The translations under genes were made by a program, and so were the position numbers. The notes under the pieces are model-generated. The model searched no databases. It was not told where the DNA came from and was given only the letters and a program-made list of their open reading frames with translations. From Macrostomum lignano (lineage: Eukaryota), in assembly GCA_002269645.1 (NCBI GenBank), contig NIVC01002716.1, forward strand, positions 13,450 to 77,449: DNA of 64,000 bases. Direction: 5' to 3'. Each line of letters starts with the position of its first letter. Within the stretch, counting starts at the first letter, position 1. This document shows, piece after piece, positions 1-64,000 of this stretch.

Positions 1-1419
1 CTGTTTTTCCTATACCTCGTTGTCGCGTGCATTATCCGCGTTCAATCTCATTGCGCCGTCGTACCTGTCAAACTCATCGAATCCAGTCTTTGTTCTTGTG
101 ACTCGCCTATTTCAAGGAGGGATGTTGTGCAGTCGTGCCCTTTTTCGCCCTCGTGCCCCGCCCCAACCCTGGAGGTAGTGGAGAGGGAGACAAAGGAGAA
201 GGAGAGGGTAGAGGAGTGGAGAGGGTAGAGGAGTGGAGAGGGAGACAAAGGAGACGCGGAGGTCACTGCCGAACCGGTTTAAATATCGGATAAGGCCAGA
301 ACTGGCCGCAGAAGCGACCCAATTATAAGATTAGGTCTACAGTATGTATCCAGCCCGTTGGGCATCAGAATACACAAGCCAGGTACGAATACAGGCAGTA
401 CTGATTCAATCTCCGATATGTGTCGATAATAATTTTATAAACTACGGAAAGCACAGCGAAGTGATAAGGAAAGCCCGAATGAGCAACATGATCTCAATGA
501 GCTCGATGAGATTGAAAGGAAGTCAATACAACAAAATAAACATTTTACATGTGCTCAGAATTTATTTTATATACTCGAATCGGTGGGTGCTCACGCTCAT
601 AGGAATATATATTTAAAATATTACTAAATAGATAACAGGGCACGCGAGTAGTATGCTACTAATGTGTAATATTATCGAATTTGTACTAATAAAAACGTGA
701 ATAAATATAGGATTACTAATGCTATACAAAGGGCTAACTTCAACACATGGCAGATGGAGTGTACTATAAAAGCACAACTGTGAGAGACTTATTTTTCAAA
801 GAGTTTTGATGCCAGGCAGCCACGAAGAATAAAGGGCAGTTCGATGCTGCCCGAATATCACAAGGTGAAGGAGACAGATCTTATAGATGGCAGAATTTGA
901 CAGCTCATTCTAGTGGGGAAAGTGGCATACTTTGGCAAGCCTAAATTAAATTACAATGACAAAACTTTCATCAACTGAAAACAGCTTTACTTCACTATCA
1001 ATTAACAGTGGTATCAGATATTCTTGCGTAAATCTGACTCAGAAAAACTTTAGAAACTTTCATGCCTACTTGCCTACCCGTTTATCAGTAGGCAGATGAG
1101 AAAATTTCGGAAGGGAGCATAAAAATGTACAGTAAATAAGAAAACACAAATCATAGTCTTGCACTGACCTGCAGTAATTGAAAAAGTTACGAGAGCAAAC
1201 AACGGCTAACGGGGAGGCTCGTGCGCATCGGGCGGTGAGCACCGATGACGTCATGGAGGGTGGGGGCGGGCGGGAAGCTTCAATGTTGTAACAATATGGA
1301 TATACATATAGACCGATTTCTGCGTTAGCTGATTCATACTATTGGAAACAAGTTGCGTTTTTATTCAGACGGCTCTGGAAAATAATAGGGAAATGGGAGC
1401 CTGCAGGAAACAGAGAAGA

Positions 1420-1670
1420 GGGAAATGAGGAGAGAGGAGCGAATAGAGGAGAATAGAGAGGAGAGGAGACGAGAGTAGAGGAGAGAAAAGAGGAGAGGAG
1501 AGAGGAGAGGAGAGAGGAGAGGAGAGGAGAGGAGAGAGGAGAGTAGAGGAGAGAAAAGAGGAGAGGGGAGAGGAGAGGAGAGAAAAGAGGAGAGGAGAGA
1601 GGAGAGGAGAGGAGACGAGAGTAGAGGAGAGAAAAGAGGAGAGGAGAGAGGAGAGGAGAGGAGAGGAGAG
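1420..1670 (+). repeat. Polypurine (GGAGA/GAGAG)n satellite with recurring GAGTAGAGGAGAGAAAAGAG variant
   Basis: Direct reading of the sequence; the same variant units recur at 10013-10400. Confidence 0.9.
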
Positions 1671-1683
1671 CCCCGACCGGAAA

Positions 1684-1910
1684 TCTAATATACTAAAAAT
1701 GAGTTGTCTGTATGTATGTATGTATATGGGTATGCGATTGATTTCAGAAAAAACGGCTCAACCGATTTTCTTCAAACTTGCATCATTCGATCAGAAATTT
1801 TCCTGGCACAGTACATGCATCTTGGCTAAGAAATTGCTCAATGTTAAAGGGATTAAATATTCGAAAAACACGCTTTTTTGCAAAGGTCAAGCCAAATTTT
1901 CGACTTGAAA
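1684..1910 (+). mobile_element. Possible non-autonomous Helitron-like 5' end
   Basis: A|TC start followed by TAATATACTAAAAATG, a (TGTA)n microsatellite and AAACGGCTCAACCGATTTT, the layout typical of invertebrate Helitron/DINE-like 5' ends; no CTAG 3' end located. Confidence 0.4.
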
Positions 1911-2299
1911 TGCATTGTAAGAATGCTAGAGAAAAAACTGACTGACTGAATTTCAATTCTGATAAAGATTGCATCACAACAAGTTGAAAACAGTGCCAAA
2001 GAAATGCACACACGACTTGATTGAAATTGCGTAACCATATTGCTAACTCGAAGTGAGACTGATACTGGCTGACTGAGAAATTGATTATGTCATAACTTTT
2101 TACTCCAATTGACTTGCTGTAAGAATTGAATTATAAGGGCCACAATTCATGTTCTCCAATTGAAAAGAGATAGTCTAGATGCGAACAGACTGGACTGCTA
2201 ATGTAGCGACCTGGGTTCGAATCTTAGAAGCGCAAAATAATTTTTTTATTAAAACACCTTAAAAACAAAAAAACTGCTAAACATAAAAAAAGCGCAATA

Positions 2300-5200
2300 G
2301 AAGAGCCACCATGTCAAACCTAAAGGAGCCACCATGTCGAACATTAAAGAACCACCATGTCGAACATAAAAGAGCCACCATATCGAACATAAAAGAGTTA
2401 CCATGTTAAAAATTAAAGAGCCACCATGTCGAACATTAAAGAGCCACCATGTCGAACATAGAAGAGCCACCATGTCAAACATTAAAGAGCCACCATTTCA
2501 AACCTAAAGGAGCCACCATGTCGAAAATTAAAGAGCCACCATGTCGAACATAAAAGAGCCACCATATCAAACATAAAAGAGTTACCATGTCAAACATTAA
2601 AGAGCCACCATGTCGAACATTAAAGAGCAACCATGTCGAACATTCAATAGCCACCATGTCAAACATTAAAGAGCCACATTGTCAAGCATTAAAGACCCAC
2701 CATTTCAAACCTAAAATAGTTACCATGTCAAACATTCAATAGCCACCATGTCAAACATTAAAGAGCCACCATGTCGAACATAAAAGAGCCACCATATTAA
2801 ACATAAAAGAGTTACCATGTCAAACATTAAAGAGCCACCATGTCGAACATTAAAGAGCCACCATGTCAAACATTAAAGAGCCACATTGTCAAGCATTAAA
2901 GACCCACCATTTCAAACCTAAAAGAGCCACCATGTCAAACATTAAAGAGCCACCATGTCGAACATTAAAGAGCCACCTTGTCAAATATTAAAGAGCCACC
3001 ATTTCAAACCTAAAGAAGCCACCATGTCGAACATACAAGAGCCACCATGTCGAACATAGAAAAGCCACCATGTCAAACATTAAAGAGTCACCGTTTCAAA
3101 CCTAAAAGAGCCACCATGTTAAAAATTAAAGAGCCACCATGTCAAACATAAAACAGACACCATTAAGAACATTAAAGAGCCACCATGTCAAACCTAAAAC
3201 AGCCACCATTTCGAAAATTAAGGAGCCACCATTTCGAAAATTTAAGAGCCGCTATGTTAAACATTAAAGGGCCACCTTGTCAAATATTAAAGAGCCACCA
3301 TTTCAAACCTAAAAGAGCGACCCTGTCGAACATACAAGAGCCACCATGTCGAACATAAAAGAGCCACCATGTCGAACATACAAGAGCCACCATGTCGAAC
3401 ATAGAAAAGCCACCATGTCGAACATAAAAGAGTCACCATGTTAAAAATTAAAGAGCCACCATGTCGAACATTAAAGAGCCACCATTTCAAACATTAAAGA
3501 GCCACCATGTCAAACATTAAAGAGCCACCGGTTCAAACCTAAAAGAGCCACCATGTCGAACATTAAAGAGCCACCATGTCAAACATAAAACAGACACCAT
3601 GTCAAACATTAAAGAGCCACCATGTCAAACATTAAAGAGCCACCGGTTCAAACCTAAAAGAGCCACCATGTCGAACATTAAAAAGCCACCATGTCAAACA
3701 TTAAAGAGCCACATTGTCAAACATTAAAAAGCCACCATTTCAAACCTAAAAGAGCCACCATGTCAAACATTAAAGAGCCACCATGTCAAACATTAAAGAG
3801 CCACCTTGTCAAATATTAAAGAGCCACCATTTCAAACCTAAAGAAGCCACCATGTCGAACATACAAGAGCCACCATGTCGAACATAAAAGAGCCACCATA
3901 TCAAACATAAAAGAGTTACCATGTCAAACATTAAAGAGCCACCATGTCAAACATTAAAGAGCCACCATGTCGAACATAAAAGAGCCACCATATCAAACAT
4001 AAAAGAGTTACCATGTCAAACATTAAAGAGCCACCATGTCGAACATTAAAGAGCCACCATGTCAAACATTAAAGAGCCACATTGTCAAGCATTAAAGACC
4101 CACCATTTCAAACCTAAAAGAGCCACCATGTCGAACATTAAAGAGCCACCTTGTCAAATATTAAAGAGCCACCATTTCAAACCTAAAGAAGCCACCATGT
4201 CGAACATACAAGAGCCACCATGTCGAACATAAAAGAGCCACCATATCAAACATAAAAGAGTTACCATGTTAAAAATTAAAGAGCCACCATGTCGAACATA
4301 AAAGAGCAACCATGTCAAACATAAAACAGACACCATTAAGAACATTAAAGAGCCACCATGTCGAACATTAAAGAGCCACCATGTCAAATATAAAACAGCC
4401 ACCATTTCGAAAATTTAAGAGCCGCCATGTTAAACATTAAAGGGCCACCTTGTCAAATATTAAAGAGCCACCATTTCAAACCTAAAAGAGCCACCATGTC
4501 GAACATTAAAAAGCCACCATGTCAAACATTAAAGAGCCACATTGTCAAACATTAAAAAGCCACCATTTCAAACCTAAAAGAGCCACCATGTCAAACATTA
4601 AAGAGCCACCATGTCAAACATTAAAGAGCCACCTTGTCAAATATTAAAGAGCCACCATTTCAAACCTAAAGAAGCCACCATGTCGAACATACAAGAGCCA
4701 CCATGTCGAACATAAAAGAGCCACCATATCAAACATAAAAGAGTTACCATGTCAAACATTAAAGAGCCACCATGTCAAACATTAAAGAGCCACCATGTCG
4801 AACATAAAAGAGCCACCATATCAAACATAAAAGAGTTACCATGTCAAACATTAAAGAGCCACCATGTCGAACATTAAAGAGCCACCATGTCAAACATTAA
4901 AGAGCCACATTGTCAAGCATTAAAGACCCACCATTTCAAACCTAAAAGAGCCACCATGTCGAACATTAAAGAGCCACCTTGTCAAATATTAAAGAGCCAC
5001 CATTTCAAACCTAAAGAAGCCACCATGTCGAACATACAAGAGCCACCATGTCGAACATAAAAGAGCCACCATATCAAACATAAAAGAGTTACCATGTTAA
5101 AAATTAAAGAGCCACCATGTCGAACATAAAAGAGCAACCATGTCAAACATAAAACAGACACCATTAAGAACATTAAAGAGCCACCATGTCGAACATTAAA

Positions 5201-6716
5201 GAGCCACCATGTCAAATATAAAACAGCCACCATTTCGAAAATTTAAGAGCCGCCATGTTAAACATTAAAGGGCCACCTTGTCAAATATTAAAGAGCCACC
5301 ATTTCAAACCTAAAAGAGCGACCCTGTCGAACATACAAGAGCCACAATGTCGAACATAAAAGAGCAGCTATGTAGAACATAAAAGAGCCACCATGTCAAA
5401 CATAAAAAAGCCACCATGTCAAACATAAAAGAGCCAACATGAAGAACATTAAAGAGCCACCATGTCGACCATTAAAAGAGCCACCATGTCGAACATACAA
5501 GAGCCACCATGTCGAACATAGAAAAGCCACCATGTCGAACATAGAAAAGCCACCATGTTAAACATTAAAGAGCCAATATTTCAAACCTTAAGGAGCCACC
5601 ATGTCGAACATAAAAGAGTCACCATGTTAAAAATTAAAGAGCCACCATGTCGAACATTAAAGAGCCACCATGTCGAACATTAAAGAGCCACCATGTCAAA
5701 CATAAAACAGACACCATGTCAAACATTAAAGAGCCACCGGTTCAAACCTAAAAGAGCCACCATGTCGAACATTAAAGAGCCACCTTGTCAAATATTAAAG
5801 AGCCACCATTTCAAACCTAAAGGAGCCACCATGTCGAACATTAAAAAGCCACCATGTCGAACATTAAAAAGCCAACATGTCAAACATTAAAGAGCCACCA
5901 TGTCGAACATTAAAGAGCCACCTTGTCAAATATTAAAGAGCCACCATTTCAAACCTAAAGAAGCCACCATGTCGAACATACAAGAGCCACCATGTCGAAC
6001 ATAGAAAAGCCACCATGTCAAACATTAAAGAGTCACCATGTCAAACATTAAAGAGCCACCGTTTCAAACCTAAAAGAGCCACCATGTTAAAAATTAAAGA
6101 GCCACCATGTCAAATATAAAACAGCCACCATTTCGAAAATTAAGGAGCCACCATATCAAACATAAAAGAGTTACCATGTCAAACATTAAAGAGCCACCAT
6201 GTCGAACATTAAAGAGCCACCATATCAAACATAAAACAGACACCATGTCAAACATTAAAGAGCCACCATGTCGAACATTAAAGAGCCACCATGTCAAACA
6301 TAAAACAGCCACCATTTCGAAAATTAAGGAGCCACCATTTCGAAAATTAAAGAGCCGCCATGTTAACCATTAAAGGGCCACCATGTCAAACATTAAAGAG
6401 CCACCATGTCGAACATAAAAGAGCCACCATGTCGAACATTAAAGAGCCACCATGTCAAACATTAAAGAGCCACCGGTTCAAACCTAAAAGAGCCACCATG
6501 TCGAACATTAAAAAGCCACCGTGTCGAACATAAAAAAGTCAACATGTCAAACATAAAAGAGCCACCATGTCAAACCTAAAAAAGCCACCATGTCAAACAT
6601 AGAAGAGCCACCATGTCGAACATAAAAGAGCCACTATGTCAAACATAAAAGAGCCACCATGTCAAACATAGAAGAGCCACTATGTCAAACATAAAAGAGC
6701 CACCATGTCAAACATT
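2300..6716 (+). repeat. 23-bp tandem satellite (consensus AAAGAGCCACCATGTCRAACATT), roughly 190 units, with an 828-bp higher-order duplication
   Basis: 23-aa periodicity in the ORF track; identical ORFs at 4154-4405 and 4982-5233 are offset by 828 bp (36 x 23). Confidence 0.97.
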
Positions 6717-6827
6717 CAAGATATCCAATTTCAAATGTAAAGGTATAAAGCGCCATGCCAATTTAAAGGAGCCACTATAAAGCTAAGGAAATTGTCGCTC
6801 TAGCTACTTATTGTCTGGTGGATGGTT

Positions 6828-7400
6828 GCTATTTGGGGATGCTATCTATCTTGGGGATGCTTGCTATTTGGAGGATGCTTGCTATTTGGAGGATGCTTGC
6901 TTTCTGGGGGATGCTTGCTATCTGGGGAATGCTTGCTATCTGGGGAATGCTTGCTATCTGGGGGATGCTTGCTATCTGGGGAATGCTTGCTATCTGGGGG
7001 ATGCTTGCTATCTGGTGGATGCTTGCTATCTGAGGGATGCTTGCTATCTGAGTGATGCTTGCTATCTGGGGGATGCTTGCTATCTGGGGTATGCTTGCTA
7101 TCTGAGGGATGCTTGCTATCTTGGGGTATGCTTGCTATCTGAGGGATGCTTGCTATCTTGGGGATGCTTGCTATCTGGGGGATGCTTGCTATCTGCGGAA
7201 TGCTTGCTATCTGGGGAATGCTTGCTATCTGGGGGATGTTTGCTATCTGGGGGATGCTTGCTATCTGGGGATGCTTGCTATCTGGGGGATGCTTGCTATC
7301 TGGAGGATGCTTGCTATCTTGGGGATGCTTGCTATCTGGGAAATGCTTGCTATCTGGGAAAATGCTTGCTATCTGGAGGATGCTTGCTATCTGGGGGATG
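6828..7400 (+). repeat. 18-bp minisatellite (GGGGGATGCTTGCTATCT)n
   Basis: Direct tandem repeat; produces the DACYLG-type repeat ORFs. Confidence 0.95.
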
Positions 7401-7644
7401 CTTGTGGTCTTGGGAAGATTTCTTATTGCAATTCACTTCATTTGAGCAGTTTGTCTGTTGTCTTTGTGAAGGATTTTTTGGCTGTCTTTTTGTTAATTGT
7501 AGAGAACAGAGATTCTATCCAGATGTCCCCCATCGGGGGGCGAAGATTGCTAGTAATTGTTCTTTAAATGCGTCAAATAGCACATAAAAAATGAATTGGG
7601 GGGAATCCCAAAATAACTGTCGAAACGACACGAAATTTGTGAGA

Positions 7645-7890
7645 ATCGACAATTGGTGGCACAGCTTGGCACAAATATAACTGTGCCAAGCTGTGCCAAT
7701 TGGCACATGTGACACATTTAAGAATCAAATTTTTAATTGTGCACTGCTGTGCCACAACTGTGCCAGTTGTCTCAGCTATTTTTGAATGCTTATAATTGTG
7801 CACAACTGTGCCATAAATGTACCATTTGGCACCATACGAGTAAATGTGCAGCTAGAAGCAGTTAAACTAGCGCGTACTGTGCCATTTGGC
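7645..7890. repeat. Cluster of TGTGCCA/TGGCACA motifs in both orientations
   Basis: Many copies of CTGTGCCAA and TTGGCACA; a similar cluster lies at 9540-9980. Confidence 0.6.
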
Positions 7891-9539
7891 GTAAATTCGC
7901 CAGACGAGTGAATTTGCAGTTTAAAGCAGTTGAACTAAGCGCATAATATGCTATCTGATGCTGTTATAGTTGACCCGTTAGTCAACTACGAGTTATGAAG
8001 TGTATGTATGAAGTAGCTAACATTTTGCGAGAAGTCCTTCTCATGTTTAAATGAGGGAAGACAAATTGAAAAGAGTTGTCAATGTAAATTAAACTTTAAA
8101 ATAATGTCGAGCGCGAACATAAACAGATTAAAACAGTTGGAAAAAGGGATGTTGCATAAATACTTATATATTTAATGGGAAGTAGCAAATAGGACAAAAA
8201 CATGTATAAAACAGGAAAAAGGGGAGGCTGCGGAATTAAAAAATGCATACTAGAAGTTAACGGAAAGAAACATAACAGACAGCGGACATTGGACAGGAAA
8301 CAAAAAACAACGTAATTAAAAAGCGCGGTGCATGAAAATTGTGGTGCCACGTGCCAGCCAAAGAGTTTACACTTCTAATACATTTGAAACCAAAACATGC
8401 AATGTAACAAATTAACTACTGAGTCGACTACACGTGGCACAGGATTTTAATGTAACAACATGTATGCATCTAATGTATTAATTTAAAAAGCACAAACAAA
8501 CAACTAGATAAAAAACAAGCAATTAGTGAAACCAACTCCAATACCTCTGTTCCCCTATACTTTTCTAGTTAGACAACAAGTCTGATTCCTGGTGCTATTG
8601 TAATTTACGAGTCTGGAACTAACTATAGTAATGTAGTTGGTTACTTTATGTGGGAAAGAGCATATTTCCAGGGGAAAACAAAACCAGAAACATGAGGGAG
8701 ACAGACCAAGCTAGACGGGTCCCGCATCTGCCAAACAAGTTTAGTTTTGCTAGATGCAACAGCAGATATCCCGCGCTCAGTCCTCGCGAGTGCATTAGCC
8801 GCCTCCGACTGCACAGTGTCAGTGACATTGGCAGCCGCACCTTGACGAAGTTTCTTTACAGGCAAACGTCCGGATTGCTTTTCACGCCGACTGACGGTGA
8901 TGGAGCATCGGACGTAGGCCTTTTCAATCGCTTTCATTGGTTGGGATGTCGATTCCAGCCAGGTAGCAGGCGTGGCCGACCAGGCCGTTACCAAAATCTC
9001 GTCGTCGCTGAAGCACCCCTGCACCATCTCGCGGAGAAGTGCATTGAGGTTGGCCGGAGTCGTTGGTTCTTGATATATCCTTACTGGCCGTGACCCTGGT
9101 CCGAGCGACGTTGGACGTAAAGGCGAAACCGATTGGCTGCAGAGGTGTTTTTTAAGGATTGAAGAGCGTTTGAGAGTAACAATAGGATATTTGCGCGATC
9201 ATAAATGAAGGACTATTAATTTCTTACCGTAGTATAATTTCTTTCCATTGTCGTCGACCAGCAGGTTGTCAACTGTGACGGCTGGGTCCACGAGCTGATC
9301 TAGATGGACGGCGAGATGCTGCGTGATCTGCTGCTTTAGTTCTTTTGTAATGGCGTCAATCAAACGCAGTTGCGCCATTTTCGAGCGTCTGAGCAGATCA
9401 TGCCGCAAGTTGGGAGTGAAAACCTGCCGGTCATCTGCCAAAATCGAAGCTACTGACGTCGCAGCCTCAGTGCAAGTTGCACCGGGTGTGCGTCAAACAG
9501 TTTTGTTAGGTAATTAGCAATAAAAAAGGTTATTTGAGC

Positions 9540-9980
9540 CAAGTGTGCCAAGAAGGACAAAGACATATAACTGTGCCAAATGTCATAGCTGTGGCACAAC
9601 TGGTACACTTGTAGTAAGTGCGCCAAGTGTGCCAAATGGTTTCCAAGGGGAATTAGCTATAAAAAGGTTATTTGTGCCCGGTGTGCCAAATAGAACATAC
9701 AAAGACATTTATAACTGTGCTAAATGGTATAGCTGTAGCACAACTGGCACAATTGTAGCAAGTGTGCCAAGTGTGCCAATTGGTTTCATTGGCCAATTAG
9801 CAGTAAAAATACTATTTGTGTCAAGTGTGCCAAATAGGACATACATCGACATTTACAAACTGTGCCAAATGGCATAGCTACGGCACAATTGGTACAATTG
9901 TATCAAGTGTGCCAAATATGACATACAAAGACATTTATAACTCTGTCAAAGGGCATATTTGTGGCACAACTGGCACACTT
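9540..9980. repeat. Degenerate repeat rich in GTGTGCCAAA/TGGCACAA
   Basis: Repeated blocks ACAAAGACATWTATAACTGTG...GTGGCACAACTGG...AAGTGTGCCAA. Confidence 0.7.
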
Positions 9981-10012
9981 ACTGTTTTTGAAAGGACAAA
10001 TATTTTCGGTCG

Positions 10013-10400
10013 GGAGCAGAGAGGAGAGTATAGGAGAGCAGAGAGGAGAGGAGACGTGAGTAGAGGAGTGAAAAGAGGAGAGGAGAGTAGAGGAGAGAAA
10101 AGAGGAGAGGAGAGGTGAGGGAGAGGAGAGCAGAGAGGAGAGTATAGGAGAGCAGAGAGGAGAGGAGACGAGAGTAGAGGAGTGAAAAGAGGAGAGGAGA
10201 GAGGAGAGGAGAGAGGAGAGGAGAGGAGACGAGAGTAGAGGAGAGAAAAGAGGAGAGGAGAGAGGAGAGGAGAGGAGAGGAGAGCAGAGAGGAGAGTATA
10301 GGAGAGCAGAGAGGAGAGGAGACGAGAGTAGAGGAGTGAAAAGAGGAGAGGAGAGTAGAGGAGAGAAAAGAGGAGAGGAGAGGTGAGGGAGAGGAGAGAA
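10013..10400 (+). repeat. Polypurine (GGAGA)n satellite related to 1420-1670
   Basis: Shared GAGACGAGAGTAGAGGAGWGAAAAGAGGAG units. Confidence 0.9.
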
Positions 10401-11065
10401 GGCTAAGAGCAGGATGGACGGGAACTTGAATCCGGATGGACGAGTTCGGGTTCCAATGGTGCCTCCAACACGGTTCGGTATTCCCAAATTTGACTTGCAT
10501 CGCTCAATGAACAAGACATACATTTAAGATGATGGAGCAGACTATGCATAACAAAGTTGCTTGCAAGGTTATAACAAATTGAAATGATGTCACAATTTTG
10601 GCGGGCGACAACGGTAACTTAACAAAAGGTCACTCCGAGACACGGCTGGGTGTGTGGCAGATATCTATAGACACATGCAAACGCGCTACTTATTACTGGC
10701 AAGCGCCAGTTGAAAAGTAGTGCGCGCGGATATTAGTTGATAAAAAATAATTGTTACAAGTGAATAAATTACACGTCTTCAAGTTGAATCTTCGCAAGCG
10801 GATAAGCCGGACATCAAGCCAGGGGGCAAAGGGGGTGGGAAATGGAGGAGCCACTAAAGAAGAAAGTCGCGATTTTTTAGCAAGATAGTGATTAGTGAAG
10901 CTGCAAATTTAGCTCGAATGCTTTGTCTCTTTGAATTCATTTTCTGAACTGGAAAACTTCAATAGAGAATTGATTTATTTCATGTTTGCATTATTCGAAT
11001 TATAACAAATACTAAATCCTTGTTGAAGCTCCGCTACCTAGCCAGAACTCAACCCGTACTCAAGC

Positions 11066-11190
11066 GAGGGTGAGATAGGGTGGAGACAGGGGTAAAGATA
11101 ATGTGAGACAGGGGTAAGATAGGGTGAGACAGGGGTAAGATAGGGGTAAGATAGGGGTGAGACAGGGGTAAGATAGGGTGAGACAGGGTG
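11066..11190 (+). repeat. About 21-bp minisatellite (GAGACAGGGGTAAGATAGGGT)n
   Basis: Direct tandem repeat just downstream of the GRB2 stop. Confidence 0.85.
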
Positions 11191-11280
11191 GGACAGTCAA
11201 GTAGATCCAATGAGTCAGCACAGCAGTTGATCACACAGTCAAAGCAGTTCCAGTCTGCACCCCAAGCAGCACGCGCTCGC

Positions 11281-12489
11281 CTAGCTGTAGGGCTGCACAT
11301 AGTTGTAGGGGAACACGCCGCGCCGCCCGTCCTCAGTCTCGCCCAGCCACCAACTCTCATCCTCCTTGCCCAGTACAGTGATGACGTCATTCTGACGGAA
11401 CCGCAGCTCGTCCGGATCCTGCGGATTGAAGTCGAACAGGGCCACCACCCGCTGCTGGCTGGGCAAGGCGGTGGTCTGGGGTCCGGCCGGGGCGGCCCTG
11501 TTCTGGGCAGGGCCTGAGGGCACCGCTATCGGGTCCACCATGTCGCGCAGCAGCATGTGGCTGTTAGTCTGGCTGATGGAGTTCAGCCTGTGGTATTGGA
11601 TCATCTGGTTGATGCTGTCGAACTTTGTAAACCACAGGTAGTACTTGCCGGCCTCGTCTTTTAGCACCTGCGCACGTGGATTGTTTGCGAGGTTAGCGTT
11701 GCACTGTACATCGGCCCCGCTTCGCAGGGGTACAGGGACAAGCTGCGCCAACCCCACTCCGCTGGGGTACAGGGACAAGCTGCGCCAACCCCACTCCACA
11801 GGGGTACAGGGACAAGCTGCGCCAACCCCACTCCACAGGGGTACAGGGACAAGCTGCGCCAACCCCACTCCACAGGGGTACAGGGACAAGCTGCCGCTGC
11901 GCCAACCCCACTCCGCTGGGGTACAGGGACAAGCTGCGCCAACCCCACTCCGCTGGGGTACAGGGACAAGCTGCGCCAACCCCACTCCGCTGGGGTACAG
12001 GGACAAGCTGCGCCAACCCCACTCCGCAGGTTGCAGGGACAAGCTGTGCCAACCCCACTCCGCTGGGGTACAGGGACAAGCTGCGCTAACCCCACTCCGC
12101 TGGGGTACAGGGACAAGCTGTACCTGCACCAAACAACCAACCTTGAAGTGCTGCAGCTGGTTGCCGAATTTGACGCTGATGCTGAAGTCCGGAGCCGTGG
12201 TCTCACTGGTGCGCACCAGGAACGCTCCGTCAGGCTGTATCAGGGTGCCCCGGGCGTCCCGCTTAAGCAGGAGCTCCTCAGCGTGGCTTCTAGTGCAGTT
12301 CGGCACGTACCACGAGTGGTCAGCCATGCGAACGTAGTTGCTGGGCACGAGGCCCGACTGGCCATTCAGCTCGGCCAGGTACCAGCCCGGATCAACGTCC
12401 ATGCTGAGCACCTTAAGCAGCTGATTTTTGCTAAATCTCAATTCGTCACTGTTCGACGGAGTAAAGTCGTGCAGTGCAACGGCTTCCAT
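11281..12489 (-). CDS. GRB2: GRB2/Drk/Sem-5 adaptor (SH3-SH2-SH3), 2 exons (12489-12142, 11667-11281), 244 aa
   Basis: MEAVALHDF..ELRF..WYLAELNGQSGLVPSNY (SH3); WY...GAFLVRTSE...FSISVKFGNQLQHFK|VLKDEAGKYYLW (SH2); VVALFDFNPQDPDELRF..WW.G...GVFPYNYV (SH3). Donor AAG|GTTGGT and acceptor GCGCAG|GTG join in frame. Confidence 0.95.
   Translation of the reverse strand: MEAVALHDFTPSNSDELRFSKNQLLKVLSMDVDPGWYLAELNGQSGLVPSNYVRMADHSWYVPNCTRSHAEELLLKRDARGTLIQPDGAFLVRTSETTAPDFSISVKFGNQLQHFKVGCLVQVQLVPVPQRSGVSAACPCTPAEWGWHSLSLQPAEWGWRSLSLYPSGVGLAQLVPVPQRSGVGAACPCTPAEWGWRSGSLSLYPCGVGLAQLVPVPLWSGVGAACPCTPVEWGWRSLSLYPSGVGLAQLVPVPLRSGADVQCNANLANNPRAQVLKDEAGKYYLWFTKFDSINQMIQYHRLNSISQTNSHMLLRDMVDPIAVPSGPAQNRAAPAGPQTTALPSQQRVVALFDFNPQDPDELRFRQNDVITVLGKEDESWWLGETEDGRRGVFPYNYVQPYS
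11725..12122 (+). repeat. 37-bp minisatellite inside the GRB2 intron
   Basis: Unit GGGTACAGGGACAAGCTGCGCCAACCCCACTCCGCTG, about 10 copies. Confidence 0.95.
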
Positions 12490-12679
12490 TGCTCGAGTAT
12501 TGTTTTCAGTCTTTCTTCATGCAAGCAACATGGTTAGGATTTGTACTGCTGCAGAGAACACTAAGATCAATGGTGTAAGGCGAATTTCTGTTGCAAACTT
12601 CTAATTGCTAATGGCAACAGTTGGTTGGTAAGAACAATAGTCTAGTTAGTAATGCAACTGCTAAGAACGGTTTGGTTGC

Positions 12680-12830
12680 TAATGTCACTGGCCTAGTTGG
12701 TATGTCACTAGCCTAGTTGCTAATGTCACTGGCCTAGTTGCTAATGTCACTGGCCTAGTTGCAATTGTCACTGGCCTAGTTGCTAATGTCACTGGCCTAG
12801 TTGCTAATGTCACTGGCCTAGTTGCTAATG
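12680..12830 (+). repeat. 21-bp tandem (TCACTGGCCTAGTTGCTAATG)n upstream of GRB2
   Basis: About 7 direct copies. Confidence 0.9.
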
Positions 12831-13244
12831 AAAGCTGTTGGTTGCTAAGGCTTGGCCTAATTATATTCTAAGGCTGGGTTGAATTCAAGAAATGAACCAG
12901 GCTGGCAAGGGCGTCAGCGCAGAGTTGCAAACAAACAGTTATACGCAGTTTTATTTAGGCCGTTGGTGCTCCGACTCCGAAGTTAATGTAATTAAGAAGC
13001 GGCGAGTTTCACTTGGTTACTACTTGTCAGCGTAAATGCAGCAATAAAGGGAGCCCGAGCCCCCCCCCCGTCTGACACGCATTTTGAGCCTGACTCCTCA
13101 GCTGCAGATAGCAACAATAACAAACTATACTCGATGTCCATAAAGAGCGTTGCGTATCCTTAAGAACACTCGGTCACCATGCCTACACTGAGCATTGAGT
13201 GTTCTTTGTTATCTATTTGTAATCCTGCTCATAAAGAGCATTAA

Positions 13245-13395
13245 AGGTCAAGAACCTGAACACAAAGAACATTTAAGGTCAAGAACCTGAACACAAAGAA
13301 CATTTAAGGTCATGAACTCTGCCCATAAAGAACATTTAAGGTCATGAACTCTGCCCATAAAGAACATTTAAGGTCATGAACCCTGTCATAAAGAA
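13245..13395 (+). repeat. About 31-bp tandem (AAAGAACATTTAAGGTCAWGAAC...)n
   Basis: About 5 imperfect copies. Confidence 0.85.
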
Positions 13396-13671
13396 ACTCA
13401 ACTCGCCCTTCAGCTGAACGTCAAGAGGTGTGCAACGGCATCTGCTACGAGTCGCACTAGCTAAACACAACCTGCGAAATAGCGGAATTAAAATCGAACT
13501 GGAAAAATCATGCCAGTAAAACTACAGAAAAAATAACAAAATTAGAACGAAATTTGCATAAAGAGCGGAGCTTTTCCATTGCCGCGTACGGAACTCGAAA
13601 TGCAGTCCTAGGTATAACGGAATTGCGAATTGGAGAGGGCAGAGAGAAAGACCGAGTCATTCAGGGCAGGC

Positions 13672-13719
13672 GGGCAGACTGACAGACAGACAGACTGACA
13701 GACTGACAGACAGACTGAC

Positions 13720-13766
<47 letters not shown>

Positions 13767-13776
13767 TAGACAGACT

Positions 13777-13831
<55 letters not shown>

Positions 13832-13838
13832 GCAGACA
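13672..13838 (+). repeat. (GACA)n microsatellite
   Basis: Direct reading. Confidence 0.97.
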
Positions 13839-13896
13839 GGCAGTTTTTCCAGACCAAAGCCGCTATTCCAGGTAACAAAATTCACAAGCCGTCTCC

Positions 13897-16800
13897 TCAG
13901 TGGAAGCCGTTGGCGGGTGCGGCAGCGGGCGCCGCGGTCACCAGCCCGTTGCCGCCGCCGCTGCCAGACGGTACAGCCGGGTCCGGGAAGTTGGCAGGCG
14001 AGTCGTCAATCTGGTCGTAGTGAATGGCGAACTCCCGGGCCTGCACAGACCAGCTGTCCGTGTCCCAGCACAGGTAGCGGCCCCGCTCGCCCTCAGCTCC
14101 GGACAGCCGCTCGTGCTTGTCGCCTGACCGCGTCACCCACAGTCTGTCGGCTTTCACCCAGCGCCAGTGCCGCTTGTGCAGCTCCTTGGCGGCGCACAGC
14201 TGCAGCCGGTCGCAGGTGCAGGCGTAGAACATCCAAAACAGCGTTTCCACGGGCAGCTGGTCCAGCGGGGGCGGCGGCAGGCGGTCCCGGACTTGAAGGC
14301 CGACCAGGTACTCCAGCGGGACGGGATGGTCCGAGTACTGCGGCTTGTGCAGGCAGCAGTCGGACAGGGGCGACGCCAGCAGGGGGTGGAGGTCGCTGCG
14401 GAGCGGCAGAAAGGCTTCTTAATAGAGTTGGGGATGCGCGAGGTTAAAAAAACGCAGACTGAGGGCGGCGGCGGTCCAGAAACTGAGGATCTGGGAGGCT
14501 GGTGGCCCAGCAACTGAGGATCTGGGAGGCTGGTGGCCCAGCAACTGAGGATCTGGGAGGCTGGCACTGCAACTGAGGATCTGGGAGGCTGGCACTGCAA
14601 CTGAGGATCTGGGAGGCTGGTGGCCCAGCAACTGAGGATCTGGGAGGCTGGTGGCCCAGCAACTGAGGATCTGGGAGGCTGGTGGCCCAGCAACTGAGGA
14701 TCTGGGAGGCTGGCACTGCAACTGAGGATCTGGGAGGCTGGTGGCCCAGCAACTGAGGATCTGGGAGGCTGGTGGCCCAGCAACTGAGGATCTGGGAGGC
14801 TGGCACTGCAACTGAGGATCTGGGAGGCTGGTGGCCCAGCAACTGAGGATCTGGGAGGCTGGTGGCCCAGCAACTGAGGATCTGGGAGGTTGGTGGCCCA
14901 GCAACTGAGGATCTGGGAGGCTGGTGGCCCAGCAACTGAGGATCTGGGAGGCTGGCTCAGCAACTGAGGATCTGGAAGGCTGGCCCAGCAACTGAGGATC
15001 TGGAAGGCTGGCCAAGCAACTGAGGATCTGGGAGGCTGGCCAAGCAACTGAGGATCTGGGAGGCTGGCCCAGCAACTGAGGATCTGGGAGGCTGGCCCAG
15101 CAACTGAGGATCTGGGAGGCTGGCTCAGCAACTGAGGATCTGGAAGGCTGGCCAAGCAACTGAGGATCTGGGAGGCTGGCCAAGCAACTGAGGATCTGAA
15201 AGGCTGGCTCAGTAACTGAGGATCTGAAAGGCTGGCTCAGTAACTGAGGATCTGGGAGGCTGGCCAAGCAACTGAGGATCTGGGAGGCTGGCCCACCAAC
15301 TGAGGATCTGGGAGGCTGGCCCAACAACTGAGGATCTGGGAGGCTGGCCCAGCAACTGACACTCTGGGAGGCTGGCCAAGCAACTGAGGATCTGGGAGGC
15401 TGGCGGTCTTGCACTGATGGTTCACATGCACGACAAAGGGGCAGGTGTAATACTTGGATTAATAAACTACTCTTAATGCATGTTAGACGCACAGTTATTT
15501 ACAACTTGCATACAAAAATACTTTCACGCAGTCAAGGCCATCCATCCGCATCTGAAGGAAGTTCTACACAGCCCTATAGTCTAGAAGGTAAACTTAGAAT
15601 AGAAATCAGACAGACATACACACCAGTAAAAAGGCCCACGAGAAAACTGCAGTGCAGCTGCAGCCTTGGGGTGGGCGGCTGGCTCGGGCGCAAGGCACTT
15701 ACTTCCTCTCGCTGCTGCAGTGCGCGAACTGACATTGCTGGGGTGTACCTTCACACTGACAGTGGCATGCGCTGCGACCTGGCTGCAGCCCCGCCCTCCC
15801 GGTCATGCAGCCGCCATCCTCCTCGTCATGCAGCCCCAACCCTCCCGGTCATGCAGCCCCCACCCTCCTTGTCATGCAGCCCCCACCCTCCTCGTCATGC
15901 AGCCCCTACCTTTCCGGTCATGCAGCCCATCCCTCCCGGTCATGCAACCCCCACCCTCCTGGTCATGGAAGCCACCCTCTTGGTCAGGCAGCCCCCACCC
16001 TCCTTGTCATGCAGCCCCCACCCTCCTCGTCATGCAGCCCCTACCTTTCCGGTCATGCAGCCCATCCCTCCCGGTCATGCAGCCCATCCCTCCCGTCATG
16101 CAGCCCATCCCTCCCGGTCATGCAGCCCATCCCTCCTGGTCATGCAGCCCATCCCTCCCGGTCATGCAGCCCCACCCTCCCGGTCATGCAGCCCATCCCT
16201 CCTGGTCATGCAGCCCCGACCCTCCCGGTCATGCAGCCCCCACCCTCCCGGTCATGCAGCCCCCACCCTCCCGGTCATGCAGCCCATCCCTCCCGGTCAT
16301 GCAGCCCATCCCTCCCGGTCATGCAGCCCATCCCTCCCGGTCATGCAGCCCATCCCTCCTGGTCATGCAGCCTATCCCTCCCGGTCATGCAGCCCATCCC
16401 TCCTGGTCATGCAGCCTATCCCTCCCGGTCATGCAGCCCCCACCCTCCCGGTCATGCAGCCCCCACCCTCCCGGTCATGCAGCCCCCACCCTCCCGGTCA
16501 TGCAGCCCCCACCCTCCCGGTCATGCAGCTCATCCCTCCCGGTCATGCAGCCCATCCCTCCCGGTCATGCAGCCCATCCCTCCCGGTCATGCAGCCCCCA
16601 CCCTCCCGGTCATGCAGCCCATCCCTCCTGGTCATGCAGCCCATCCCTCCCGGTCATGGCAGAGCCGCCACTCACCCTTGCTGGGTCATCGGCAGGCCGA
16701 CGCCATTGGGGTCCACGCCGCGCCCGATGAACCTGGTGTCCTCGCGGTTCTCCTCGCACAGCCGAATGAAGGACAGCAGGCCGAGCATGCCAAACCTGTC

Positions 16801-17211
16801 CCGGATGACGCGGCTGCCGCTGCCTCCGCCACCGCCGCAATCGATAGAAAAGCGCGCCAGTTCGTCCACGAGCTCCTCCCGGTCGCCGCTCAGGCCGCTT
16901 GGAGCGGCGGGCAGAGCCGGGAAATCCTCCTGCTGGATGGAGAACTCGGCAGAAGCGGCTCCCGGATTTCTGCTCACAGCGGCAACAAAGCTGGGCATGG
17001 CGGAGTGCGGCTGCTGCGGCTCCCTGCTTGACCGGCGCGAGTGTCGCCGCCTGCGTCGCTTCTCGCCCTCGCCCTCCTTGTTACTATTGGCGTGATGCTT
17101 ATTGCCAGCCAGTTGGCCACTGAGCCTGTCTTCTTTTGCAAGCAACTGCGAATTCGGCTTCAGGCTGGCAATGGAGAAGCTGTTTGCTGAGCTAGGAATT
17201 TTGACAGCGTA
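13897..17211 (-). CDS. CNOT2: CCR4-NOT subunit 2 (NOT2/3/5 domain); exons about 17211-16676 and 14395-13897; ATG-bearing exon not found
   Basis: DRFGMLGLLSFIR..IGRGVDPNGVGL, then (phase-2 splice) GDLHPLLASPL..PVPLEYL..VETLFWMFY..LQLCAAKELHKRHWRWVK..WVTR..ERGRYLCWDTDSWSVQAREFAIHYDQI; matches the recalled NOT-box of CNOT2. Confidence 0.85.
14478..15405 (+). repeat. 28/31-bp minisatellite (CAACTGAGGATCTGGGAGGCTGG[TGG]CCCAG)n in the CNOT2 intron
   Basis: Direct tandem repeat with several unit variants. Confidence 0.95.
15783..16660 (+). repeat. 22/23-bp minisatellite (CATGCAGCCCMTCCCTCCCGGT)n in the CNOT2 intron
   Basis: Direct tandem repeat. Confidence 0.95.
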
Positions 17212-17489
17212 CTGGATTTATGTAAGGCCAGAATGCAGATAGGCTTTTATAGTGGCTGGCCACCTGGAATGGTTCTGCATTGCATTTAGTCAAATATGAC
17301 TGCATGCATCCCACTGCGGGATTATAACAGCAATAAAGGTGCAGATTGTTTTCCTATTTGCAATACAAAACAAAGTTCTTCCATTCAAGCAAACTCTCAT
17401 ATGTATGAATAATAATGCCATAAATATTTCCATTTCAATTAAATTTTCCTTCTATATAAAACATTGAATCAAATATAAATGTACATACG

Positions 17490-18888
17490 TAGGGGCGTTC
17501 GGGGTTCGGGGTCCCGATGAATGTTCGGGATCGGGGTTCGGGGTCCCGATGAATGTTCGGGATCGGGGTTCGGGACGGGATTTTGGACCGGGATTTCGGG
17601 GTTTTCGGGGTTTCGAAAATTTTCTGAATTCCCATAGAACTACGAAAAAATCCTTATGAATTAGAATATCGTCCTCTATGGTCTGCGGCAATTTCTTTCT
17701 GCTGATGTTGACGGCGTCGGTCGATCCATTCGGAGGCGGCTTATGGAGCAGCTGAACAAGTGCACGCTTGAGTGCAAAGACTTCAACATCTTGTTCTACA
17801 AGACCGCTGCTTTTCTAGACAATACCATCGCCGCATCGCCTCATCTAAACCTGGGTGACATGGTGGACATCCAAAACCGTCTCAAGAGTGAGGTCATCTG
17901 GAGCCTTGAGCAGGAGCTTTCTGGGCAAGATGCCGCTGCTGCTGCCAGCAGCGCAAATACAATGGCCGCTACCGAGGAGAGGCACGATTATGTCATTTCG
18001 GGTACTGAAGAGAGCTCTGGATGCAAGTTTTTGCAGTTCTGCAGATTATCTGGAAGTACCACTCACGAGTGCAATGCGACTGCGAGTGCATCGAACTCCG
18101 GCGCCAGAGGAGACGCGAGGAAGAAGGAAGCGAGGCGCAGAGCAGCTGATCAGCTTTCTCTGTACAGGAGTCTGGCGCAGCAGAATTTTCAGGTAGCAGT
18201 CAGCGAATTCTGGAAGCAGAACTCCGCTAATCTTCCAGAGCTGGCAGAGCTCGCTAAGCTTCACCTCACTGCCCCAGCATCATCTGTCCCATCAGAGTGC
18301 GCCTTCAGTTATTCTATTATCACTTGGTAGTCTGATCATTTAGATTGGATGACATGAGAATTCAAATTATTTTAGTGTTTACTAGCGTCAACATGCATCA
18401 ATGGCAATGCCACCAAAGACTAAGTAAACGAGATTAAGAAAAAGAGAGATTGATTCTTCATTGATAAGATAGCTTCCATCTCTGCAGAGAAAGAGGCACA
18501 TGATGTTTCACACGTGAAACACATCAAAATTGTTGCACAATGAACACAACCATTGAGTTTGTAAGTTCATTAGTTGTATTTGTAATCGATGGAATTGAAT
18601 AATATACTGAATAAATAGTGATTCACTATTGGAAAAAGAAAACAAAAGAAATGCAACCTGCCTTAAATTTATTTCACATTAATTTTAAGTTGAACTGAAA
18701 GTCTGAACAGACTAATAGTTGTAAGTAGCCGTCAATACCACTTTTTATTTCATGCTATTGCTTACTTCGGGGTTATCGGGGTTTGGGGTCGGGATTAGGG
18801 TTTGGGACAGGGTTCAGGGTTCCCGATAAATGTTCGGGATCGGGGTTAACCCCAAACCCCGAAAAAAATGCCATCCCAAACACCCCTA
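17490..18888 (+). mobile_element. Internally deleted hAT DNA transposon (1399 bp)
   Basis: TIRs TAGGGGCGTTCGGG / CCCAAACACCCCTA (12/14); 8-bp TSD TACATACG / TACATATG (7/8); CGGGGT-rich subterminal repeats; hAT C-terminal dimerisation remnant inside. Confidence 0.9.
17743..18330 (+). pseudogene. hAT transposase C-terminal dimerisation-domain remnant
   Basis: EFWKQNSANLPELAELAKLHLTAPASSVPSECAFS resembles the hAT W..N...P.L..LA...L..PASS..SER.FS motif; catalytic core absent. Confidence 0.85.
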
Positions 18889-20268
18889 TACATATGGCAT
18901 CTTCTAGCAATTATGGTTATGCAATTAATTATTGATTATGGTTAAACCCTTGCTAAGTACAAATTTATTATTTTATCAAAGCATATATTTTAAATCTTAA
19001 TATAAATAATGACATATTGTTTGGCAATATTATTTATCCTTTATAACAGGTTTTATTAATCTATTATCTTTATTAGCTAACTATATCTTATAGTATTGTA
19101 TATAACATTATTTTTATACCAAGTAGTTAGTTAGCCTTTGTTAAAGTAGAACAAAAGCCAAAGGCTTTAATTATATTAAGCTTCTATAAAGTAATCAATA
19201 TTTATGAAACCCTAGCCAATATTGTCTCATTTGTCTGTATCTTTAAACTATTGTAGTTCAAAACTCCAATTTATTTTTTACCATATTTAATAAGCTAAGA
19301 ATGATAAAAGGACAAAATGAATGAGTTGTACTATGCATTTTTTATTACTTTTAGGCATGGGATATTTATACCTAAAGTGATTAGCCAAGATATAAAGATA
19401 TTTTTGCTACAGTGTGTCACACTTGTTATTTGGGTTTGGAAATATTTGCTTGGCTTTTACACTTAGTAGCACTTGCCATTTGTGTGCTTAGCTAATAGCT
19501 ATATTAGGTTAGGACCTATACTATCTAAGTCCTTGTCATAAGCTACAAAGTTATATACTATTGTGCAACTATAACATCCTTTTTTTCCTTTTTGCCACAT
19601 TATACTACACTGCCAAAGAGACCTATCTATAAAGTATAGCATTATAGATTTACCCAGCCATTTCTATTGGTAACACAATAATTTACATGTGTTTGTTGCC
19701 AATATGGCCAGGTCCCAGGTGATTTTCAAGATGTATATATAGGATGCTTACTATCTAGATACTTTTTGGGGGATGTTTGTTTAGGGGATGGGGAAGTAAA
19801 TATTGCTAGTTTTATTTTATGGTAACTGAAATAAATATGCTATAAATCATACATGCCCAACCCCCTTGATTTACACTAGCCATGCAACTTAATTTTTTAC
19901 TAAAAATATAACTTAGGATACCTATTAAAAAACCCTAAAGCAAAAACAATACAACTTTGGATAAATGGAGGAGTAACTATTACTGTCTTATTAAGGCTAA
20001 ATGCCTCATAAGCTAATTAGTGCTATATCTATATTCTTTGTTGGGATGGGGATAGCGCTATATATGACCACTTCCTGATGTGTAATCAATGCGCTAAAGT
20101 TAGACGCTAAATTTGAAATTATCGATTGTAACCATTAGAGTATAAAGTTGTCTATTCTTGGTCTTGGGGCATTGTACATTAAACAACTAAAGGCAAAGCC
20201 CACCATGAATATCCAACTTGGTGATAAAGAGGCGAATGTCCATCTAAGGATGTTCTGACGGTAATAGC

Positions 20269-20539
20269 TAGAGTTCCGGCACCGGAACCCGTTTTCTAAC
20301 AGCTAGGGATCTGGCAGTGCTGTATAGAAGCATATAAAGACTGCTAAGAACATATCTAAGAAGTCTGGATATTAGAAGCATCTCGTCCCGAATCTTATCA
20401 TATTGTCTTAAATTTTAATCTAGAACAAAATCCCAATATCAGCCACATGTAGAAAGAAAAATATAATGTTCCATCTATATTATAATGGCACTTCCGGATC
20501 TGTAGCCATTAGAAAATGGGTTCCGGTGCCGGAACTCTA
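20269..20539. mobile_element. MITE with 31-bp TIRs
   Basis: TAGAGTTCCGGCACCGGAACCCGTTTTCTAA versus TTAGAAAATGGGTTCCGGTGCCGGAACTCTA (1 mismatch); TSD weak (5/8). Confidence 0.8.
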
Positions 20540-23500
20540 GCCATTGCCTGTTGGCTGTTCTGACCCCATGTGCTTGCCTTTTATTTAGGGCCATCTAACT
20601 CTGCTACTTATACTTGCATCATTTTGGCTTACTAGACTTAAAAATTTACCATCTCTCTGATCTATATTTTGCCTGAAGATGCCAATTGTTCAACAAAACA
20701 TGTTGCACAAAGATTAGGCCTTAATAAATTGTAATTTCATATTATTAAAGAAAAAATGAGAATATCTACCATGCAACTTCTAGACCTCCACAAATTGACA
20801 AATATGGCCTAGGCTAGGCCCTACCACTACCAGTCTTAATCCTAGATCTAGGCTAGCCCTAGCTAGGCCTAACCCTAAGTATTTGACTTATCTAGCATTC
20901 TGCTTAAAAGCCTAAATTACAGACATTTTTTTATATTAGGCCTGGCCAATCTTCCAATGCAATTCAAATGTCAATGTCAGAAATTCAGAATCAAATGCCA
21001 GTGAAATAGTGTCATAAAAATTGAAATGAGCTTACAATAGCTATAAGCTATATCCCCAGTATATTATATATGGCTTGGCCTTGCAGTTGCAGTTGCAGCT
21101 TGCAGGCTCATCATTGATTTGTAATTCGCTACTTTACATTTTACATATACTAAATTGCTAAATTAAAGATCTTCTCATACTACAATGATCCATTAGGCTA
21201 GACCTAAGAGTTAGGTGGGAGGGCAGGTACACGATTGTCTACTCATGCAGTTCGCTTGATTTAGTGAACTACGGAAATATTTTAAAGGTCATTAAAAAGT
21301 AGCAATAAAGTCTTTAATTTTGTGAAAATAAAACTTTTGAACCACAGGTAAAAAGCATAAGTTTCTAAACTAATAGTCTTTTTTTATTCGCAGTAAGCTT
21401 AATATGCGTTGTTTTAATGACTTTTAGTTACATTGCTAAAATTTAAAATGTTTTTTTCTTCGAAAGCAAATGCCGGTTCCTGAAAAATACCAAATGCCAT
21501 ATTTATAAATCATTCCAGTTTTGTTGTCTAAATTTTTCCATTTTTCAGGCATCAAGCATCGCTCCTAAATCAGACACCATTGTTTCTGAATAAAACGCTA
21601 CTCGTCGCCTAAGTGAAAAATTTCCTTCTTCCTGGAATAATCTGTTGCCAAAAGGCTTGGCACCCACAATGCCAGATACATAACATCAGATAGCCATGAC
21701 AGATGACAAGTGACTACAATATTTTGAAACTATTATTCATATTAAGCTTATTTTTTAATAATTTATTCTAAAGTAAATAAGAATGCTGCTGAAAATGAAA
21801 TGCTCTTATTTTGTTTTTATATACATTGTATATGGCCTATTCTATAGCTTTATTAAATTTGCAAAATCAGTTTTCTTGTCTTTTTTTCTTATATATGAGC
21901 TGAGCAAAGTCACTAAGCTATATCATTTAATAGTTTTTACAGCTATCGATATATTAATATCATACATTATTTAATGATTTATACTGTTATTAGTATATAG
22001 ATTACTAAGACCTAAGATTTTGAATATTGCCTATTTTTACCTTGAATTTAAAATTTTGAAAATTTGAACTTCACCTTGAATGTTATAGTTCCAGTAGGCC
22101 TATGAAATAGTTTTATAGCATGAGTTAATTTTGACATCTTTATTTTTAATTATAATTTTTATATAGGCCATGGACATTGCTAATAGCATATAAAGATGAT
22201 ATATCTTAGGCATTGGTCATATCTGGGTTTTTTTGTGCGAATGGGTGTGAATAGCATCCTGGTCTTAAAAATCGCACCCTGAAATTTGACTCAGGGTGCG
22301 AAAAGTGCACCCAAATTTTTGCAAGGATGTGATGCGGGTTTTACAATTTAGTGTTTTATTGTTATGGACATCTTAAGTCCATAACTTCGTATTCTTAGAA
22401 TTAGCCAGTAATTTTTTGAATCTTTAATTAATGTAAAGCAATTGTCAACTATCAATTAGATTTTGGTATTGGTAAGCACAACCTGATGAATTGAATACTG
22501 AATAGTACACTCTTGCAGTTAGGCAGCAAGCTCAAGCATTGAGTTTAAGTTGTTTAATTATTCAAATAAACTTAATAAGGCATCTAATTATAGACTTAAT
22601 TCTAAATTAAACGATTTATTGATATTGCTGCATTGGCATGATTTGATGATTGGCTTATAATATTTGATTTGCTTAATATAAGGCTATACTATAAGCTATA
22701 GTATAATTATATATATAGGCCACTCCCCATTGTATTAAACAGTTAAACTTATAACTTATGAAATGTTTATGTTTATTGAGCTAAGCTCAATATTGAGCTA
22801 GGCTGAGGGGAAAATTATAAGGAGATCAAACAATTAAGTTAAGCATTTGGAATTTGGATCATCTTTGGATGGTTTGGATGGACAAAAACTTTGAAACACT
22901 ATTAGTATTAGACCAGTTTTTGTCTGCAGCAGTGCAGCGCATCCTGGTCTTGAAAATCGTACCCTGAAATCTAGCACAAGGTGCGAAATTGCACCCAAGT
23001 TATGGATGAAAAAAAAACCCTAAGGTCATAGAAATATTACTTATAAGTGTAGTTTTAATTTGAGATTTTTAATGAATCTTTTTTATGGGTTAGGACACAG
23101 AAAAGTTGCATAGAAATGGCACATAGATAGTGCATAGATTTCCTTCTGAAAATGTATTCTGCTCTGCAATATATTATATTATTATCTTGTCTTGATTATA
23201 GATTGGTAAAAATAGAGCTATAAAAGAGTTGAAGTAATAATTAAGCTGTTTCACTGTATTATGGCTGTAATCTCTTTGCCTATAGGAGCAGATCTAGAAA
23301 ACATTTGAGGTGGCCAACCTATACAATACTAAGCCATTTTAAAAATAGTAATGTAGCTAAAAATTATAAAATATAGTGAAGTACATAGTGACAATTTCAT
23401 TTACTTGTAGTATAGACATGTATAGAATGCATGTGCACTAGGGATTATTTCTCTATATTAATGAATTGTCTTAAAGCTATTACTGAGTTGTACTAGGGCT

Positions 23501-24424
23501 ATACTTCTTTCTATATTAAATGTCCTAATGTTGTTAGCTGCCACCAAGACTATTCTATTAATAAATTATAATCCAAGTCTAACTATATATCCAAGTATTT
23601 GTCTGGTTATTTATCTAAGCATTAGTCTGAGTATATACTACTATTTAGCCATTACAAGTATCATTCTTCTGTTATTCTAGTAGTGTTCTACTAGTAATTT
23701 GGCCTGAGCGGTATATTGGTCTACTGGTATGTGTACTTTATGTATTTCTAGTCCCAGGCATTACCAAGATCAAAGGGTCACAGCCTCTGTTTATTCTTGT
23801 ATGTATCAATTTAGGATCTACTTTGTTTCTTTCTATTACTTTACCTCTTAGTAGTATATACTGTATATGCTTCGGTCTATTTCACTCTACTCTGCAAATA
23901 ATTAACTTGAAATACACTTCTTGAATATTTCTTGAAAACTCACTGTTATATGTTCACTATTAATCTTGCTTTGAGACTCAAGTCTATAAACCAAGTTGCC
24001 TCTTCTGGCTCCAAAAACTCATCTATTTATACTAGCTTTGATCATTGTTTGAAACAAAAAATAAATTAGAGAAATATTTCTGAAAATATGAATAGTAAAA
24101 AAGTTTTTCTTAGTTTTGTGCGAGTTTGAAATGCATACAGACAGATGATTTTGTACATAAAATGAGAGGGGCTTTTTACACATGTATATCATACAATTCT
24201 ACCTCATGTTATACCACACCAAGCTATGGTTAAATATTGAATAAATGGGAGATTCAAGCAAAAACCCTTTATTGTTAATTAAAATGCCAAAAAAACTTTT
24301 TGGTAGGTTTGGGCCAACAAAACCTTTTTGGGATATCATGTGTAGCACTATGCAATGTGCATTTATGCCATTAATTCTGGCCCCAATTCTGATCACATAA
24401 ACAATTAAATTAAATCATTGTTTT

Positions 24425-24997
24425 ATGTCAGACTTGGCTCATCAGGGTTCAGGCATTGTTGCCACTAGCCAATCAGGCTTGGAATCTGTGGCTGCCATTG
24501 TGCAAGAAATTCTAGCTCTACAATCGCGGCAGTGCTTGGCTCATGACCAGCTGAGTAGGGCATTTCGTCGTTATCTTAGTTCTGCTACTGACACAGGAGC
24601 TGGCGCTGACTCAGGTACTATCGTGAGCACAAGTGCCAATGGTCACAATGGGAGCCCAGCTGCCACAAACGCAGAGACAGTTTACCTGACTGCCATCCAA
24701 GAGTGCACCACCCAGTTCGGCAGCATTTCCAATGACTTCCTGGAGCTGATGCGGCGGCTCAGGCAGCTGGACAGCGACTCCGCGGTCAGTCAGCGGCCTG
24801 CTGAGCTGCTACTGCGGCACGCTGAGAAGCTGCAAGACTTGGAGGCCCAGCGACTCCGCGTCACTGTAGACTGGCAGCACGCCGCTTGCCGATGCACGGA
24901 CGATTCAGATGAGCATCAGCTGCGGCTGCATCTGCGCCAGCTCGCTGATGAACTCGACGAGGTTGTGGAAGCCGTCAAACTGGACTTTGATGACTGA
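24425..24997 (+). CDS. REX1BD: Required-for-excision 1-B domain protein (REX1-B / C19orf60-like), 190 aa, single exon
   Basis: VQEILALQSRQ..FRRYL ... AIQECTTQFGSISNDFLEL ... LRHAEKLQDLEAQRLRVT ... LDEVVEAVKLDFD follows the helical pattern recalled for the REX1-B domain. Confidence 0.7.
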   Translation: MSDLAHQGSGIVATSQSGLESVAAIVQEILALQSRQCLAHDQLSRAFRRYLSSATDTGAGADSGTIVSTSANGHNGSPAATNAETVYLTAIQECTTQFGSISNDFLELMRRLRQLDSDSAVSQRPAELLLRHAEKLQDLEAQRLRVTVDWQHAACRCTDDSDEHQLRLHLRQLADELDEVVEAVKLDFDD

Positions 24998-25052
24998 CGA
25001 TGTCAGATGCTGATCAATTGATTGTTTATTGATAACTGTCGCTTTTAATCGT

Positions 25053-25235
25053 CAGGGGCGTCGCCATTGATTTTATGGTGGGGGAACAAAGGGGGGTGAC
25101 TATTAAATGCCTACATGTACGTGTACATTATTTTTAGAATCGGTGTTTACAGCGCTCATTTTGGCGCCACAGGCACTCATTTTGGCGCCACAGGCCCTCA
25201 TCCTTATTTTGGTGCTACAGGTGCGGGCCCATGAC
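25053..25235 (-). mobile_element. Partial copy of the hAT MITE at 32574-33082
   Basis: Same TIR CAGGGGCGTCGCCA, same ATGTACATGT/GAATCGGTGT segment and the 21-bp CTCATTTTGGCGCCACAGGCA repeat; other end missing. Confidence 0.8.
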
Positions 25236-25988
25236 AATTGCCCGCCGATATTTGCCTGCAGTGCAGATTTTGTCTGCATTGCCCTCCAATGTTTAGTACA
25301 GTGTATGTCTTAATAGAGATTTACCCGATCCTCATACCAACGTTTTGATCACAGAATATACTATGCGTTTTGATAGTAACTGTATATCAAATTCATATTT
25401 TCTTGTAGGCATTCCCCGAGTTCTATATACTGTACATACATGCAGCGGTACAGTACATAATTCATGCATATACCGTGTCGCTTTGTCCCCCAAATCTATT
25501 TATTAAGACTGCGGTACTCCGGATTGGGGGTGGCAATGCAGACAGAATCTATAATGCGCTGCTGGAAAATTTCTGGGCAAACCTCGGCGAGCTTTTTGTA
25601 CATCTGGTTGTCTGTATTTCTACATAACAATGAATTGAAGTTGGTCTGTTGAGACTTACGACAATTAATTCAAATACAAATACATTAAAATATCCATGTT
25701 GATCTTTTAAAAAAATTGCATTTCATTAGAATCATGTCAATCAGTTGCAAGCTTTGTTGATCCAGTTATGTCTACTTCATGGATTGGTAATGGTATGGTT
25801 TAGCCCGAATAGCTTTTAGAATGTACACACGCACAATGCATGTGCAAGAATATTTAATGTCTGGCTTAAATGTGATACAGTATGTGAAAGTACGTATTTA
25901 TTAATTCGCTTCCAAATTCACAAGCATTGTAGGTCTTAAATTGCGATCTGGGTTAACTAAGAACCGCAAGACTGTGCATTCATTTGGT

Positions 25989-26004
25989 GACTCTTAAAAG
26001 GGCC
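25989..26004 (-). terminator. Orphan degenerate histone 3' stem-loop
   Basis: AAAAC GGCCCT TTTA AGAGTC ACCA on the minus strand, about 370 bp beyond the H2B stem-loop. Confidence 0.65.
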
Positions 26005-26362
26005 GTTTTATTTTTACTAGTCCTCTACTAGATTAACGGAATAGTATTAATAACAGGCCTAACCTCCTTGATTAAATGAAGACATAAATAATCGAATTGC
26101 TGCCAGAAATGGTTATTTCAATTGTAGGTTTAGTATTACATTTAAAATTTGATGCGGCAATGCTCATGCTGTCTGTAGCTGCATTGTAGACTTAAATTGG
26201 CCCTACGTGTCGGACGGTGTGTTGCAAATTTATTTACATGTAAACATGCAGTTAAGCATATTAACCAGTTCTAGTATCAATAAATTTAAAACAGACTTCC
26301 ACAAACGACGAACAGGAGCAGTTTTTAATGAAGAACGACAGCAAGCACAATCAGTATGTGGT

Positions 26363-26378
26363 GGCCCTGAAAAGGGCC
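26363..26378 (-). terminator. Histone 3' stem-loop of H2B
   Basis: AAAAC GGCCCT TTTC AGGGCC ACCACA. Confidence 0.95.
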
Positions 26379-26458
26379 GTTTTATCGTTCAGATTAGATT
26401 AGCCTAGGCACGGCTAGTTGATCGCCACTTTTGCCAGACGCCTTGCAAATTGCAAAGT

Positions 26459-26824
<366 letters not shown>

Positions 26825-27639
26825 TTCAACCGGATTTTCTAAAGTGATATAAACGAGATGATATGTGATCAATTTGAGTGTAACTGCTTTTACTAATTTC
26901 ACGCTTTATTATATATTCTGGGTAGGTGGACTAGAAAACGAAATTTTATTAAGATCGATAATTTCAGACTTTGTATCAGCCAATGAGGGAGCTCCAAATT
27001 TCTAGCCTTGTTAATAAGAGTAATTTTCTTATCACACTACTATTAGTGGCATGTAAAGTTTTTTTCTTTAAGGTCTTGGCGAAAAACGGCAGAAAAAAGG
27101 TTGAAGAAACAAAGAAAAAAGTAACTTGGTAAATGGTAATGAATACTTATTTCAGTGGCGGCGCAGGGGGGGGGGGCAGCTGCCCTCATGTGACCACAGG
27201 TCACTGCCTTAAGGGGGGTGACCACCCCATCATCCCCACGGTTTGAGATATGGAGGGAGAGATCAAATGAGCAATGATGTGACTCCCGTCTGGCAAGCTG
27301 TGATCGAATTGGCTTCTATTGCTTTAGGCTCGTTCACAGGTTTTTGAATAATAAAATTACATTAGTCTGCGGGTACACTGTACACCTAAAATATCCTTAC
27401 GATCTGCCAACAGCTTCAGATTTATATCCCTGCAGCCCTAGCCTTCTCACTAGCCTGCATGCTCAAAGATGAATAAATCAAAGCAAGACAAATTAAATTT
27501 GTGATGATTTTCACCTGACTAATATTGTCCATTAGGAGCTCCCACTGTGTTGGGTTGGTTTTTAAGTTTGGTGGAAGTGGTGAGGATGAGGATAATAGCC
27601 CAGCTGCAGATATACTATACTAGTCGAGAATGGAATGAT

Positions 27640-27753
27640 TGAATTATTGCAAACCGGGATCAGGATCCCGATGGTCAATTTCGGGATTTTCGAATCCCGG
27701 ACAATTGTGATCCCGGAATTTCGGGATCCCGAGCGATTGATTTGCATTCCCTA
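27640..27753 (-). mobile_element. End of a hAT-like element with CCCGGGAT-type subterminal repeats
   Basis: Ends TTGCATTCCCTA (reverse complement TAGGGAATGCAA), similar to TAGGGATTGCAA at 33172. Confidence 0.55.
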
Positions 27754-27906
27754 CGCTGCACACTGCCAACAAAACCGGCCAGAGCTTGCATGGTGTCAGG
27801 GGTCCTCTTTGTACATCTAATTTGTTGGCTTTGAATGTTTCTTTTATTGCTACAAAGATCAAGTTGCAAAGCGTATGGCATACTTTAAATGCAATTTGGC
27901 TTACGG

Positions 27907-28142
27907 CAGGGATGGGCAAGACTCCGGCCCACAAACCCCTCTATTCGGCCCTCAGGTCTTAAAGTCCTTTGAAACTTCACGATATCAATCCATCTCGCTT
28001 AAGGTCTCTCTAGTATTCTCTCGCCTCTCCTCTCTTTCCATTCCTTCCCTCTACCTGTACCTTTCTCCCATTCTCTGGCCCGCAGTCAAGCTAGCTAGAT
28101 TCTCTATCTCACTTGCGGTATTAAAGTTATAGCGGACCCCTG
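27907..28142 (+). mobile_element. hAT/Charlie-like MITE (236 bp)
   Basis: Ends CAGGGATGGGCAA ... GCGGACCCCTG; TSD GCTTACGG/GTGTACGG (6/8); internal homology to 34688-35815 and 59040-59230. Confidence 0.75.
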
Positions 28143-28389
28143 GTGTACGGACGGTGACGGTCGTCAAAAACAATAGCTACTGGGTATTTAAGCTGCATAA
28201 GGATTAATTGCATTTGAGATTTTGGTTTCCACATGTACTAATACACTGCAGTTTAAAACATCACGTACTGGTAGCCAGGTAGCGGGAAGCGGGGATACAT
28301 GCGCGTCATGTAGGGTGCTTTTAGTTCGCTGTAGAATCTCTGCTAATTCATTTTGCCGTGAAAATCGGCATACTTTAAAATTTGCGGTT

Positions 28390-28545
28390 ACCTAAAAAGG
28401 GCCGTTTTAGCGTTCAATTCAAATTGTAAGTGCTTATCCCTATGGTCCCGTGCCGATAATTCTAATTTTATCCACTTCCACACGGATCAGTGTCAATAAT
28501 TATGCTAGACTAGCATGTAATGATTAAACCGCGGATGAACTAACT
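28390..28545 (-). other. Orphan duplicate of the H3 3' UTR with a broken stem-loop
   Basis: AAAAGGGCCGTTTTAGCGTTCAATTCAAATT ... TATGCTAGACTAGCAT.TAATGAT...CCGCGGATGAACT matches 28957-29027, with a 70-bp-scale insertion. Confidence 0.85.
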
Positions 28546-28949
28546 GCCTATAGTTTTCCACTTCTTTATCAGATTGACATTCGTAAAGCTTCTCAGAAAT
28601 AAACGAGCATTAGGGATATATCTAGAATCATCTTAATTTTGTATTGTAATGAGCTAAAAATTTAATTTTACTAATAAATTGCTGTGCTTAATTGCATCAA
28701 GGTAACAAAGCATACATGTAGACTAGACTTAAATGCATGCATTATAGATTCACTACAACTAGATAGAATTCGGATGCAGAATTTTAACGCCTATTTCATT
28801 GACAGATAAGTCATACACGTAATTCTAGAGTGTCAACACAAATGTGTATTAGTTTAGCAGCTTGGAAGTTAGGTCGTGCCTAATGGCTGTGCTGCTGTAG
28901 TGCAAGTTATAGTTTTGTCTTGCGATTTACGACATCATTAAAATGTGGT

Positions 28950-28965
28950 GGCCCTGAAAAGGGCC
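28950..28965 (-). terminator. Histone 3' stem-loop of H3
   Basis: AAAAC GGCCCT TTTC AGGGCC ACCACA. Confidence 0.95.
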
Positions 28966-29036
28966 GTTTTAGCGTTCAATTCAAATTATGCTAGACTAGC
29001 ATCTAATGATAAGCCGCGGATGAACTTGAAGGCAGC

Positions 29037-29471
<435 letters not shown>

Positions 29472-29580
29472 TTAGGTAGGTGGCTGATGGTTGAATATTT
29501 TTAAAAGTTTATGACTTCAATTTTGCGCAGACTATGCTTTATATGTAGTCTGTACTCATTAGTATAATTTATTACAACAG

Positions 29581-29646
29581 TTCTGATTGGCTAAGAAAAA
29601 AGTTAAAATATTCAACGAACCTTTTCATCTTTCTTTACTAACAGTA
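29581..29646 (-). promoter_or_regulatory. H3 promoter: CCAAT box (TTCTGATTGG) and TACTAACAGTA element
   Basis: The same two motifs occur upstream of H2A (31852-31927). Confidence 0.6.
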
Positions 29647-30492
29647 GGCAATGCCTAATTCAAAATTTAGTGTTTGGCCCTGCCGCCTAAGGGCCCTAGG
29701 CCACTGAGGCCAGAATCAACACTAAAAAGGCTTTTAACAACTTTTTTACAACCAATTTACAATTTTTTAGGCCTAATTTCACATTTTAAACCATTGATTG
29801 CACAATCCACATTCCCGCCAGACTTAAACAGTTGTATTTTTGTCCAAAGGTATCACTATCAGATATCAAAGTATAATGATCATTACGTACTCTCCAATCC
29901 AAATAATTGACCAATTCTCACTTTTAGACCACCAGAATGTGTCCATTTCATCGAAGTTTCAAAATGCTACTTTTTATCTCGTAGTGGCCTCAGGAACTTA
30001 GGAATCGAAAAACCATTCTTCGATTGATGCGCTGTGTTCATGTTCATGGCTTGTTGGGGAAGCTATACAAAGCACACACGTACACTCGTTGAAAATGGCA
30101 ATTTATAACGCATGAGTTGTAGTGTTAATGTGTTTAATGTGTAATAATGATAACTGTATGATGCATGTGCAATGCATTGCATGTACTGTAAGGGTATATG
30201 TACACCGGTACATGTTAATTGCATACCACTTTCTAAGCAATTTAATGAATTATGTACGAGAGTACGAGCTACATGTGCAGACGGCAACGGCAAGGTTAAG
30301 AGAAAATAAGTAATACATGTACATTGTACATGTATTAAACATTCATTATGGTTGGATAGTCCGCGGATAACCCCGGCTTTTATGCTACCGACATCCTGAT
30401 TAATTATTAGTAAAAAGGTCACGCAGTTCATCGCTATTCTCGCATTTATACTGTTATTCTGAAGTATTTTATGTATGACTTACAAAATTCTT

Positions 30493-30508
30493 TGCCCTTA
30501 AAAGGGCC
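30493..30508 (-). terminator. Orphan histone 3' stem-loop
   Basis: AAAAC GGCCCT TTTA AGGGCA, about 720 bp beyond the H2A stem-loop. Confidence 0.7.
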
Positions 30509-31213
30509 GTTTTAGCATTTATTTAAGATAACGTAACCGGTCACTAACATCTAGCAAGACCCGTGCATCGGTTTATTGCAGCTTTCAAATTTAAACAATT
30601 ACACGCCAGCACAATTTTTTGGATAATTAGATAAACTACACAAGCATTCAAAGCTGTTTATACAACTACTCTTGAGAGCCAGTCTATCAAGACAAGCAGA
30701 ACCTGGATTAGATTTACATTGACATTTGACTGGACTGAATGGCCTAGAAAATTTTTACCATTATCCTGACTCGTTGAACCATTAAATTAGTCCGACTAGG
30801 ATCCAGAATAAATCTTGAATTTGAGTCTTACTTGGTGCTTGACTCAAAGTTTTTAACCAAGTCCAAATGCAATGCATTCTTTAAATTTCGTATATTTTTA
30901 TTTTTAGTTGAACTTTTGAGATAGAGTTTAATGCGCTATACAGATGCAATGAAGATAATAAGAGTGTATTTCTGCAATGCTTTTGCGGCTGCCTAGGCCC
31001 TAACTAGCTGGCTGTCTGTCATTGTTATCATAGGTGAGTTATGAGTATGCAGAGATGCAGACTACATCGATTGCCATACCAGCGATTAAAAGGACAAGTC
31101 ACAGGACTGACTTAGGCTAAGCGATACAGTATGTGAAATGTTTACAATTTTATACAATCGTCAATCGAGATGAACACGAACAGGATGTCACGACTACATC
31201 ATCTTAATGTGGT

Positions 31214-31229
31214 GGCCCTGAAAAGGGCC
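31214..31229 (-). terminator. Histone 3' stem-loop of H2A
   Basis: AAAAC GGCCCT TTTC AGGGCC ACCACA. Confidence 0.95.
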
Positions 31230-31333
31230 GTTTTAACGTTCTTAAGAGCGCAGCAATTACTTGCTGTCGCTGTCTGGCTGGGATCTAGCAAAAGATGCGC
31301 TCAGCCTTATAGCTTCCGTTATGCGTAGACTGT

Positions 31334-31753
<420 letters not shown>

Positions 31754-31851
31754 TTAAGAGTTGTATAGCAGTTTGGATACCCTCCTCTGTGAAATATATA
31801 GGCTCTTGTTCCTACAAATAATCTTAGCAACGGTTAGCAACGGGGCTGAAT

Positions 31852-31927
31852 TCTGATTGGTTAAGAAGTTTCTAAGTTAAGACAAAAATTAGCAAGTAAA
31901 ATTTTACTTGTTACTCTACTAACAGTA
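31852..31927 (-). promoter_or_regulatory. H2A promoter: CCAAT box and TACTAACAGTA element
   Basis: TTCTGATTGGTTAAGAA and TACTAACAGTA, shared with the H3 promoter. Confidence 0.6.
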
Positions 31928-32573
31928 ACACAATAAGAACACGTTAATTTTGCAAATTTGCAAACATTCTTGAATTGGATGGATACATTGCAATTTATAT
32001 TTTTTTATTCACAGAGCCGGGTAAACATGCAAAACAAAAATTGTACTTAATCTCTCCCCGACTGTCGAGTTGCACAAAAAATTGGTTGACACGTAGCTTT
32101 TCCGAGTCGGACAATGCTGTATAAAAACATGAGATAAAATTTCTTAGCTGACGAAATTTTTTTAGCTGACGAAAGCATTGGCATTTAGGAATCTTTAGGA
32201 CCACCGAGGCCTTAAATTTGACCCGAGGGCCCAGCTGCAACGCCGTCCAAAATCCTGAGGGCCTCGTGATTCATGCCGAGAGTTACTGTCAGCCTGTACA
32301 GGAGTCCTGCTGCTAACCTTAACTACAGAACCCGTTCATGATGCGTTGTTTGATGTCGTCTGCCCGAATTTACTTTTCAGTGTGGCGTCTTTTGTTGTCA
32401 TTTTTAGAAAGCAGAGTCAAGGAATTTTTTAATTGTGATGAAATTAAGTGATTTGCAATAGTCATCCTATGGGTTTGATGTGATTGTGCATTGCCATTTA
32501 ACAGCTCTATACAAGTTAAATGTAAACAAGTATCAGCACACAGCTTTTGTTCACATAACTGCATCACTGCCAG

Positions 32574-33082
32574 CAGGGGCGTCGCCAACGGGGGGGACAG
32601 GGGGGCATGTCCCCCCCAGTAAAAGATCTGGGGGGGCATGCCAATGCTTTGTCCTCCCCACCACACTTGGTGGCCCTTTGTGCAAATCAATAATTTTGCT
32701 GCATGGCGACAAAACACAGCACCTGCAGCGCTAAAATGAGTGTTTGTGGCGCTAAAATGAGTCCCTGTGGCGCTGAAATGGTGCCTGCGGCGCTAAAATG
32801 AGTACTTGTGGCGCTAAAATGAGTCCCTGTGGCGCTATGGTGCCTGCGGCGCTAAAATTAAATGCTTGTGGCGCTATAATGAGTCCCTGTGGCGCTAAAA
32901 TGAGTGCCTGTGGCGCTAAAGTGAGTGCCTGTGGCGCTAAAGTGAGTGCCTGTGGCGCTAAAATGAGTGCTGACAACACCGATTCTGAAAAGAATGTACA
33001 TGTAGGAATTTAGTCGTTTACATGTACATGTAGAATTCTTGGCTTTGTCCCCCCCACCATAAAATCCATGGCGACGCCCCTG
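32574..33082. mobile_element. Complete hAT MITE (509 bp) with internal 21-bp tandem repeats
   Basis: Perfect 14-bp TIR CAGGGGCGTCGCCA / TGGCGACGCCCCTG; perfect 8-bp TSD ACTGCCAG on both sides. Confidence 0.95.
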
Positions 33083-33171
33083 ACTGCCAGCATGCACGAG
33101 AGTATATATAGACACTTTTACCCTTAGGCCAATGTACTTTATTAACCTTATAGAGCAAGTGTACTTATACC

Positions 33172-33300
33172 TAGGGATTGCAAAATCCCGGTTTTTTGCG
33201 ATCCCGGGATCTCGGGATTTAATCCCGGGATCGGGATCTCGGGATTAAATTCCGGGATTTAATATCGGAATCCCGGGATCAGAAAAATACAGATTTTTAA
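33172..33300 (+). mobile_element. End of a hAT-like element (TAGGGATTGCAA) with CCCGGGAT subterminal repeats
   Basis: Similar terminus and subterminal motifs to 27640-27753. Confidence 0.55.
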
Positions 33301-33735
33301 GCTCCTGGGTTTAAATTTTAAGGCAAAATATGCGCTCAACGTATTTTTGCTTCCATTTTTGATTGCTATAGAGATAATGATCTTTTTGTATATGAAAAAC
33401 AGCATTATCTTGTGACGTATTTAAGTAAGTAGTATAAAAGTACTGTTAGTAGTAAAGAAGCTAATCATATATCAAAATTTACATTGGAATACATTACACA
33501 TTTGAATCTACATGTATTTTCGAAAACCGCCACCCTTTGGCAGAGCGATTGACTGCAGCTCACTGCAAATGACGAAATTATAAGCTTTTCCAACTCTCGC
33601 TCAGACGCGGGGTCTTAAGGGTGGTGGCTGATTATTAGTTGTTGCTGAGAGTATAAACTCGATATACCTTACACACTCTGACAAGGAACATTAATTGCAA
33701 ATTGCTAACAATTGAATCTGTTTTCAAACTATAAC

Positions 33736-34141
<406 letters not shown>

Positions 34142-34174
34142 TAGCCAGCGAGTAGAAAGCTTTCAGTTAAAAAC

Positions 34175-34190
34175 GGCCCTTTTAAGGGCT
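34175..34190 (+). terminator. Histone 3' stem-loop of the H2B pseudogene
   Basis: AAAAC GGCCCT TTTA AGGGCT. Confidence 0.85.
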
Positions 34191-34687
34191 ATATATTAAT
34201 GTAGCCATTAATGTAGCTCGGACTGATTAATTATATGCAATTATATGAGTTACAGTTTTAAATGAATCAGATTTTGTTCTAATCTAAATGCTAAAAATGA
34301 GTTGCGTTGGCCTACTGTTTTTTAAATTAAGATTTGGCAAAATAAACAAATCCTACAAACGGAACAGTCGATGATTTCTCAGATCGCCGGCAAAGGCACA
34401 GAGAGACAGAAGTGGAAAAGCAGTTGCAGAGCATAAAATGAAGTTATAATTTTGTGTAAAAGCGACAGCTTTGCCAGCTCAGCAAACGCTTCGTTGCCGA
34501 AAGTTGGTTAAAAACAGAAATGCCTTCCGGAGTAAAAAGACGAATTAATTTCTCAAACAAGCATCAATAAAGTACAGTTTGACAGACGGATAAGGCAATT
34601 TGTACCCACGGATGCAAGAGGCGAATATCTAGGAATTGCACACGACAGAGCAGATCATGAAGATAATAACAAAAAACTCGTTTTGAG

Positions 34688-35815
34688 CAGGGGTCGGCAA
34701 TTTTTAACCCAAGAGTCAGATAGAGACTGCGGGCTGGGGGAGAGGAGAGGAGAGGGAAGGATTGGAGAGGGGAGGATTGGAGAGGGGAGGATTGGAGAGG
34801 AGAGGAGAGGAGAGGAGAGGAGAGGGGAGGATTGGAGAGGGGAGGATTGGAGAGGGGAGGATTGGAGAGGAGAGGAGAGGAGAGGGGAGGATTGGAGAGG
34901 GGAGGATTGGAGAGGGAAGGATTGGAGAGGGGAGGATTGGAGAGGAGAGGAGAGGAGAGGAGAGGAGAGGGGAGGATTGGAGAGGGGAGGATTGGAGAGG
35001 GGAGGATTGGAGAGGGAGGATTGGAGAGGGGAGGATTGGAGAGGAGAGGAGAGGAGAGGAGAGGAGAGGGGAGGATTGGAGAGGGGAGGATTGGAGAGGG
35101 GAGGATTGGAGAGGGGAGGATTGGAGAGGGGAGGATTGGAGAGGAGAGGAGAGGAGAGGAGAGGAGAGGAGAGGGGAGGATTGGAGAGGGGAGGATTGGA
35201 GAGGGGAGGATTGGAGAGGGGAGGATTGGAGAGGGGAGGATTGGAGAGGGGAGGATTGGAGAGGGGAGGATTGGAGAGGAGAGGAGAGGAGAGGAGAGGA
35301 GAGGAGAGGGAGGATTGGAGAGGGGAGGATTGGAGAGGGGAGGATTGGAGAGGGGAGGATTGGAGAGGGGAGGATTGGAGAGGGGAGGATTGGAGAGGGG
35401 AGGATTGGAGAGGGGAGGATTGGAGAGGGGAGGATTGGAGAGGAGAGGAGAGGATTAGAGAGGAGAGGAGAGGAGAGGAGAGGATTAGAGAGGAGAGGAG
35501 AGGAGAGGAGAGGATTAGAGAGGAGAGGAGAGGAGAGGAGAGGAGAGGAGAGGAGAGGAGAGGAGAGGAGAGGAGAGGATTAGAGAGGAGAGGAGAGGAG
35601 AGGAGAGGATTAGAGAGGAGAGGAGAGGAGAGGAGAGGAGAGGGGAGAAGAGAAGAAAGGAGAGAAGAGAGGAGATTAGATAGGAGAGCTGAGAAGAGAC
35701 ACAAGTCTTGAGCGGGCCGGATCGGTATTGTGCAGTTTCAAAGGACCCGAGGGCCGGACAGAGAGGCTTCGCGGTCGGCGTGTAAGACCCGTAGGCAGAA
35801 GTTCGCCGACCCCTG
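34688..35815 (-). mobile_element. hAT/Charlie-like MITE carrying a roughly 950-bp (GGAGA)/(GGAGGATTGGAGAGG) purine satellite
   Basis: TIRs CAGGGGTCGGCAA / TTCGCCGACCCCTG; TSD GTTTTGAG/GTTCAGAG (6/8); internal CCTTTGAAACT.CAC.ATA homology with 27907-28142. Confidence 0.8.
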
Positions 35816-36108
35816 GTTCAGAGTTAACAAAGAGAAAAATCAAGCTTTGCCTCATGTGAGGAGTGAATTAAAAGTACAAAAGGGAATTGAAAGCTGAGGC
35901 AATAACAGCGCGCTGGCAGGGGCACAAGTCACCAGAAGCCCTAAAGAGGCTTGAAGTCGGTGAAGATCAGGTGTAGAAACGGCAAAACTTCCAGACGCAG
36001 CAGATAGTAAGGAAAAATTGGTTAAAAAGTTTAAACAACTTTAAACAAAACATGTTGGCTGTTGTATTTGCGTTCTAAGTCTAATAAAAAGTGTCGTTAG
36101 TTTAAAAC

Positions 36109-36124
36109 GGCCCTTTTAAGAACA
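36109..36124 (+). terminator. Orphan, broken histone stem-loop
   Basis: TTTAAAAC GGCCCT TTTA AGAACA; 3' arm degenerate. Confidence 0.55.
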
Positions 36125-36320
36125 CACTCAATGTCGGCTACGAATGGCCAAAGAACAGATGATTACAAGTAGGGCCAGGACAAGGACGGAAAGAGCACGT
36201 AGAACATTTTTATTAAATTTAAAGGCACAGACAGCACAAGAACCGATTTACTTGAAGTGTTCGATTTTTCTACGAAAGATGAAATTCATTTGATATGACT
36301 TGGCAACGCCGAGCATGAGG

Positions 36321-36729
36321 CCGAGAAGCGTCCCAGAGTCGCTTCAGAGTCGTTGCAGGTTACGCAGTTAAAGTAAGAAAGCAGTGACTCCAGACGACTC
36401 TGAAGCAACGTAGAAAACTCGTCAAAAGTCGCCCACAGAGCCAATTTGAGGCGTTTTATTGTCTGCGATTCCGGGGCGACACAACCAAGTGACTCTGGAG
36501 CCGTAGTCGGACCTGAGGCGTGGTGGAGTCGCTGTAGAAGCACTGAGTTGCCTCTAGAGCGCATCTGCGTCACTTGATGAACCAGAATCGCATTTTGAAG
36601 TTATAACAATTCTACAGTCGCCTCTCAGTCGCATTGCAGTTGTTTGAGTCGTTAAAAAGTGACGACAAAGTCGCCAAAGAGTTGCAATGAGTCTGAAGCG
36701 GTTCTGGTTGCGGTAACGTTCTCAACGGG
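36321..36729. mobile_element. Degenerate foldback/MITE-like element rich in AGTCGC motifs
   Basis: CCAGAGTCGCTTCAGAGTCGTTGCA near the left end is mirrored by TGCAATGAGTCTGAAGCGGTTCTGG near the right end. Confidence 0.4.
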
Positions 36730-36830
36730 ATGAAGCCCAGTATGGCAACCGAATGCGTATCAATTTTCAGAAAAATTTAGCAGCTTGAGATGAAAATTGC
36801 ATTATAGGATTTTTAAAATCTAACAAAAAC

Positions 36831-36846
36831 GGCCCTTCTCAGGGCG
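36831..36846 (+). terminator. Orphan histone-like stem-loop abutting the TTC17 stop codon (opposite strand)
   Basis: AAAAAC GGCCCT TCTC AGGGCG GTCCCA. Confidence 0.6.
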
Positions 36847-36854
36847 GTCCCACG

Positions 36855-37918
36855 CTACACAATGTTATTCCGCTTAATCAGACACCGGATGGCCTCCGAC
36901 CGTTCAGCGGCCAGCACCAACTCCGGGTCCAGCGCGGCGGCGATCTCGTAGTGCTTAGCGGCCTCAAGCCAGTCATTGGAGCCGGCGTGGATGTTGGCCA
37001 GGGCCATGTGGCCCGCCGCAGTCGGCTGAGACTGCGCGAACGCCAGGTCGATCAGGACGAAGGCCAGACGCCGGCCGACTTCATCATACAGACCGAGCAG
37101 CTCGGCGAGGCCCAGCAGAGCCACGTGCCTCGCACCTGCTGGCGCCCAGTCGTGGGCGGTCAGCAGGCACTCGAACGCGGCCGTGTGGTTGCCATGGCGA
37201 CGGTGCTGCAGCGCTGCCAGCGCGGCCGAGGCCCAGGCCTCCGAGGACGGCGTGCCCGGCCGCCGGTTCGGCACCAGCCTGGCAATCTCGGCCTCGTTGT
37301 TCGCCATGTCCGAGCCGAGGTCCGACCAGCGCAAGCCCAGGCCGGACAGCAGTTCGGCCAGCTGGCCGCCCAGCCGCTTATTGGCCTCGGATAAGGCGGC
37401 AACCGGCTCAGCGTCCGGACGGAAGAATTTCCGGCCAAGCTGGGCCTCGGCCAGCAGCCGGCGAAGTTGCTGCTGGCCTTCGCGCAGCGGTGCTGAGAAA
37501 GTGGAGGCGGCAGGCGCCGCGGGGCCCTGCTGGAGCATCTGCTGCTGCTGTTGTTGCTGCTGCTGGGTGTCCTCGGCCAGCAGGTCGGCCGCAGTGGTCG
37601 GGCAGGCGGGCGCCGCGCCAGAGGCCAGCGACTCAGCTGTGGCGGCGGGGAGTCGGGTGTCGTTGGCCTCCATGTCTGCGGCCGCGGCAACAGAGTCGCT
37701 CGAGTTCGCCGCCATCTCGTTGCCGCCGCTGGCATTTTTTGACACCGCAGGCGCCGAGGCCTGGCGGAGTCGCCGCTGGAAATCGAGGTGCAGCCGGCGC
37801 CGCTTGTGCAGCCGGGATAGCCGGTCCAGCAGCAGGTCGCCCGGCCAGGTGGGCGGCGCGGGTTCCGCAAGGCTGGCGGCAGATGGACAGCTGCAGGATA
37901 AAGTGGGGAGCTGGTATA

Positions 37919-37967
<49 letters not shown>

Positions 37968-37970
37968 GGC

Positions 37971-38015
<45 letters not shown>

Positions 38016-38018
38016 GGC

Positions 38019-38063
<45 letters not shown>

Positions 38064-41000
38064 GGCAGGCAGACAGGCAGACAGACAGCAGAAAGCGGAC
38101 AACAGAAAGCGGACAGCGGACAACAGAAAGTGGACAGCAGACAGCAGAACATGGACAGCAGACGGCAGAGAGCGGACAGCGGACAACAGAAAGTGGACAG
38201 AGACAACAGAACATGGACAGCATACCCCTCCAGGTTCAGCTGGCTCAGCGGGGGTCTCCCGGCCTGCAGCAGCTCGGCGTGCCGGTCGATGAGCCTCTGC
38301 AGTCGGTTGACGAACTCGACGGTCTCGGCGAGGACCTTCGCTGCTGCAGTGGCGGCGGCGAGTTTCTGGCAGCCGGGCGACTGCGAGCTGTCGTTGAAGA
38401 CCACGCAGTCAGCTCCAGACGGGTCGGCAGCGGCACCGCTGCGGTCAGAGTTGAACAGCAGGCCCTTGATCACAGCCTGGCTGTTGTCCTTGCGCGGCAG
38501 CAGGTGAATGTGCGGCACCCTGCGGATTGGCAGTCATTGGCAGTCATGGATGCTTTATTGGGATGGGTTCATGGACTCAAGAGGATCTGTAAGAATAGAG
38601 CGCAAGGGTCCAAGACAGGACACCATAATAGAATAGTTGCCAGTTTGACAGCGTGTCAGCGTCATCTAAGTACCCCGAGGACCTCTGAGGTACCCACAGG
38701 ACACACTCAGGTACCCTCAGGACAGCCGCACAGATACCCCCGGACACAGCCGCCCAGCTACTCCCCGGACACAGCCGCACAGATACCCCTGGACACAGCC
38801 GCCCAGCTACTCCCCGGACACAGCCGCACAGATACCCTCGGACACAGCCGCCCAGCTACTCCCCGGACACAGCCCACAGATACCCCGGACACAGCCGCCC
38901 AGCTACTCCCCGGACACAGCCGCCCAGCTACTCCCGGACACAGCCCACAGATACCCCCGGACACAGCCGCCCAGCTACTCCCCGGACACAGCCGCCCAGC
39001 TACTCCCCGGACACAGCCGCACGCCCGCACAGATACCCCCGGACACAGCCCGGACAGCCGCCCAGCTACTCCCAGGACACAGCTGCACAGATACCCCGGA
39101 CACAGCCGCACAGATACCCCCGGACACAGCACAGATGCACAGCCAGACAGCTCACTTGAAGGCGATGGAATTGGCGGGCGCAAGGCACTCGGAAGCCGAG
39201 TACTGCATGTAGTGGGAGTACAGGTCGCAGATCTTCTCCTGAAAGTGCGCCCGCAGCTCCGCACAGGCGTGCCGGCCGCGGCAGGGCCGGTCCGGATCGA
39301 ACGGGCTGCTGGCGCTGTGACCGCCGATCCCGGCGGCTTCGGCCGAGCGGCGCTGGCACCGGACAGCGGCCAGCCTGGCGGTGAGGTCGGCGGCCCGCTC
39401 CGGGTCCTGGCGCATGGCGGCCAGATAGTGCGCCTCAGCTCCGGAGTAATTGGAGAGGCTGGGCGAGAGTGTTAAGTTAAATATATATTGTAAAATAATG
39501 TTGAGAAGGGCGACTGGAAATTAAACAGACTTAGTGGCACAGGGACAGCACACAGCGGTAGCATATTCTTGGATATTGCTCAGGCTGTACCTGAGGGTTG
39601 TAGCTCAGTGGTCAGAGCGTCGGACTCACGAATGAAAGGTCAGGAGTTCGATTCTCGACCCACTCAACAATTTGTGTCCTTGAGCAAGACATTTAAGTCT
39701 GCATTGCTTCAGTTCACTCAGCTGTGAAATGGGTGCCAGCATTAGCTGGGGTAATTGATGGTGTGCGTGGTGACCCCTTCCCCCCCCCCCCCAGTCTTTG
39801 GACTGAACAGCCGTACGCAGCCTTCAGATACAGCTGCGGCTGAGCTGTCGGTTACACAGGTAACAGCACAGGTGGTTTCACAGGTAACAGCACAGGTGGT
39901 TTCACAGGTAACAGCACAGGTGGTTACACAGGTAACAGCAGAGGTGGTTACACAGGTAACAGCACAAGTGGTTACACAGGTAACAGCAGAGGTGGTTGCA
40001 CAGATAACAGCACAGGTGGTTACACAGGTAACAGCAGAGGTGGTTTCACAGGTAACAGCACAGGTGGTTACACAGGTAACAGCACAAGTGGTTACACAGG
40101 TAACAGCACAGGTGGTTACACAGGTAACAGCACAGGTGGTTACACAGGTAACAGCACAGGTGGTTTCACAGGTAACAGGAGAGGTGGTTACACAGGTAAC
40201 AGCACAGGTGGTTACACAGGTAACAGTACAGGTGGTTACACAGGTAACAGCACAAGTGGTTACACAGGTAACAGCACAGGTGGTTTCACAGGTAACAGCA
40301 CAGGTGGTTACACAGGTAACAGCACAGGTGGTTACACAGGTAACAGCACAAGTGGTTACACAGGTAACAGCACAGGTGGTTTCACAGGTAACAGCACAGG
40401 TGGTTACACAGGTAACAGCACAGGTGGTTACACAGGTAACAGCACAGGTGGTTTCACAGGTAACAGGAGAGGTGGTTACACAGGTAACAGCACAGGTGGT
40501 TACACAGGTAACAGCACAGGTGGTTGCACAGATAACAGCACAGGTGGTTACACAGGTAACAGCACAGGTGGTTTCACAGGTAACAGCACAGGTGGTTACA
40601 CAGGTAACAGCAGAGGTGGTTTCACAGGTAACAGCACAGGTGGTTACACAGGTAACAGCACAAGTGGTTACACAGGTAACAGCACAGGTGGTTACACAGG
40701 TAAAAGCACAGGTGGTTACACAGGTAACAGCACAGGTGGTTACACAGGTAACAGCACAGGTGGTTTCACAGGTAACAGCACAGGTGGTTACACAGGTAAC
40801 AGCACAGGTGGTTACACAGGTAACAGCACAGGTGGTTACACAGGTAACAGCACAAGTGGTTACACAGGTAACAGCACAGGTGGTTTCACAGGTAACAGCA
40901 CAGGTGGTTACACAGGTAACAGCACAGGTGGTTACACAGGTAACAGCACAAGTGGTTACACAGGTAACAGCACAGGTGGTTTCACAGGTAACAGCACAGG

Positions 41001-44000
41001 TGGTTACACAGGTAACAGCACAGGTGGTTACACAGGTAACAGCACAGGTGGTTTCACAGGTAACAGGAGAGGTGGTTACACAGGTAACAGCACAGGTGGT
41101 TACACAGGTAACAGCAGAGGTGGTTACACAGGTAACAGCACAAGTGGTTACACAGGTAACAGCACAGGTGGCTTCACAGGTAACAGCACAGGTGGTTACA
41201 CAGGTAACAGCACAGGTGGTTACACAGGTAACAGCACAGGTGGTTTCACAGGTAACAGCACAGGTGGTTTCACAGGTAACAGCACAGGTGGTTACACAGG
41301 TAACAGCACAGGTGGTTACACAGGTAACAGCACAGGTGGTTACACAGGTAACAGCACAGATAGTTACACAGTTAACAGCACAGGTGGTTACACAGGTAAC
41401 AGCACAGGTGGTTACACAGGTAAAAGCACAGGTAGTTTCACAGGTAACAGCACAGGTGGTTACACAGGTAACAGCAGAGGTGGTTACACAGGTAACAGCA
41501 CAAGTGGTTACACAGGTAACAGCACAGGTGGTTTCACAGGTAACAGCACAGGTGGTTACACAGGTAACAGCACAGGTGGTTACACAGGTAACAGCACAGG
41601 TGGTTTCACAGGTAACAGCACAGGTGGTTACACAGGTAACAGCACAGGTGGTTTCACAGGTAACAGCACAGGTGGTTACACAGGTAACAGCACAGGTGGT
41701 TACACAGTTAACAGCACAGGTGGTTTCACAGGTAACAGCACAGGTGGTTACACAGGTAACAGCACAGGTGGTTACACAGGTAACAGCACAGGTGGTTTCA
41801 CAGGTAACAGCACAGGTGGTTACACAGGTAACAGCACAGGTGGTTACACAGGTAACAGCACAGGTGGTTTCACAGGTAACAGCACAGGTGGTTACACAGG
41901 TAACAGCACAGGTGGTTACACAGTTAACAGCACAGGTGGTTTCACAGGTAACAGCACAGGTGGTTACACAGGTAACAGCACAGGTGGTTACACAGGTAAC
42001 AGCACAGGTGGTTACACAGGTAACAGCACAGATAGTTACACAGTTAACAGCACAGGTGGTTACACAGGTAACAGCAGAGGTGGTTACACAGGTAACAGCA
42101 CAGGTAGTTTCACAGGTAACAGCACAGGTGGTTACACAGGTAACAGCACAGGTGGTTACACAGGTAACAGCACAGGTGGTTACACAGGTAACAGCACAGG
42201 TGGTTACACAGGTAACAGCACAGGTGGTTACACAGGTAACAGCACAGGTGGTTACACAGGTAACAGCACAGGTGGTTACACAGGTAACAGCACAGGTGGT
42301 TACACAGGTAACAGCACAGGTGGTTACACAGGTAACAGCACAGGTGGTTACACAGGTAACAGCACAGGTGGTTACACAGTTAACAGCACAGGTGGTTACA
42401 CAGGTAGCAGCACAGGTGGTTACACAGGTAACAGCACAGGTAGTTTCACAGGTGCCCCATACCCAGCAAGCAGGTGGCCATGCATAGCATGCACAGCGGG
42501 CTCCAAGGCGCCGGGTCCGGCCAAGGCATCCGCAGTGAGGCTGGCCGCGTCGGCCAGGTGTCCGGAGCGGGCCAGCATGCCGGCCAGACAGAGCAGCGGC
42601 ACGTCCCTGTAGTTGTCCGGCGCCAGGAAGATCGCGCGGCGCAGACAATCGACGCTGCGTCTTGGACTGGCTCGGACGCGCCAAAAAGCACCGGCCAGGG
42701 TGAACAGCGCCCACTGCGGGCCGCCCCGGCCGGAGCGCAGGCCAGTCAGCAGGCGCTGTCCGAGATCGTCCAGGTGCATGCGGAGTGACAGGCCGCCAAG
42801 CAGCGGCTCGGCCGGCTCCGGCTGCATGGAAGCAAAGCCGTCCATTGGCTGGCGCTGCTGATGACGGCTGCTGGACGCAGACGATTGCTGGCCCACGGAC
42901 GGGTCGGCGGCCCGGGCGAGTTTCACAGCCTCCAAGTGGTCGCCTGTGAGCCGGCTGGGCTGCGGATCCGGGAACTCGGAGCAGTCTGGCGGATACCTGA
43001 AGTGGCCAAGGCGAATGGAACCAACAGTTGCTAAGGGAAATGCTTTGGAACCAACCGTTGCTAAGGGAAATGCTTTGGAACCAACCTTTGCGAAGGCGAA
43101 TGATTTGGAGCCAACCGTTGCTAAGGGGAATGATTTAGAACCAACCGTTGCTAAGGGGAATGCTCGCTATCACCGGTTTGCTAAGGTGCATTGCCTCGTT
43201 ATTAACGGTTGCTAAGATGCATAGCTTCGCTATCAACGGTTGCTAAGGACCATAGCTTCGCTATCAACGGTTGCTAAGGACCACAGCTTCGCTATCAACG
43301 GTTGCTAAGGACCATAGCTTTGCTTTCAACGGTTGCCAAGGTGCAGTGCTCAGACTTACCAGGGCAGCGGGTGCTCGTCGCCAATCCGAATGCCCAGGCC
43401 GTCAGTCAGCATGGCAACGGATTCGAATCCTTTGTTCTCCAGAGGCACATGCTCCGAAGGCACGGACTGCAGGTCGCTGCCACTGGTCTCGCCGTGGGAT
43501 CTGCACTCGGACGGCGAAGGGAAGGCGCTGGCGTTAACCAGGTAGCGCAGAGCTTCGGGCAGGTCGATTCTTGGTGCTTGGTGCACAGGCGGTCGGCGCG
43601 GCTGGCTGAAGTCCGCCGCCGACGGCTGCAGGCTTGGCGAAGACGCCGAAGACGAGGCGGCGGCGGCGGTCGGTTGAGCGGCTGGCGACAAAGACGGATG
43701 CCGGGCAAGGTACTCCTGGTAGGCGGCCTCTGAGGCTTTACGGGCCTGCGCAGATCCGGCAGAAAAAAATTTCGGATAGCAAAACACTTGCTTACATACC
43801 AATGCTCGCTGGTAGTGGTCTAGGATACTACTGTCCTCTATTACTCATACTTGGGGGAGCTGCGCGAGGAGGGGAGAAGAGGGACGTTAGAGACAGGATT
43901 GGGAACATCGAGAGGAGGGGAGGGAGAGGAAAAGGAGGCAGATGAGGCAGATGAGGAAGAGGGGAGGATGGTAGAAGGGAGAGGATGGGGAGAAGGGAGA

Positions 44001-46256
44001 GGATGGGGATGAGAGAGAGGATGGGGGAGAGGGAGAGGAAGGAGAGGAGGGGGAGAGGATAGGGAGAAGGGAGAGGTGGGGAGAGGAGAGGAGAGAAGGT
44101 CCGCTCACCTGCAGAGGCGCAACCTCGCTGGCCGCGAGCTCCTTAGCCCTGGCCAGCGCCTCGGACCTCGCATGGAAGCGCTGGACGCGCGCCATCGCGG
44201 CGCCAACCTGACGGTTCTGCTGGCGCAGGCTGGATTCGAGGCCAAGCTGGCAGCGAACTGCGGCCGCTTTGCGCTGAGCGTCGGCGCGCAAAGCTAAAAC
44301 GGCGCCGGCCGAAGGCGCCGCTTTGCTGGTGAGGCTGCTGTCGGACGGAGTCGCCTCAGGAAGCGACGGCTTCTCGGCTTTCCCAGACTTTTTATCGCCA
44401 GTGGCTGGCTGCTGCTGCTGCTGTTTCTCCGCGGCCGGCGGCGAGCTCAGCGGCAAAGCCAGGGCGGACTGGAGAAAAAAGGCGAACAAAATATTTCCAT
44501 TTTTACTGACAGTAGAGCAGTGTGAAAACTTATCTATGACTGTCACAAATAGTAAATACACATTTAATAGACGAATTAAATAAACGGGAAAATGTGTTTT
44601 GTTCTACTGCAAGTAGACAGCATGGAGCATCACCTAATTTTAGAAAGACCGAAAATTCTCATTTTGCCTGTAGCTTTCAATAAAGGCTGCCAGGCTCACC
44701 TGATAAGCCCGCAGAGCGGCTGGAAAGTCGGCCAGCAGAGTCAGCACGTTGCCTAGCAACATGTAGGCCGCCTGGGAGCGCGAATTTATAGCCAGAGCGG
44801 AGCGCAGCACAGTCAAAGCGTCGGAGTGGCGCTTAGCGGCGTGCAGGAGGCTGGCGAGGTTCAGCAGCACCGCGTCTCGGCTGTGGTGGCTGCAGCGACG
44901 GGGAGGCACTGGATGCACCGTGCTGACGAGTTTAGGCAGGCAGACAGACAGACAAACAGGCAGACAGACAGAGAAAGATAAACAGACAGACAGGCAGACA
45001 GACAGACAAACAGGCAGACAGACAGAGAAAGAGAGGCAGACAGACAGGCAGACAGACAGACGCACCTGGCAAGCCGCAGGGCCCGCAGCGCACACTCGGC
45101 AGCCCTGGGCGCGTCCCCCTTGATCCGCCAGTAGTAGCTGGCCATGTTGTGCAGGTGCCAGGAGCTGGCGTTGGCCGCCATGGCCTCCCGATGAGGTGTC
45201 CGTATTGGTCCGGCGTCAGGCCGCCCGGCACGGCCGTCCGGTACAGGAAAATGTCGGGCGGAGCCTCCAATTCGGCGCGGTGGCGCACCGAGGCCACGTG
45301 CTCAAGCGAGTCCATTGAGAAGGGCAGCTCCATGGCAGCCTCGCAGTCGGGCACCTGGACAGGCCGGGGGGGAGGAAGGGCAGGGTGGATATGAAGGATA
45401 CTCGACTGAGAAGGACAAGAACGAGACAGACACAAAACTCTGAAGATGAGACATAGAGAAAGGCCAAAAAGACAAGCAAAAGAACCTTAAAGAAAACACA
45501 TTGGGATGGGATCAAGTGCAAAGCGGTTGAGCCAGACAAGTAGGCAGACAAAAGTGCAAGTTCAGACAAAAGTGCAAGGCGGGTCAGCTAGACAAGTAGG
45601 CAGACAAAAGTGCAAGTTCAGACAAAAGTGCAAGGCGGGTCAGCTAGACAAGTAGGCAGACAAAAGTGCAAGTTCAGACAAAAGTGCAAGGCGGGTCAGC
45701 TAGACAAGTAGGCAGGCAAAAGTGCAAGGCGGGTCAGCCAGACAAGTAGGCAGACAAAAGTGCAAGTTCAGACAAAAGTGCAAGGTGGGAGGCGCACCAG
45801 CAGGCTGACGGCTCGCCAGGCTGTGTCGGGCTTGGCCCCCAGATCCAGGCCCGGGTCCAGGGGCACGGACACGAACAAGTCGAGGTCCTGCAGCGGCTTC
45901 CCGGCGGCTACGCAGTCGGCGTTGCTCCGCTGAAACTGTTCAACAAAAGCGTCGTCCTTGGCCGGCATGGACTCCAGCGTGGCGTCGGACTCGGCCAGCT
46001 CGCGCTCCAGGCTGTCCAGCAGCTGCAGCCGCTCCCACTGGCGCAGCCACTCGGCCAGGTCGGCCGGCCGGCGCATGGACAGCCGGGATTGCTCGGCCGG
46101 CAGCGGCTGCGGCAGGCCGCCATCTGGGGAGGCCACCCAGTGGGTTGAGGCCGATGCGGGCAAAGGATGAGGAGGCCAGACTGGCTGGATGAGCAGCAGC
46201 AGCAGCTGCACCAGGTACTGCAGTGGCTTTGACTGCTGCAGATTTAAGGATGGCAA
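36855..46256 (-). CDS. TTC17: Tetratricopeptide repeat protein 17; exons about 46240-45798, 45354-45066, 44889-44700, 44468-44109, 43745-43360, 42996-42463, 39458-39156, 38519-38226, 37890-36855; ATG not located; one apparent 1-bp frameshift at about 45188
   Basis: STHWVASPDG..MRRPADL..DCVAAGKPLQDLDLF; VPDCEAAMELPFSMDSLEHV; SSWHLHNMASYYWRIKG..AECALRAL; DAVLLNLASLLH; YRDVPLLCLAGML. These match recalled TTC17 motifs (THWVVTEDG, SSWVLYNMASFYWRIK); GT-AG junctions identified. Confidence 0.85.
37920..38220 (+). repeat. (GACA)n followed by a 21-bp (GGACAGCGGACAACAGAAAGT) repeat in a TTC17 intron
   Basis: Direct reading. Confidence 0.9.
38700..39130 (+). repeat. 23-25-bp minisatellite (CCCCGGACACAGCCGCCCAGCTACT / ...GCACAGATA) in a TTC17 intron
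   Basis: Direct reading. Confidence 0.9.
39595..39829 (+). mobile_element. tRNA-derived SINE
   Basis: A box TAGCTCAGTGG, B box GAGTTCGATTC, core TGTGTCCTTGAGCAAGAC..TTGCTTCAGTTCACTCAGCTGT.AAATGGGT; second full copy at 53514-53736 (-). Confidence 0.9.
39848..42452 (+). repeat. 24-bp satellite (ACAGGTAACAGCACAGGTGGTTAC)n, about 2.6 kb, in a TTC17 intron
   Basis: Direct tandem repeat; source of the 910-aa and 990-aa repeat ORFs. Confidence 0.98.
43018..43340 (+). repeat. Two adjacent 30/31-bp tandem arrays sharing GTTGCTAAG, in a TTC17 intron
   Basis: GAACCAACCGTTGCTAAGGG... about 5 copies; GCTATCAACGGTTGCTAAGGACCA... about 4 copies. Confidence 0.85.
43855..44100 (+). repeat. Purine-rich low-complexity intron
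   Basis: GGAGAGGA-type runs between TTC17 exons. Confidence 0.75.
44935..45062 (+). repeat. (GACA)n microsatellite intron
   Basis: Direct reading. Confidence 0.95.
45534..45786 (+). repeat. 56-bp composite tandem repeat in a TTC17 intron
   Basis: AGACAAGTAGGCAGACAAAAGTGCAAG... copies start at 45534 and 45590 and continue. Confidence 0.9.
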
Positions 46257-46329
46257 AAATTTGGTTGCATCGTTTCTTCTCTAGAGCTCAGCAGTGCTAT
46301 GCTGTGATCAAGGCTATGGCTATAGACTA

Positions 46330-46450
46330 TGGCAACTTTAGTAAAATGGCTCAAGAGTACAAGACTCTGAAACCTGCAGTTGCTTTAGTTCACCAAGCTA
46401 TAGAATGGATACCAGCATTAGCTGGGATAATTGACAGTGTGCACGTATGT
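46330..46450 (+). mobile_element. Degenerate fragment of the same SINE family
   Basis: TTGCTTTAGTTCACCAAGCTATAGAATGGATACCAGCATTAGCTGGGATAATTGA matches the SINE core. Confidence 0.7.
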
Positions 46451-46914
46451 GGTGAGTAGCCATGTGAGTAGCCATGCACTGCTTAATAGCTACAAGCTAC
46501 ATAATATGCAATAGCATATCTGCCTTTTAGGAGATATTTAATCAATTATTGTTATTATTACTATTATTAGCATATAATTTCTTTTTATTAGCACTTCTTT
46601 GTTGATAGTTTTTTATTAATTAAAATATGTTAACATTGCATTTTCTATGAAACAGATTAAAATAAAAGTTTTATTGGTATTTTTCAAATGGAAAATACTG
46701 ATTCTTGTGTTTTTGTATTTTTCAAAAAGTTCTAGCACAGTGCAAGCAGACTTCTTTGAATAGGAATAGTTTTAGTACATGTAGCCACCAAACTTTTTTA
46801 ATAATATTTTTCTGGCACATGGCAAAATCAAACTTATTTGATAGGATTTGTTCTAGTGTAGGCATGCCATGATCCTGACTATGGAATCTATGTACTGTCC
46901 ATTAGAGGTGTCAT

Positions 46915-47470
46915 TAGAGCTTGACAACATGAGATTCAAGATGAGATCTTGAAATTTTTTCTCATCTCAAGAAATCTCAACTTTTGTGAAAAGTTTCGAG
47001 ATGAGATTTGAGAAATTGAGAAATTTTTTAGATTGCTAAAAACAAAATTTTTGATTAAGAAAGTATATGAAAAGGCAAGATTTTTTTCAAAACACCTAAA
47101 TACTATTGTTGAACCTGTGCTTTTTGTTTGAATATTTTAGCAAGACGATTTTGAAATGGATAAATTCTGTGATAGGTTAGGTTAGTTGAGCAGTTTTATA
47201 TCATTGTAATAAATGCAAACATAATTATAAATTCTAACATATAAACTTGTTCTAATACACATTTTTGTTATCGTTATAGTCTTGCAACAAGGTGATTCAG
47301 TAGTAAACTCAAAGGATCTGCTGATCTTATGGTGTATTTGTTATAATGAGATAAATTATATTTTCAAATATTTTTTTAATCTTATCCCATCTTGTCTCAA
47401 AATTTCTCAACTTCAGACTTTTTTGTCTCAAATTTCATCTTAGTCCAAATCTCAATTTCTGATAGCTCTA
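46915..47470. mobile_element. Possible old MITE (TAGAGCT...AGCTCTA) with TGAGA/TCTCA subterminal repeats
   Basis: Short inverted termini and mirrored GAGAT/ATCTC motif clusters; no TSD found. Confidence 0.4.
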
Positions 47471-50254
47471 CTATCTATGCATGCACTATTCAATTTCCTA
47501 ACCTAGGCTATAGAGTATATAAAACATGCATATAAATCAAGCATTTTAAAATACAAGTTAAATGAAGAAATAATGATATTTTATAATAAATTTTCTACAA
47601 TAAGTTATATGCGACATATACCAAGTCCAAGGACCTGCAACCATGCAATGTCTATTGTGATATCTATCTCAAATGCATCAGTGACACGGTGACACCTTGT
47701 GAATACCAGATTTATTTAAGGGAAAAGGCCACCTACAATAACTAAATACAATATAGCCTATCATTGCTATATTAAAATGGCTTATCAAGATCTAAAATTA
47801 GGAAAAGGCCTATAGTATAGGCTATAGAGAAAAGTCATACTAGACTTCCACTTAGAGACTTGGAATGTCTCCAATGTCTCCACTTAGAGCATTACAGTGA
47901 CTTTAGCCAATGGATCAAACAATGAAGCTAATATATTATATTAATTAGCTAAAAATTTAAAATATTATATCAAAAATTAAAATGATTGTTTAATTTACCT
48001 ATCGTATAAAATTTGCAACTTTCTTAATTTTCTAAAATTGTTCTATTGCCTTGCTATATAATCTTAATAATATACTTTAGGCCTATTGTTTACTTAATTG
48101 ACTCAAGAGTCAAGAGTCAATATAAAAAGTCAAGAGGTAAAATAAGAAAGAGAGAAGAGAGTGGAATTAGATAGAAAGAAGAGGGATAAAAATAGCTCTA
48201 GGACTGATAGGTCTGTAGGTAAGAAAGTAAGCCACCCCCTTCCTTATTCTCTCTCTACCCAAAACCCTAATCCAGTACGTCGACGGTCGACAAGCGATAA
48301 ATGCATAGTTCTCTGTAAGTTAAAAATGATTGTTGTACGTCGAAACATTTTCTTTGAAACTAGAGCATCATAACAAAACTCTAAGAAAATGAAATCTTTC
48401 GCGTTTTAATAACAAAAATAAAAAAATCACATCAGTTGATTTTAAAACTTTAGTGACCATGTTAGCTTTGAAATATAATAGGAAATAAACGCGGAGATGA
48501 AACCGGAATTATTATGTATTATTTGATACATTAATTAAATGTTTTGTGGTTAAGTAGAAGATTCAGCATCACATGCCTTTTGGGAGCTATTTTAATATTT
48601 TTCCCCCGTAACCCTAGTGGCCCTCGTGATTTACGAGTACCCGAATAACTGCCTCAAAAGCAAATTTATATAATCTCATTCTCATATAAAACATGGATAA
48701 ACATTTTACCATTTTACCATTTTGAATAATTCCAAATATAATCTTGGAGAACGCATATAATGTCTAGGAAATGTTTAAATATATGTTTTATTGAATACAA
48801 TTGTTATGTAAGTCGTTAATAAAAATTCATTTTATATAATATATGTTACTAACGATTACGTTGAACATTTGACGAAAGGACAGCTATCTTGTCTTATGGC
48901 TTAAGCATTGCAATATTAGTGCACTTCGACAGAAAATCAGATAATTAATGTACGATCCGTCCGATAAAAGTAATCCTAAATTGTTGGAATGCATGTACGG
49001 TGGTTCTTCAAAAATATTATGCAATGTCAAACTTTCACGACTACGATTTGTGTGCTTACATGTACATGCATCTTGTACAGCTGCATGGTTACTACGAGTT
49101 CAGAGCTTCTGGTTATTATAGCGCTGTTGTCTAAATGTCATGATTTGGCCAGCCTCCTCATGCCCCCATGCACTATCCATTTGTCTGTAGCGCTGGCTAC
49201 CAAAAGATAAAGATGATTAATTAAGTTGAGCGAAAGGTTAAATTACCTCGGCTGGGGGGCGATCGCGTCTATTTAATAAAAATAAAGTACAGTTAGTTTG
49301 GGGCGGAAACCGAAAGTTGGAGTTTGGGTCATAGACAACCTAGCTTGTGGGCACTCAAAAGAAAGTACTTTTATTACGCAAGGACAGTGGGAAACAAGGC
49401 GCTACATGTGTATGGCCAGAAGCTATCTTCACCAATAACTCGACCGTGCGGTAAATTCCATTGTCTGTGATTGATGGGGAAGTCAACGAAGTGAAAAGTG
49501 CAACGACAATCAAGCTTATATAAACTGCTACAATTTTTATCTGTTGCTAGCTAAAGCCTATTAAAGTTGCAAGTTCAATACATTGATGTTTGATACATGA
49601 AAATAGTGTAATATGTACCCCGACAATTAAGTTCTGGGTTCTGCAAATAAGTTATGAGATATATTTAATTTAGAGATTATATGCATGTGCTGCACATGCG
49701 AACCGCGAATGCGGCGTTCTGAATAAACGATACATTTATAGATTTATTCGTCCCTGTATGGTGCCTGCGCATTGCATGCTTCGTGCAGTACACACGGTAC
49801 GTATCAATTCGATTGAACGAAGTGAGCATCTATACATTTAAAAACACGTTCGAGATTAATAAATTCTGCTCTGTGAAACAGATTCCGTTCAAACCGCTAA
49901 AAACGACTCAAAAATAGATATGATACGCACTCATACTGTACGTGCCTGTGCACATGCTAGAAAATTAACAGACGACACCAGATTTTACGTACTGTACGTA
50001 AGGGTAAAAAAGCTGGGGGCTTTTGTACACGGCCCATACATGTAGGCCACACATGTACACATGTACGTGTACAACTGTACAAATACATGTACATATAAAA
50101 CTTTTATAGCTCGTACAAGTACAATAAAACCGCGAAAATGGATTTATAAAAATATTTGCAGCTCTAAAACTTTTATAAGCTCTTCAAAGCTCTTCAAAGA
50201 AGCGGAGAGTGTGCTAATAAGTTTGAAGTTCAATAAGTTAGCCATTACATGTAT

Positions 50255-52813
50255 TTATTGCTTACGGTATCGTCCAAAGAAGCTGCTGTCAGAGTTCTGC
50301 TTCTGTTGCTGCTCTTCCTGCTGCTGCTGTTGCTGCTGCTGAACTTCTTCATCAATTCGCAGGTTCAAGCTCTCCCTCAGCTTGGTGCAGTCCGCTTTGT
50401 ACTTCTCCTTGTCTGCTCTCTCTTGGGCGAAGTCTCGCTCATAGTCTTTTAAGGTTGACTGCAGCAGATTTTTTGTATCCTCATTTTGTTTCAGCTCCTG
50501 CTGAGCCTCCTCAAGCTTCGCCTGCAGCTGGGTCAGCCTGGTCTCAAGTCTCTTGCATTCGTCCTTCTTGCGACAAATATCCTGCTGCAGCTCTCGGTCC
50601 CCCTGCTCCAGCTGGTCCAAACGGCGCTGCCGCTGTTCCAAGCACTCGCGCATTCGTTCAGCGGTGCTGAGGGCCGAGTCTCGCTGCTGCTGCGCCTGCT
50701 GCACCTGCTCCGCGGTGGACTTGCGCTCCGAGTCCAGCGATGCGCGCAGCTGGCGGATCTGCTCGTCAGCTACCGACCGAGACTGGAAGTGGGAGGGATG
50801 GGAGAGATGTAGGACCATTTTTGTAATTAATGTTTTCCCATGCTATCTTTCGAGGCATCCTTGTGCATCCAAGCCACACCATAAGTCTCAATTTATTATC
50901 ACCTGCTCCGCCTCCTTTCTCTTCCACGTCTCTTCATTCATTCTTTGATAGAGCCGCTCCTCTCGCTGTTTGAGCTCGGCAACGCGAACGTCGTGCTCAT
51001 CGGCCTGAGCCCTATGCCGATCCAGCAGCTCGTCAGCTCTCGCTCGGTAATTATTCTCCTGCAAATGTTGCAGCAGAGAGCAATAAAGTATCTAGGACTT
51101 ATCTATGCAGTTAATTGATGCTCCCTAAGAGTCCTCAGTCAAGAAGCCACCTACGCTTGTGCATGCGCATGTACTTAGAAGCCTAAGTTGTCGAAGTTAA
51201 CGAACACCGTCAACCACCTTACCCTCTCCTGGCAAGCCGACAGCTCTTGCTGCTTGTCAGCAAGTTCCCTCTCGGCTGCAGACAACTTCCGCTGCTTATC
51301 TGCCAGTGAATCTTCTGCAACCGACAGCTTCCGCCGATTATCTGCCAGTGCTTCTTCGGCGGAAGACAGCTTCCGTTGCTTATCTGCCAGTGCTTCTTCG
51401 GCAGAAGACAGCTTCTGCTGCAAATTTGCTTCCGTCTCGGCCAGTTTTTTCTGCAGCCTTCTATCCGACTGTTCCATTTCTTCCAACTTCTTCTGAACTT
51501 CAGTCAGCGACTTTCGCAGCGCCTCCTCGGTGCTTTGTTGCGTGTCCAGCTCTCGCTGCAGCCGTTGGACCTCCTGGCTGGTGGAGGTGGCTCTATCCGA
51601 TGCCTGCTTCAGCTGCTCCTTACAGGCGCTGAGCTTGGCCGCCTTGGTGTCCGCCTCCTTCCGAGCCATGCCCAGCTCGATTGCCTGGCTTTCCTTGGCT
51701 TTGCTGTGAAAAAAATTGAGTGTGAGTTTTAGGTGGACACTTCAGGAACGCTGCTTTAAATAATCAGACTGTAAATAAATCGATGATATGGTAGATTGTG
51801 TCAGATGGTGCATCCTCACCTCAGCAGATTTCGCTCCTCTTTCAGCTCGGCCTCTAGTTTGAGTATCCGATGTTTCAGCCTATCTGACTCGCTACTGCTC
51901 TGCTCTCGCCTGCGGGAAACGGGTGGCTCAATTTTCAGCAATGTTCCGGACATGGTCAGAAATATAGGACTTGAGTAATAAAAAATTCCCAAAAGAGCTG
52001 AGCACCCACTGCGTGTTTCGCTCGGCATTGAATTGTTCCTGCAGCTGCTCCAAGCGCAGGTTCAGCACCACGACTTTGCGATTTGCATCGGCGAGTCTTT
52101 GAAAAGGGTGTCGATATATTATGGAACGTTTAATCGTTATAATCACACATAAAACAAGAGTAAAAACAAAAATGCCCCACTCACTGCTTCTGGAGGTCAT
52201 CATTCGTCGCCTTCAACGCACGAAGCTCTTCGCTCCCGAGCGCAGCTGGAGCTTCTGCTGATGGACGCGCTTCCACGCTTGGCTCGAGCGTACTTTCACC
52301 TTGGGAAGAATCTGACAGGAGCTCGTGCAGGAGGTCTTTGATTTGTAAATCATAATCTGACTTTGTCTTTTCTAACTGATGCTCGGCCTCAGCCAGCTTC
52401 TGATTGAGCTGCTCCAACTCTGCCGCGTGTTTTGCCTTCAAATCGTTCTCGGACTTCAGGTTGAAAGCGCAGATGGCGTCCATCTGCTTCTTGCACGTCT
52501 GCTTCTCCGTTGCCAGCGCCTTCTCATGCTGCTCCACCAGAGCCGCGCGGTCAGCTTGGTGGGAGTTTTGAAGCTGCTCAATTTCAACTCTGTGCTTTTC
52601 CTGCTCAGCAGACAGATCTTCTTTAAACTGAGCGCTCGATTCGTCTCTCTGCTTTTCTAGGGCCTCTGCATGCTGACGTTTGAGCTCGGCGATCTCCAGC
52701 TTCTGCTGCTCAACTACCGCTTCTTGAGTTCGGTTTCGCTCTTCCAGCCTAGCTTTTTCTGCTTTAAAATTCTTTAGCTGAGCAGCCAACTGTTGAATTG
52801 GATTGGCAGTCAT
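50255..52813 (-). CDS. Long coiled-coil protein with a C-terminal UBAN-like motif (NEMO/optineurin/ABIN family-like); 6 exons (52813-52185, 52096-52010, 51909-51820, 51703-51223, 51058-50903, 50782-50255), 656 aa
   Basis: All five GT-AG junctions join in frame (1971 nt). LQSTLKDYERDFAQERADKEKY resembles ABIN2 YKDDFMSERADRERA and NEMO YKADFQAERQARE; five 14-aa internal repeats in exon 4; polyQ tail. Confidence 0.8.
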
Positions 52814-53513
52814 GGTTGTACTTGTTGAAGGGTGGTCAGGCAATCAAGTTTTATGTAGCGAGCTCAAATTCAGCTACCTGTCCTACTCAAATATTCAGTT
52901 TTCGCTTTAAAATATTTGGTTATTTTGTAACCAATTCCCCAAACGAGAATTGAGGGACCTACAAGGCACTAAAAGCAGAGTAGCTTCGTATGCTTTTTAC
53001 GTCATAAAATTTTCTGGAAATAAGGTACTGTCTCAGTACAGCAAGCAAGCACTGCACTTCATTGGTCTGAGAGCGCGCATAAGCAAAGCCACAAGAAGTG
53101 TACTTCTTGCGCGGAGAACAGCCGAGTGTACACTGGTCCCGTCTGTTTCCAATTTAACGCACTGCTAAATGTACACACCTAGCCCGAGGACTGTACTGTT
53201 TTAGTGCCTTGTTTCTGCATTGCTGCATTGCGCGGAAAACTCACTGGTTTAAACTGGTGCCATTCTCCCTCCTTTTTGATAAACAGATCTGAAGTGTAGT
53301 TCGCGGGTCGGCTATCGATCAAACACATTTTAGTTGAATTCGGGTTGTGAAATATAAAAAATTGGTTTTGGGAGGCAGGATGCCATACATGACTTTTTCA
53401 TGAATAGATGCTGGATATACTGAAACTGCAGCTAAGCTTGCTCTTTCTCTGAATTAAAAATTTATATAATTACTTAATTAATATACAATTAATATTCAGC
53501 TATAGCGCGGCGC

Positions 53514-53736
53514 ATCTGAAGGCTGCATACGGCTGTTCAGTCCAAGGACTGGGGGTCGCCACACACACCTTCAATTACCCCAGCTAATGCTGGCACCCAT
53601 TTTACAGCTGAGTGAACTGAAGCAATGCAGAGTTACGTGTCTTGCTCAAGAACACAAATTGTTCCAGTGGGATCAGGAATCGAGCCACCGACTTTCAAGT
53701 CGGGAGTCCGACGCTCTGACTACTAGGCTACAATCC
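53514..53736 (-). mobile_element. tRNA-derived SINE (same family as 39595-39829)
   Basis: Reverse complement aligns along its whole length with the 39595 copy. Confidence 0.9.
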
Positions 53737-54156
53737 TCTCCCCCGAACTTAGCTCTTCCCCGAACCAGGGAAGCAAACCATTAGTTCGGGACCGAGAAGG
53801 AAGCCTCGAACTAAACCATTTAAATTCATCTCAGGATACCTCATCGTACTAACGCGGTCTTTGCTAGCAGACGCGCTGTTTCGTACATGATTTTTATGTC
53901 AGGAAGTAGTTCTGCCAAGCTCCACAAGTACATTTTTTTATAATTTATCAACTGACATCAACTGCGTCCACTACGCAGTTCTATTAATAGCCATTACCGG
54001 CGCGGCCTCCCCGCGGCAAGGCCGTGGAACGGCTACGGAGATTCCGGGCTAAGCGCCAACAAACAGCTGTGGCTTGGAGTGAGCCGAGTCGGTACTTTGC
54101 AACTGCAGCACCCTGATCACCAATCTGCCTAATCCATTCTGATGTGAACGAGAAAA

Positions 54157-56272
54157 ATGAGTGAGTAGATTCCATACTAGCTATCAAATGCTGGCAAAGT
54201 TTGGGATGCATATATCATCAATCTGCCTTTTAACACATCAGCATTATGCAAAACTTCGTATTAAATGCCTCAATAATAACTAAACTGAACCTTCAGCAAT
54301 TTACCTGGTTGCCAATGGTAAATCGAAGAGTGACTTCAAAGACCTCCTGCAGGATCATCTAATCAGGGAGAAGCTGACCGTTAGCATTGAAAGATCGTGG
54401 CCAGAAAGTGCAGAGCAATGGATGGAGCTGCTGGAAGACGTCAAAGCCGGAGAGGACAACCTGCTGGTGTTGATCTTTAACAGAGCTCCGGACAGTGAGA
54501 GTAATTTGACCAGAATCTGCAGCTTTGTCATGGACTTGGCAAGTTCATTCAATTGCGTTTACAATGCATATTCGTTTTGCTGTGCACAGCATCAACCCGA
54601 CTGGTTGAATCAACGCTCTGCTTTTTAGTGTGTGGAACTTCGAAGCTGCAGAGTTTACCTGGTTAAACAATTCAAAGACTGCGGCAACAATGCCTTCAAA
54701 GTGAACAGACGAGCTAGGAAAATGCTGCAGTACCTTGACCTGGAGGCTGAGAGTGGAAGCCATCTCAGATTGGTCGAAGCTATTAAAAAAGGTAAGAATT
54801 ACGACTTCCTCGGAGATTAAAATTAGGAGAAAATGCGATATGGGAGAACGGGTTTCTATTTTCACTTGCACAGGTCCTGGCAGCTTCAGCAGTCGCGGGG
54901 AGAGCTTTGCCTGGCAGCTGGTGACCGGATTTCTCTGCCACATCCTGCCGCTCCTTTCCCAGCGGGTCAGCAGTCAGCTGGCCGATAAAGCGGGCACCGC
55001 TCTGCCGGAGGCTTTACGAAGATTCAATGCAAAAGGCGTGGATGCCAGACGGGTTCTCGTTGTGCCAAAGTACTTTCTGCTGCTCAGCAAACCGGTTGCT
55101 TGCGGCCAGAAACAGGCGGAACTGTGCCCCGATCAGCTGTTCCCCGGCTGCCAGAAAATCAGCGACTGGTCGTCCGAGCTGGAGTTTGACAGTCCCGGAT
55201 TCAAGAAGCGAATTCCGGTGTACCTGACCGAGCTGAGAGAGCCACTGCCAAGCGGACACACCCACGCCATGATCTTCTGCGGATTTGCCGCGCCCATCTT
55301 CATCATGCGGCAGCTGGAGCTCAGCAAAAATGAGCGGGGAGAAATATTTGACGACTTCGTATGCGAACTGAGTTACATTCTGAGTCACCCAAGCTCAAGC
55401 CAGCTGTTCTGCGACTTGGGTGGAGCAGCCACGGGGGCCACGGGCTCGGAGTCCTCGACAGTCAGCCTGATAGAGCTGGCCGGCACGGGCGGTGATTCCA
55501 TAAGAAATCAAGTTTTGGAACGAATCGACGAGTACTTGGAGAAGCGGGACTGGGATGCTTGCGACGATTTAAGAGACGAATGGGTCCTCGTTACTTCTTT
55601 GATGAATTTATCCGTAAAATTCAGCTCGTCCTCGTTACTTCTTTGATGAATTTATCCGTAAAATTCAGCTCGTCCTCGTTACTTCTTTGATGAATTTATC
55701 CGTAAAATTCAGCTCGTCCTCGTTACTTCTTTGATGAATTTATCCGTAAAATTCAGCTCGTCCTTCACAACCGAAGTAAAGAGCTCTGTCCGCAACTGGC
55801 TTTCAAGACTTGGCTTCAGAACTAACGAAACTGCGGTTGACTCGCCACTGCTTCCGAGCCAGAGAGTTCTGCTACTGCTGCATATCCAAGATCTCGAGTC
55901 AAATGACGAGCGTATGCACACCCAAATTCGACATGCTGTTGAGAATGTAGGCAGCTCAGTTCAAGCTGAAATGTCACGTTGACAACCCAATTAGACCTTT
56001 CGCTTGGCTGATGCTCTCGAGCTTTAACTTTTCAGATGCATCGCAGTGATTGCCAAAACATTTTCGTCATCATAGAGACAGCTCCAGGAGAGCACCAGGC
56101 TGCCTTCAAATCCCTGCCGAACATTCTGCGGTGCCTTCCTGACAAATGCACAGCCGCGGTGACCGGCTTGAAACAGCTGAGCTCGCTGAATTTTTCGTTC
56201 CCTGATGGAACTCAACGCCTGGCAGGGTTTAGCGATCTGATCAAAGCTTTTAGTAAGATTTTAAACTTCTAG
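54157..56272 (+). CDS. TIR-like / STING ligand-binding domain / TIR-like protein; exons 54157-54160, 54297-54538, 54629-54791, 54874-55946, 56036-56272; as assembled, truncated at 55646 by a 44-bp quadruplication
   Basis: STING motifs SFAWQLVTGFLCHILP (cf. GLAWSYYIGYLRLILP), GFKKR (GIKDR), FAAP (YATP), LSKNERGEIFDDFVCELSYIL, SIRNQVLERI. N-terminal MTIYLV..FKDLLQDHL..LTVSI..LLVLIF..RVYLV..QYLDL shows a TIR-like alpha/beta pattern. Intron 2 requires a GC-AG donor. Confidence 0.75.
55584..55764 (+). repeat. 44-bp exact tandem repeat x4 inside the STING gene's coding exon
   Basis: GTCCTCGTTACTTCTTTGATGAATTTATCCGTAAAATTCAGCTC at 55584, 55628, 55672 and 55716. Confidence 0.98.
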
Positions 56273-56277
56273 GAATC

Positions 56278-56428
56278 CAGGGGCTTTAGCACCAGGGGCT
56301 TTAGCACCAGGGGCTTTAGCACCAGGGGCGCCAGCACCAGGGGCGCCAGCACCAGGGGCGCCAGCACCAGGGGCGCCAGCACCAGGGGCGCCAGCACCAG
56401 GGGCGCCAGCACTAGGGGCCCAGCACCA
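56278..56428 (+). repeat. 15-bp tandem (CAGGGGCKYYAGCAC)n just after the STING-gene stop
   Basis: About 10 copies in two variants. Confidence 0.95.
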
Positions 56429-57164
56429 AAGTAGTTGTTGGGGAACTGCTAAAATTTATAGCCAGTTTTTCGCCTGTATTTCTGGGGAGTGGAGGCCCCT
56501 CTTGGTGCCTTGGCAACGCCCATGAGATATGTTGATGAGCATTAAGATCTCAAGGCATTCCATTTCAGAGCTGGACTCGAAACCGGACTGTGCAGATGAA
56601 TGTCTGCCTTTGACTTCCATGAGCTTCGCAATGGCGGCCAACTGTTGGTTCGGCTTTGCGAATCGATTGCTGCTGAGTGAGTTGAAACTTAATAATATAC
56701 ATCGAATACACTCGCAATAATAAGAATAGTAATAATAATTATTATTATTCGATTTAAGATTAAAATTTCGGGTCTCAAAGCCATTAAGTCTTGAGTCAAT
56801 GGGCAAAACACCTTGTCCTCTGAGTAAGATTTTTTAAAATCGAAACTTTATCCGATATTTCTTGTTCAAACTTATCACGGGAGCACTAGGAAATTTCCCG
56901 CTGCACTTAAAAAGGAACTGAACTTCACTTTCTACCCCGCATGGCATTTCGGGCAGGTCTTCTTCTTCTCGTAAGGGATCTTTGGTCTCGCAGTCCTTGT
57001 TTCGCTAATCTAAGCGGTGACAGGGTGCGATTTAATTCTGGATTGGAAATTTCCAGGGCATACCTTTTGACTAAGTTGCATCAGTAGTATAGAATAAGGA
57101 CAGAATTAAGTCTTGAACTCAGTTTAATTAAATTCTAAAGTCAGCATATGTTGAATATAGCTCG

Positions 57165-57580
57165 TACGGTGTGGCACCGCCTCCGGCCTGCTCCACCCCG
57201 CCTCCGGCCTGTCCCACCCTGCCTCCGGCCTGTCTCATCCTGCCTCCGGCCTGTCCCACCTTGCCTCCGGCCTGTCCCACCCTGCCTCCGGCCTGCCCCA
57301 CCCTGCCTCCGGCCTGCCCCACCCTGCCTCCGGCCTGTCCCACCCTGCCTCCGGCCTGTCCCACCCTGCCTCCGGCCTGTCTCATCCTGCCTCCGGCCTG
57401 TCCCACCCTGCCTCCGGCCTGTCCCACCCTGCCTCCGGCCTGTCCCACCCTGCCTCCGGCCTGTCCCACCCTGCCTCCGGCCTGTCCCACCCTGCCTCCG
57501 GCCTGCCCCACCCTGCCTCCAGCCTGTCTCATCCTGCTTGCCTCCGGCCTGCCCCACCCGCCTCCAGCCTGTCCCACCCC
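57165..57580 (+). repeat. 21-bp minisatellite (CCTGCCTCCGGCCTGTCCCAC)n
   Basis: Direct reading. Confidence 0.95.
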
Positions 57581-57715
57581 GCCTTCAGGGCCTCCCTCTC
57601 ACTGATTGGCCAGCAGACAATCAGCGACGTGGGCCAGACCCCACCATTTTCCTACGTTTATATCGATTTTGGTAAGCTTAAATATTTACGGCCAGCATGC
57701 CCAATAATTCCAGGC

Positions 57716-58180
57716 ATGAACGCCAGCACCGGCCGAAATTCAAAGCCGATGTTCGATCCGCCCTACTGCTTTGTGATCCCATCAAGCGGCCGGTTTCCCG
57801 ACGAAAACCAACTCTACGATCAACTGTACAGCATTGGCGTCCGCTGGAGCGTTTCGGAATTCCGGCTGGAAGGCAGACGCTTCACATTTCGCGTGCACCG
57901 ATGGGGCGACGTCAGCATTGCATTCGAAGTGCCCGCGTCGGTGCTGTCGATACATCGACAGGCCGACAGTCGCATCGGCGGCGTCCGAGCGAAGAGTTTG
58001 AGCAGCCAGCTGGCCGAGTTCGGCGCAGAGCTGGACAAGTACTGCGCAAATAGCGGCGGCTGGTTTCGAGTGATTCGGTGGGATGACAGCGTCTTGAGAG
58101 TTGGCGCAGAATGCCCTGACTTGAGCCGGGTAGAAAGTCTTATGAGCTGCCTGGGAGAAGCGTGCAGTATCCGCCCGTGA
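57716..58180 (+). CDS. Uncharacterised 154-aa protein, possible RRM-like plus KH-like modules
   Basis: Non-repetitive GC-rich ORF; ATG preceded by a 42-bp GT-AG intron (57672-57713); alternating beta/alpha hydrophobic pattern. Confidence 0.55.
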   Translation: MNASTGRNSKPMFDPPYCFVIPSSGRFPDENQLYDQLYSIGVRWSVSEFRLEGRRFTFRVHRWGDVSIAFEVPASVLSIHRQADSRIGGVRAKSLSSQLAEFGAELDKYCANSGGWFRVIRWDDSVLRVGAECPDLSRVESLMSCLGEACSIRP

Positions 58181-58315
58181 AGCATGTTGTTTAGGGAACT
58201 TTTCACTTCACTTGGTGTTTTAGGAGCGTTCAAGTTTTGTTTATTTAGGGTACTGAGACAGACAGGGGCATCCGCAGCTCTGTTGACTTTCATCAACCCA
58301 CACAAACAGCATCAA

Positions 58316-58560
58316 ACCGCATCCCGTTTCTCATCCCGTTTCTCATCCCGTTTCTCAACCCGTATCTCATCCCGTATCTCACCCCGTTTCTCACCCCGTT
58401 TCTCACCCCGTTTCTCAATCCGTTTCTCATCCCGTTTCTCATCCCGTTTCTCATCCCGTTTCTCATCCCGTTTCTCATCCCGTTTCTCATCCCGTTTCTC
58501 AACCCGTATCTCAACCCGTATCTCACCCCGTATCTCATCCCGTTTCTCAACCCGTATCTC
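58316..58560 (+). repeat. 12-bp tandem (TCTCATCCCGTT)n
   Basis: Direct reading. Confidence 0.95.
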
Positions 58561-59039
58561 ATAAGTTTGCTCAGTTACAAGTATTCGATTATGACAACTT
58601 TGTGTTTCTTAGGGTTTACAGTAGTCTGTCTGTATTCACTGGTCCATAGGGCGAAGACAATGTGTACATAATTAATTTTTGACATCCCACGCCAAAAACT
58701 AAACTGGAATGTATTCAGAAATACATGCAAATAGTATAGTAAAAACTATATATAATGATTTGATATCATTCTGTAACTATTGAGGTTTTATGCTACTTTT
58801 ATCGTACTCATATTTGAGTCGATTCAAAGAGTAGCATGAAAAAGTTACTGGTCTTGTCGATTTTCTTATTAAACTACATGTACTGCATGTATCGAGAGGA
58901 CTTCCAATTTGACTAGACGGGTCCTTGGCTACAACTGTGCATCCCATCATATCTACCAATGAAACCTTCAGTAAACTGCAGTCCCGAGAGACTGACAACA
59001 CAAAGACAAAGGCATTAAAGTCCCGAACAGACAGACACT

Positions 59040-59230
59040 ACACTTCGAAACTTCACAATAGCATTCCGGCACGCTCAAGGCTTGTCTCTTCTCAGCTCTG
59101 CTCTCTCTTCTCTCCTCTCTTCTCTCCTCCATCATCTCTTTCACCTCATCAATGCTTTCATCTCCTTTGTCTTCTCTTTCATCTCTCCTCTTATCTCATA
59201 TCTCATCTATTTTCTCATCTCATCACCTTT
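59040..59230 (+). mobile_element. Partial copy of the Charlie-like MITE family (27907 / 34688)
   Basis: CCGGCACGCTCAAGGCTTGTCTCTTCTCAGCTCT matches the reverse complement of 35685-35720, followed by a pyrimidine tract. Confidence 0.7.
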
Positions 59231-60776
59231 AGCAAGATATATCGCTCTTGAAAATCGCTATCCTTTGTGTCGTAATCCAAAATATCTTTCCAAGAGTATT
59301 TTTTGCGATTTTTTCCTTTCGTAGTTTTTTCTTCTTTCCGATTGACCCCACCACTAAAGATTTTAGCCACGCTTAAAACAGAACCAAATATAAATGTGAA
59401 ACCCCCACAACTTCTAAAAGTATATCTCCCACCAGCGCCTTATCATCGCAAACCACGAGTCAAAGCAGGCAGTGTCGCCACTTAGGAGCGGACATCGCCT
59501 ACACCGCCCATCATCTACAGTTGAAAACCGCAGCTCACGCAATGAATGTTTAACTTTTGGAAGAGAAAGAAGTCACATGGTTCCACGTCAGATGAATGCT
59601 GTTGGCTGTTTAACTAGAGTCCTTGCGTCTCCAAGAACCATAGCCTTTGTCTGCTCGTTCAGTAGCACCGAAGCGCCACGTGAGCCGAGGTAACTGGAGA
59701 TCATCCTCTTTCTGTGCTTCTGTTCTGCCTCATCTGGACTCGGGCTCGTAGCAGTAAGGTAGCTCGGTCGCAAGTCACAATGATAGCGACTACATTTGAG
59801 ACACCTGGCAACTGGTCAGCTTGTGCGGGCCGATGTTATCATGCCTCTATATTTAGTCTCTTGATTCGTTCTTCGCTTGTGATCTTCCACCAGCTGTTGG
59901 ACACGAGCCAATGTTTTAAATCCTGAGGCAGCTTCTTCCCGTCTTCCAAGGAGTCTTGGCCAGGTCAAAACTCCCTGCGGTTGCTAATTGTGAAGTAGAA
60001 CCTACACAAGCCACTGACTCTTTCGTGGCACCGTCAGGTAGGGAGGGTGTGCGATGTTAAAACTGCCCGAGCGGGCGAATATTATATTTTCTTGAAGTTT
60101 CAGGAGTCCGTACAAAAAAAGATGTATTTTTCTAGCGGCGATAGGAAGAATACCATAGGAAAAGAGGTATAAGCGAGGCTAAAAACTTTTATTGTGCCAC
60201 TTGTTATAACCAAAATGCTTTTAAAACACGTTAAAATATTTTCGTATTTTCACAAAAAAAATATTGCTATTGCTGCATTGCAATGCCTTTCAATTCGATC
60301 TTGGTCAAAATAAAATTAACCAGCACATTCCATTTTTGGGTTTGCCAAACCTTTTATCGTCCGAAGTTAAAATGGAATTTTCAGGTGTATCACATACATT
60401 ATGGGAAAATCTGACCTTCTGCATGCCAGAATTGTTGAATATCTCGACGATCCTTTTAGTCAGTCAGGTTTTGAGTGCTCTTACAGCTGGGAGTTCACGA
60501 ATCCTAATGGCCTCTAACAGCCGGTTGTCAACAAGTCAATATACGAGTACCTCTATTCTAACTGCACACAGCTTGGCAAGAATATCAATCATACATGTAT
60601 TTGAAGATGAAGAGTTTAATGGGAGCTGTTCCAGATCGTGTCAGTCAATTTGGTAAGTTATCATAATTGCCAGGCTGTATAAATACAAGCTGAATTTGAT
60701 AGCCTAGAGTTGCGCAGATCCGATAGGGCCCGGAATACAAAACAGTCAGTCTGGCAGCAGCACATCTGAGTAGGGC

Positions 60777-62446
60777 ATGCGGCGCACCTTCATTTGGATC
60801 TTCGCCTGGCTCTGCATCAGAACTGTGGAAGACGCCGGAGCTGTTTCTGTTGACTCGGCCCAGAAGCGCTTTGTCCTGAGTGAGAACTCGATTGTACTCG
60901 GAGATCGGGTGAGCAGCTTCTTGGTCTCCATCACGATGACTCTGGGCCTTCAATGCTTCACCGAATGCTCCAGGCTGGGCTGCGCAGCCGTCAAGATGAG
61001 CGTCGCAGCGGGACGGTGCGAGCTGCTGCTGTTGCACGACGCTTCGAAGCCGGGCCGAGCAGAGCTGGCTGGCACTTTCAAGCACCGGACACTGAGCGTG
61101 GAGACCGGCTGGCTGCTGTGGAAGACGGCCGACTTTGAGGAGCTGCTGAAGCTCAGTACCTTTCCACGACTGTTGGTTGTCAATCGTGAGTACTTCAAAC
61201 ATTTGAGATTTTTAGGGTTTTCTATTTCGAACCGTCAGTGAGTAGCCTCTGCCTATCTGTGAACTTGGAGCTCTAATGAAATGATACATGTCCCTGTACC
61301 GGTGGCTTTCATTGTTACACATCCGGGGATAGTTCCTGAGTTTGGGTTTTTCAAGCTTCTCAGTCGTTAACCGGCTTATAACAACCCTAAGGTCGTGCCC
61401 CAAATCAGTTGATCTATCTAATAACAAGTAAGATTTCTGCATAAAAAAGCAAGTTCGCCATGCTACTGTCCGCAGCCTCACCTGGAAATGGATCAATCGA
61501 GAGCTTTCTGGTCGTCTGGGCGGCTCGTTTGGTGTATCGCTGCCTGCTACCGAATCGAGGCCCGAGGTGGCAGGGGCGGCTCCACCTATCCAGGGAGGAG
61601 TCTCTTCACAGGCGGCAGACGGGCCTTCATGGCAGGCACGTTTAACCTCACTGCCGGCTCCAGGCTCTCCATTGTTGTCGGACGGCGGGGCGGCGATGCG
61701 TCTCAGAACGAAGACTTCGCCGGCTCAGGCGGCGGCGGCGGCTCGTTTGTGTACGCGGAGGGAGCCGGCATGCCGCTGCTTGTGGCAGGAGGGGACGGCG
61801 GTGGCAATAAAGACTCTGAAGGTTGGTGTCTTCTGTTATGCTACATGTACCGGCTGACCCGCGCATCAATTCCTGTCTAATAGCTTTCAGTTGTGCCATT
61901 TTGATGACCCAAAAGGTCCCGCTATTGAGATAAAGACACTGTTCTACGCTTTTAATGCTTGACAGGTAAACCCGGCAGAAATGGAACCAGCGGCAGCACG
62001 TCAGCTGTGGAGAATGAGGAGCAAACCGGCTTCGGTGGTTCTGATGGGTATCCGGGCTTCCTTCATCCCAGTGTTCTCCCGGAGATTCCAAGTACATTTG
62101 GTGGCATGGGAGCCGGCTGGTTCGGCAAGGCGAACATTTCGTGGAGACGTGTCGATGGCGGACCTGGTGGCAGCCGGCTTGACGGCTGGGTTGGCGGGAC
62201 CGGAGGCCTCGGCAACCCTGGCGCCATCGGTGGATTCGGTGGCGGTGGGGGCGGTGGGGAGTCTCCCGGCGCCAGTGGCGGCGGCGGAGGCTTCAGCGGT
62301 GGCGGTGCGGGTTTCGGTGGTGCGGCGGCGGCGGCGGAGGCTCCTACTGCGGCGGCAGCGACTGCGTCGGAGTGACCGGTGGCAACACGAAAGGGGAGCA
62401 CGGCTCGGTTGCCATGGAGATTCTGCTCGGCGCTGTTTGCAATTGA
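60777..62446 (+). pseudogene. Secreted PAN/Apple-like plus ALK/LTK-type glycine-rich-domain protein; exons 60777-61185, 61476-61821, 61966-62446; two apparent frameshifts (about 61515-61540 and about 62322)
   Basis: Signal-like N-terminus; QCFTECSRLGCAAV..GRCELL (PAN); YRIEARGGRGG..GTFNL..LSIVVG..GSGGGGGSFV..PLLVAGG; the canonical ending GGGGGSYCGGSDC..GGN..GSV lies in a shifted frame. Confidence 0.7.
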
Positions 62447-62970
62447 GGTCTAGTGTTCAACTAGATTAGCTACTTTAACAAAGAGGTCCACGGTTGCGAA
62501 CAAATGAATTGATTGTTTATTTTAAAAATATTCACCAAGTAAACAAATAACAAATAGATTGATTAAACTTGAAACTAAAGTCCAAAATTATATTCAGCAA
62601 GCATTCAAAAAGTATTAAACAGCTTTAAGAATTCACTTATACTGATTTCTCACGAATCTACAAAATCGAAAATCAAACCTCAAAGCAGAAAAGACCGACC
62701 AGGACGCAGTCTAGACTGAAAGAAACTAAAAAAGTTGACTTTGATCTACTGTCTCTCGTGAAAATCAAAGCGACAGTACTATAGAGAACCCCTCAACAAG
62801 CAACGAGGCAAAAAGCAGATACGCCCACTTCGTTGACCCCTAAGCACATGGATACGCACACGCGCTCACATAGGATGCACAGCGGCCTTGACTTTCCCTT
62901 CGTCAGCAGTATAATAATCGTAATAATAATGTATTATAATTTATTACAACCGCAGCTATTTGCGCGTAGC

Positions 62971-63192
62971 ATCCAAAGGCTGTATACGGCTGTTAAGTGT
63001 GTCCAAACAATCTATAACCCTCTTCGTCAGACATGTACACACTGGCCTTACGATCTAAGTGCTGGCCAACACGTACCTGAATCGCACGCGCCCCGGACCA
63101 ATGTTCGCACATAAGGACCAAATTAAGGTGACTGCGCACTCGGAATCGAACCGATGGGTAATGTATTAACTCACGCAAACTCTGCTAGTTAA
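62971..63192 (-). mobile_element. Second SINE-like family sharing the 3' tail of the 39595/53514 SINE
   Basis: B box GGTTCGATTCC (63142-63152, minus); tail ATCCAAAGGCTGTATACGGCTGTT resembles ATCTGAAGGCTGCATACGGCTGTT. Confidence 0.6.
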
Positions 63193-64000
63193 ATTAGAAC
63201 GCGTGGGAGGCATTAAGTGACTGCAATACATGTATATTAAACTAACGATGAATCGTGCTCACGCCGCCCTCCACACGCTCATGCAGTAGACAGATACCTT
63301 GGCGCGAGCCGAACTCAAGCCGGCACATCAAGCGGACTGTACAACGACCTTGACCCCCCTCCCAGCGTCCCGTAAAGCGGCCAGAGTGAGTTTTTTTCAT
63401 CCAATATGGTAGATTCCTTCACACCGCAGCGCCGTTGAATGAAATACAGGCTTGGAAAAATCAATAAATATCCTACAGCTCAGATCGCGTCTGGCATATT
63501 TTAAAGAGAATATTTGAAGAGTCAGTTTACAAGTGTTTTCTATTTTTAGCAACATTCAAAACCGCATTTCTCCGCTTGAGACTGTCCGCGTTAAGCAAGC
63601 AGTACGAGGTATTTGAATCTAAAATGTGAAGAAATTCAAGATTAGTACTCACTCTAAACTTTCAAAATTTGCATACAAATCTCGATTTTATCGTCTACAT
63701 ATGAGCGATGCTTTTCTATTTTAGCCTAAAATCGAATGCTAAAATGATCAACAGAAACCCTTTTGAGATCTGTCTGTTCTGGCATTCATTTCGCGACAGC
63801 TCATTATCAAAGCATTACTGAAGTCACTACCCTTCCTGTATGCTCCCGTGCTCCCGGATCGGCAGCTGCCCAAAGCCTTAAGGGGTTATTGTGAGGGACA
63901 AATTTTAATGCAAGAGCTGTACGCGCGGGCGAGTACACATGCCGCTGACACACGAGCGTACATAAAGTGTATCTGACGGAAGCAAACGCTTGGCCCTGCA

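Follow-up and report, generated by a model that had tools for sequence, protein, structure and literature searches.

The segment between positions 50,255 and 58,180 of the DNA analyzed (the window, 64,000 nucleotides of contig NIVC01002716.1 from the flatworm Macrostomum lignano) raises the question of whether an innate-immunity receptor and a ubiquitin-binding adaptor are encoded here as one functional unit. The initial annotation had placed at this locus a UBAN-motif gene, a divergently oriented gene of TIR-STING-TIR type and a third, small RRM/KH-like gene. The segment contains two genes, not three: a coiled-coil gene on the minus strand and a STING-like gene on the plus strand, placed back-to-back. 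The proposed start codons and their spacing of about 1.3 kb were confirmed, as the GT-AG model of six exons starting at ATG 52813 yields the 656 aa of the called gene, the GenBank product P0005 begins at ATG 54157, and 1,343 bp lie between the two. We consider it probable that the locus comprises one plus-strand gene of the TIR-STING kind and a separate UBAN-motif neighbour, any functional coupling between them being speculative. The features are as follows.

50255-52813, minus strand: coiled-coil gene, 656 aa; exons 52813-52185, 52096-52010, 51909-51820, 51703-51223, 51058-50903 and 50782-50255, with GT-AG at 5/5 introns and fitting phases
50395-50550, minus strand: UBAN-like segment of its last exon, QELKQNEDTKNLLQSTLKDYERDFAQERADKEKYKADCTKLRESLNLRIDEE, core DF..ER from ~50434
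51272-51421, minus strand: 42-bp tandem repeat (14 aa, in frame) x3.6 in exon 4, from TRF and translation
52814-54156: spacer between the start codons, 1,343 bp
53514-53738: SINE-like dispersed repeat in the spacer, with blastn self-matches at 39593-39829 and 46360-46441
~53980-54078, plus strand: alternative 5' exon of the STING-like gene, where gene model P0001 maps
54157-54160, 54297-54538 and 54629-54791, plus strand: exons 1-3, N-terminal α/β domain of ~135 aa
54874-55583, plus strand: exon 4, first STING ligand-binding-domain-like domain (D1)
55584-55764, plus strand: perfect 44-bp tandem repeat x4.1 (TRF)
55716-56252, plus strand: middle TIR-like α/β domain, continuation of exon 4/5 (to 55946) plus exon 6 (56036-56252)
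56277-56428: 15-bp minisatellite x10 in intron 6 (TRF)
56569-56676, plus strand: exon 7, helix α1 of the second STING-type domain (D2), ...LPLTSMSFAMAANCWFGFANRLL; P0001 and P0006 map here and phases fit
57179-57584: GC-rich 21-bp minisatellite x19 in intron 7 (1,037 bp; TRF)
57714-58180, plus strand: exon 8, remainder of D2, stop codon 58178-58180

On the plus strand, everything from 54157 to 58180 belongs to a single gene, whose product is named 'Stimulator of interferon genes protein' in UniProt. When spliced, its exons in the window keep phase and encode 713 aa that share 98.6% identity with the 712 aa of the full-length paralogue P0006; all of these exons are joined in P0001, P0006 and P0007. 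The junctions of exons 1-3 reproduce P0005 exactly; the intron after 54297-54538 is GC-AG. The supposed third gene (57629-58180) was ruled out as a gene of its own, since the same domain lies within one polypeptide in P0006, P0002 and P0003; 57714-58180 is the last exon of the STING-like gene, joined via exons 56036-56252 and 56569-56676, and it looks apart from the rest because of the 21-bp array in intron 7. D1 and D2 share one chain also in the divergent paralogues P0002 (43% identity) and P0003 (30%).

For the C-terminal half, the AlphaFold2 (AF2) model matches the TIR-STING proteins of oyster and bacteria as well as STING ligand-binding domains (LBDs). Therefore, the architecture would be (α/β)-STING-(TIR-like)-STING in a soluble protein of ~713 aa, as none of its windows of 19 aa reaches a Kyte-Doolittle value of 1.6 and hence no membrane helix is predicted. 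Foldseek with this half gave 161 matches at E<=1e-3, and the best 50 of the 161 are all STING or TIR-STING. The best one, the oyster (Crassostrea gigas) TIR-STING 6WT7 (E=1.7e-9), extends over 361 columns and the bacterial TIR-STING 9LMQ (E about 1e-7) over ~350, so that the TIR part is covered along with the LBD. The TIR-like character of the middle domain, with βαββαβαβ order in the model, is thus supported, by structure only. D2, in which exon 7 is the helix 167-190, is shown by the model to have the STING LBD fold (Nematostella STING 5CFN: E=1e-6, TM(target) 0.62, 190 columns), at a moderate mean pLDDT of 62 and with an underlying alignment of M. lignano paralogues only. By sequence, D2 is not detectably STING (hhalign E=0.3; no match in the PDB profile search). 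The RRM/KH-like identity given to exon 8 is accordingly rejected, since together with exon 7 it makes this STING fold.

From the TIR-STING-TIR call, the STING family stood. The layout was incomplete, the second STING-fold domain having been missed, and Pfam and PDB profile searches found TIR in neither α/β domain, leaving only the middle one TIR-like. For the N-terminal α/β domain, a flavodoxin-like or TIR-like character is indicated solely by the order of its secondary-structure elements (β-α-β-α-β). AF2 modelled the N-terminal half poorly (pLDDT 44), and Foldseek with that model gave weak, non-significant matches to flavodoxin and TIR (E>=0.085). No domain of the window's STING-like protein reached a curated Pfam threshold, and PADLOC returned nothing.

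As neither this model nor its matches are informative for D1, the call of that domain rests on modest sequence statistics. BLASTP against the human STING LBD (a reference 100% identical to PDB 6DXL_A) gave E=4e-7 with 27% identity over 188 aa, and hhalign against a 13-sequence vertebrate STING alignment gave E=0.0021 over 137 collinear columns, with a probability of 13%. The family profile had 61 matches in the PDB, with STING in 60/60 among the matches listed (best E=0.038), and Pfam STING_LBD matched paralogue P0003 below threshold. D1 is thus STING-like by sequence. It would instead not be STING, and only the C-terminal unit would be a TIR-STING, if the similarity were a chance one in a single amphipathic helix: the HMM matches to PDB and Pfam fall mainly over helix α1 (E 0.0014-0.04), the N-terminal model is unreliable, and hhalign finds no match between D1 and D2. 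This we regard as very improbable, because the BLASTP and hhalign alignments are collinear over 137-188 residues, crossing β1, the lid, the EYATPL-like strand and helix α3, the profile matches listed are STING throughout, the predicted secondary-structure order of D1 fits STING, and oysters have the same doubled layout.

Within the TIR-STING kind of metazoans, the STING-like gene represents a flatworm member that has diverged strongly. Oyster and flatworm are both spiralians, and the oyster 6WT7 protein is likewise soluble, without transmembrane helices, and carries a TIR-like domain N-terminal to the STING LBD. However, the flatworm sequences are linked to no STING at threshold by Pfam or phmmer, their N-terminal α/β domain resembles TIR in secondary-structure order only, and layouts vary, P0002 lacking the middle TIR-like domain and P0003 having an additional N-terminal α/β domain; 6WT7 is a 2'3'-cGAMP complex, whereas ligand binding by the flatworm protein is putative. 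The doubled layout is already known from oysters, in which one class of STING has two domains each of TIR and STING type (PMC11103948). TIR-STINGs are rare in eukaryotes, with an unclear role of their TIR, and those of metazoans are thought to stem from independent domain shuffling (PMC10732462). The TIR-STING of bacterial CBASS (PDB 9LMQ/9LMR; Sphingobacterium faecium filament, PMC9402430) is also soluble with TIR preceding STING, but it is a single unit, encoded in an operon with a CD-NTase, and bacterial TIR-STINGs are proven NADases; the flatworm unit is doubled, its gene has introns and no synthase nearby, and PADLOC models do not match it. Canonical transmembrane STING (human STING1; Nematostella 5CFN) resembles D2 in fold and D1 in sequence, to the extents given above. 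Both domain alignments retain, without variation, the helix α1 G-F pair (human G166-Y167) and an Arg that aligns with R238. The flatworm protein differs from transmembrane STING in having two LBDs per chain, no four-helix membrane domain and no C-terminal tail with TBK1/IRF3 motifs, and in D1 the contact residues S162, R232, E260 and T263 are replaced.

If it works like the TIR-STINGs of bacteria and oysters, the protein would bind a cyclic dinucleotide (CDN) in the pocket of paired STING domains, either D1 with D2 in one chain or domains of different chains. Binding would drive oligomerization, as in the bacterial CBASS model from which the mechanism is taken, where CDN-induced STING oligomerization activates TIR, and the TIR-like domains so gathered may signal by NAD+ cleavage or by recruitment of a TIR adaptor. 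On the other hand, cGLRs are reported missing from most flatworms (PMC9980059) and no cGAS-like gene was found within the window. The STING-like domains could then be structural relics that do not bind CDNs and serve another ligand or a scaffold role, cGLR signalling having been lost. The extreme divergence (27% identity to human STING, no Pfam threshold reached), the loss of several D1 contact residues and the lack of a nearby synthase gene fit such a loss. Nevertheless, we find it rather unlikely, given that across paralogues of 30-43% identity both domains keep, without exception, an aromatic residue at Y167 and an Arg at R238, that the family has been expanded and maintained, and that 'most' flatworms are not all; bacterial or dietary CDNs could also serve as ligands.

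In the coiled-coil protein, the UBAN call was borne out at the level of the motif: its C-terminal region has a UBAN motif of the ABIN/optineurin/NEMO type, as read from the sequence, with the core LKDYERDFAQERADKEKY at ~50434 and the pattern Y..DF..ER..KEK. This core is expected by chance ~2e-7 times in the protein and ~4e-6 times in the six-frame window. The 52-aa segment matched UBAN constructs in 6/6 PDB matches (TNIP1/ABIN1 x4, optineurin and TNIP2), in register on DFxxER and singly non-significant (E 0.1-0.5). Pfam CC2-LZ was among the top weak matches (E=0.013), its 16.4 bits being far under the cut-off of 35.3, and Pfam gave otherwise nothing beyond coiled-coil noise. As in ABIN1/TNIP1, ABIN2/TNIP2, optineurin and NEMO, the motif (Y..DF..ER..[RK]E[KR]) lies close to the C-terminus within an extended coiled coil; in contrast to NEMO and optineurin, a zinc finger C-terminal of it is absent, and the other homology regions of ABIN, NEMO and optineurin were not detected. 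The motif makes the 656-aa protein, of dimeric-coiled-coil type, a plausible polyubiquitin reader. The 42-bp repeat units in its exon 4 read KLSxAEEALADKQR.

The STING-like gene belongs to an M. lignano multigene family of at least 8 loci: three near-identical copies of this locus, and a divergent cluster of at least five tandem paralogues (P0003, P0002, P0008 and others) on NIVC01000486.1. Members outside M. lignano were not found. A co-regulated innate-immunity module, with a bidirectional promoter shared in the 1.3-kb spacer and a place for the UBAN protein downstream of the receptor like that of NEMO, optineurin or ABIN in vertebrate STING/NF-kB signalling, would be in line with each component being on its own a plausible immune part, with the divergent orientation, in which the alternative 5' exon at 53980 brings the transcription starts to <1.2 kb, and with the presence of the arrangement in 3/3 copies of the locus. 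However, apart from the window the arrangement occurs only in L007 and L008, with spacers 98.7-99.5% identical to that of the window, so that these are very recent duplicates or haplotypes in which it was inherited, not independently retained, and they do not count as independent evidence. Linkage in paralogous loci, the absence of which would count against the module, was seen in near-identical copies, but not at the divergent cluster, where the +/-10 kb around it contain neither a UBAN homologue, with tblastn relaxed to E<=10, nor the motif (a weak negative). Moreover, the spacer holds the SINE-like insertion (tRNA and Rfam searches of it gave no match), and divergent neighbour gene pairs are frequent by chance alone. 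We hence consider the module improbable: the head-to-head placement is adjacency, and functional coupling is speculation.

The window's copy of the STING-like gene carries an expanded 44-bp repeat. The unit is present once in L007, which has an intact 712-aa ORF, and four times in L008 and the window; the three extra copies add 132 bp without shifting the frame, but the second copy places an in-frame TGA at 55644-55646, with which P0005 stops at 393 aa (...KFSSSSLLL). It is a serious possibility, if not the favoured one, that the window's copy and its twin on NIVC01000099.1 are a truncated allele or young pseudogene and the copy on NIVC01001813.1 the functional one, translation ending at residue 393 to leave α/β-D1, with the downstream exons as untranslated relics, undecayed so far. 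The single unit of L007 agrees with it, and no canonical splice pair excises exactly the extra copies: exact excision would require GTCCTC...CAGCTC, and the P0001 model requires a GTTACT donor. Yet none of the downstream exons is disrupted, 3 amino acids differing over 337 codons; exons 5-8 diverge from L007 by 0.82%, as much as exons 1-4 (0.81%) and less than the introns (2.97%); the older model P0001 crosses the array in frame by splicing; and a perfect array, in a draft assembly rich in repeats, could also reflect polymorphism or misassembly. The stop after D1 means that the window's copy yields either the α/β-STING unit only (393 aa) or, if the repeat is spliced out, the full protein.

The plus-strand features that begin at the ATG at 54157 form one gene, not two. 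A splice model of exons 1 to 4 reproduces exactly the GenBank protein P0005 (393 aa; PAA55732.1/PAA90963.1), which is called at 54157-55646 and is listed in UniProt as 'Stimulator of interferon genes protein'. An exhaustive phmmer search with exon 4 against 1.84 billion representative sequences gave three real relatives only, all of them from M. lignano: P0001, an older gene model (100% over the query), and the divergent paralogues P0002 (43%) and P0003 (32%). A 253-aa match from the representative search, P0004, was discarded as a repeat-encoded artefact. P0001, and with it P0006 (712 aa, PAA63807.1) and P0007 of the same cluster, extend beyond the annotated stop of P0005 and match four later exons of the window, the last of which is the third small gene of the initial annotation. 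This segment is instead the terminal exon of the plus-strand gene, contiguous with the preceding ones in P0006, P0002 and P0003; in both divergent paralogues the same C-terminal domain lies in one polypeptide, and no other part of the family is as well conserved. Joined in phase, the exons of the window encode 713 aa, 98.6% identical to P0006, and the 1.4-kb gap that had been placed between the two supposed genes corresponds to an intron of 1,037 bp, which a 21-bp minisatellite repeated 19 times fills.

Exons of the plus-strand gene and GC-rich minisatellites in and beside it
54157-54160, plus strand, exon 1
54297-54538, plus strand, exon 2, followed by a GC-AG intron
54629-54791, plus strand, exon 3
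54874 onwards, plus strand, exon 4
55716-55946, plus strand, later exon matched by P0001, P0006 and P0007
56036-56252, plus strand, later exon matched by the same proteins
56277-56428, minisatellite of 15 bp x10 in intron 6
56569-56676, plus strand, later exon matched by the same proteins
57179-57584, minisatellite of 21 bp x19 in intron 7
57714-58180, plus strand, terminal exon matched by the same proteins
58320-58562, minisatellite of 12 bp x20 just downstream of the gene

The region is eukaryotic in character, with short introns and many minisatellites, and the window, which covers positions 13450-77449 of NIVC01002716.1, ends where the contig ends; one locus of that contig, L003, is 100% identical to 26037-32447 of the window. 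The three minisatellites listed give long spurious ORFs on both strands in the raw ORF list. Neither the 154-aa ORF of the supposed third gene nor P0001 was on record by exact look-up. The older models P0001 and P0007 use an alternative 5' exon (53980-54078 and 54352) and an alternative donor/acceptor pair (54494/54679), which shorten the N-terminal α/β domain; these 5' differences represent either alternative isoforms or mis-predicted models.

The stop codon that ends the annotated 393-aa product is borne by a repeat. A perfect 44-bp tandem repeat (x4.1, 55584-55764) lies within the coding region, and its second copy reads ...TCG TTA CTT CTT TGA, the TGA at 55644-55646 being the stop in question. 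The three extra copies amount to 132 bp, so that the overall reading frame is kept. Of the other copies of the locus, L007 (NIVC01001813.1) has one 44-bp unit and an intact 712-aa ORF, and L008 (NIVC01000099.1) has four units, as in the window. In the older model P0001 the greater part of the array is spliced out from a weak GTTACT donor. Downstream exons of the window are intact and diverge from L007 by 0.82%, against 0.81% in exons 1-4 and 2.97% in the introns. The product of the window allele is either a truncated or a full-length protein.

Standard domain searches see little of this family. Pfam, applied to the raw ORFs of each of the three supposed genes, returned no STING, TIR, UBAN, RRM or KH domain. 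For D1, the first STING-like domain (exon 4), the window sequence had no Pfam match and no phmmer match in PDB, and STING_LBD (PF15009) did not match the window ORFs, P0001, P0002 or P0006 at E<=10; the paralogue P0003 scored 18.5 bits against a cut-off of 27, over helix α1 only. BLASTP of D1 against the human STING ligand-binding domain (LBD; the human sequence is 100% identical to PDB 6DXL_A) gave E=4e-7 with 27% identity over 188 residues. A profile built from D1 of three paralogues matched 61 PDB sequences at E<=10, and among the matches listed 60/60 were STING, the best at E=0.038; hhalign against 13 vertebrate STINGs aligned 137 columns collinearly, from helix α1 as far as helix α3, at E=0.0021. 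For residues 1-393 AlphaFold2 (AF2) yielded a poor model (pLDDT 44), with which Foldseek placed STING entries at E ~0.16-0.4 amid noise. Together these comparisons indicate that D1 is STING-like, at a modest but consistent level. At the positions of the human ligand contacts D1 has F at Y167, R at R238 and Y at Y240, with S, G and A at R232, E260 and T263; S162 (human numbering) is also lost. A word-indexed homologue search found no homologue with D1 and P0001 only with the family alignment.

The C-terminal half is best described by its predicted structure. An AF2 model was obtained for the P0006 segment, which differs from the window product at three positions (S383F, N502K and L558Q), from an alignment of M. 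lignano paralogues only. Its mean pLDDT is 62, with ~70-80 in the core of D2, the second STING-fold domain (exons 7 and 8), and the order of secondary-structure elements in D2, α1-β1-(α)-β2-β3-β4-α2-α3-β5-α4, is that of the STING LBD fold. Searched with Foldseek, PDB yielded 161 matches to the model at E<=1e-3, and the best 50 of 161 are all STING. The oyster TIR-STING 6WT7 ranks first (E=1.7e-9, 361 columns), the bacterial TIR-STINGs 9LMQ/9LMR second (E ~1e-7, ~350 columns), and isolated LBDs follow, from Nematostella (5CFN; E 1e-6, TM(target) 0.62) and from human, duck, bovine and coral STINGs. The model thus assigns to D2 a predicted STING LBD fold. Since the alignments to the TIR-STING entries cover both domains, the middle domain, between D1 and D2, is TIR-like by predicted structure and placed as in known TIR-STINGs, directly N-terminal to a STING domain. 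These structural matches dispose of the RRM/KH identity that had been guessed for 57629-58180, because the best 50 of 161 are all STING. The two TIR domains of the initial annotation fared differently: the middle one is supported by the structural match to 6WT7/9LMQ, and the N-terminal one shows a weak α/β pattern only.

By sequence D2 is more elusive, with no STING in the PDB profile search and E=0.3 in hhalign against vertebrate STINGs. In this non-significant alignment (E=0.3) an invariant G-F pair, an invariant Arg and an invariant Glu of D2 are seen, the Arg aligned to R238 and the Glu to E260; the invariant G-F (human G166-Y167) and Arg (R238) would be found in both D1 and D2, with the same proviso that the D2 alignment is non-significant. 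Direct hhalign of D1 against D2 detected no similarity, so that an origin of the two STING units by duplication is not demonstrable by sequence. As to TIR, neither TIR, TIR_2 nor SEFIR appeared at E<=10 in Pfam, nor did profiles from the alignments of the N-terminal and the middle domain retrieve any from PDB. Within the middle domain, the Glu of DER in the window aligns to Asn in P0003, and D-L-E-S after βC is invariant. No 19-residue Kyte-Doolittle window reaches 1.6, so the protein has no membrane anchor.

The N-terminal domain (residues 1-135) has a β-α-β-α-β pattern in a low-confidence model, with weak, non-significant structural matches to flavodoxin or TIR-like folds; these, and the lack of TIR by sequence, leave the label of TIR unjustified for this domain. 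Its hhalign comparison with the middle α/β domain covers 27 columns only (E=0.015). The architecture is (α/β)-STING-(TIR-like)-STING. It varies within the family: P0002 is without the middle domain and has a short D1-D2 linker, and P0003 carries an additional α/β domain at its N-terminus. On NIVC01000486.1, at the loci L010 and L011, at least five copies of the divergent paralogues lie clustered in tandem.

STING-like paralogue copies on NIVC01000486.1
L010, 14469-15860, paralogue copy
L010, 17048-18376, paralogue copy, with no called gene
L010, 23913-25232, paralogue copy
L011, 10001-13266, paralogue copy
L011, 20597-21907, paralogue copy

A degenerate D2 fragment is also present at L011 17305-17544. 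The automatic UniProt names of near-identical members (P0001, P0007, P0010) differ among 'Death domain-containing', 'SEFIR domain-containing', 'RWD domain-containing' and 'Stimulator of interferon genes protein'. None of the Death, SEFIR, RWD or STING domains is found in these members by Pfam at E<=10, and the discordance suggests borderline profile matches. 'SEFIR domain-containing protein', the name of P0007, is the sole soft sequence hint of TIR, and two family members are already labelled as STING by these names. PADLOC models gave no match, and no description of the family was found in the literature on Macrostomum or flatworm STING. The M. lignano family is a new, very divergent member of the known STING/TIR-STING proteins.

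On the opposite strand, a gene of six exons was assembled from 52813 to 50255, with 5/5 introns GT-AG and all phases fitting. Its product has 656 aa, span and length being equal to those of the gene called on the record, and is almost entirely coiled coil, for which Pfam returns generic coiled-coil noise only; the exact sequence is absent from the protein cluster collection by exact look-up. One internal repeat was found by TRF and translation:
51272-51421, minus strand, exon 4, 42-bp in-frame repeat x3.6 encoding 14-aa KLSxAEEALADKQR units

Near the C-terminus of the protein lies a UBAN-type motif, LKDYERDFAQERADKEKY. Six-frame translation of the window contains the pattern Y..DF..ER..[RK]E[KR] a single time, as YERDFAQERADKEK, within the coiled coil, with a composition-based chance expectation of ~2e-7 in the protein and ~4e-6 in the window. 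This motif is in register with those of ABIN1 (FEEDFQRERSDRER) and optineurin (YSEDFHAERAAREK) in PDB, and the 52-aa segment around it has six PDB matches at E<=10, 6/6 being UBAN constructs (TNIP1/ABIN1 x4, optineurin and TNIP2), all in register on DFxxER. The Pfam model CC2-LZ (PF16516) matches a 72-aa segment with E=0.013 and 16.4 bits, below its gathering cut-off of 35.3, and the whole 656-aa protein has no match to it. The sequence beyond the motif, ...CTKLRESLNLRIDEEVQQQQQQQQEEQQQKQNSDSSFFGRYRKQ followed by the stop, is without a Cys/His zinc finger, and the arrangement is therefore more ABIN-like than NEMO- or optineurin-like. A UBAN-type motif is thus present in the minus-strand protein, whose ubiquitin binding is putative.

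Both genes lie where the initial annotation had put them, and the UBAN motif of the one and the STING-like domain of the other are genuine. Whether they form a co-regulated functional module, as it proposed, is another matter, and we regard such a module as improbable. All three copies of the locus show the head-to-head arrangement; these copies are 0.8-3% divergent overall and their spacers are 98.7-99.5% identical. The M. lignano genome is partly polyploid, and copies of ~99% identity are recent duplicates or haplotypes that give no independent information on linkage. Among the M. lignano loci compared, the linkage is confined to these ~99% identical copies, and neither a UBAN homologue (tblastn E<=10) nor the motif occurs within +/-10 kb of P0002, P0008 (a further divergent paralogue) and P0003 in the NIVC01000486.1 cluster. 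Absence of linkage at paralogous loci had been set as one of the refuting outcomes, and within the 10-kb flanks of the divergent cluster it is seen in a weak form. Upstream of P0003 the neighbouring gene is MRP-S34, in the same orientation. In the window, the spacer of 1,343 bp holds, besides the alternative 5' exon of the STING-like gene, one member of a dispersed SINE-like repeat that is ~82% identical to the copy in the upstream TPR-gene region:
53514-53738, SINE-like dispersed repeat in the spacer
39593-39829, minus strand, further copy
46360-46441, further copy

The tRNA-like appearance of 53514-53738 was rejected in favour of this dispersed repeat, ARAGORN and Rfam returning none, and tRNA and Rfam scans of 49-60 kb returned nothing. 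Comparative support for a functional pair is none, and the UBAN gene is at present no more than a neighbour.

By analogy with the bacterial and oyster TIR-STINGs, a cyclic dinucleotide (CDN) would bind paired STING domains, and the resulting oligomerisation would bring TIR-like domains together to give an output. Two STING domains per chain could pair intramolecularly or polymerise between chains. A bolder proposal, to which we would assign only a small chance, is that D1 and D2 of one chain pair as an asymmetric pseudo-dimeric pocket, a single-chain STING, with the TIR-like domains as output and the UBAN protein as a dedicated ubiquitin-dependent adaptor; the locus would then encode a CDN-sensing pathway that is complete and has so far gone unrecognised, in a phylum supposed to have lost cGAS-STING signalling. 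If so, the single-chain asymmetric pocket could recognise asymmetric or unusual nucleotide signals. As a partner, the UBAN-motif neighbour is a cheap candidate.

The useful outcome is a corrected annotation: a single double TIR-STING-type gene with a second STING domain that had been missed. M. lignano is transparent, and RNAi and transgenesis are feasible in it, which makes it a tractable system for questions on the ligands and signalling of such receptors. The doubled TIR/STING layout is common to oyster STINGs and the M. lignano protein, compatible with an origin before molluscs or with independent doubling. Eukaryotic TIR-STINGs are rare, and the role of their TIR is unclear (PMC10732462). 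Flatworms are commonly counted with the animals in which cGLR-STING and Toll-like receptor signalling have been lost (PMC9980059). M. lignano, a free-living flatworm, retains and has expanded a soluble TIR-STING-type family that is too divergent for standard domain searches; one of its members is annotated in split or truncated form in the reference.

Other features of the window were noted in passing. Upstream of the coiled-coil gene, at ~36.8-46.3 kb on the minus strand, there is a large TPR-repeat gene (called product 1,072-1,271 aa) broken by several long minisatellites, e.g. at 39.7-42.7 kb. A GRB2-like SH3-SH2-SH3 frame lies at 11281-12489 on the minus strand, its middle being a proline/glycine-rich minisatellite that is probably intronic. 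A histone cluster comprises an H3 gene (29037-29447, minus strand) with unusual KMPFQ and AVQALQ motifs, together with H2A and a further histone fragment (~31.4-31.8 kb, minus strand, and ~33.8-34.1 kb); at least seven contigs of GCA_002269645.1 encode exactly this H3 protein.

What the first reader, a model, noticed from the sequence alone, without database searches (positions are those of the whole stretch)
54157..56272. Divergent TIR-STING-TIR gene: a STING receptor with no TM domain, flanked by two TIR-like domains
Seen: a spliceable gene (ATG+A micro-exon, then in-phase junctions) encoding MTIYLVANGK.. (alpha/beta TIR-like, about 135 aa), then a STING C-terminal domain (FAWQLVTGFLCHILP, GFKKR, FAAP, FVCELSYIL, SIRNQVLERI), then a second alpha/beta domain (EWVLVTSL..VRNWLSRLGF..RVLLLLH..IRHAVEN|MHRS..NIFVIIE..LPNILR). 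Known: TIR-STING fusions occur in bacterial CBASS (Cap12) and in some invertebrates (oyster, annelid); from my recollection STING was reported absent from the flatworms surveyed. Inference: a soluble cyclic-dinucleotide receptor with a TIR-STING-TIR architecture, which I do not know to be described.
Basis: partly seen in the sequence, partly recalled or inferred. Interest (0 to 1): 0.92.

Follow-up and report, generated by a model that had tools for sequence, protein, structure and literature searches.

The report
Flatworm tandem TIR-like/STING gene, truncated copy
This is a real Macrostomum lignano gene from a small flatworm-only family of soluble proteins with two STING-type domains, each preceded by an alpha/beta (TIR-like) domain; standard domain searches miss it, and this copy is cut short by a 132-bp repeat expansion inside an exon.

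Summary
The gene is real. The window is Macrostomum lignano contig NIVC01002716.1.

Two things were missed.
1. A perfect 44-nt x 4.1 tandem repeat (55584-55764) sits in the coding exon and puts a stop at 55644-55646. The annotated product is 393 aa.
2. "SKILNF*" is intron read-through. The gene continues to 58180 and encodes a second STING-like domain. An intact paralog (PAA63807.1, 712 aa) shows the layout: alpha/beta N, STING-1, alpha/beta M, STING-2, with no TM segment.

Evidence by domain:
- STING-1 matches canonical STING by profile-profile comparison (P 6e-5; 0 of 200 shuffles).
- An AlphaFold model of M+STING-2 hits oyster TIR-STING 6wt7 (E 1e-9) and bacterial TIR-STING over both domains.
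- Pfam, PADLOC and PDB sequence searches find no TIR or STING.
- The N domain is not shown to be TIR.

The family is M. lignano-only in 1.8 billion proteins and is tandemly expanded. Oysters are reported to have a class with two TIR and two STING domains. I rate this a very divergent variant of spiralian TIR-STING. It is the likely receptor for M. lignano cGLR signals, but its function is untested.

The parts
54157..54160 (+). Exon 1: ATG plus one base (A), donor gtgagt
   Evidence: It gives MT.. as in PAA55732.1. The annotated CDS start in L001 maps to window 54157.
54297..54538 (+). Exon 2: first part of the N-terminal alpha/beta domain (TIYLVANGK...VMDL); GC-AG intron follows (gcaagt)
   Evidence: The junction MDL|CVEL is identical in PAA55732.1 and PAA63807.1.
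54629..54791 (+). Exon 3: second part of the N-terminal alpha/beta domain (CVELRS...EAIKKG)
54874..55583 (+). Exon 4, first part: STING-like domain 1 (S1; SFAWQLVTGFLCHILP ... SIRNQVLERIDEY)
   Evidence: Profile against PDB: all 60 hits are STING. hhalign against a STING CTD alignment: P 6.3e-5, 137 columns, 25% identity; 0 of 200 column shuffles reach the score.
55584..55764 (+). Perfect 44-nt tandem repeat, 4.1 copies, inside the exon. It adds 132 nt relative to the intact paralog and brings stops into frame.
   Evidence: 100% matches; the same 4 exact units are in the second locus L002, and only one unit is in the intact paralog L003.
55644..55646 (+). Premature stop codon of the annotated 393-aa product (...SSSSLLL*)
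   Evidence: (ORF 54735..55646).
55716..55946 (+). Exon 4, remainder (last repeat unit onward): first half of the middle alpha/beta domain M (VLVTSLMNLSVKF...HAVEN). It is in frame only if 132 nt, or a 99/123/129-nt cryptic intron, are removed.
   Evidence: Aligns to PAA63807.1.
56036..56252 (+). Exon 5: second half of domain M (MHRSDCQNIFVIIE...DLIKAF); donor A|gtaaga at 56252/56253
56569..56676 (+). Exon 6: linker and helix alpha1 of STING-like domain 2 (LPLTSMSFAMAANCWFGFANRLL)
57714..58180 (+). Exon 7: rest of STING-like domain 2 (S2) and the stop codon
   Evidence: AlphaFold model plus Foldseek hits to STING and TIR-STING structures.

Best explanation
The locus is one of three near-identical copies, in the partly duplicated DV1 genome of Macrostomum lignano, of a gene from a small, fast-evolving, flatworm-restricted family.

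The family's full-length proteins are soluble and have no TM segment. They are built as alpha/beta domain N, STING-like domain S1, alpha/beta (TIR-like) domain M, STING-like domain S2. That is two TIR-STING-like modules in one chain.

In this copy, a recent 3-unit expansion (132 bp) of a 44-bp segment inside the exon, at the start of domain M, introduces stop codons. The annotated product is therefore a 393-aa N+S1 protein. The downstream exons (M+S2) are still intact.

Mechanism (inferred, not shown). Cyclic dinucleotides made by M. lignano cGAS-like receptors bind the STING domains. Binding drives closure or oligomerisation, which brings the TIR-like domains together. These then act either as NAD+-consuming effectors, as in bacterial TIR-STING, or as TIR-type signalling scaffolds. 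S2 keeps the residues universally used for ligand contact: G-F for G166-Y167, R for R238, F/Y for Y240, and E for E260. S1 keeps only part of them, so S1 and S2 probably have different roles.

Shown here: gene structure, the repeat, the truncation, STING homology of S1, the STING fold of S2, the TIR-STING-like two-domain fold of M+S2, and family restriction and expansion.

Inferred: ligand binding, the link to cGLRs, and TIR activity.
For: Gene model and identity to GenBank proteins.

Repeat and truncation.

S1 is a STING homolog:
- The profile of 3 paralogs hits only STING chains in the PDB (60 of 60; best is Nematostella 5cfl, E 0.044).
- hhalign against 15 verified STING CTDs gives score 37.4 and P 6.3e-5. 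It is colinear from alpha1 to alpha3. The shuffle null is 14.3 +/- 2.4 with maximum 21.7.

M+S2:
- AlphaFold pLDDT is 62.6, with secondary-structure elements in the STING order.
- Foldseek top hit is oyster TIR-STING 6wt7, E 1.2e-9 over 366 columns. Next are bacterial TIR-STING 9lmq/9lmr (about 350 columns), then 80+ STING CTDs with target-normalised TM-score (TMt) 0.53-0.62.

No TM segment: maximum Kyte-Doolittle 19-residue hydropathy (KD19) 1.46.

Family:
- Only 3 representatives among 1.84e9 proteins, all from M. lignano.
- At least 5 tandem paralogs lie on NIVC01000486.1.

Context:
- M. lignano cGLRs exist and were cloned by Li et al..
- TIR-STING is known in other Spiralia, namely oyster and Capitella.
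- An oyster class with 2 TIR and 2 STING domains is reported.
Against: - No Pfam STING_LBD or TIR hit even at E<=10, no PADLOC hit, and no phmmer hit in the PDB.
- The S2 sequence signal against STING is weak (P 0.043; 4 of 200 shuffles reach it).
- S1 and S2 show no detectable similarity to each other.
- The AlphaFold model of N+S1 is poor (pLDDT 37.8). Its Foldseek hits are not significant, although STING ranks first (E 0.035).
- The N and M profiles find no TIR in the PDB.
- The alignments behind the models hold only 3-4 sequences.
- S1 lacks the E260 equivalent, and one paralog lacks the lid Arg.
- No binding, expression or activity data were available here.
Confidence: 0.6

Rival explanations
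1. One reading: a 528-aa TIR-STING-TIR protein that ends at 56272 (SKILNF*).
For: The reading frame stays open from 56036 to 56272. A 528-aa protein can be assembled if 132 nt of repeat are dropped.
Against: - A consensus donor (A|gtaaga) lies at 56252.
- All full-length paralog and allele models splice there into KLDSKPDC... and continue for about 205 aa.
- Those downstream exons are conserved across the 30-40%-identical paralogs.
- The model also ignores the in-frame stops of the repeat.
Confidence: 0.04
2. This copy is a broken allele on the way to becoming a pseudogene. The minisatellite expansion destroys the protein after S1, and the 393-aa product is inactive or at most a decoy.
For: - There are stops in frame.
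- GenBank annotates 393 aa at both repeat-bearing loci.
- Against its near-twin L002, the window copy has 0 changes in the codons before the repeat (1-373) and 5 after it. Two of these are window-specific amino-acid changes, K502N and Q558L.
- The genome is rich in young minisatellites. An intact copy exists elsewhere, L003.
Against: - The downstream exons have no stop or frameshift in either repeat-bearing locus.
- The repeat is 100% perfect and therefore very young.
- An in-frame 99-nt cryptic intron could rescue the frame.
- A TIR-like+STING protein of about 370 aa is a complete, known type of receptor (oyster; 6wt7 is 331 residues).
Confidence: 0.35
3. The repeat is removed by splicing as a newly created intron, so this copy still makes a full-length protein of about 716-724 aa.
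For: - The unit holds a donor-like TCC|GTAAAA and an acceptor-like AAATTCAG|.
- Donor to acceptor two units apart is 99 nt, in frame, and gives an 11-aa insertion with no stop.
- Other introns of the gene are 82-136 nt.
- An ab initio model (A0A1I8HHQ4) splices GTTACT..TTCAG here (DEWVL|LVLV).
- The downstream exons are intact.
Against: - The RNA-seq-guided GenBank model reads straight through the repeat.
- The candidate donors are weak compared with the gene's real ones (gtgagt, gtaaga).
- The insertion would fall in strand betaA of domain M.
Confidence: 0.15
4. The STING-fold domains no longer bind cyclic dinucleotides, and the family does something else, such as scaffolding or another ligand.
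For: - Extreme divergence: no Pfam hit.
- S1 lacks the E260 and T263 equivalents, and in paralog P0007 the lid Arg.
- A non-immune, lipid-metabolic role of STING has been proposed as primordial (PMC13572491).
Against: - S2 keeps all universally conserved contact positions, and they are invariant in the three paralog groups.
- M. lignano has cGLR genes.
- Tandem expansion fits an immune family.
Confidence: 0.2
5. The flanking alpha/beta domains are generic flavodoxin-like domains, not TIR domains. This applies above all to the N-terminal one.
For: - No TIR, TIR_2 or SEFIR hit in Pfam.
- The N and M profiles find no TIR in the PDB.
- N, M and the extra domain of P0007 are not detectably similar to one another.
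- The N model is of low confidence.
- The BFVD hit of M with the highest target-normalised TM-score (rank 8) is a flavodoxin-like NrdI, not significant.
Against: - M+S2 aligns over both domains to three independent TIR-STING structures. The E-values are about 1e4 better than for STING alone.
- UniProt auto-names one allele "SEFIR domain-containing", and SEFIR is a relative of TIR.
- The non-significant hits of the N+S1 model include plant TIRs.
- The position in front of STING is the same as in known TIR-STINGs.
Confidence: 0.3

Closest known systems
Metazoan TIR-STING of Spiralia (Crassostrea gigas TIR-STING, PDB 6wt7; also Capitella teleta), including the oyster class annotated with two TIR and two STING domains
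   Same: - Soluble, with no TM domain.
- An alpha/beta (TIR) domain sits directly N-terminal to a STING ligand-binding domain.
- It is the best structural match of the M+S2 model (E 1.2e-9, both domains).
- The host is also a spiralian.
- A doubled TIR/STING architecture is reported in oyster.
   Different: - Sequence is so divergent that Pfam STING_LBD and TIR models do not fire, whereas oyster proteins are annotated by them.
- The two STING domains of one chain are unrelated at sequence level.
- Some paralogs lack the middle domain (S1 directly followed by S2) or carry an extra N-terminal alpha/beta domain.
- TIR identity of N is unproven.
- This copy is truncated by a repeat.
Bacterial CBASS TIR-STING effectors (Sphingobacterium faecium type; PDB 9lmq/9lmr)
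   Same: Two-domain TIR-STING fold match over about 350 columns (E 2e-8 to 1e-5). Soluble. By analogy, ligand-driven oligomerisation activating TIR.
   Different: - Eukaryotic, intron-containing gene.
- No adjacent CD-NTase gene in the stretches examined: 6 kb flanks at this locus, 10 kb at the paralog cluster.
- Doubled module.
- No evidence for the catalytic Glu or for NADase activity.
- According to Culbertson & Levin, animal TIR-STINGs arose by convergence, not by descent from bacterial ones.
Canonical animal TM-STING (human STING/TMEM173, Nematostella STING)
   Same: - S1 aligns to the ligand-binding domain from helix alpha1 to alpha3: GLAWSYYIGYLxxxLP with SFAWQLVTGFLCHILP, DRAGIKDR with DSPGFKKR, EYATP with CGFAAP.
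- S2 has the same order of secondary-structure elements and the Y167, R238, Y240 and E260 equivalents.
   Different: No transmembrane domain, no C-terminal tail motif, two STING domains per chain, and about 12-25% identity.

Membership tests
STING ligand-binding domain (Pfam PF15009 STING_LBD) | Significant match to the curated family HMM | tested here: not met
   hmmscan against Pfam-A at E<=10 gave no family for the 528-aa model, for P0004, P0002, or for the isolated S1 and S2. phmmer against the PDB gave none.
STING ligand-binding domain | Profile-level homology to bona fide STING CTDs (domain S1, 54874-55583) | tested here: met
   hhalign of the 3-paralog profile against 15 STING CTDs (Pfam-annotated hits of a verified human query): P 6.3e-5, 137 columns. 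0 of 200 column shuffles reach the score, z about 9.6. All 60 PDB hits of the profile are STING.
STING ligand-binding domain | STING fold (long alpha1, beta1, beta-hairpin lid, beta4, alpha2, alpha3, beta5, alpha4) for domain S2 (56569-58180) | tested here: met
   AlphaFold model pLDDT 62.6, with S2 mostly 60-83. Foldseek gave 91 PDB hits at E<=1e-3, and all 50 listed are STING or TIR-STING, with target-normalised TM-score (TMt) up to 0.62. Element order is mapped. The model is of moderate confidence only. The sequence signal is weak.
STING ligand-binding domain | STING fold for domain S1 | tested here: inconclusive
   The model of N+S1 has pLDDT 37.8. STING chains rank 1-3 in Foldseek, but with E 0.035-0.25.
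STING ligand-binding domain | Universally conserved ligand contacts (aromatic pair stacking on the bases; lid arginine), as defined in Li et al. 2023 | tested here: inconclusive
   By the hhalign alignment:
- S2 has F (Y167), R613 (R238), F/Y615 (Y240) and E630 (E260), all conserved in 3 paralog groups.
- S1 has F156 (Y167) and R249 (R238, but T in P0007). The Y240 equivalent is uncertain, and it has G in place of E260.
The S2 alignment is of low significance.
STING ligand-binding domain | Binds cyclic dinucleotide as a dimer | not testable with these tools
   Needs recombinant protein.
TIR-STING fusion receptors (oyster 6wt7; bacterial CBASS TIR-STING) | TIR domain immediately N-terminal to STING in one soluble chain | tested here: inconclusive
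   M+S2 aligns over both domains to 6wt7 and 9lmq/9lmr (340-366 columns, E 1e-9 to 1e-5), and there is no TM segment. However, the TM-score is about 0.33 overall, and no sequence evidence shows that M or N is TIR.
TIR domain (Pfam PF01582/PF13676; SEFIR PF08357) | Match to family HMMs or to TIR sequences | tested here: not met
   No Pfam hit for N or M at E<=10. The profiles A7 and A8 against the PDB gave no TIR. PADLOC gave none. There is only an automatic UniProt name "SEFIR domain-containing" for one allele, and its basis could not be checked.
TIR domain (enzymatic NADase subclass) | Catalytic glutamate after betaC and a BB-loop; NAD+ cleavage | not testable with these tools
   Conserved acidic residues exist (DLE after the central strand of M; P-x-E region in N). 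They cannot be placed on a TIR active site without a confident structure.
Canonical metazoan TM-STING | N-terminal 4-helix transmembrane domain | tested here: not met
   The maximum 19-residue Kyte-Doolittle hydropathy is 1.46, and no window exceeds 1.6, in the 713-aa protein.

The most novel reading that the evidence does not exclude
The two very different STING domains of one chain (S1 and S2) pair with each other to form a single-chain, asymmetric pseudo-dimer with one ligand pocket. It would be tuned to an asymmetric cGLR product, and closure would bring the two TIR-like domains together. Paralogs in which S1 is joined to S2 by only about 25 residues would be the minimal form. The truncated 393-aa product of this locus would then be a half-receptor, either a regulator or a decoy.
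Probability: 0.2. Interest if true: 0.8.

Novelty: new variant of a known kind. Interest (0 to 1): 0.6.

Why it matters
Surveys of cGAS-like receptor/STING signalling list flatworms as largely lacking the pathway. The cestodes surveyed have 0 cGLR and 0 STING genes, and M. lignano is not in the count table. Yet M. lignano cGLRs exist and were cloned for biochemical screening.

This family is the obvious missing receptor. It escapes Pfam-based surveys, so similar hidden STINGs may exist in other lineages called STING-less.

Its doubled module with two unlike STING domains, its tandem gene expansion, and a natural truncation allele make it a compact system for two questions:
- How do soluble TIR-STING receptors signal in animals?
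- Can a STING dimer be built from one chain?

M. lignano has transgenesis and RNAi, so these questions can be tested.

Tried and rejected
- Pfam hmmscan of the whole protein and of each domain at E<=10 gave nothing.
- PADLOC gave nothing.
- phmmer against the PDB gave nothing.
- The word-indexed homolog search found only two M. lignano clusters, both with the single sequence and with a 4-sequence profile.
- Exhaustive phmmer against 1.84e9 representatives found 3 proteins, all M. lignano. No deeper alignment could therefore be built.
- The S2 profile against the PDB gave no STING.
- S1 against S2 by hhalign showed no relation.
- N against M against the extra P0007 domain showed no relation.
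- The N and M profiles against the PDB gave no TIR.
- AlphaFold of N+S1 was too poor to use (pLDDT 37.8), and its Foldseek hits were not significant.
- Foldseek of M+S2 against viral structures (BFVD) gave nothing significant.
The 99%-identical paralog was modelled instead.
- An assembly artefact as the cause of the repeat was rejected. Two separate contigs, 98.6% identical in the flanks, carry the same 4 exact units.
- Literature searches for STING in Macrostomum found nothing relevant.
Full report
WHAT IS THERE

The window is Macrostomum lignano DNA. Window 48157-61646 is 100% identical to GenBank contig NIVC01002716.1 (assembly Mlig_3_7, GCA_002269645.1).

It continues with these exons:
- 54297-54538, followed by a GC-AG intron (gcaagt)
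- 54629-54791
- 54874 onward

Translated as the DNA stands, this gives a 393-aa protein identical to GenBank PAA55732.1/PAA90963.1 (P0003). The GenBank annotation of this assembly was derived from RNA-seq-guided transcript models with TransDecoder ORFs (PMC5730564). The unusual micro-exon and the GC donor therefore have at least that support. I could not inspect reads myself.

First, a perfect tandem repeat lies inside the long exon at 55584-55764. It has a 44-nt unit, 4.1 copies and 100% matches.
- An intact paralogous locus (L003, NIVC01001813.1) has one copy of the unit. The window therefore carries a 132-nt expansion.
- Because 44 is not a multiple of 3, the second unit is read in another frame and gives stops. 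The ORF ends at 55646 with ...SSSSLLL*.
- The expansion is not an assembly artefact. A second contig (L002, NIVC01000099.1), 98.6% identical in the flanks, has the same four exact units.
- The window is full of minisatellites. This is the only one scoring at least 200 with 100% identity, so it is the youngest.

- The donor A|gtaaga at 56252 joins to 56569-56676 and then to 57714-58180.
- With the 132 nt removed, the window encodes a 713-aa protein that is 99% identical to PAA63807.1 (P0004, 712 aa), the product of the intact locus.
- The downstream exons have no stop or frameshift in either repeat-bearing locus.

WHAT THE DOMAINS ARE

The domain layout, in the numbering of the 713-aa protein, is:
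- N: about 1-137, alpha/beta
- S1: about 138-370
- M: about 371-512, alpha/beta
- S2: about 525-713

Direct searches fail. There is no Pfam family at E<=10 for the whole protein or for any domain, no PADLOC family, and no PDB sequence by phmmer.

The family is tiny. An exhaustive phmmer search of 1.84 billion representative proteins gave three hits. All three are encoded in the M. lignano assembly.

S1. A profile of the three paralog groups hits 60 PDB sequences at E<=10. All are STING; the best is Nematostella 5cfl at E 0.044, and only helix alpha1 is aligned.
- I used it to collect Pfam-annotated STINGs from mammals to lamprey and a hemichordate, and compared profiles.
- S1 against STING gives score 37.4 and P 6.3e-5, with 137 colinear columns and 25% identity.
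- 200 column-shuffled controls gave 14.3 +/- 2.4 with maximum 21.7.
- S1 is therefore a genuine, very divergent STING ligand-binding domain.
- Its AlphaFold model was too poor to add anything (pLDDT 37.8; STING ranks first in Foldseek, but at E 0.035).

M+S2.
- S2 has the STING order of elements: long alpha1, beta1, a helix, a beta-hairpin, beta4, alpha2, alpha3, beta5, alpha4.
- The Foldseek top hit is oyster TIR-STING 6wt7 (E 1.2e-9, 366 columns).
- Bacterial TIR-STING 9lmq/9lmr follow (about 350 columns, E 2e-8 to 1e-5).
- Then come STING domains of sea anemone, oyster, human, cattle and duck, with target-normalised TM-score (TMt) 0.53-0.62.
- Two-domain targets align over their whole length and score about 10^4 better than STING alone. 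That is the evidence that M occupies the place and general fold of the TIR domain.
- By sequence, S2 is only weakly STING-like (P 0.043; 4 of 200 shuffles reach it). The alignment nevertheless places family-invariant residues on the universally conserved contacts named by Li et al.: G-F on G166-Y167, R613 on R238, F/Y615 on Y240, and E630 on E260.

N and M as TIR. No sequence method supports this. M has the structural support above. N has only a beta-alpha pattern, its position in front of a STING domain, and non-significant TIR hits.

There is no transmembrane segment.

THE FAMILY

There are three architectures:
- this gene: N-S1-M-S2
- P0006: N-S1-S2, with S1 joined to S2 by about 25 residues
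- P0007: two N-type domains, then S1-M-S2

P0006, P0007 and at least three further copies or fragments lie in tandem on contig NIVC01000486.1. A lineage-restricted, tandemly expanded, fast-diverging family is what one expects of an immune gene family. This last point is inference.

HOW IT MOST LIKELY WORKS

By analogy with TIR-STING receptors, cyclic dinucleotides bind the STING domains. Ligand-driven closure and oligomerisation bring the TIR-like domains together. These either cleave NAD+ (the bacterial model) or nucleate TIR-type signalling.

A ligand source exists. M. lignano cGLRs such as PAA86972.1 are in the set cloned by Li et al.. The same paper says most platyhelminths lack immune cGLRs, and its cGLR/STING count table shows 0/0 for cestodes and does not list M. 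lignano.

S2 looks competent for ligand binding. S1 has lost part of the pocket.

The most novel reading not excluded is that S1 and S2 pair within one chain.

STATUS OF THIS COPY

There are three possibilities:
(a) It makes the annotated 393-aa N+S1 protein. That is about the size and layout of a complete single TIR-STING.
(b) It is a decaying allele.
(c) The repeat is spliced out. A donor-like TCC|GTAAAA and an acceptor AAATTCAG| two units apart define a 99-nt, in-frame intron that would leave an 11-aa insertion.

Against its near-twin L002, the window copy has no change in the codons before the repeat (1-373) and five after it. Two of these are private amino-acid changes. This is a weak hint of relaxed constraint downstream.

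COMPARISON WITH WHAT IS KNOWN, AND NOVELTY

- Soluble TIR-STING is known in bacteria and, rarely, in animals: oyster and Capitella, both spiralians like flatworms.
- UniProt automatically names this very 393-aa protein "Stimulator of interferon genes protein".
- No paper in the library links STING and Macrostomum.

The finding is therefore not a new kind of system. It is a strongly divergent variant: undetectable with Pfam, with two mutually unrelated STING domains per chain, a variable domain count among paralogs, and here a natural truncation by a minisatellite.

Noticed in passing
window 56277-56428, 57179-57584, 58320-58562: Minisatellites lie in the two last introns (15-nt x 10; 21-nt x 19) and just after the stop codon (12-nt x 20) of the same gene. 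They create long spurious ORFs on both strands.
   Followed up: partly
window 50255-52843 (- strand): The divergently oriented neighbour gene is annotated as a 656-aa product with no Pfam hit. Its ORFs are glutamine/glutamate-rich and look like coiled coil. The same neighbour accompanies all three copies of the STING gene.
   Followed up: no
window 2301-6721 and 39850-42453: Two very large satellite arrays: 23-nt unit x 192 copies and 24-nt unit x 108 copies. Many smaller arrays explain the strong GC and skew swings of the window.
   Followed up: no
L004 10001-21973 and L005 10001-25418 (contig NIVC01000486.1): A tandem cluster of at least five paralogs or fragments of the same family. It includes isolated S1-S2 units and a lone S2 fragment. 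The UniProt model A0A1I8FUI7 (P0002) appears to fuse the tail of one paralog to the next.
   Followed up: partly
window 55716-58180 compared with L002 and L003: The window copy has private changes after the repeat (K502N, Q558L, two synonymous). It has none before the repeat relative to L002. This may reflect relaxed constraint on the untranslated part, or gene conversion.
   Followed up: partly
window 61488-62469 (+ strand): Glycine-rich ORFs (GGGGG/GGSG runs) downstream of the gene. They may be a glycine-rich protein gene or just repeat-derived ORFs.
   Followed up: no
UniProt names of alleles (P0001, P0002, P0005): Automatic names differ for near-identical proteins or paralogs: "Death domain-containing", "SEFIR domain-containing", "HECT domain-containing". 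No Pfam hit here backs any of them; P0001 and P0005 were not scanned themselves, but the 712-aa protein of their 90%-identity cluster (P0004) was.
   Followed up: partly
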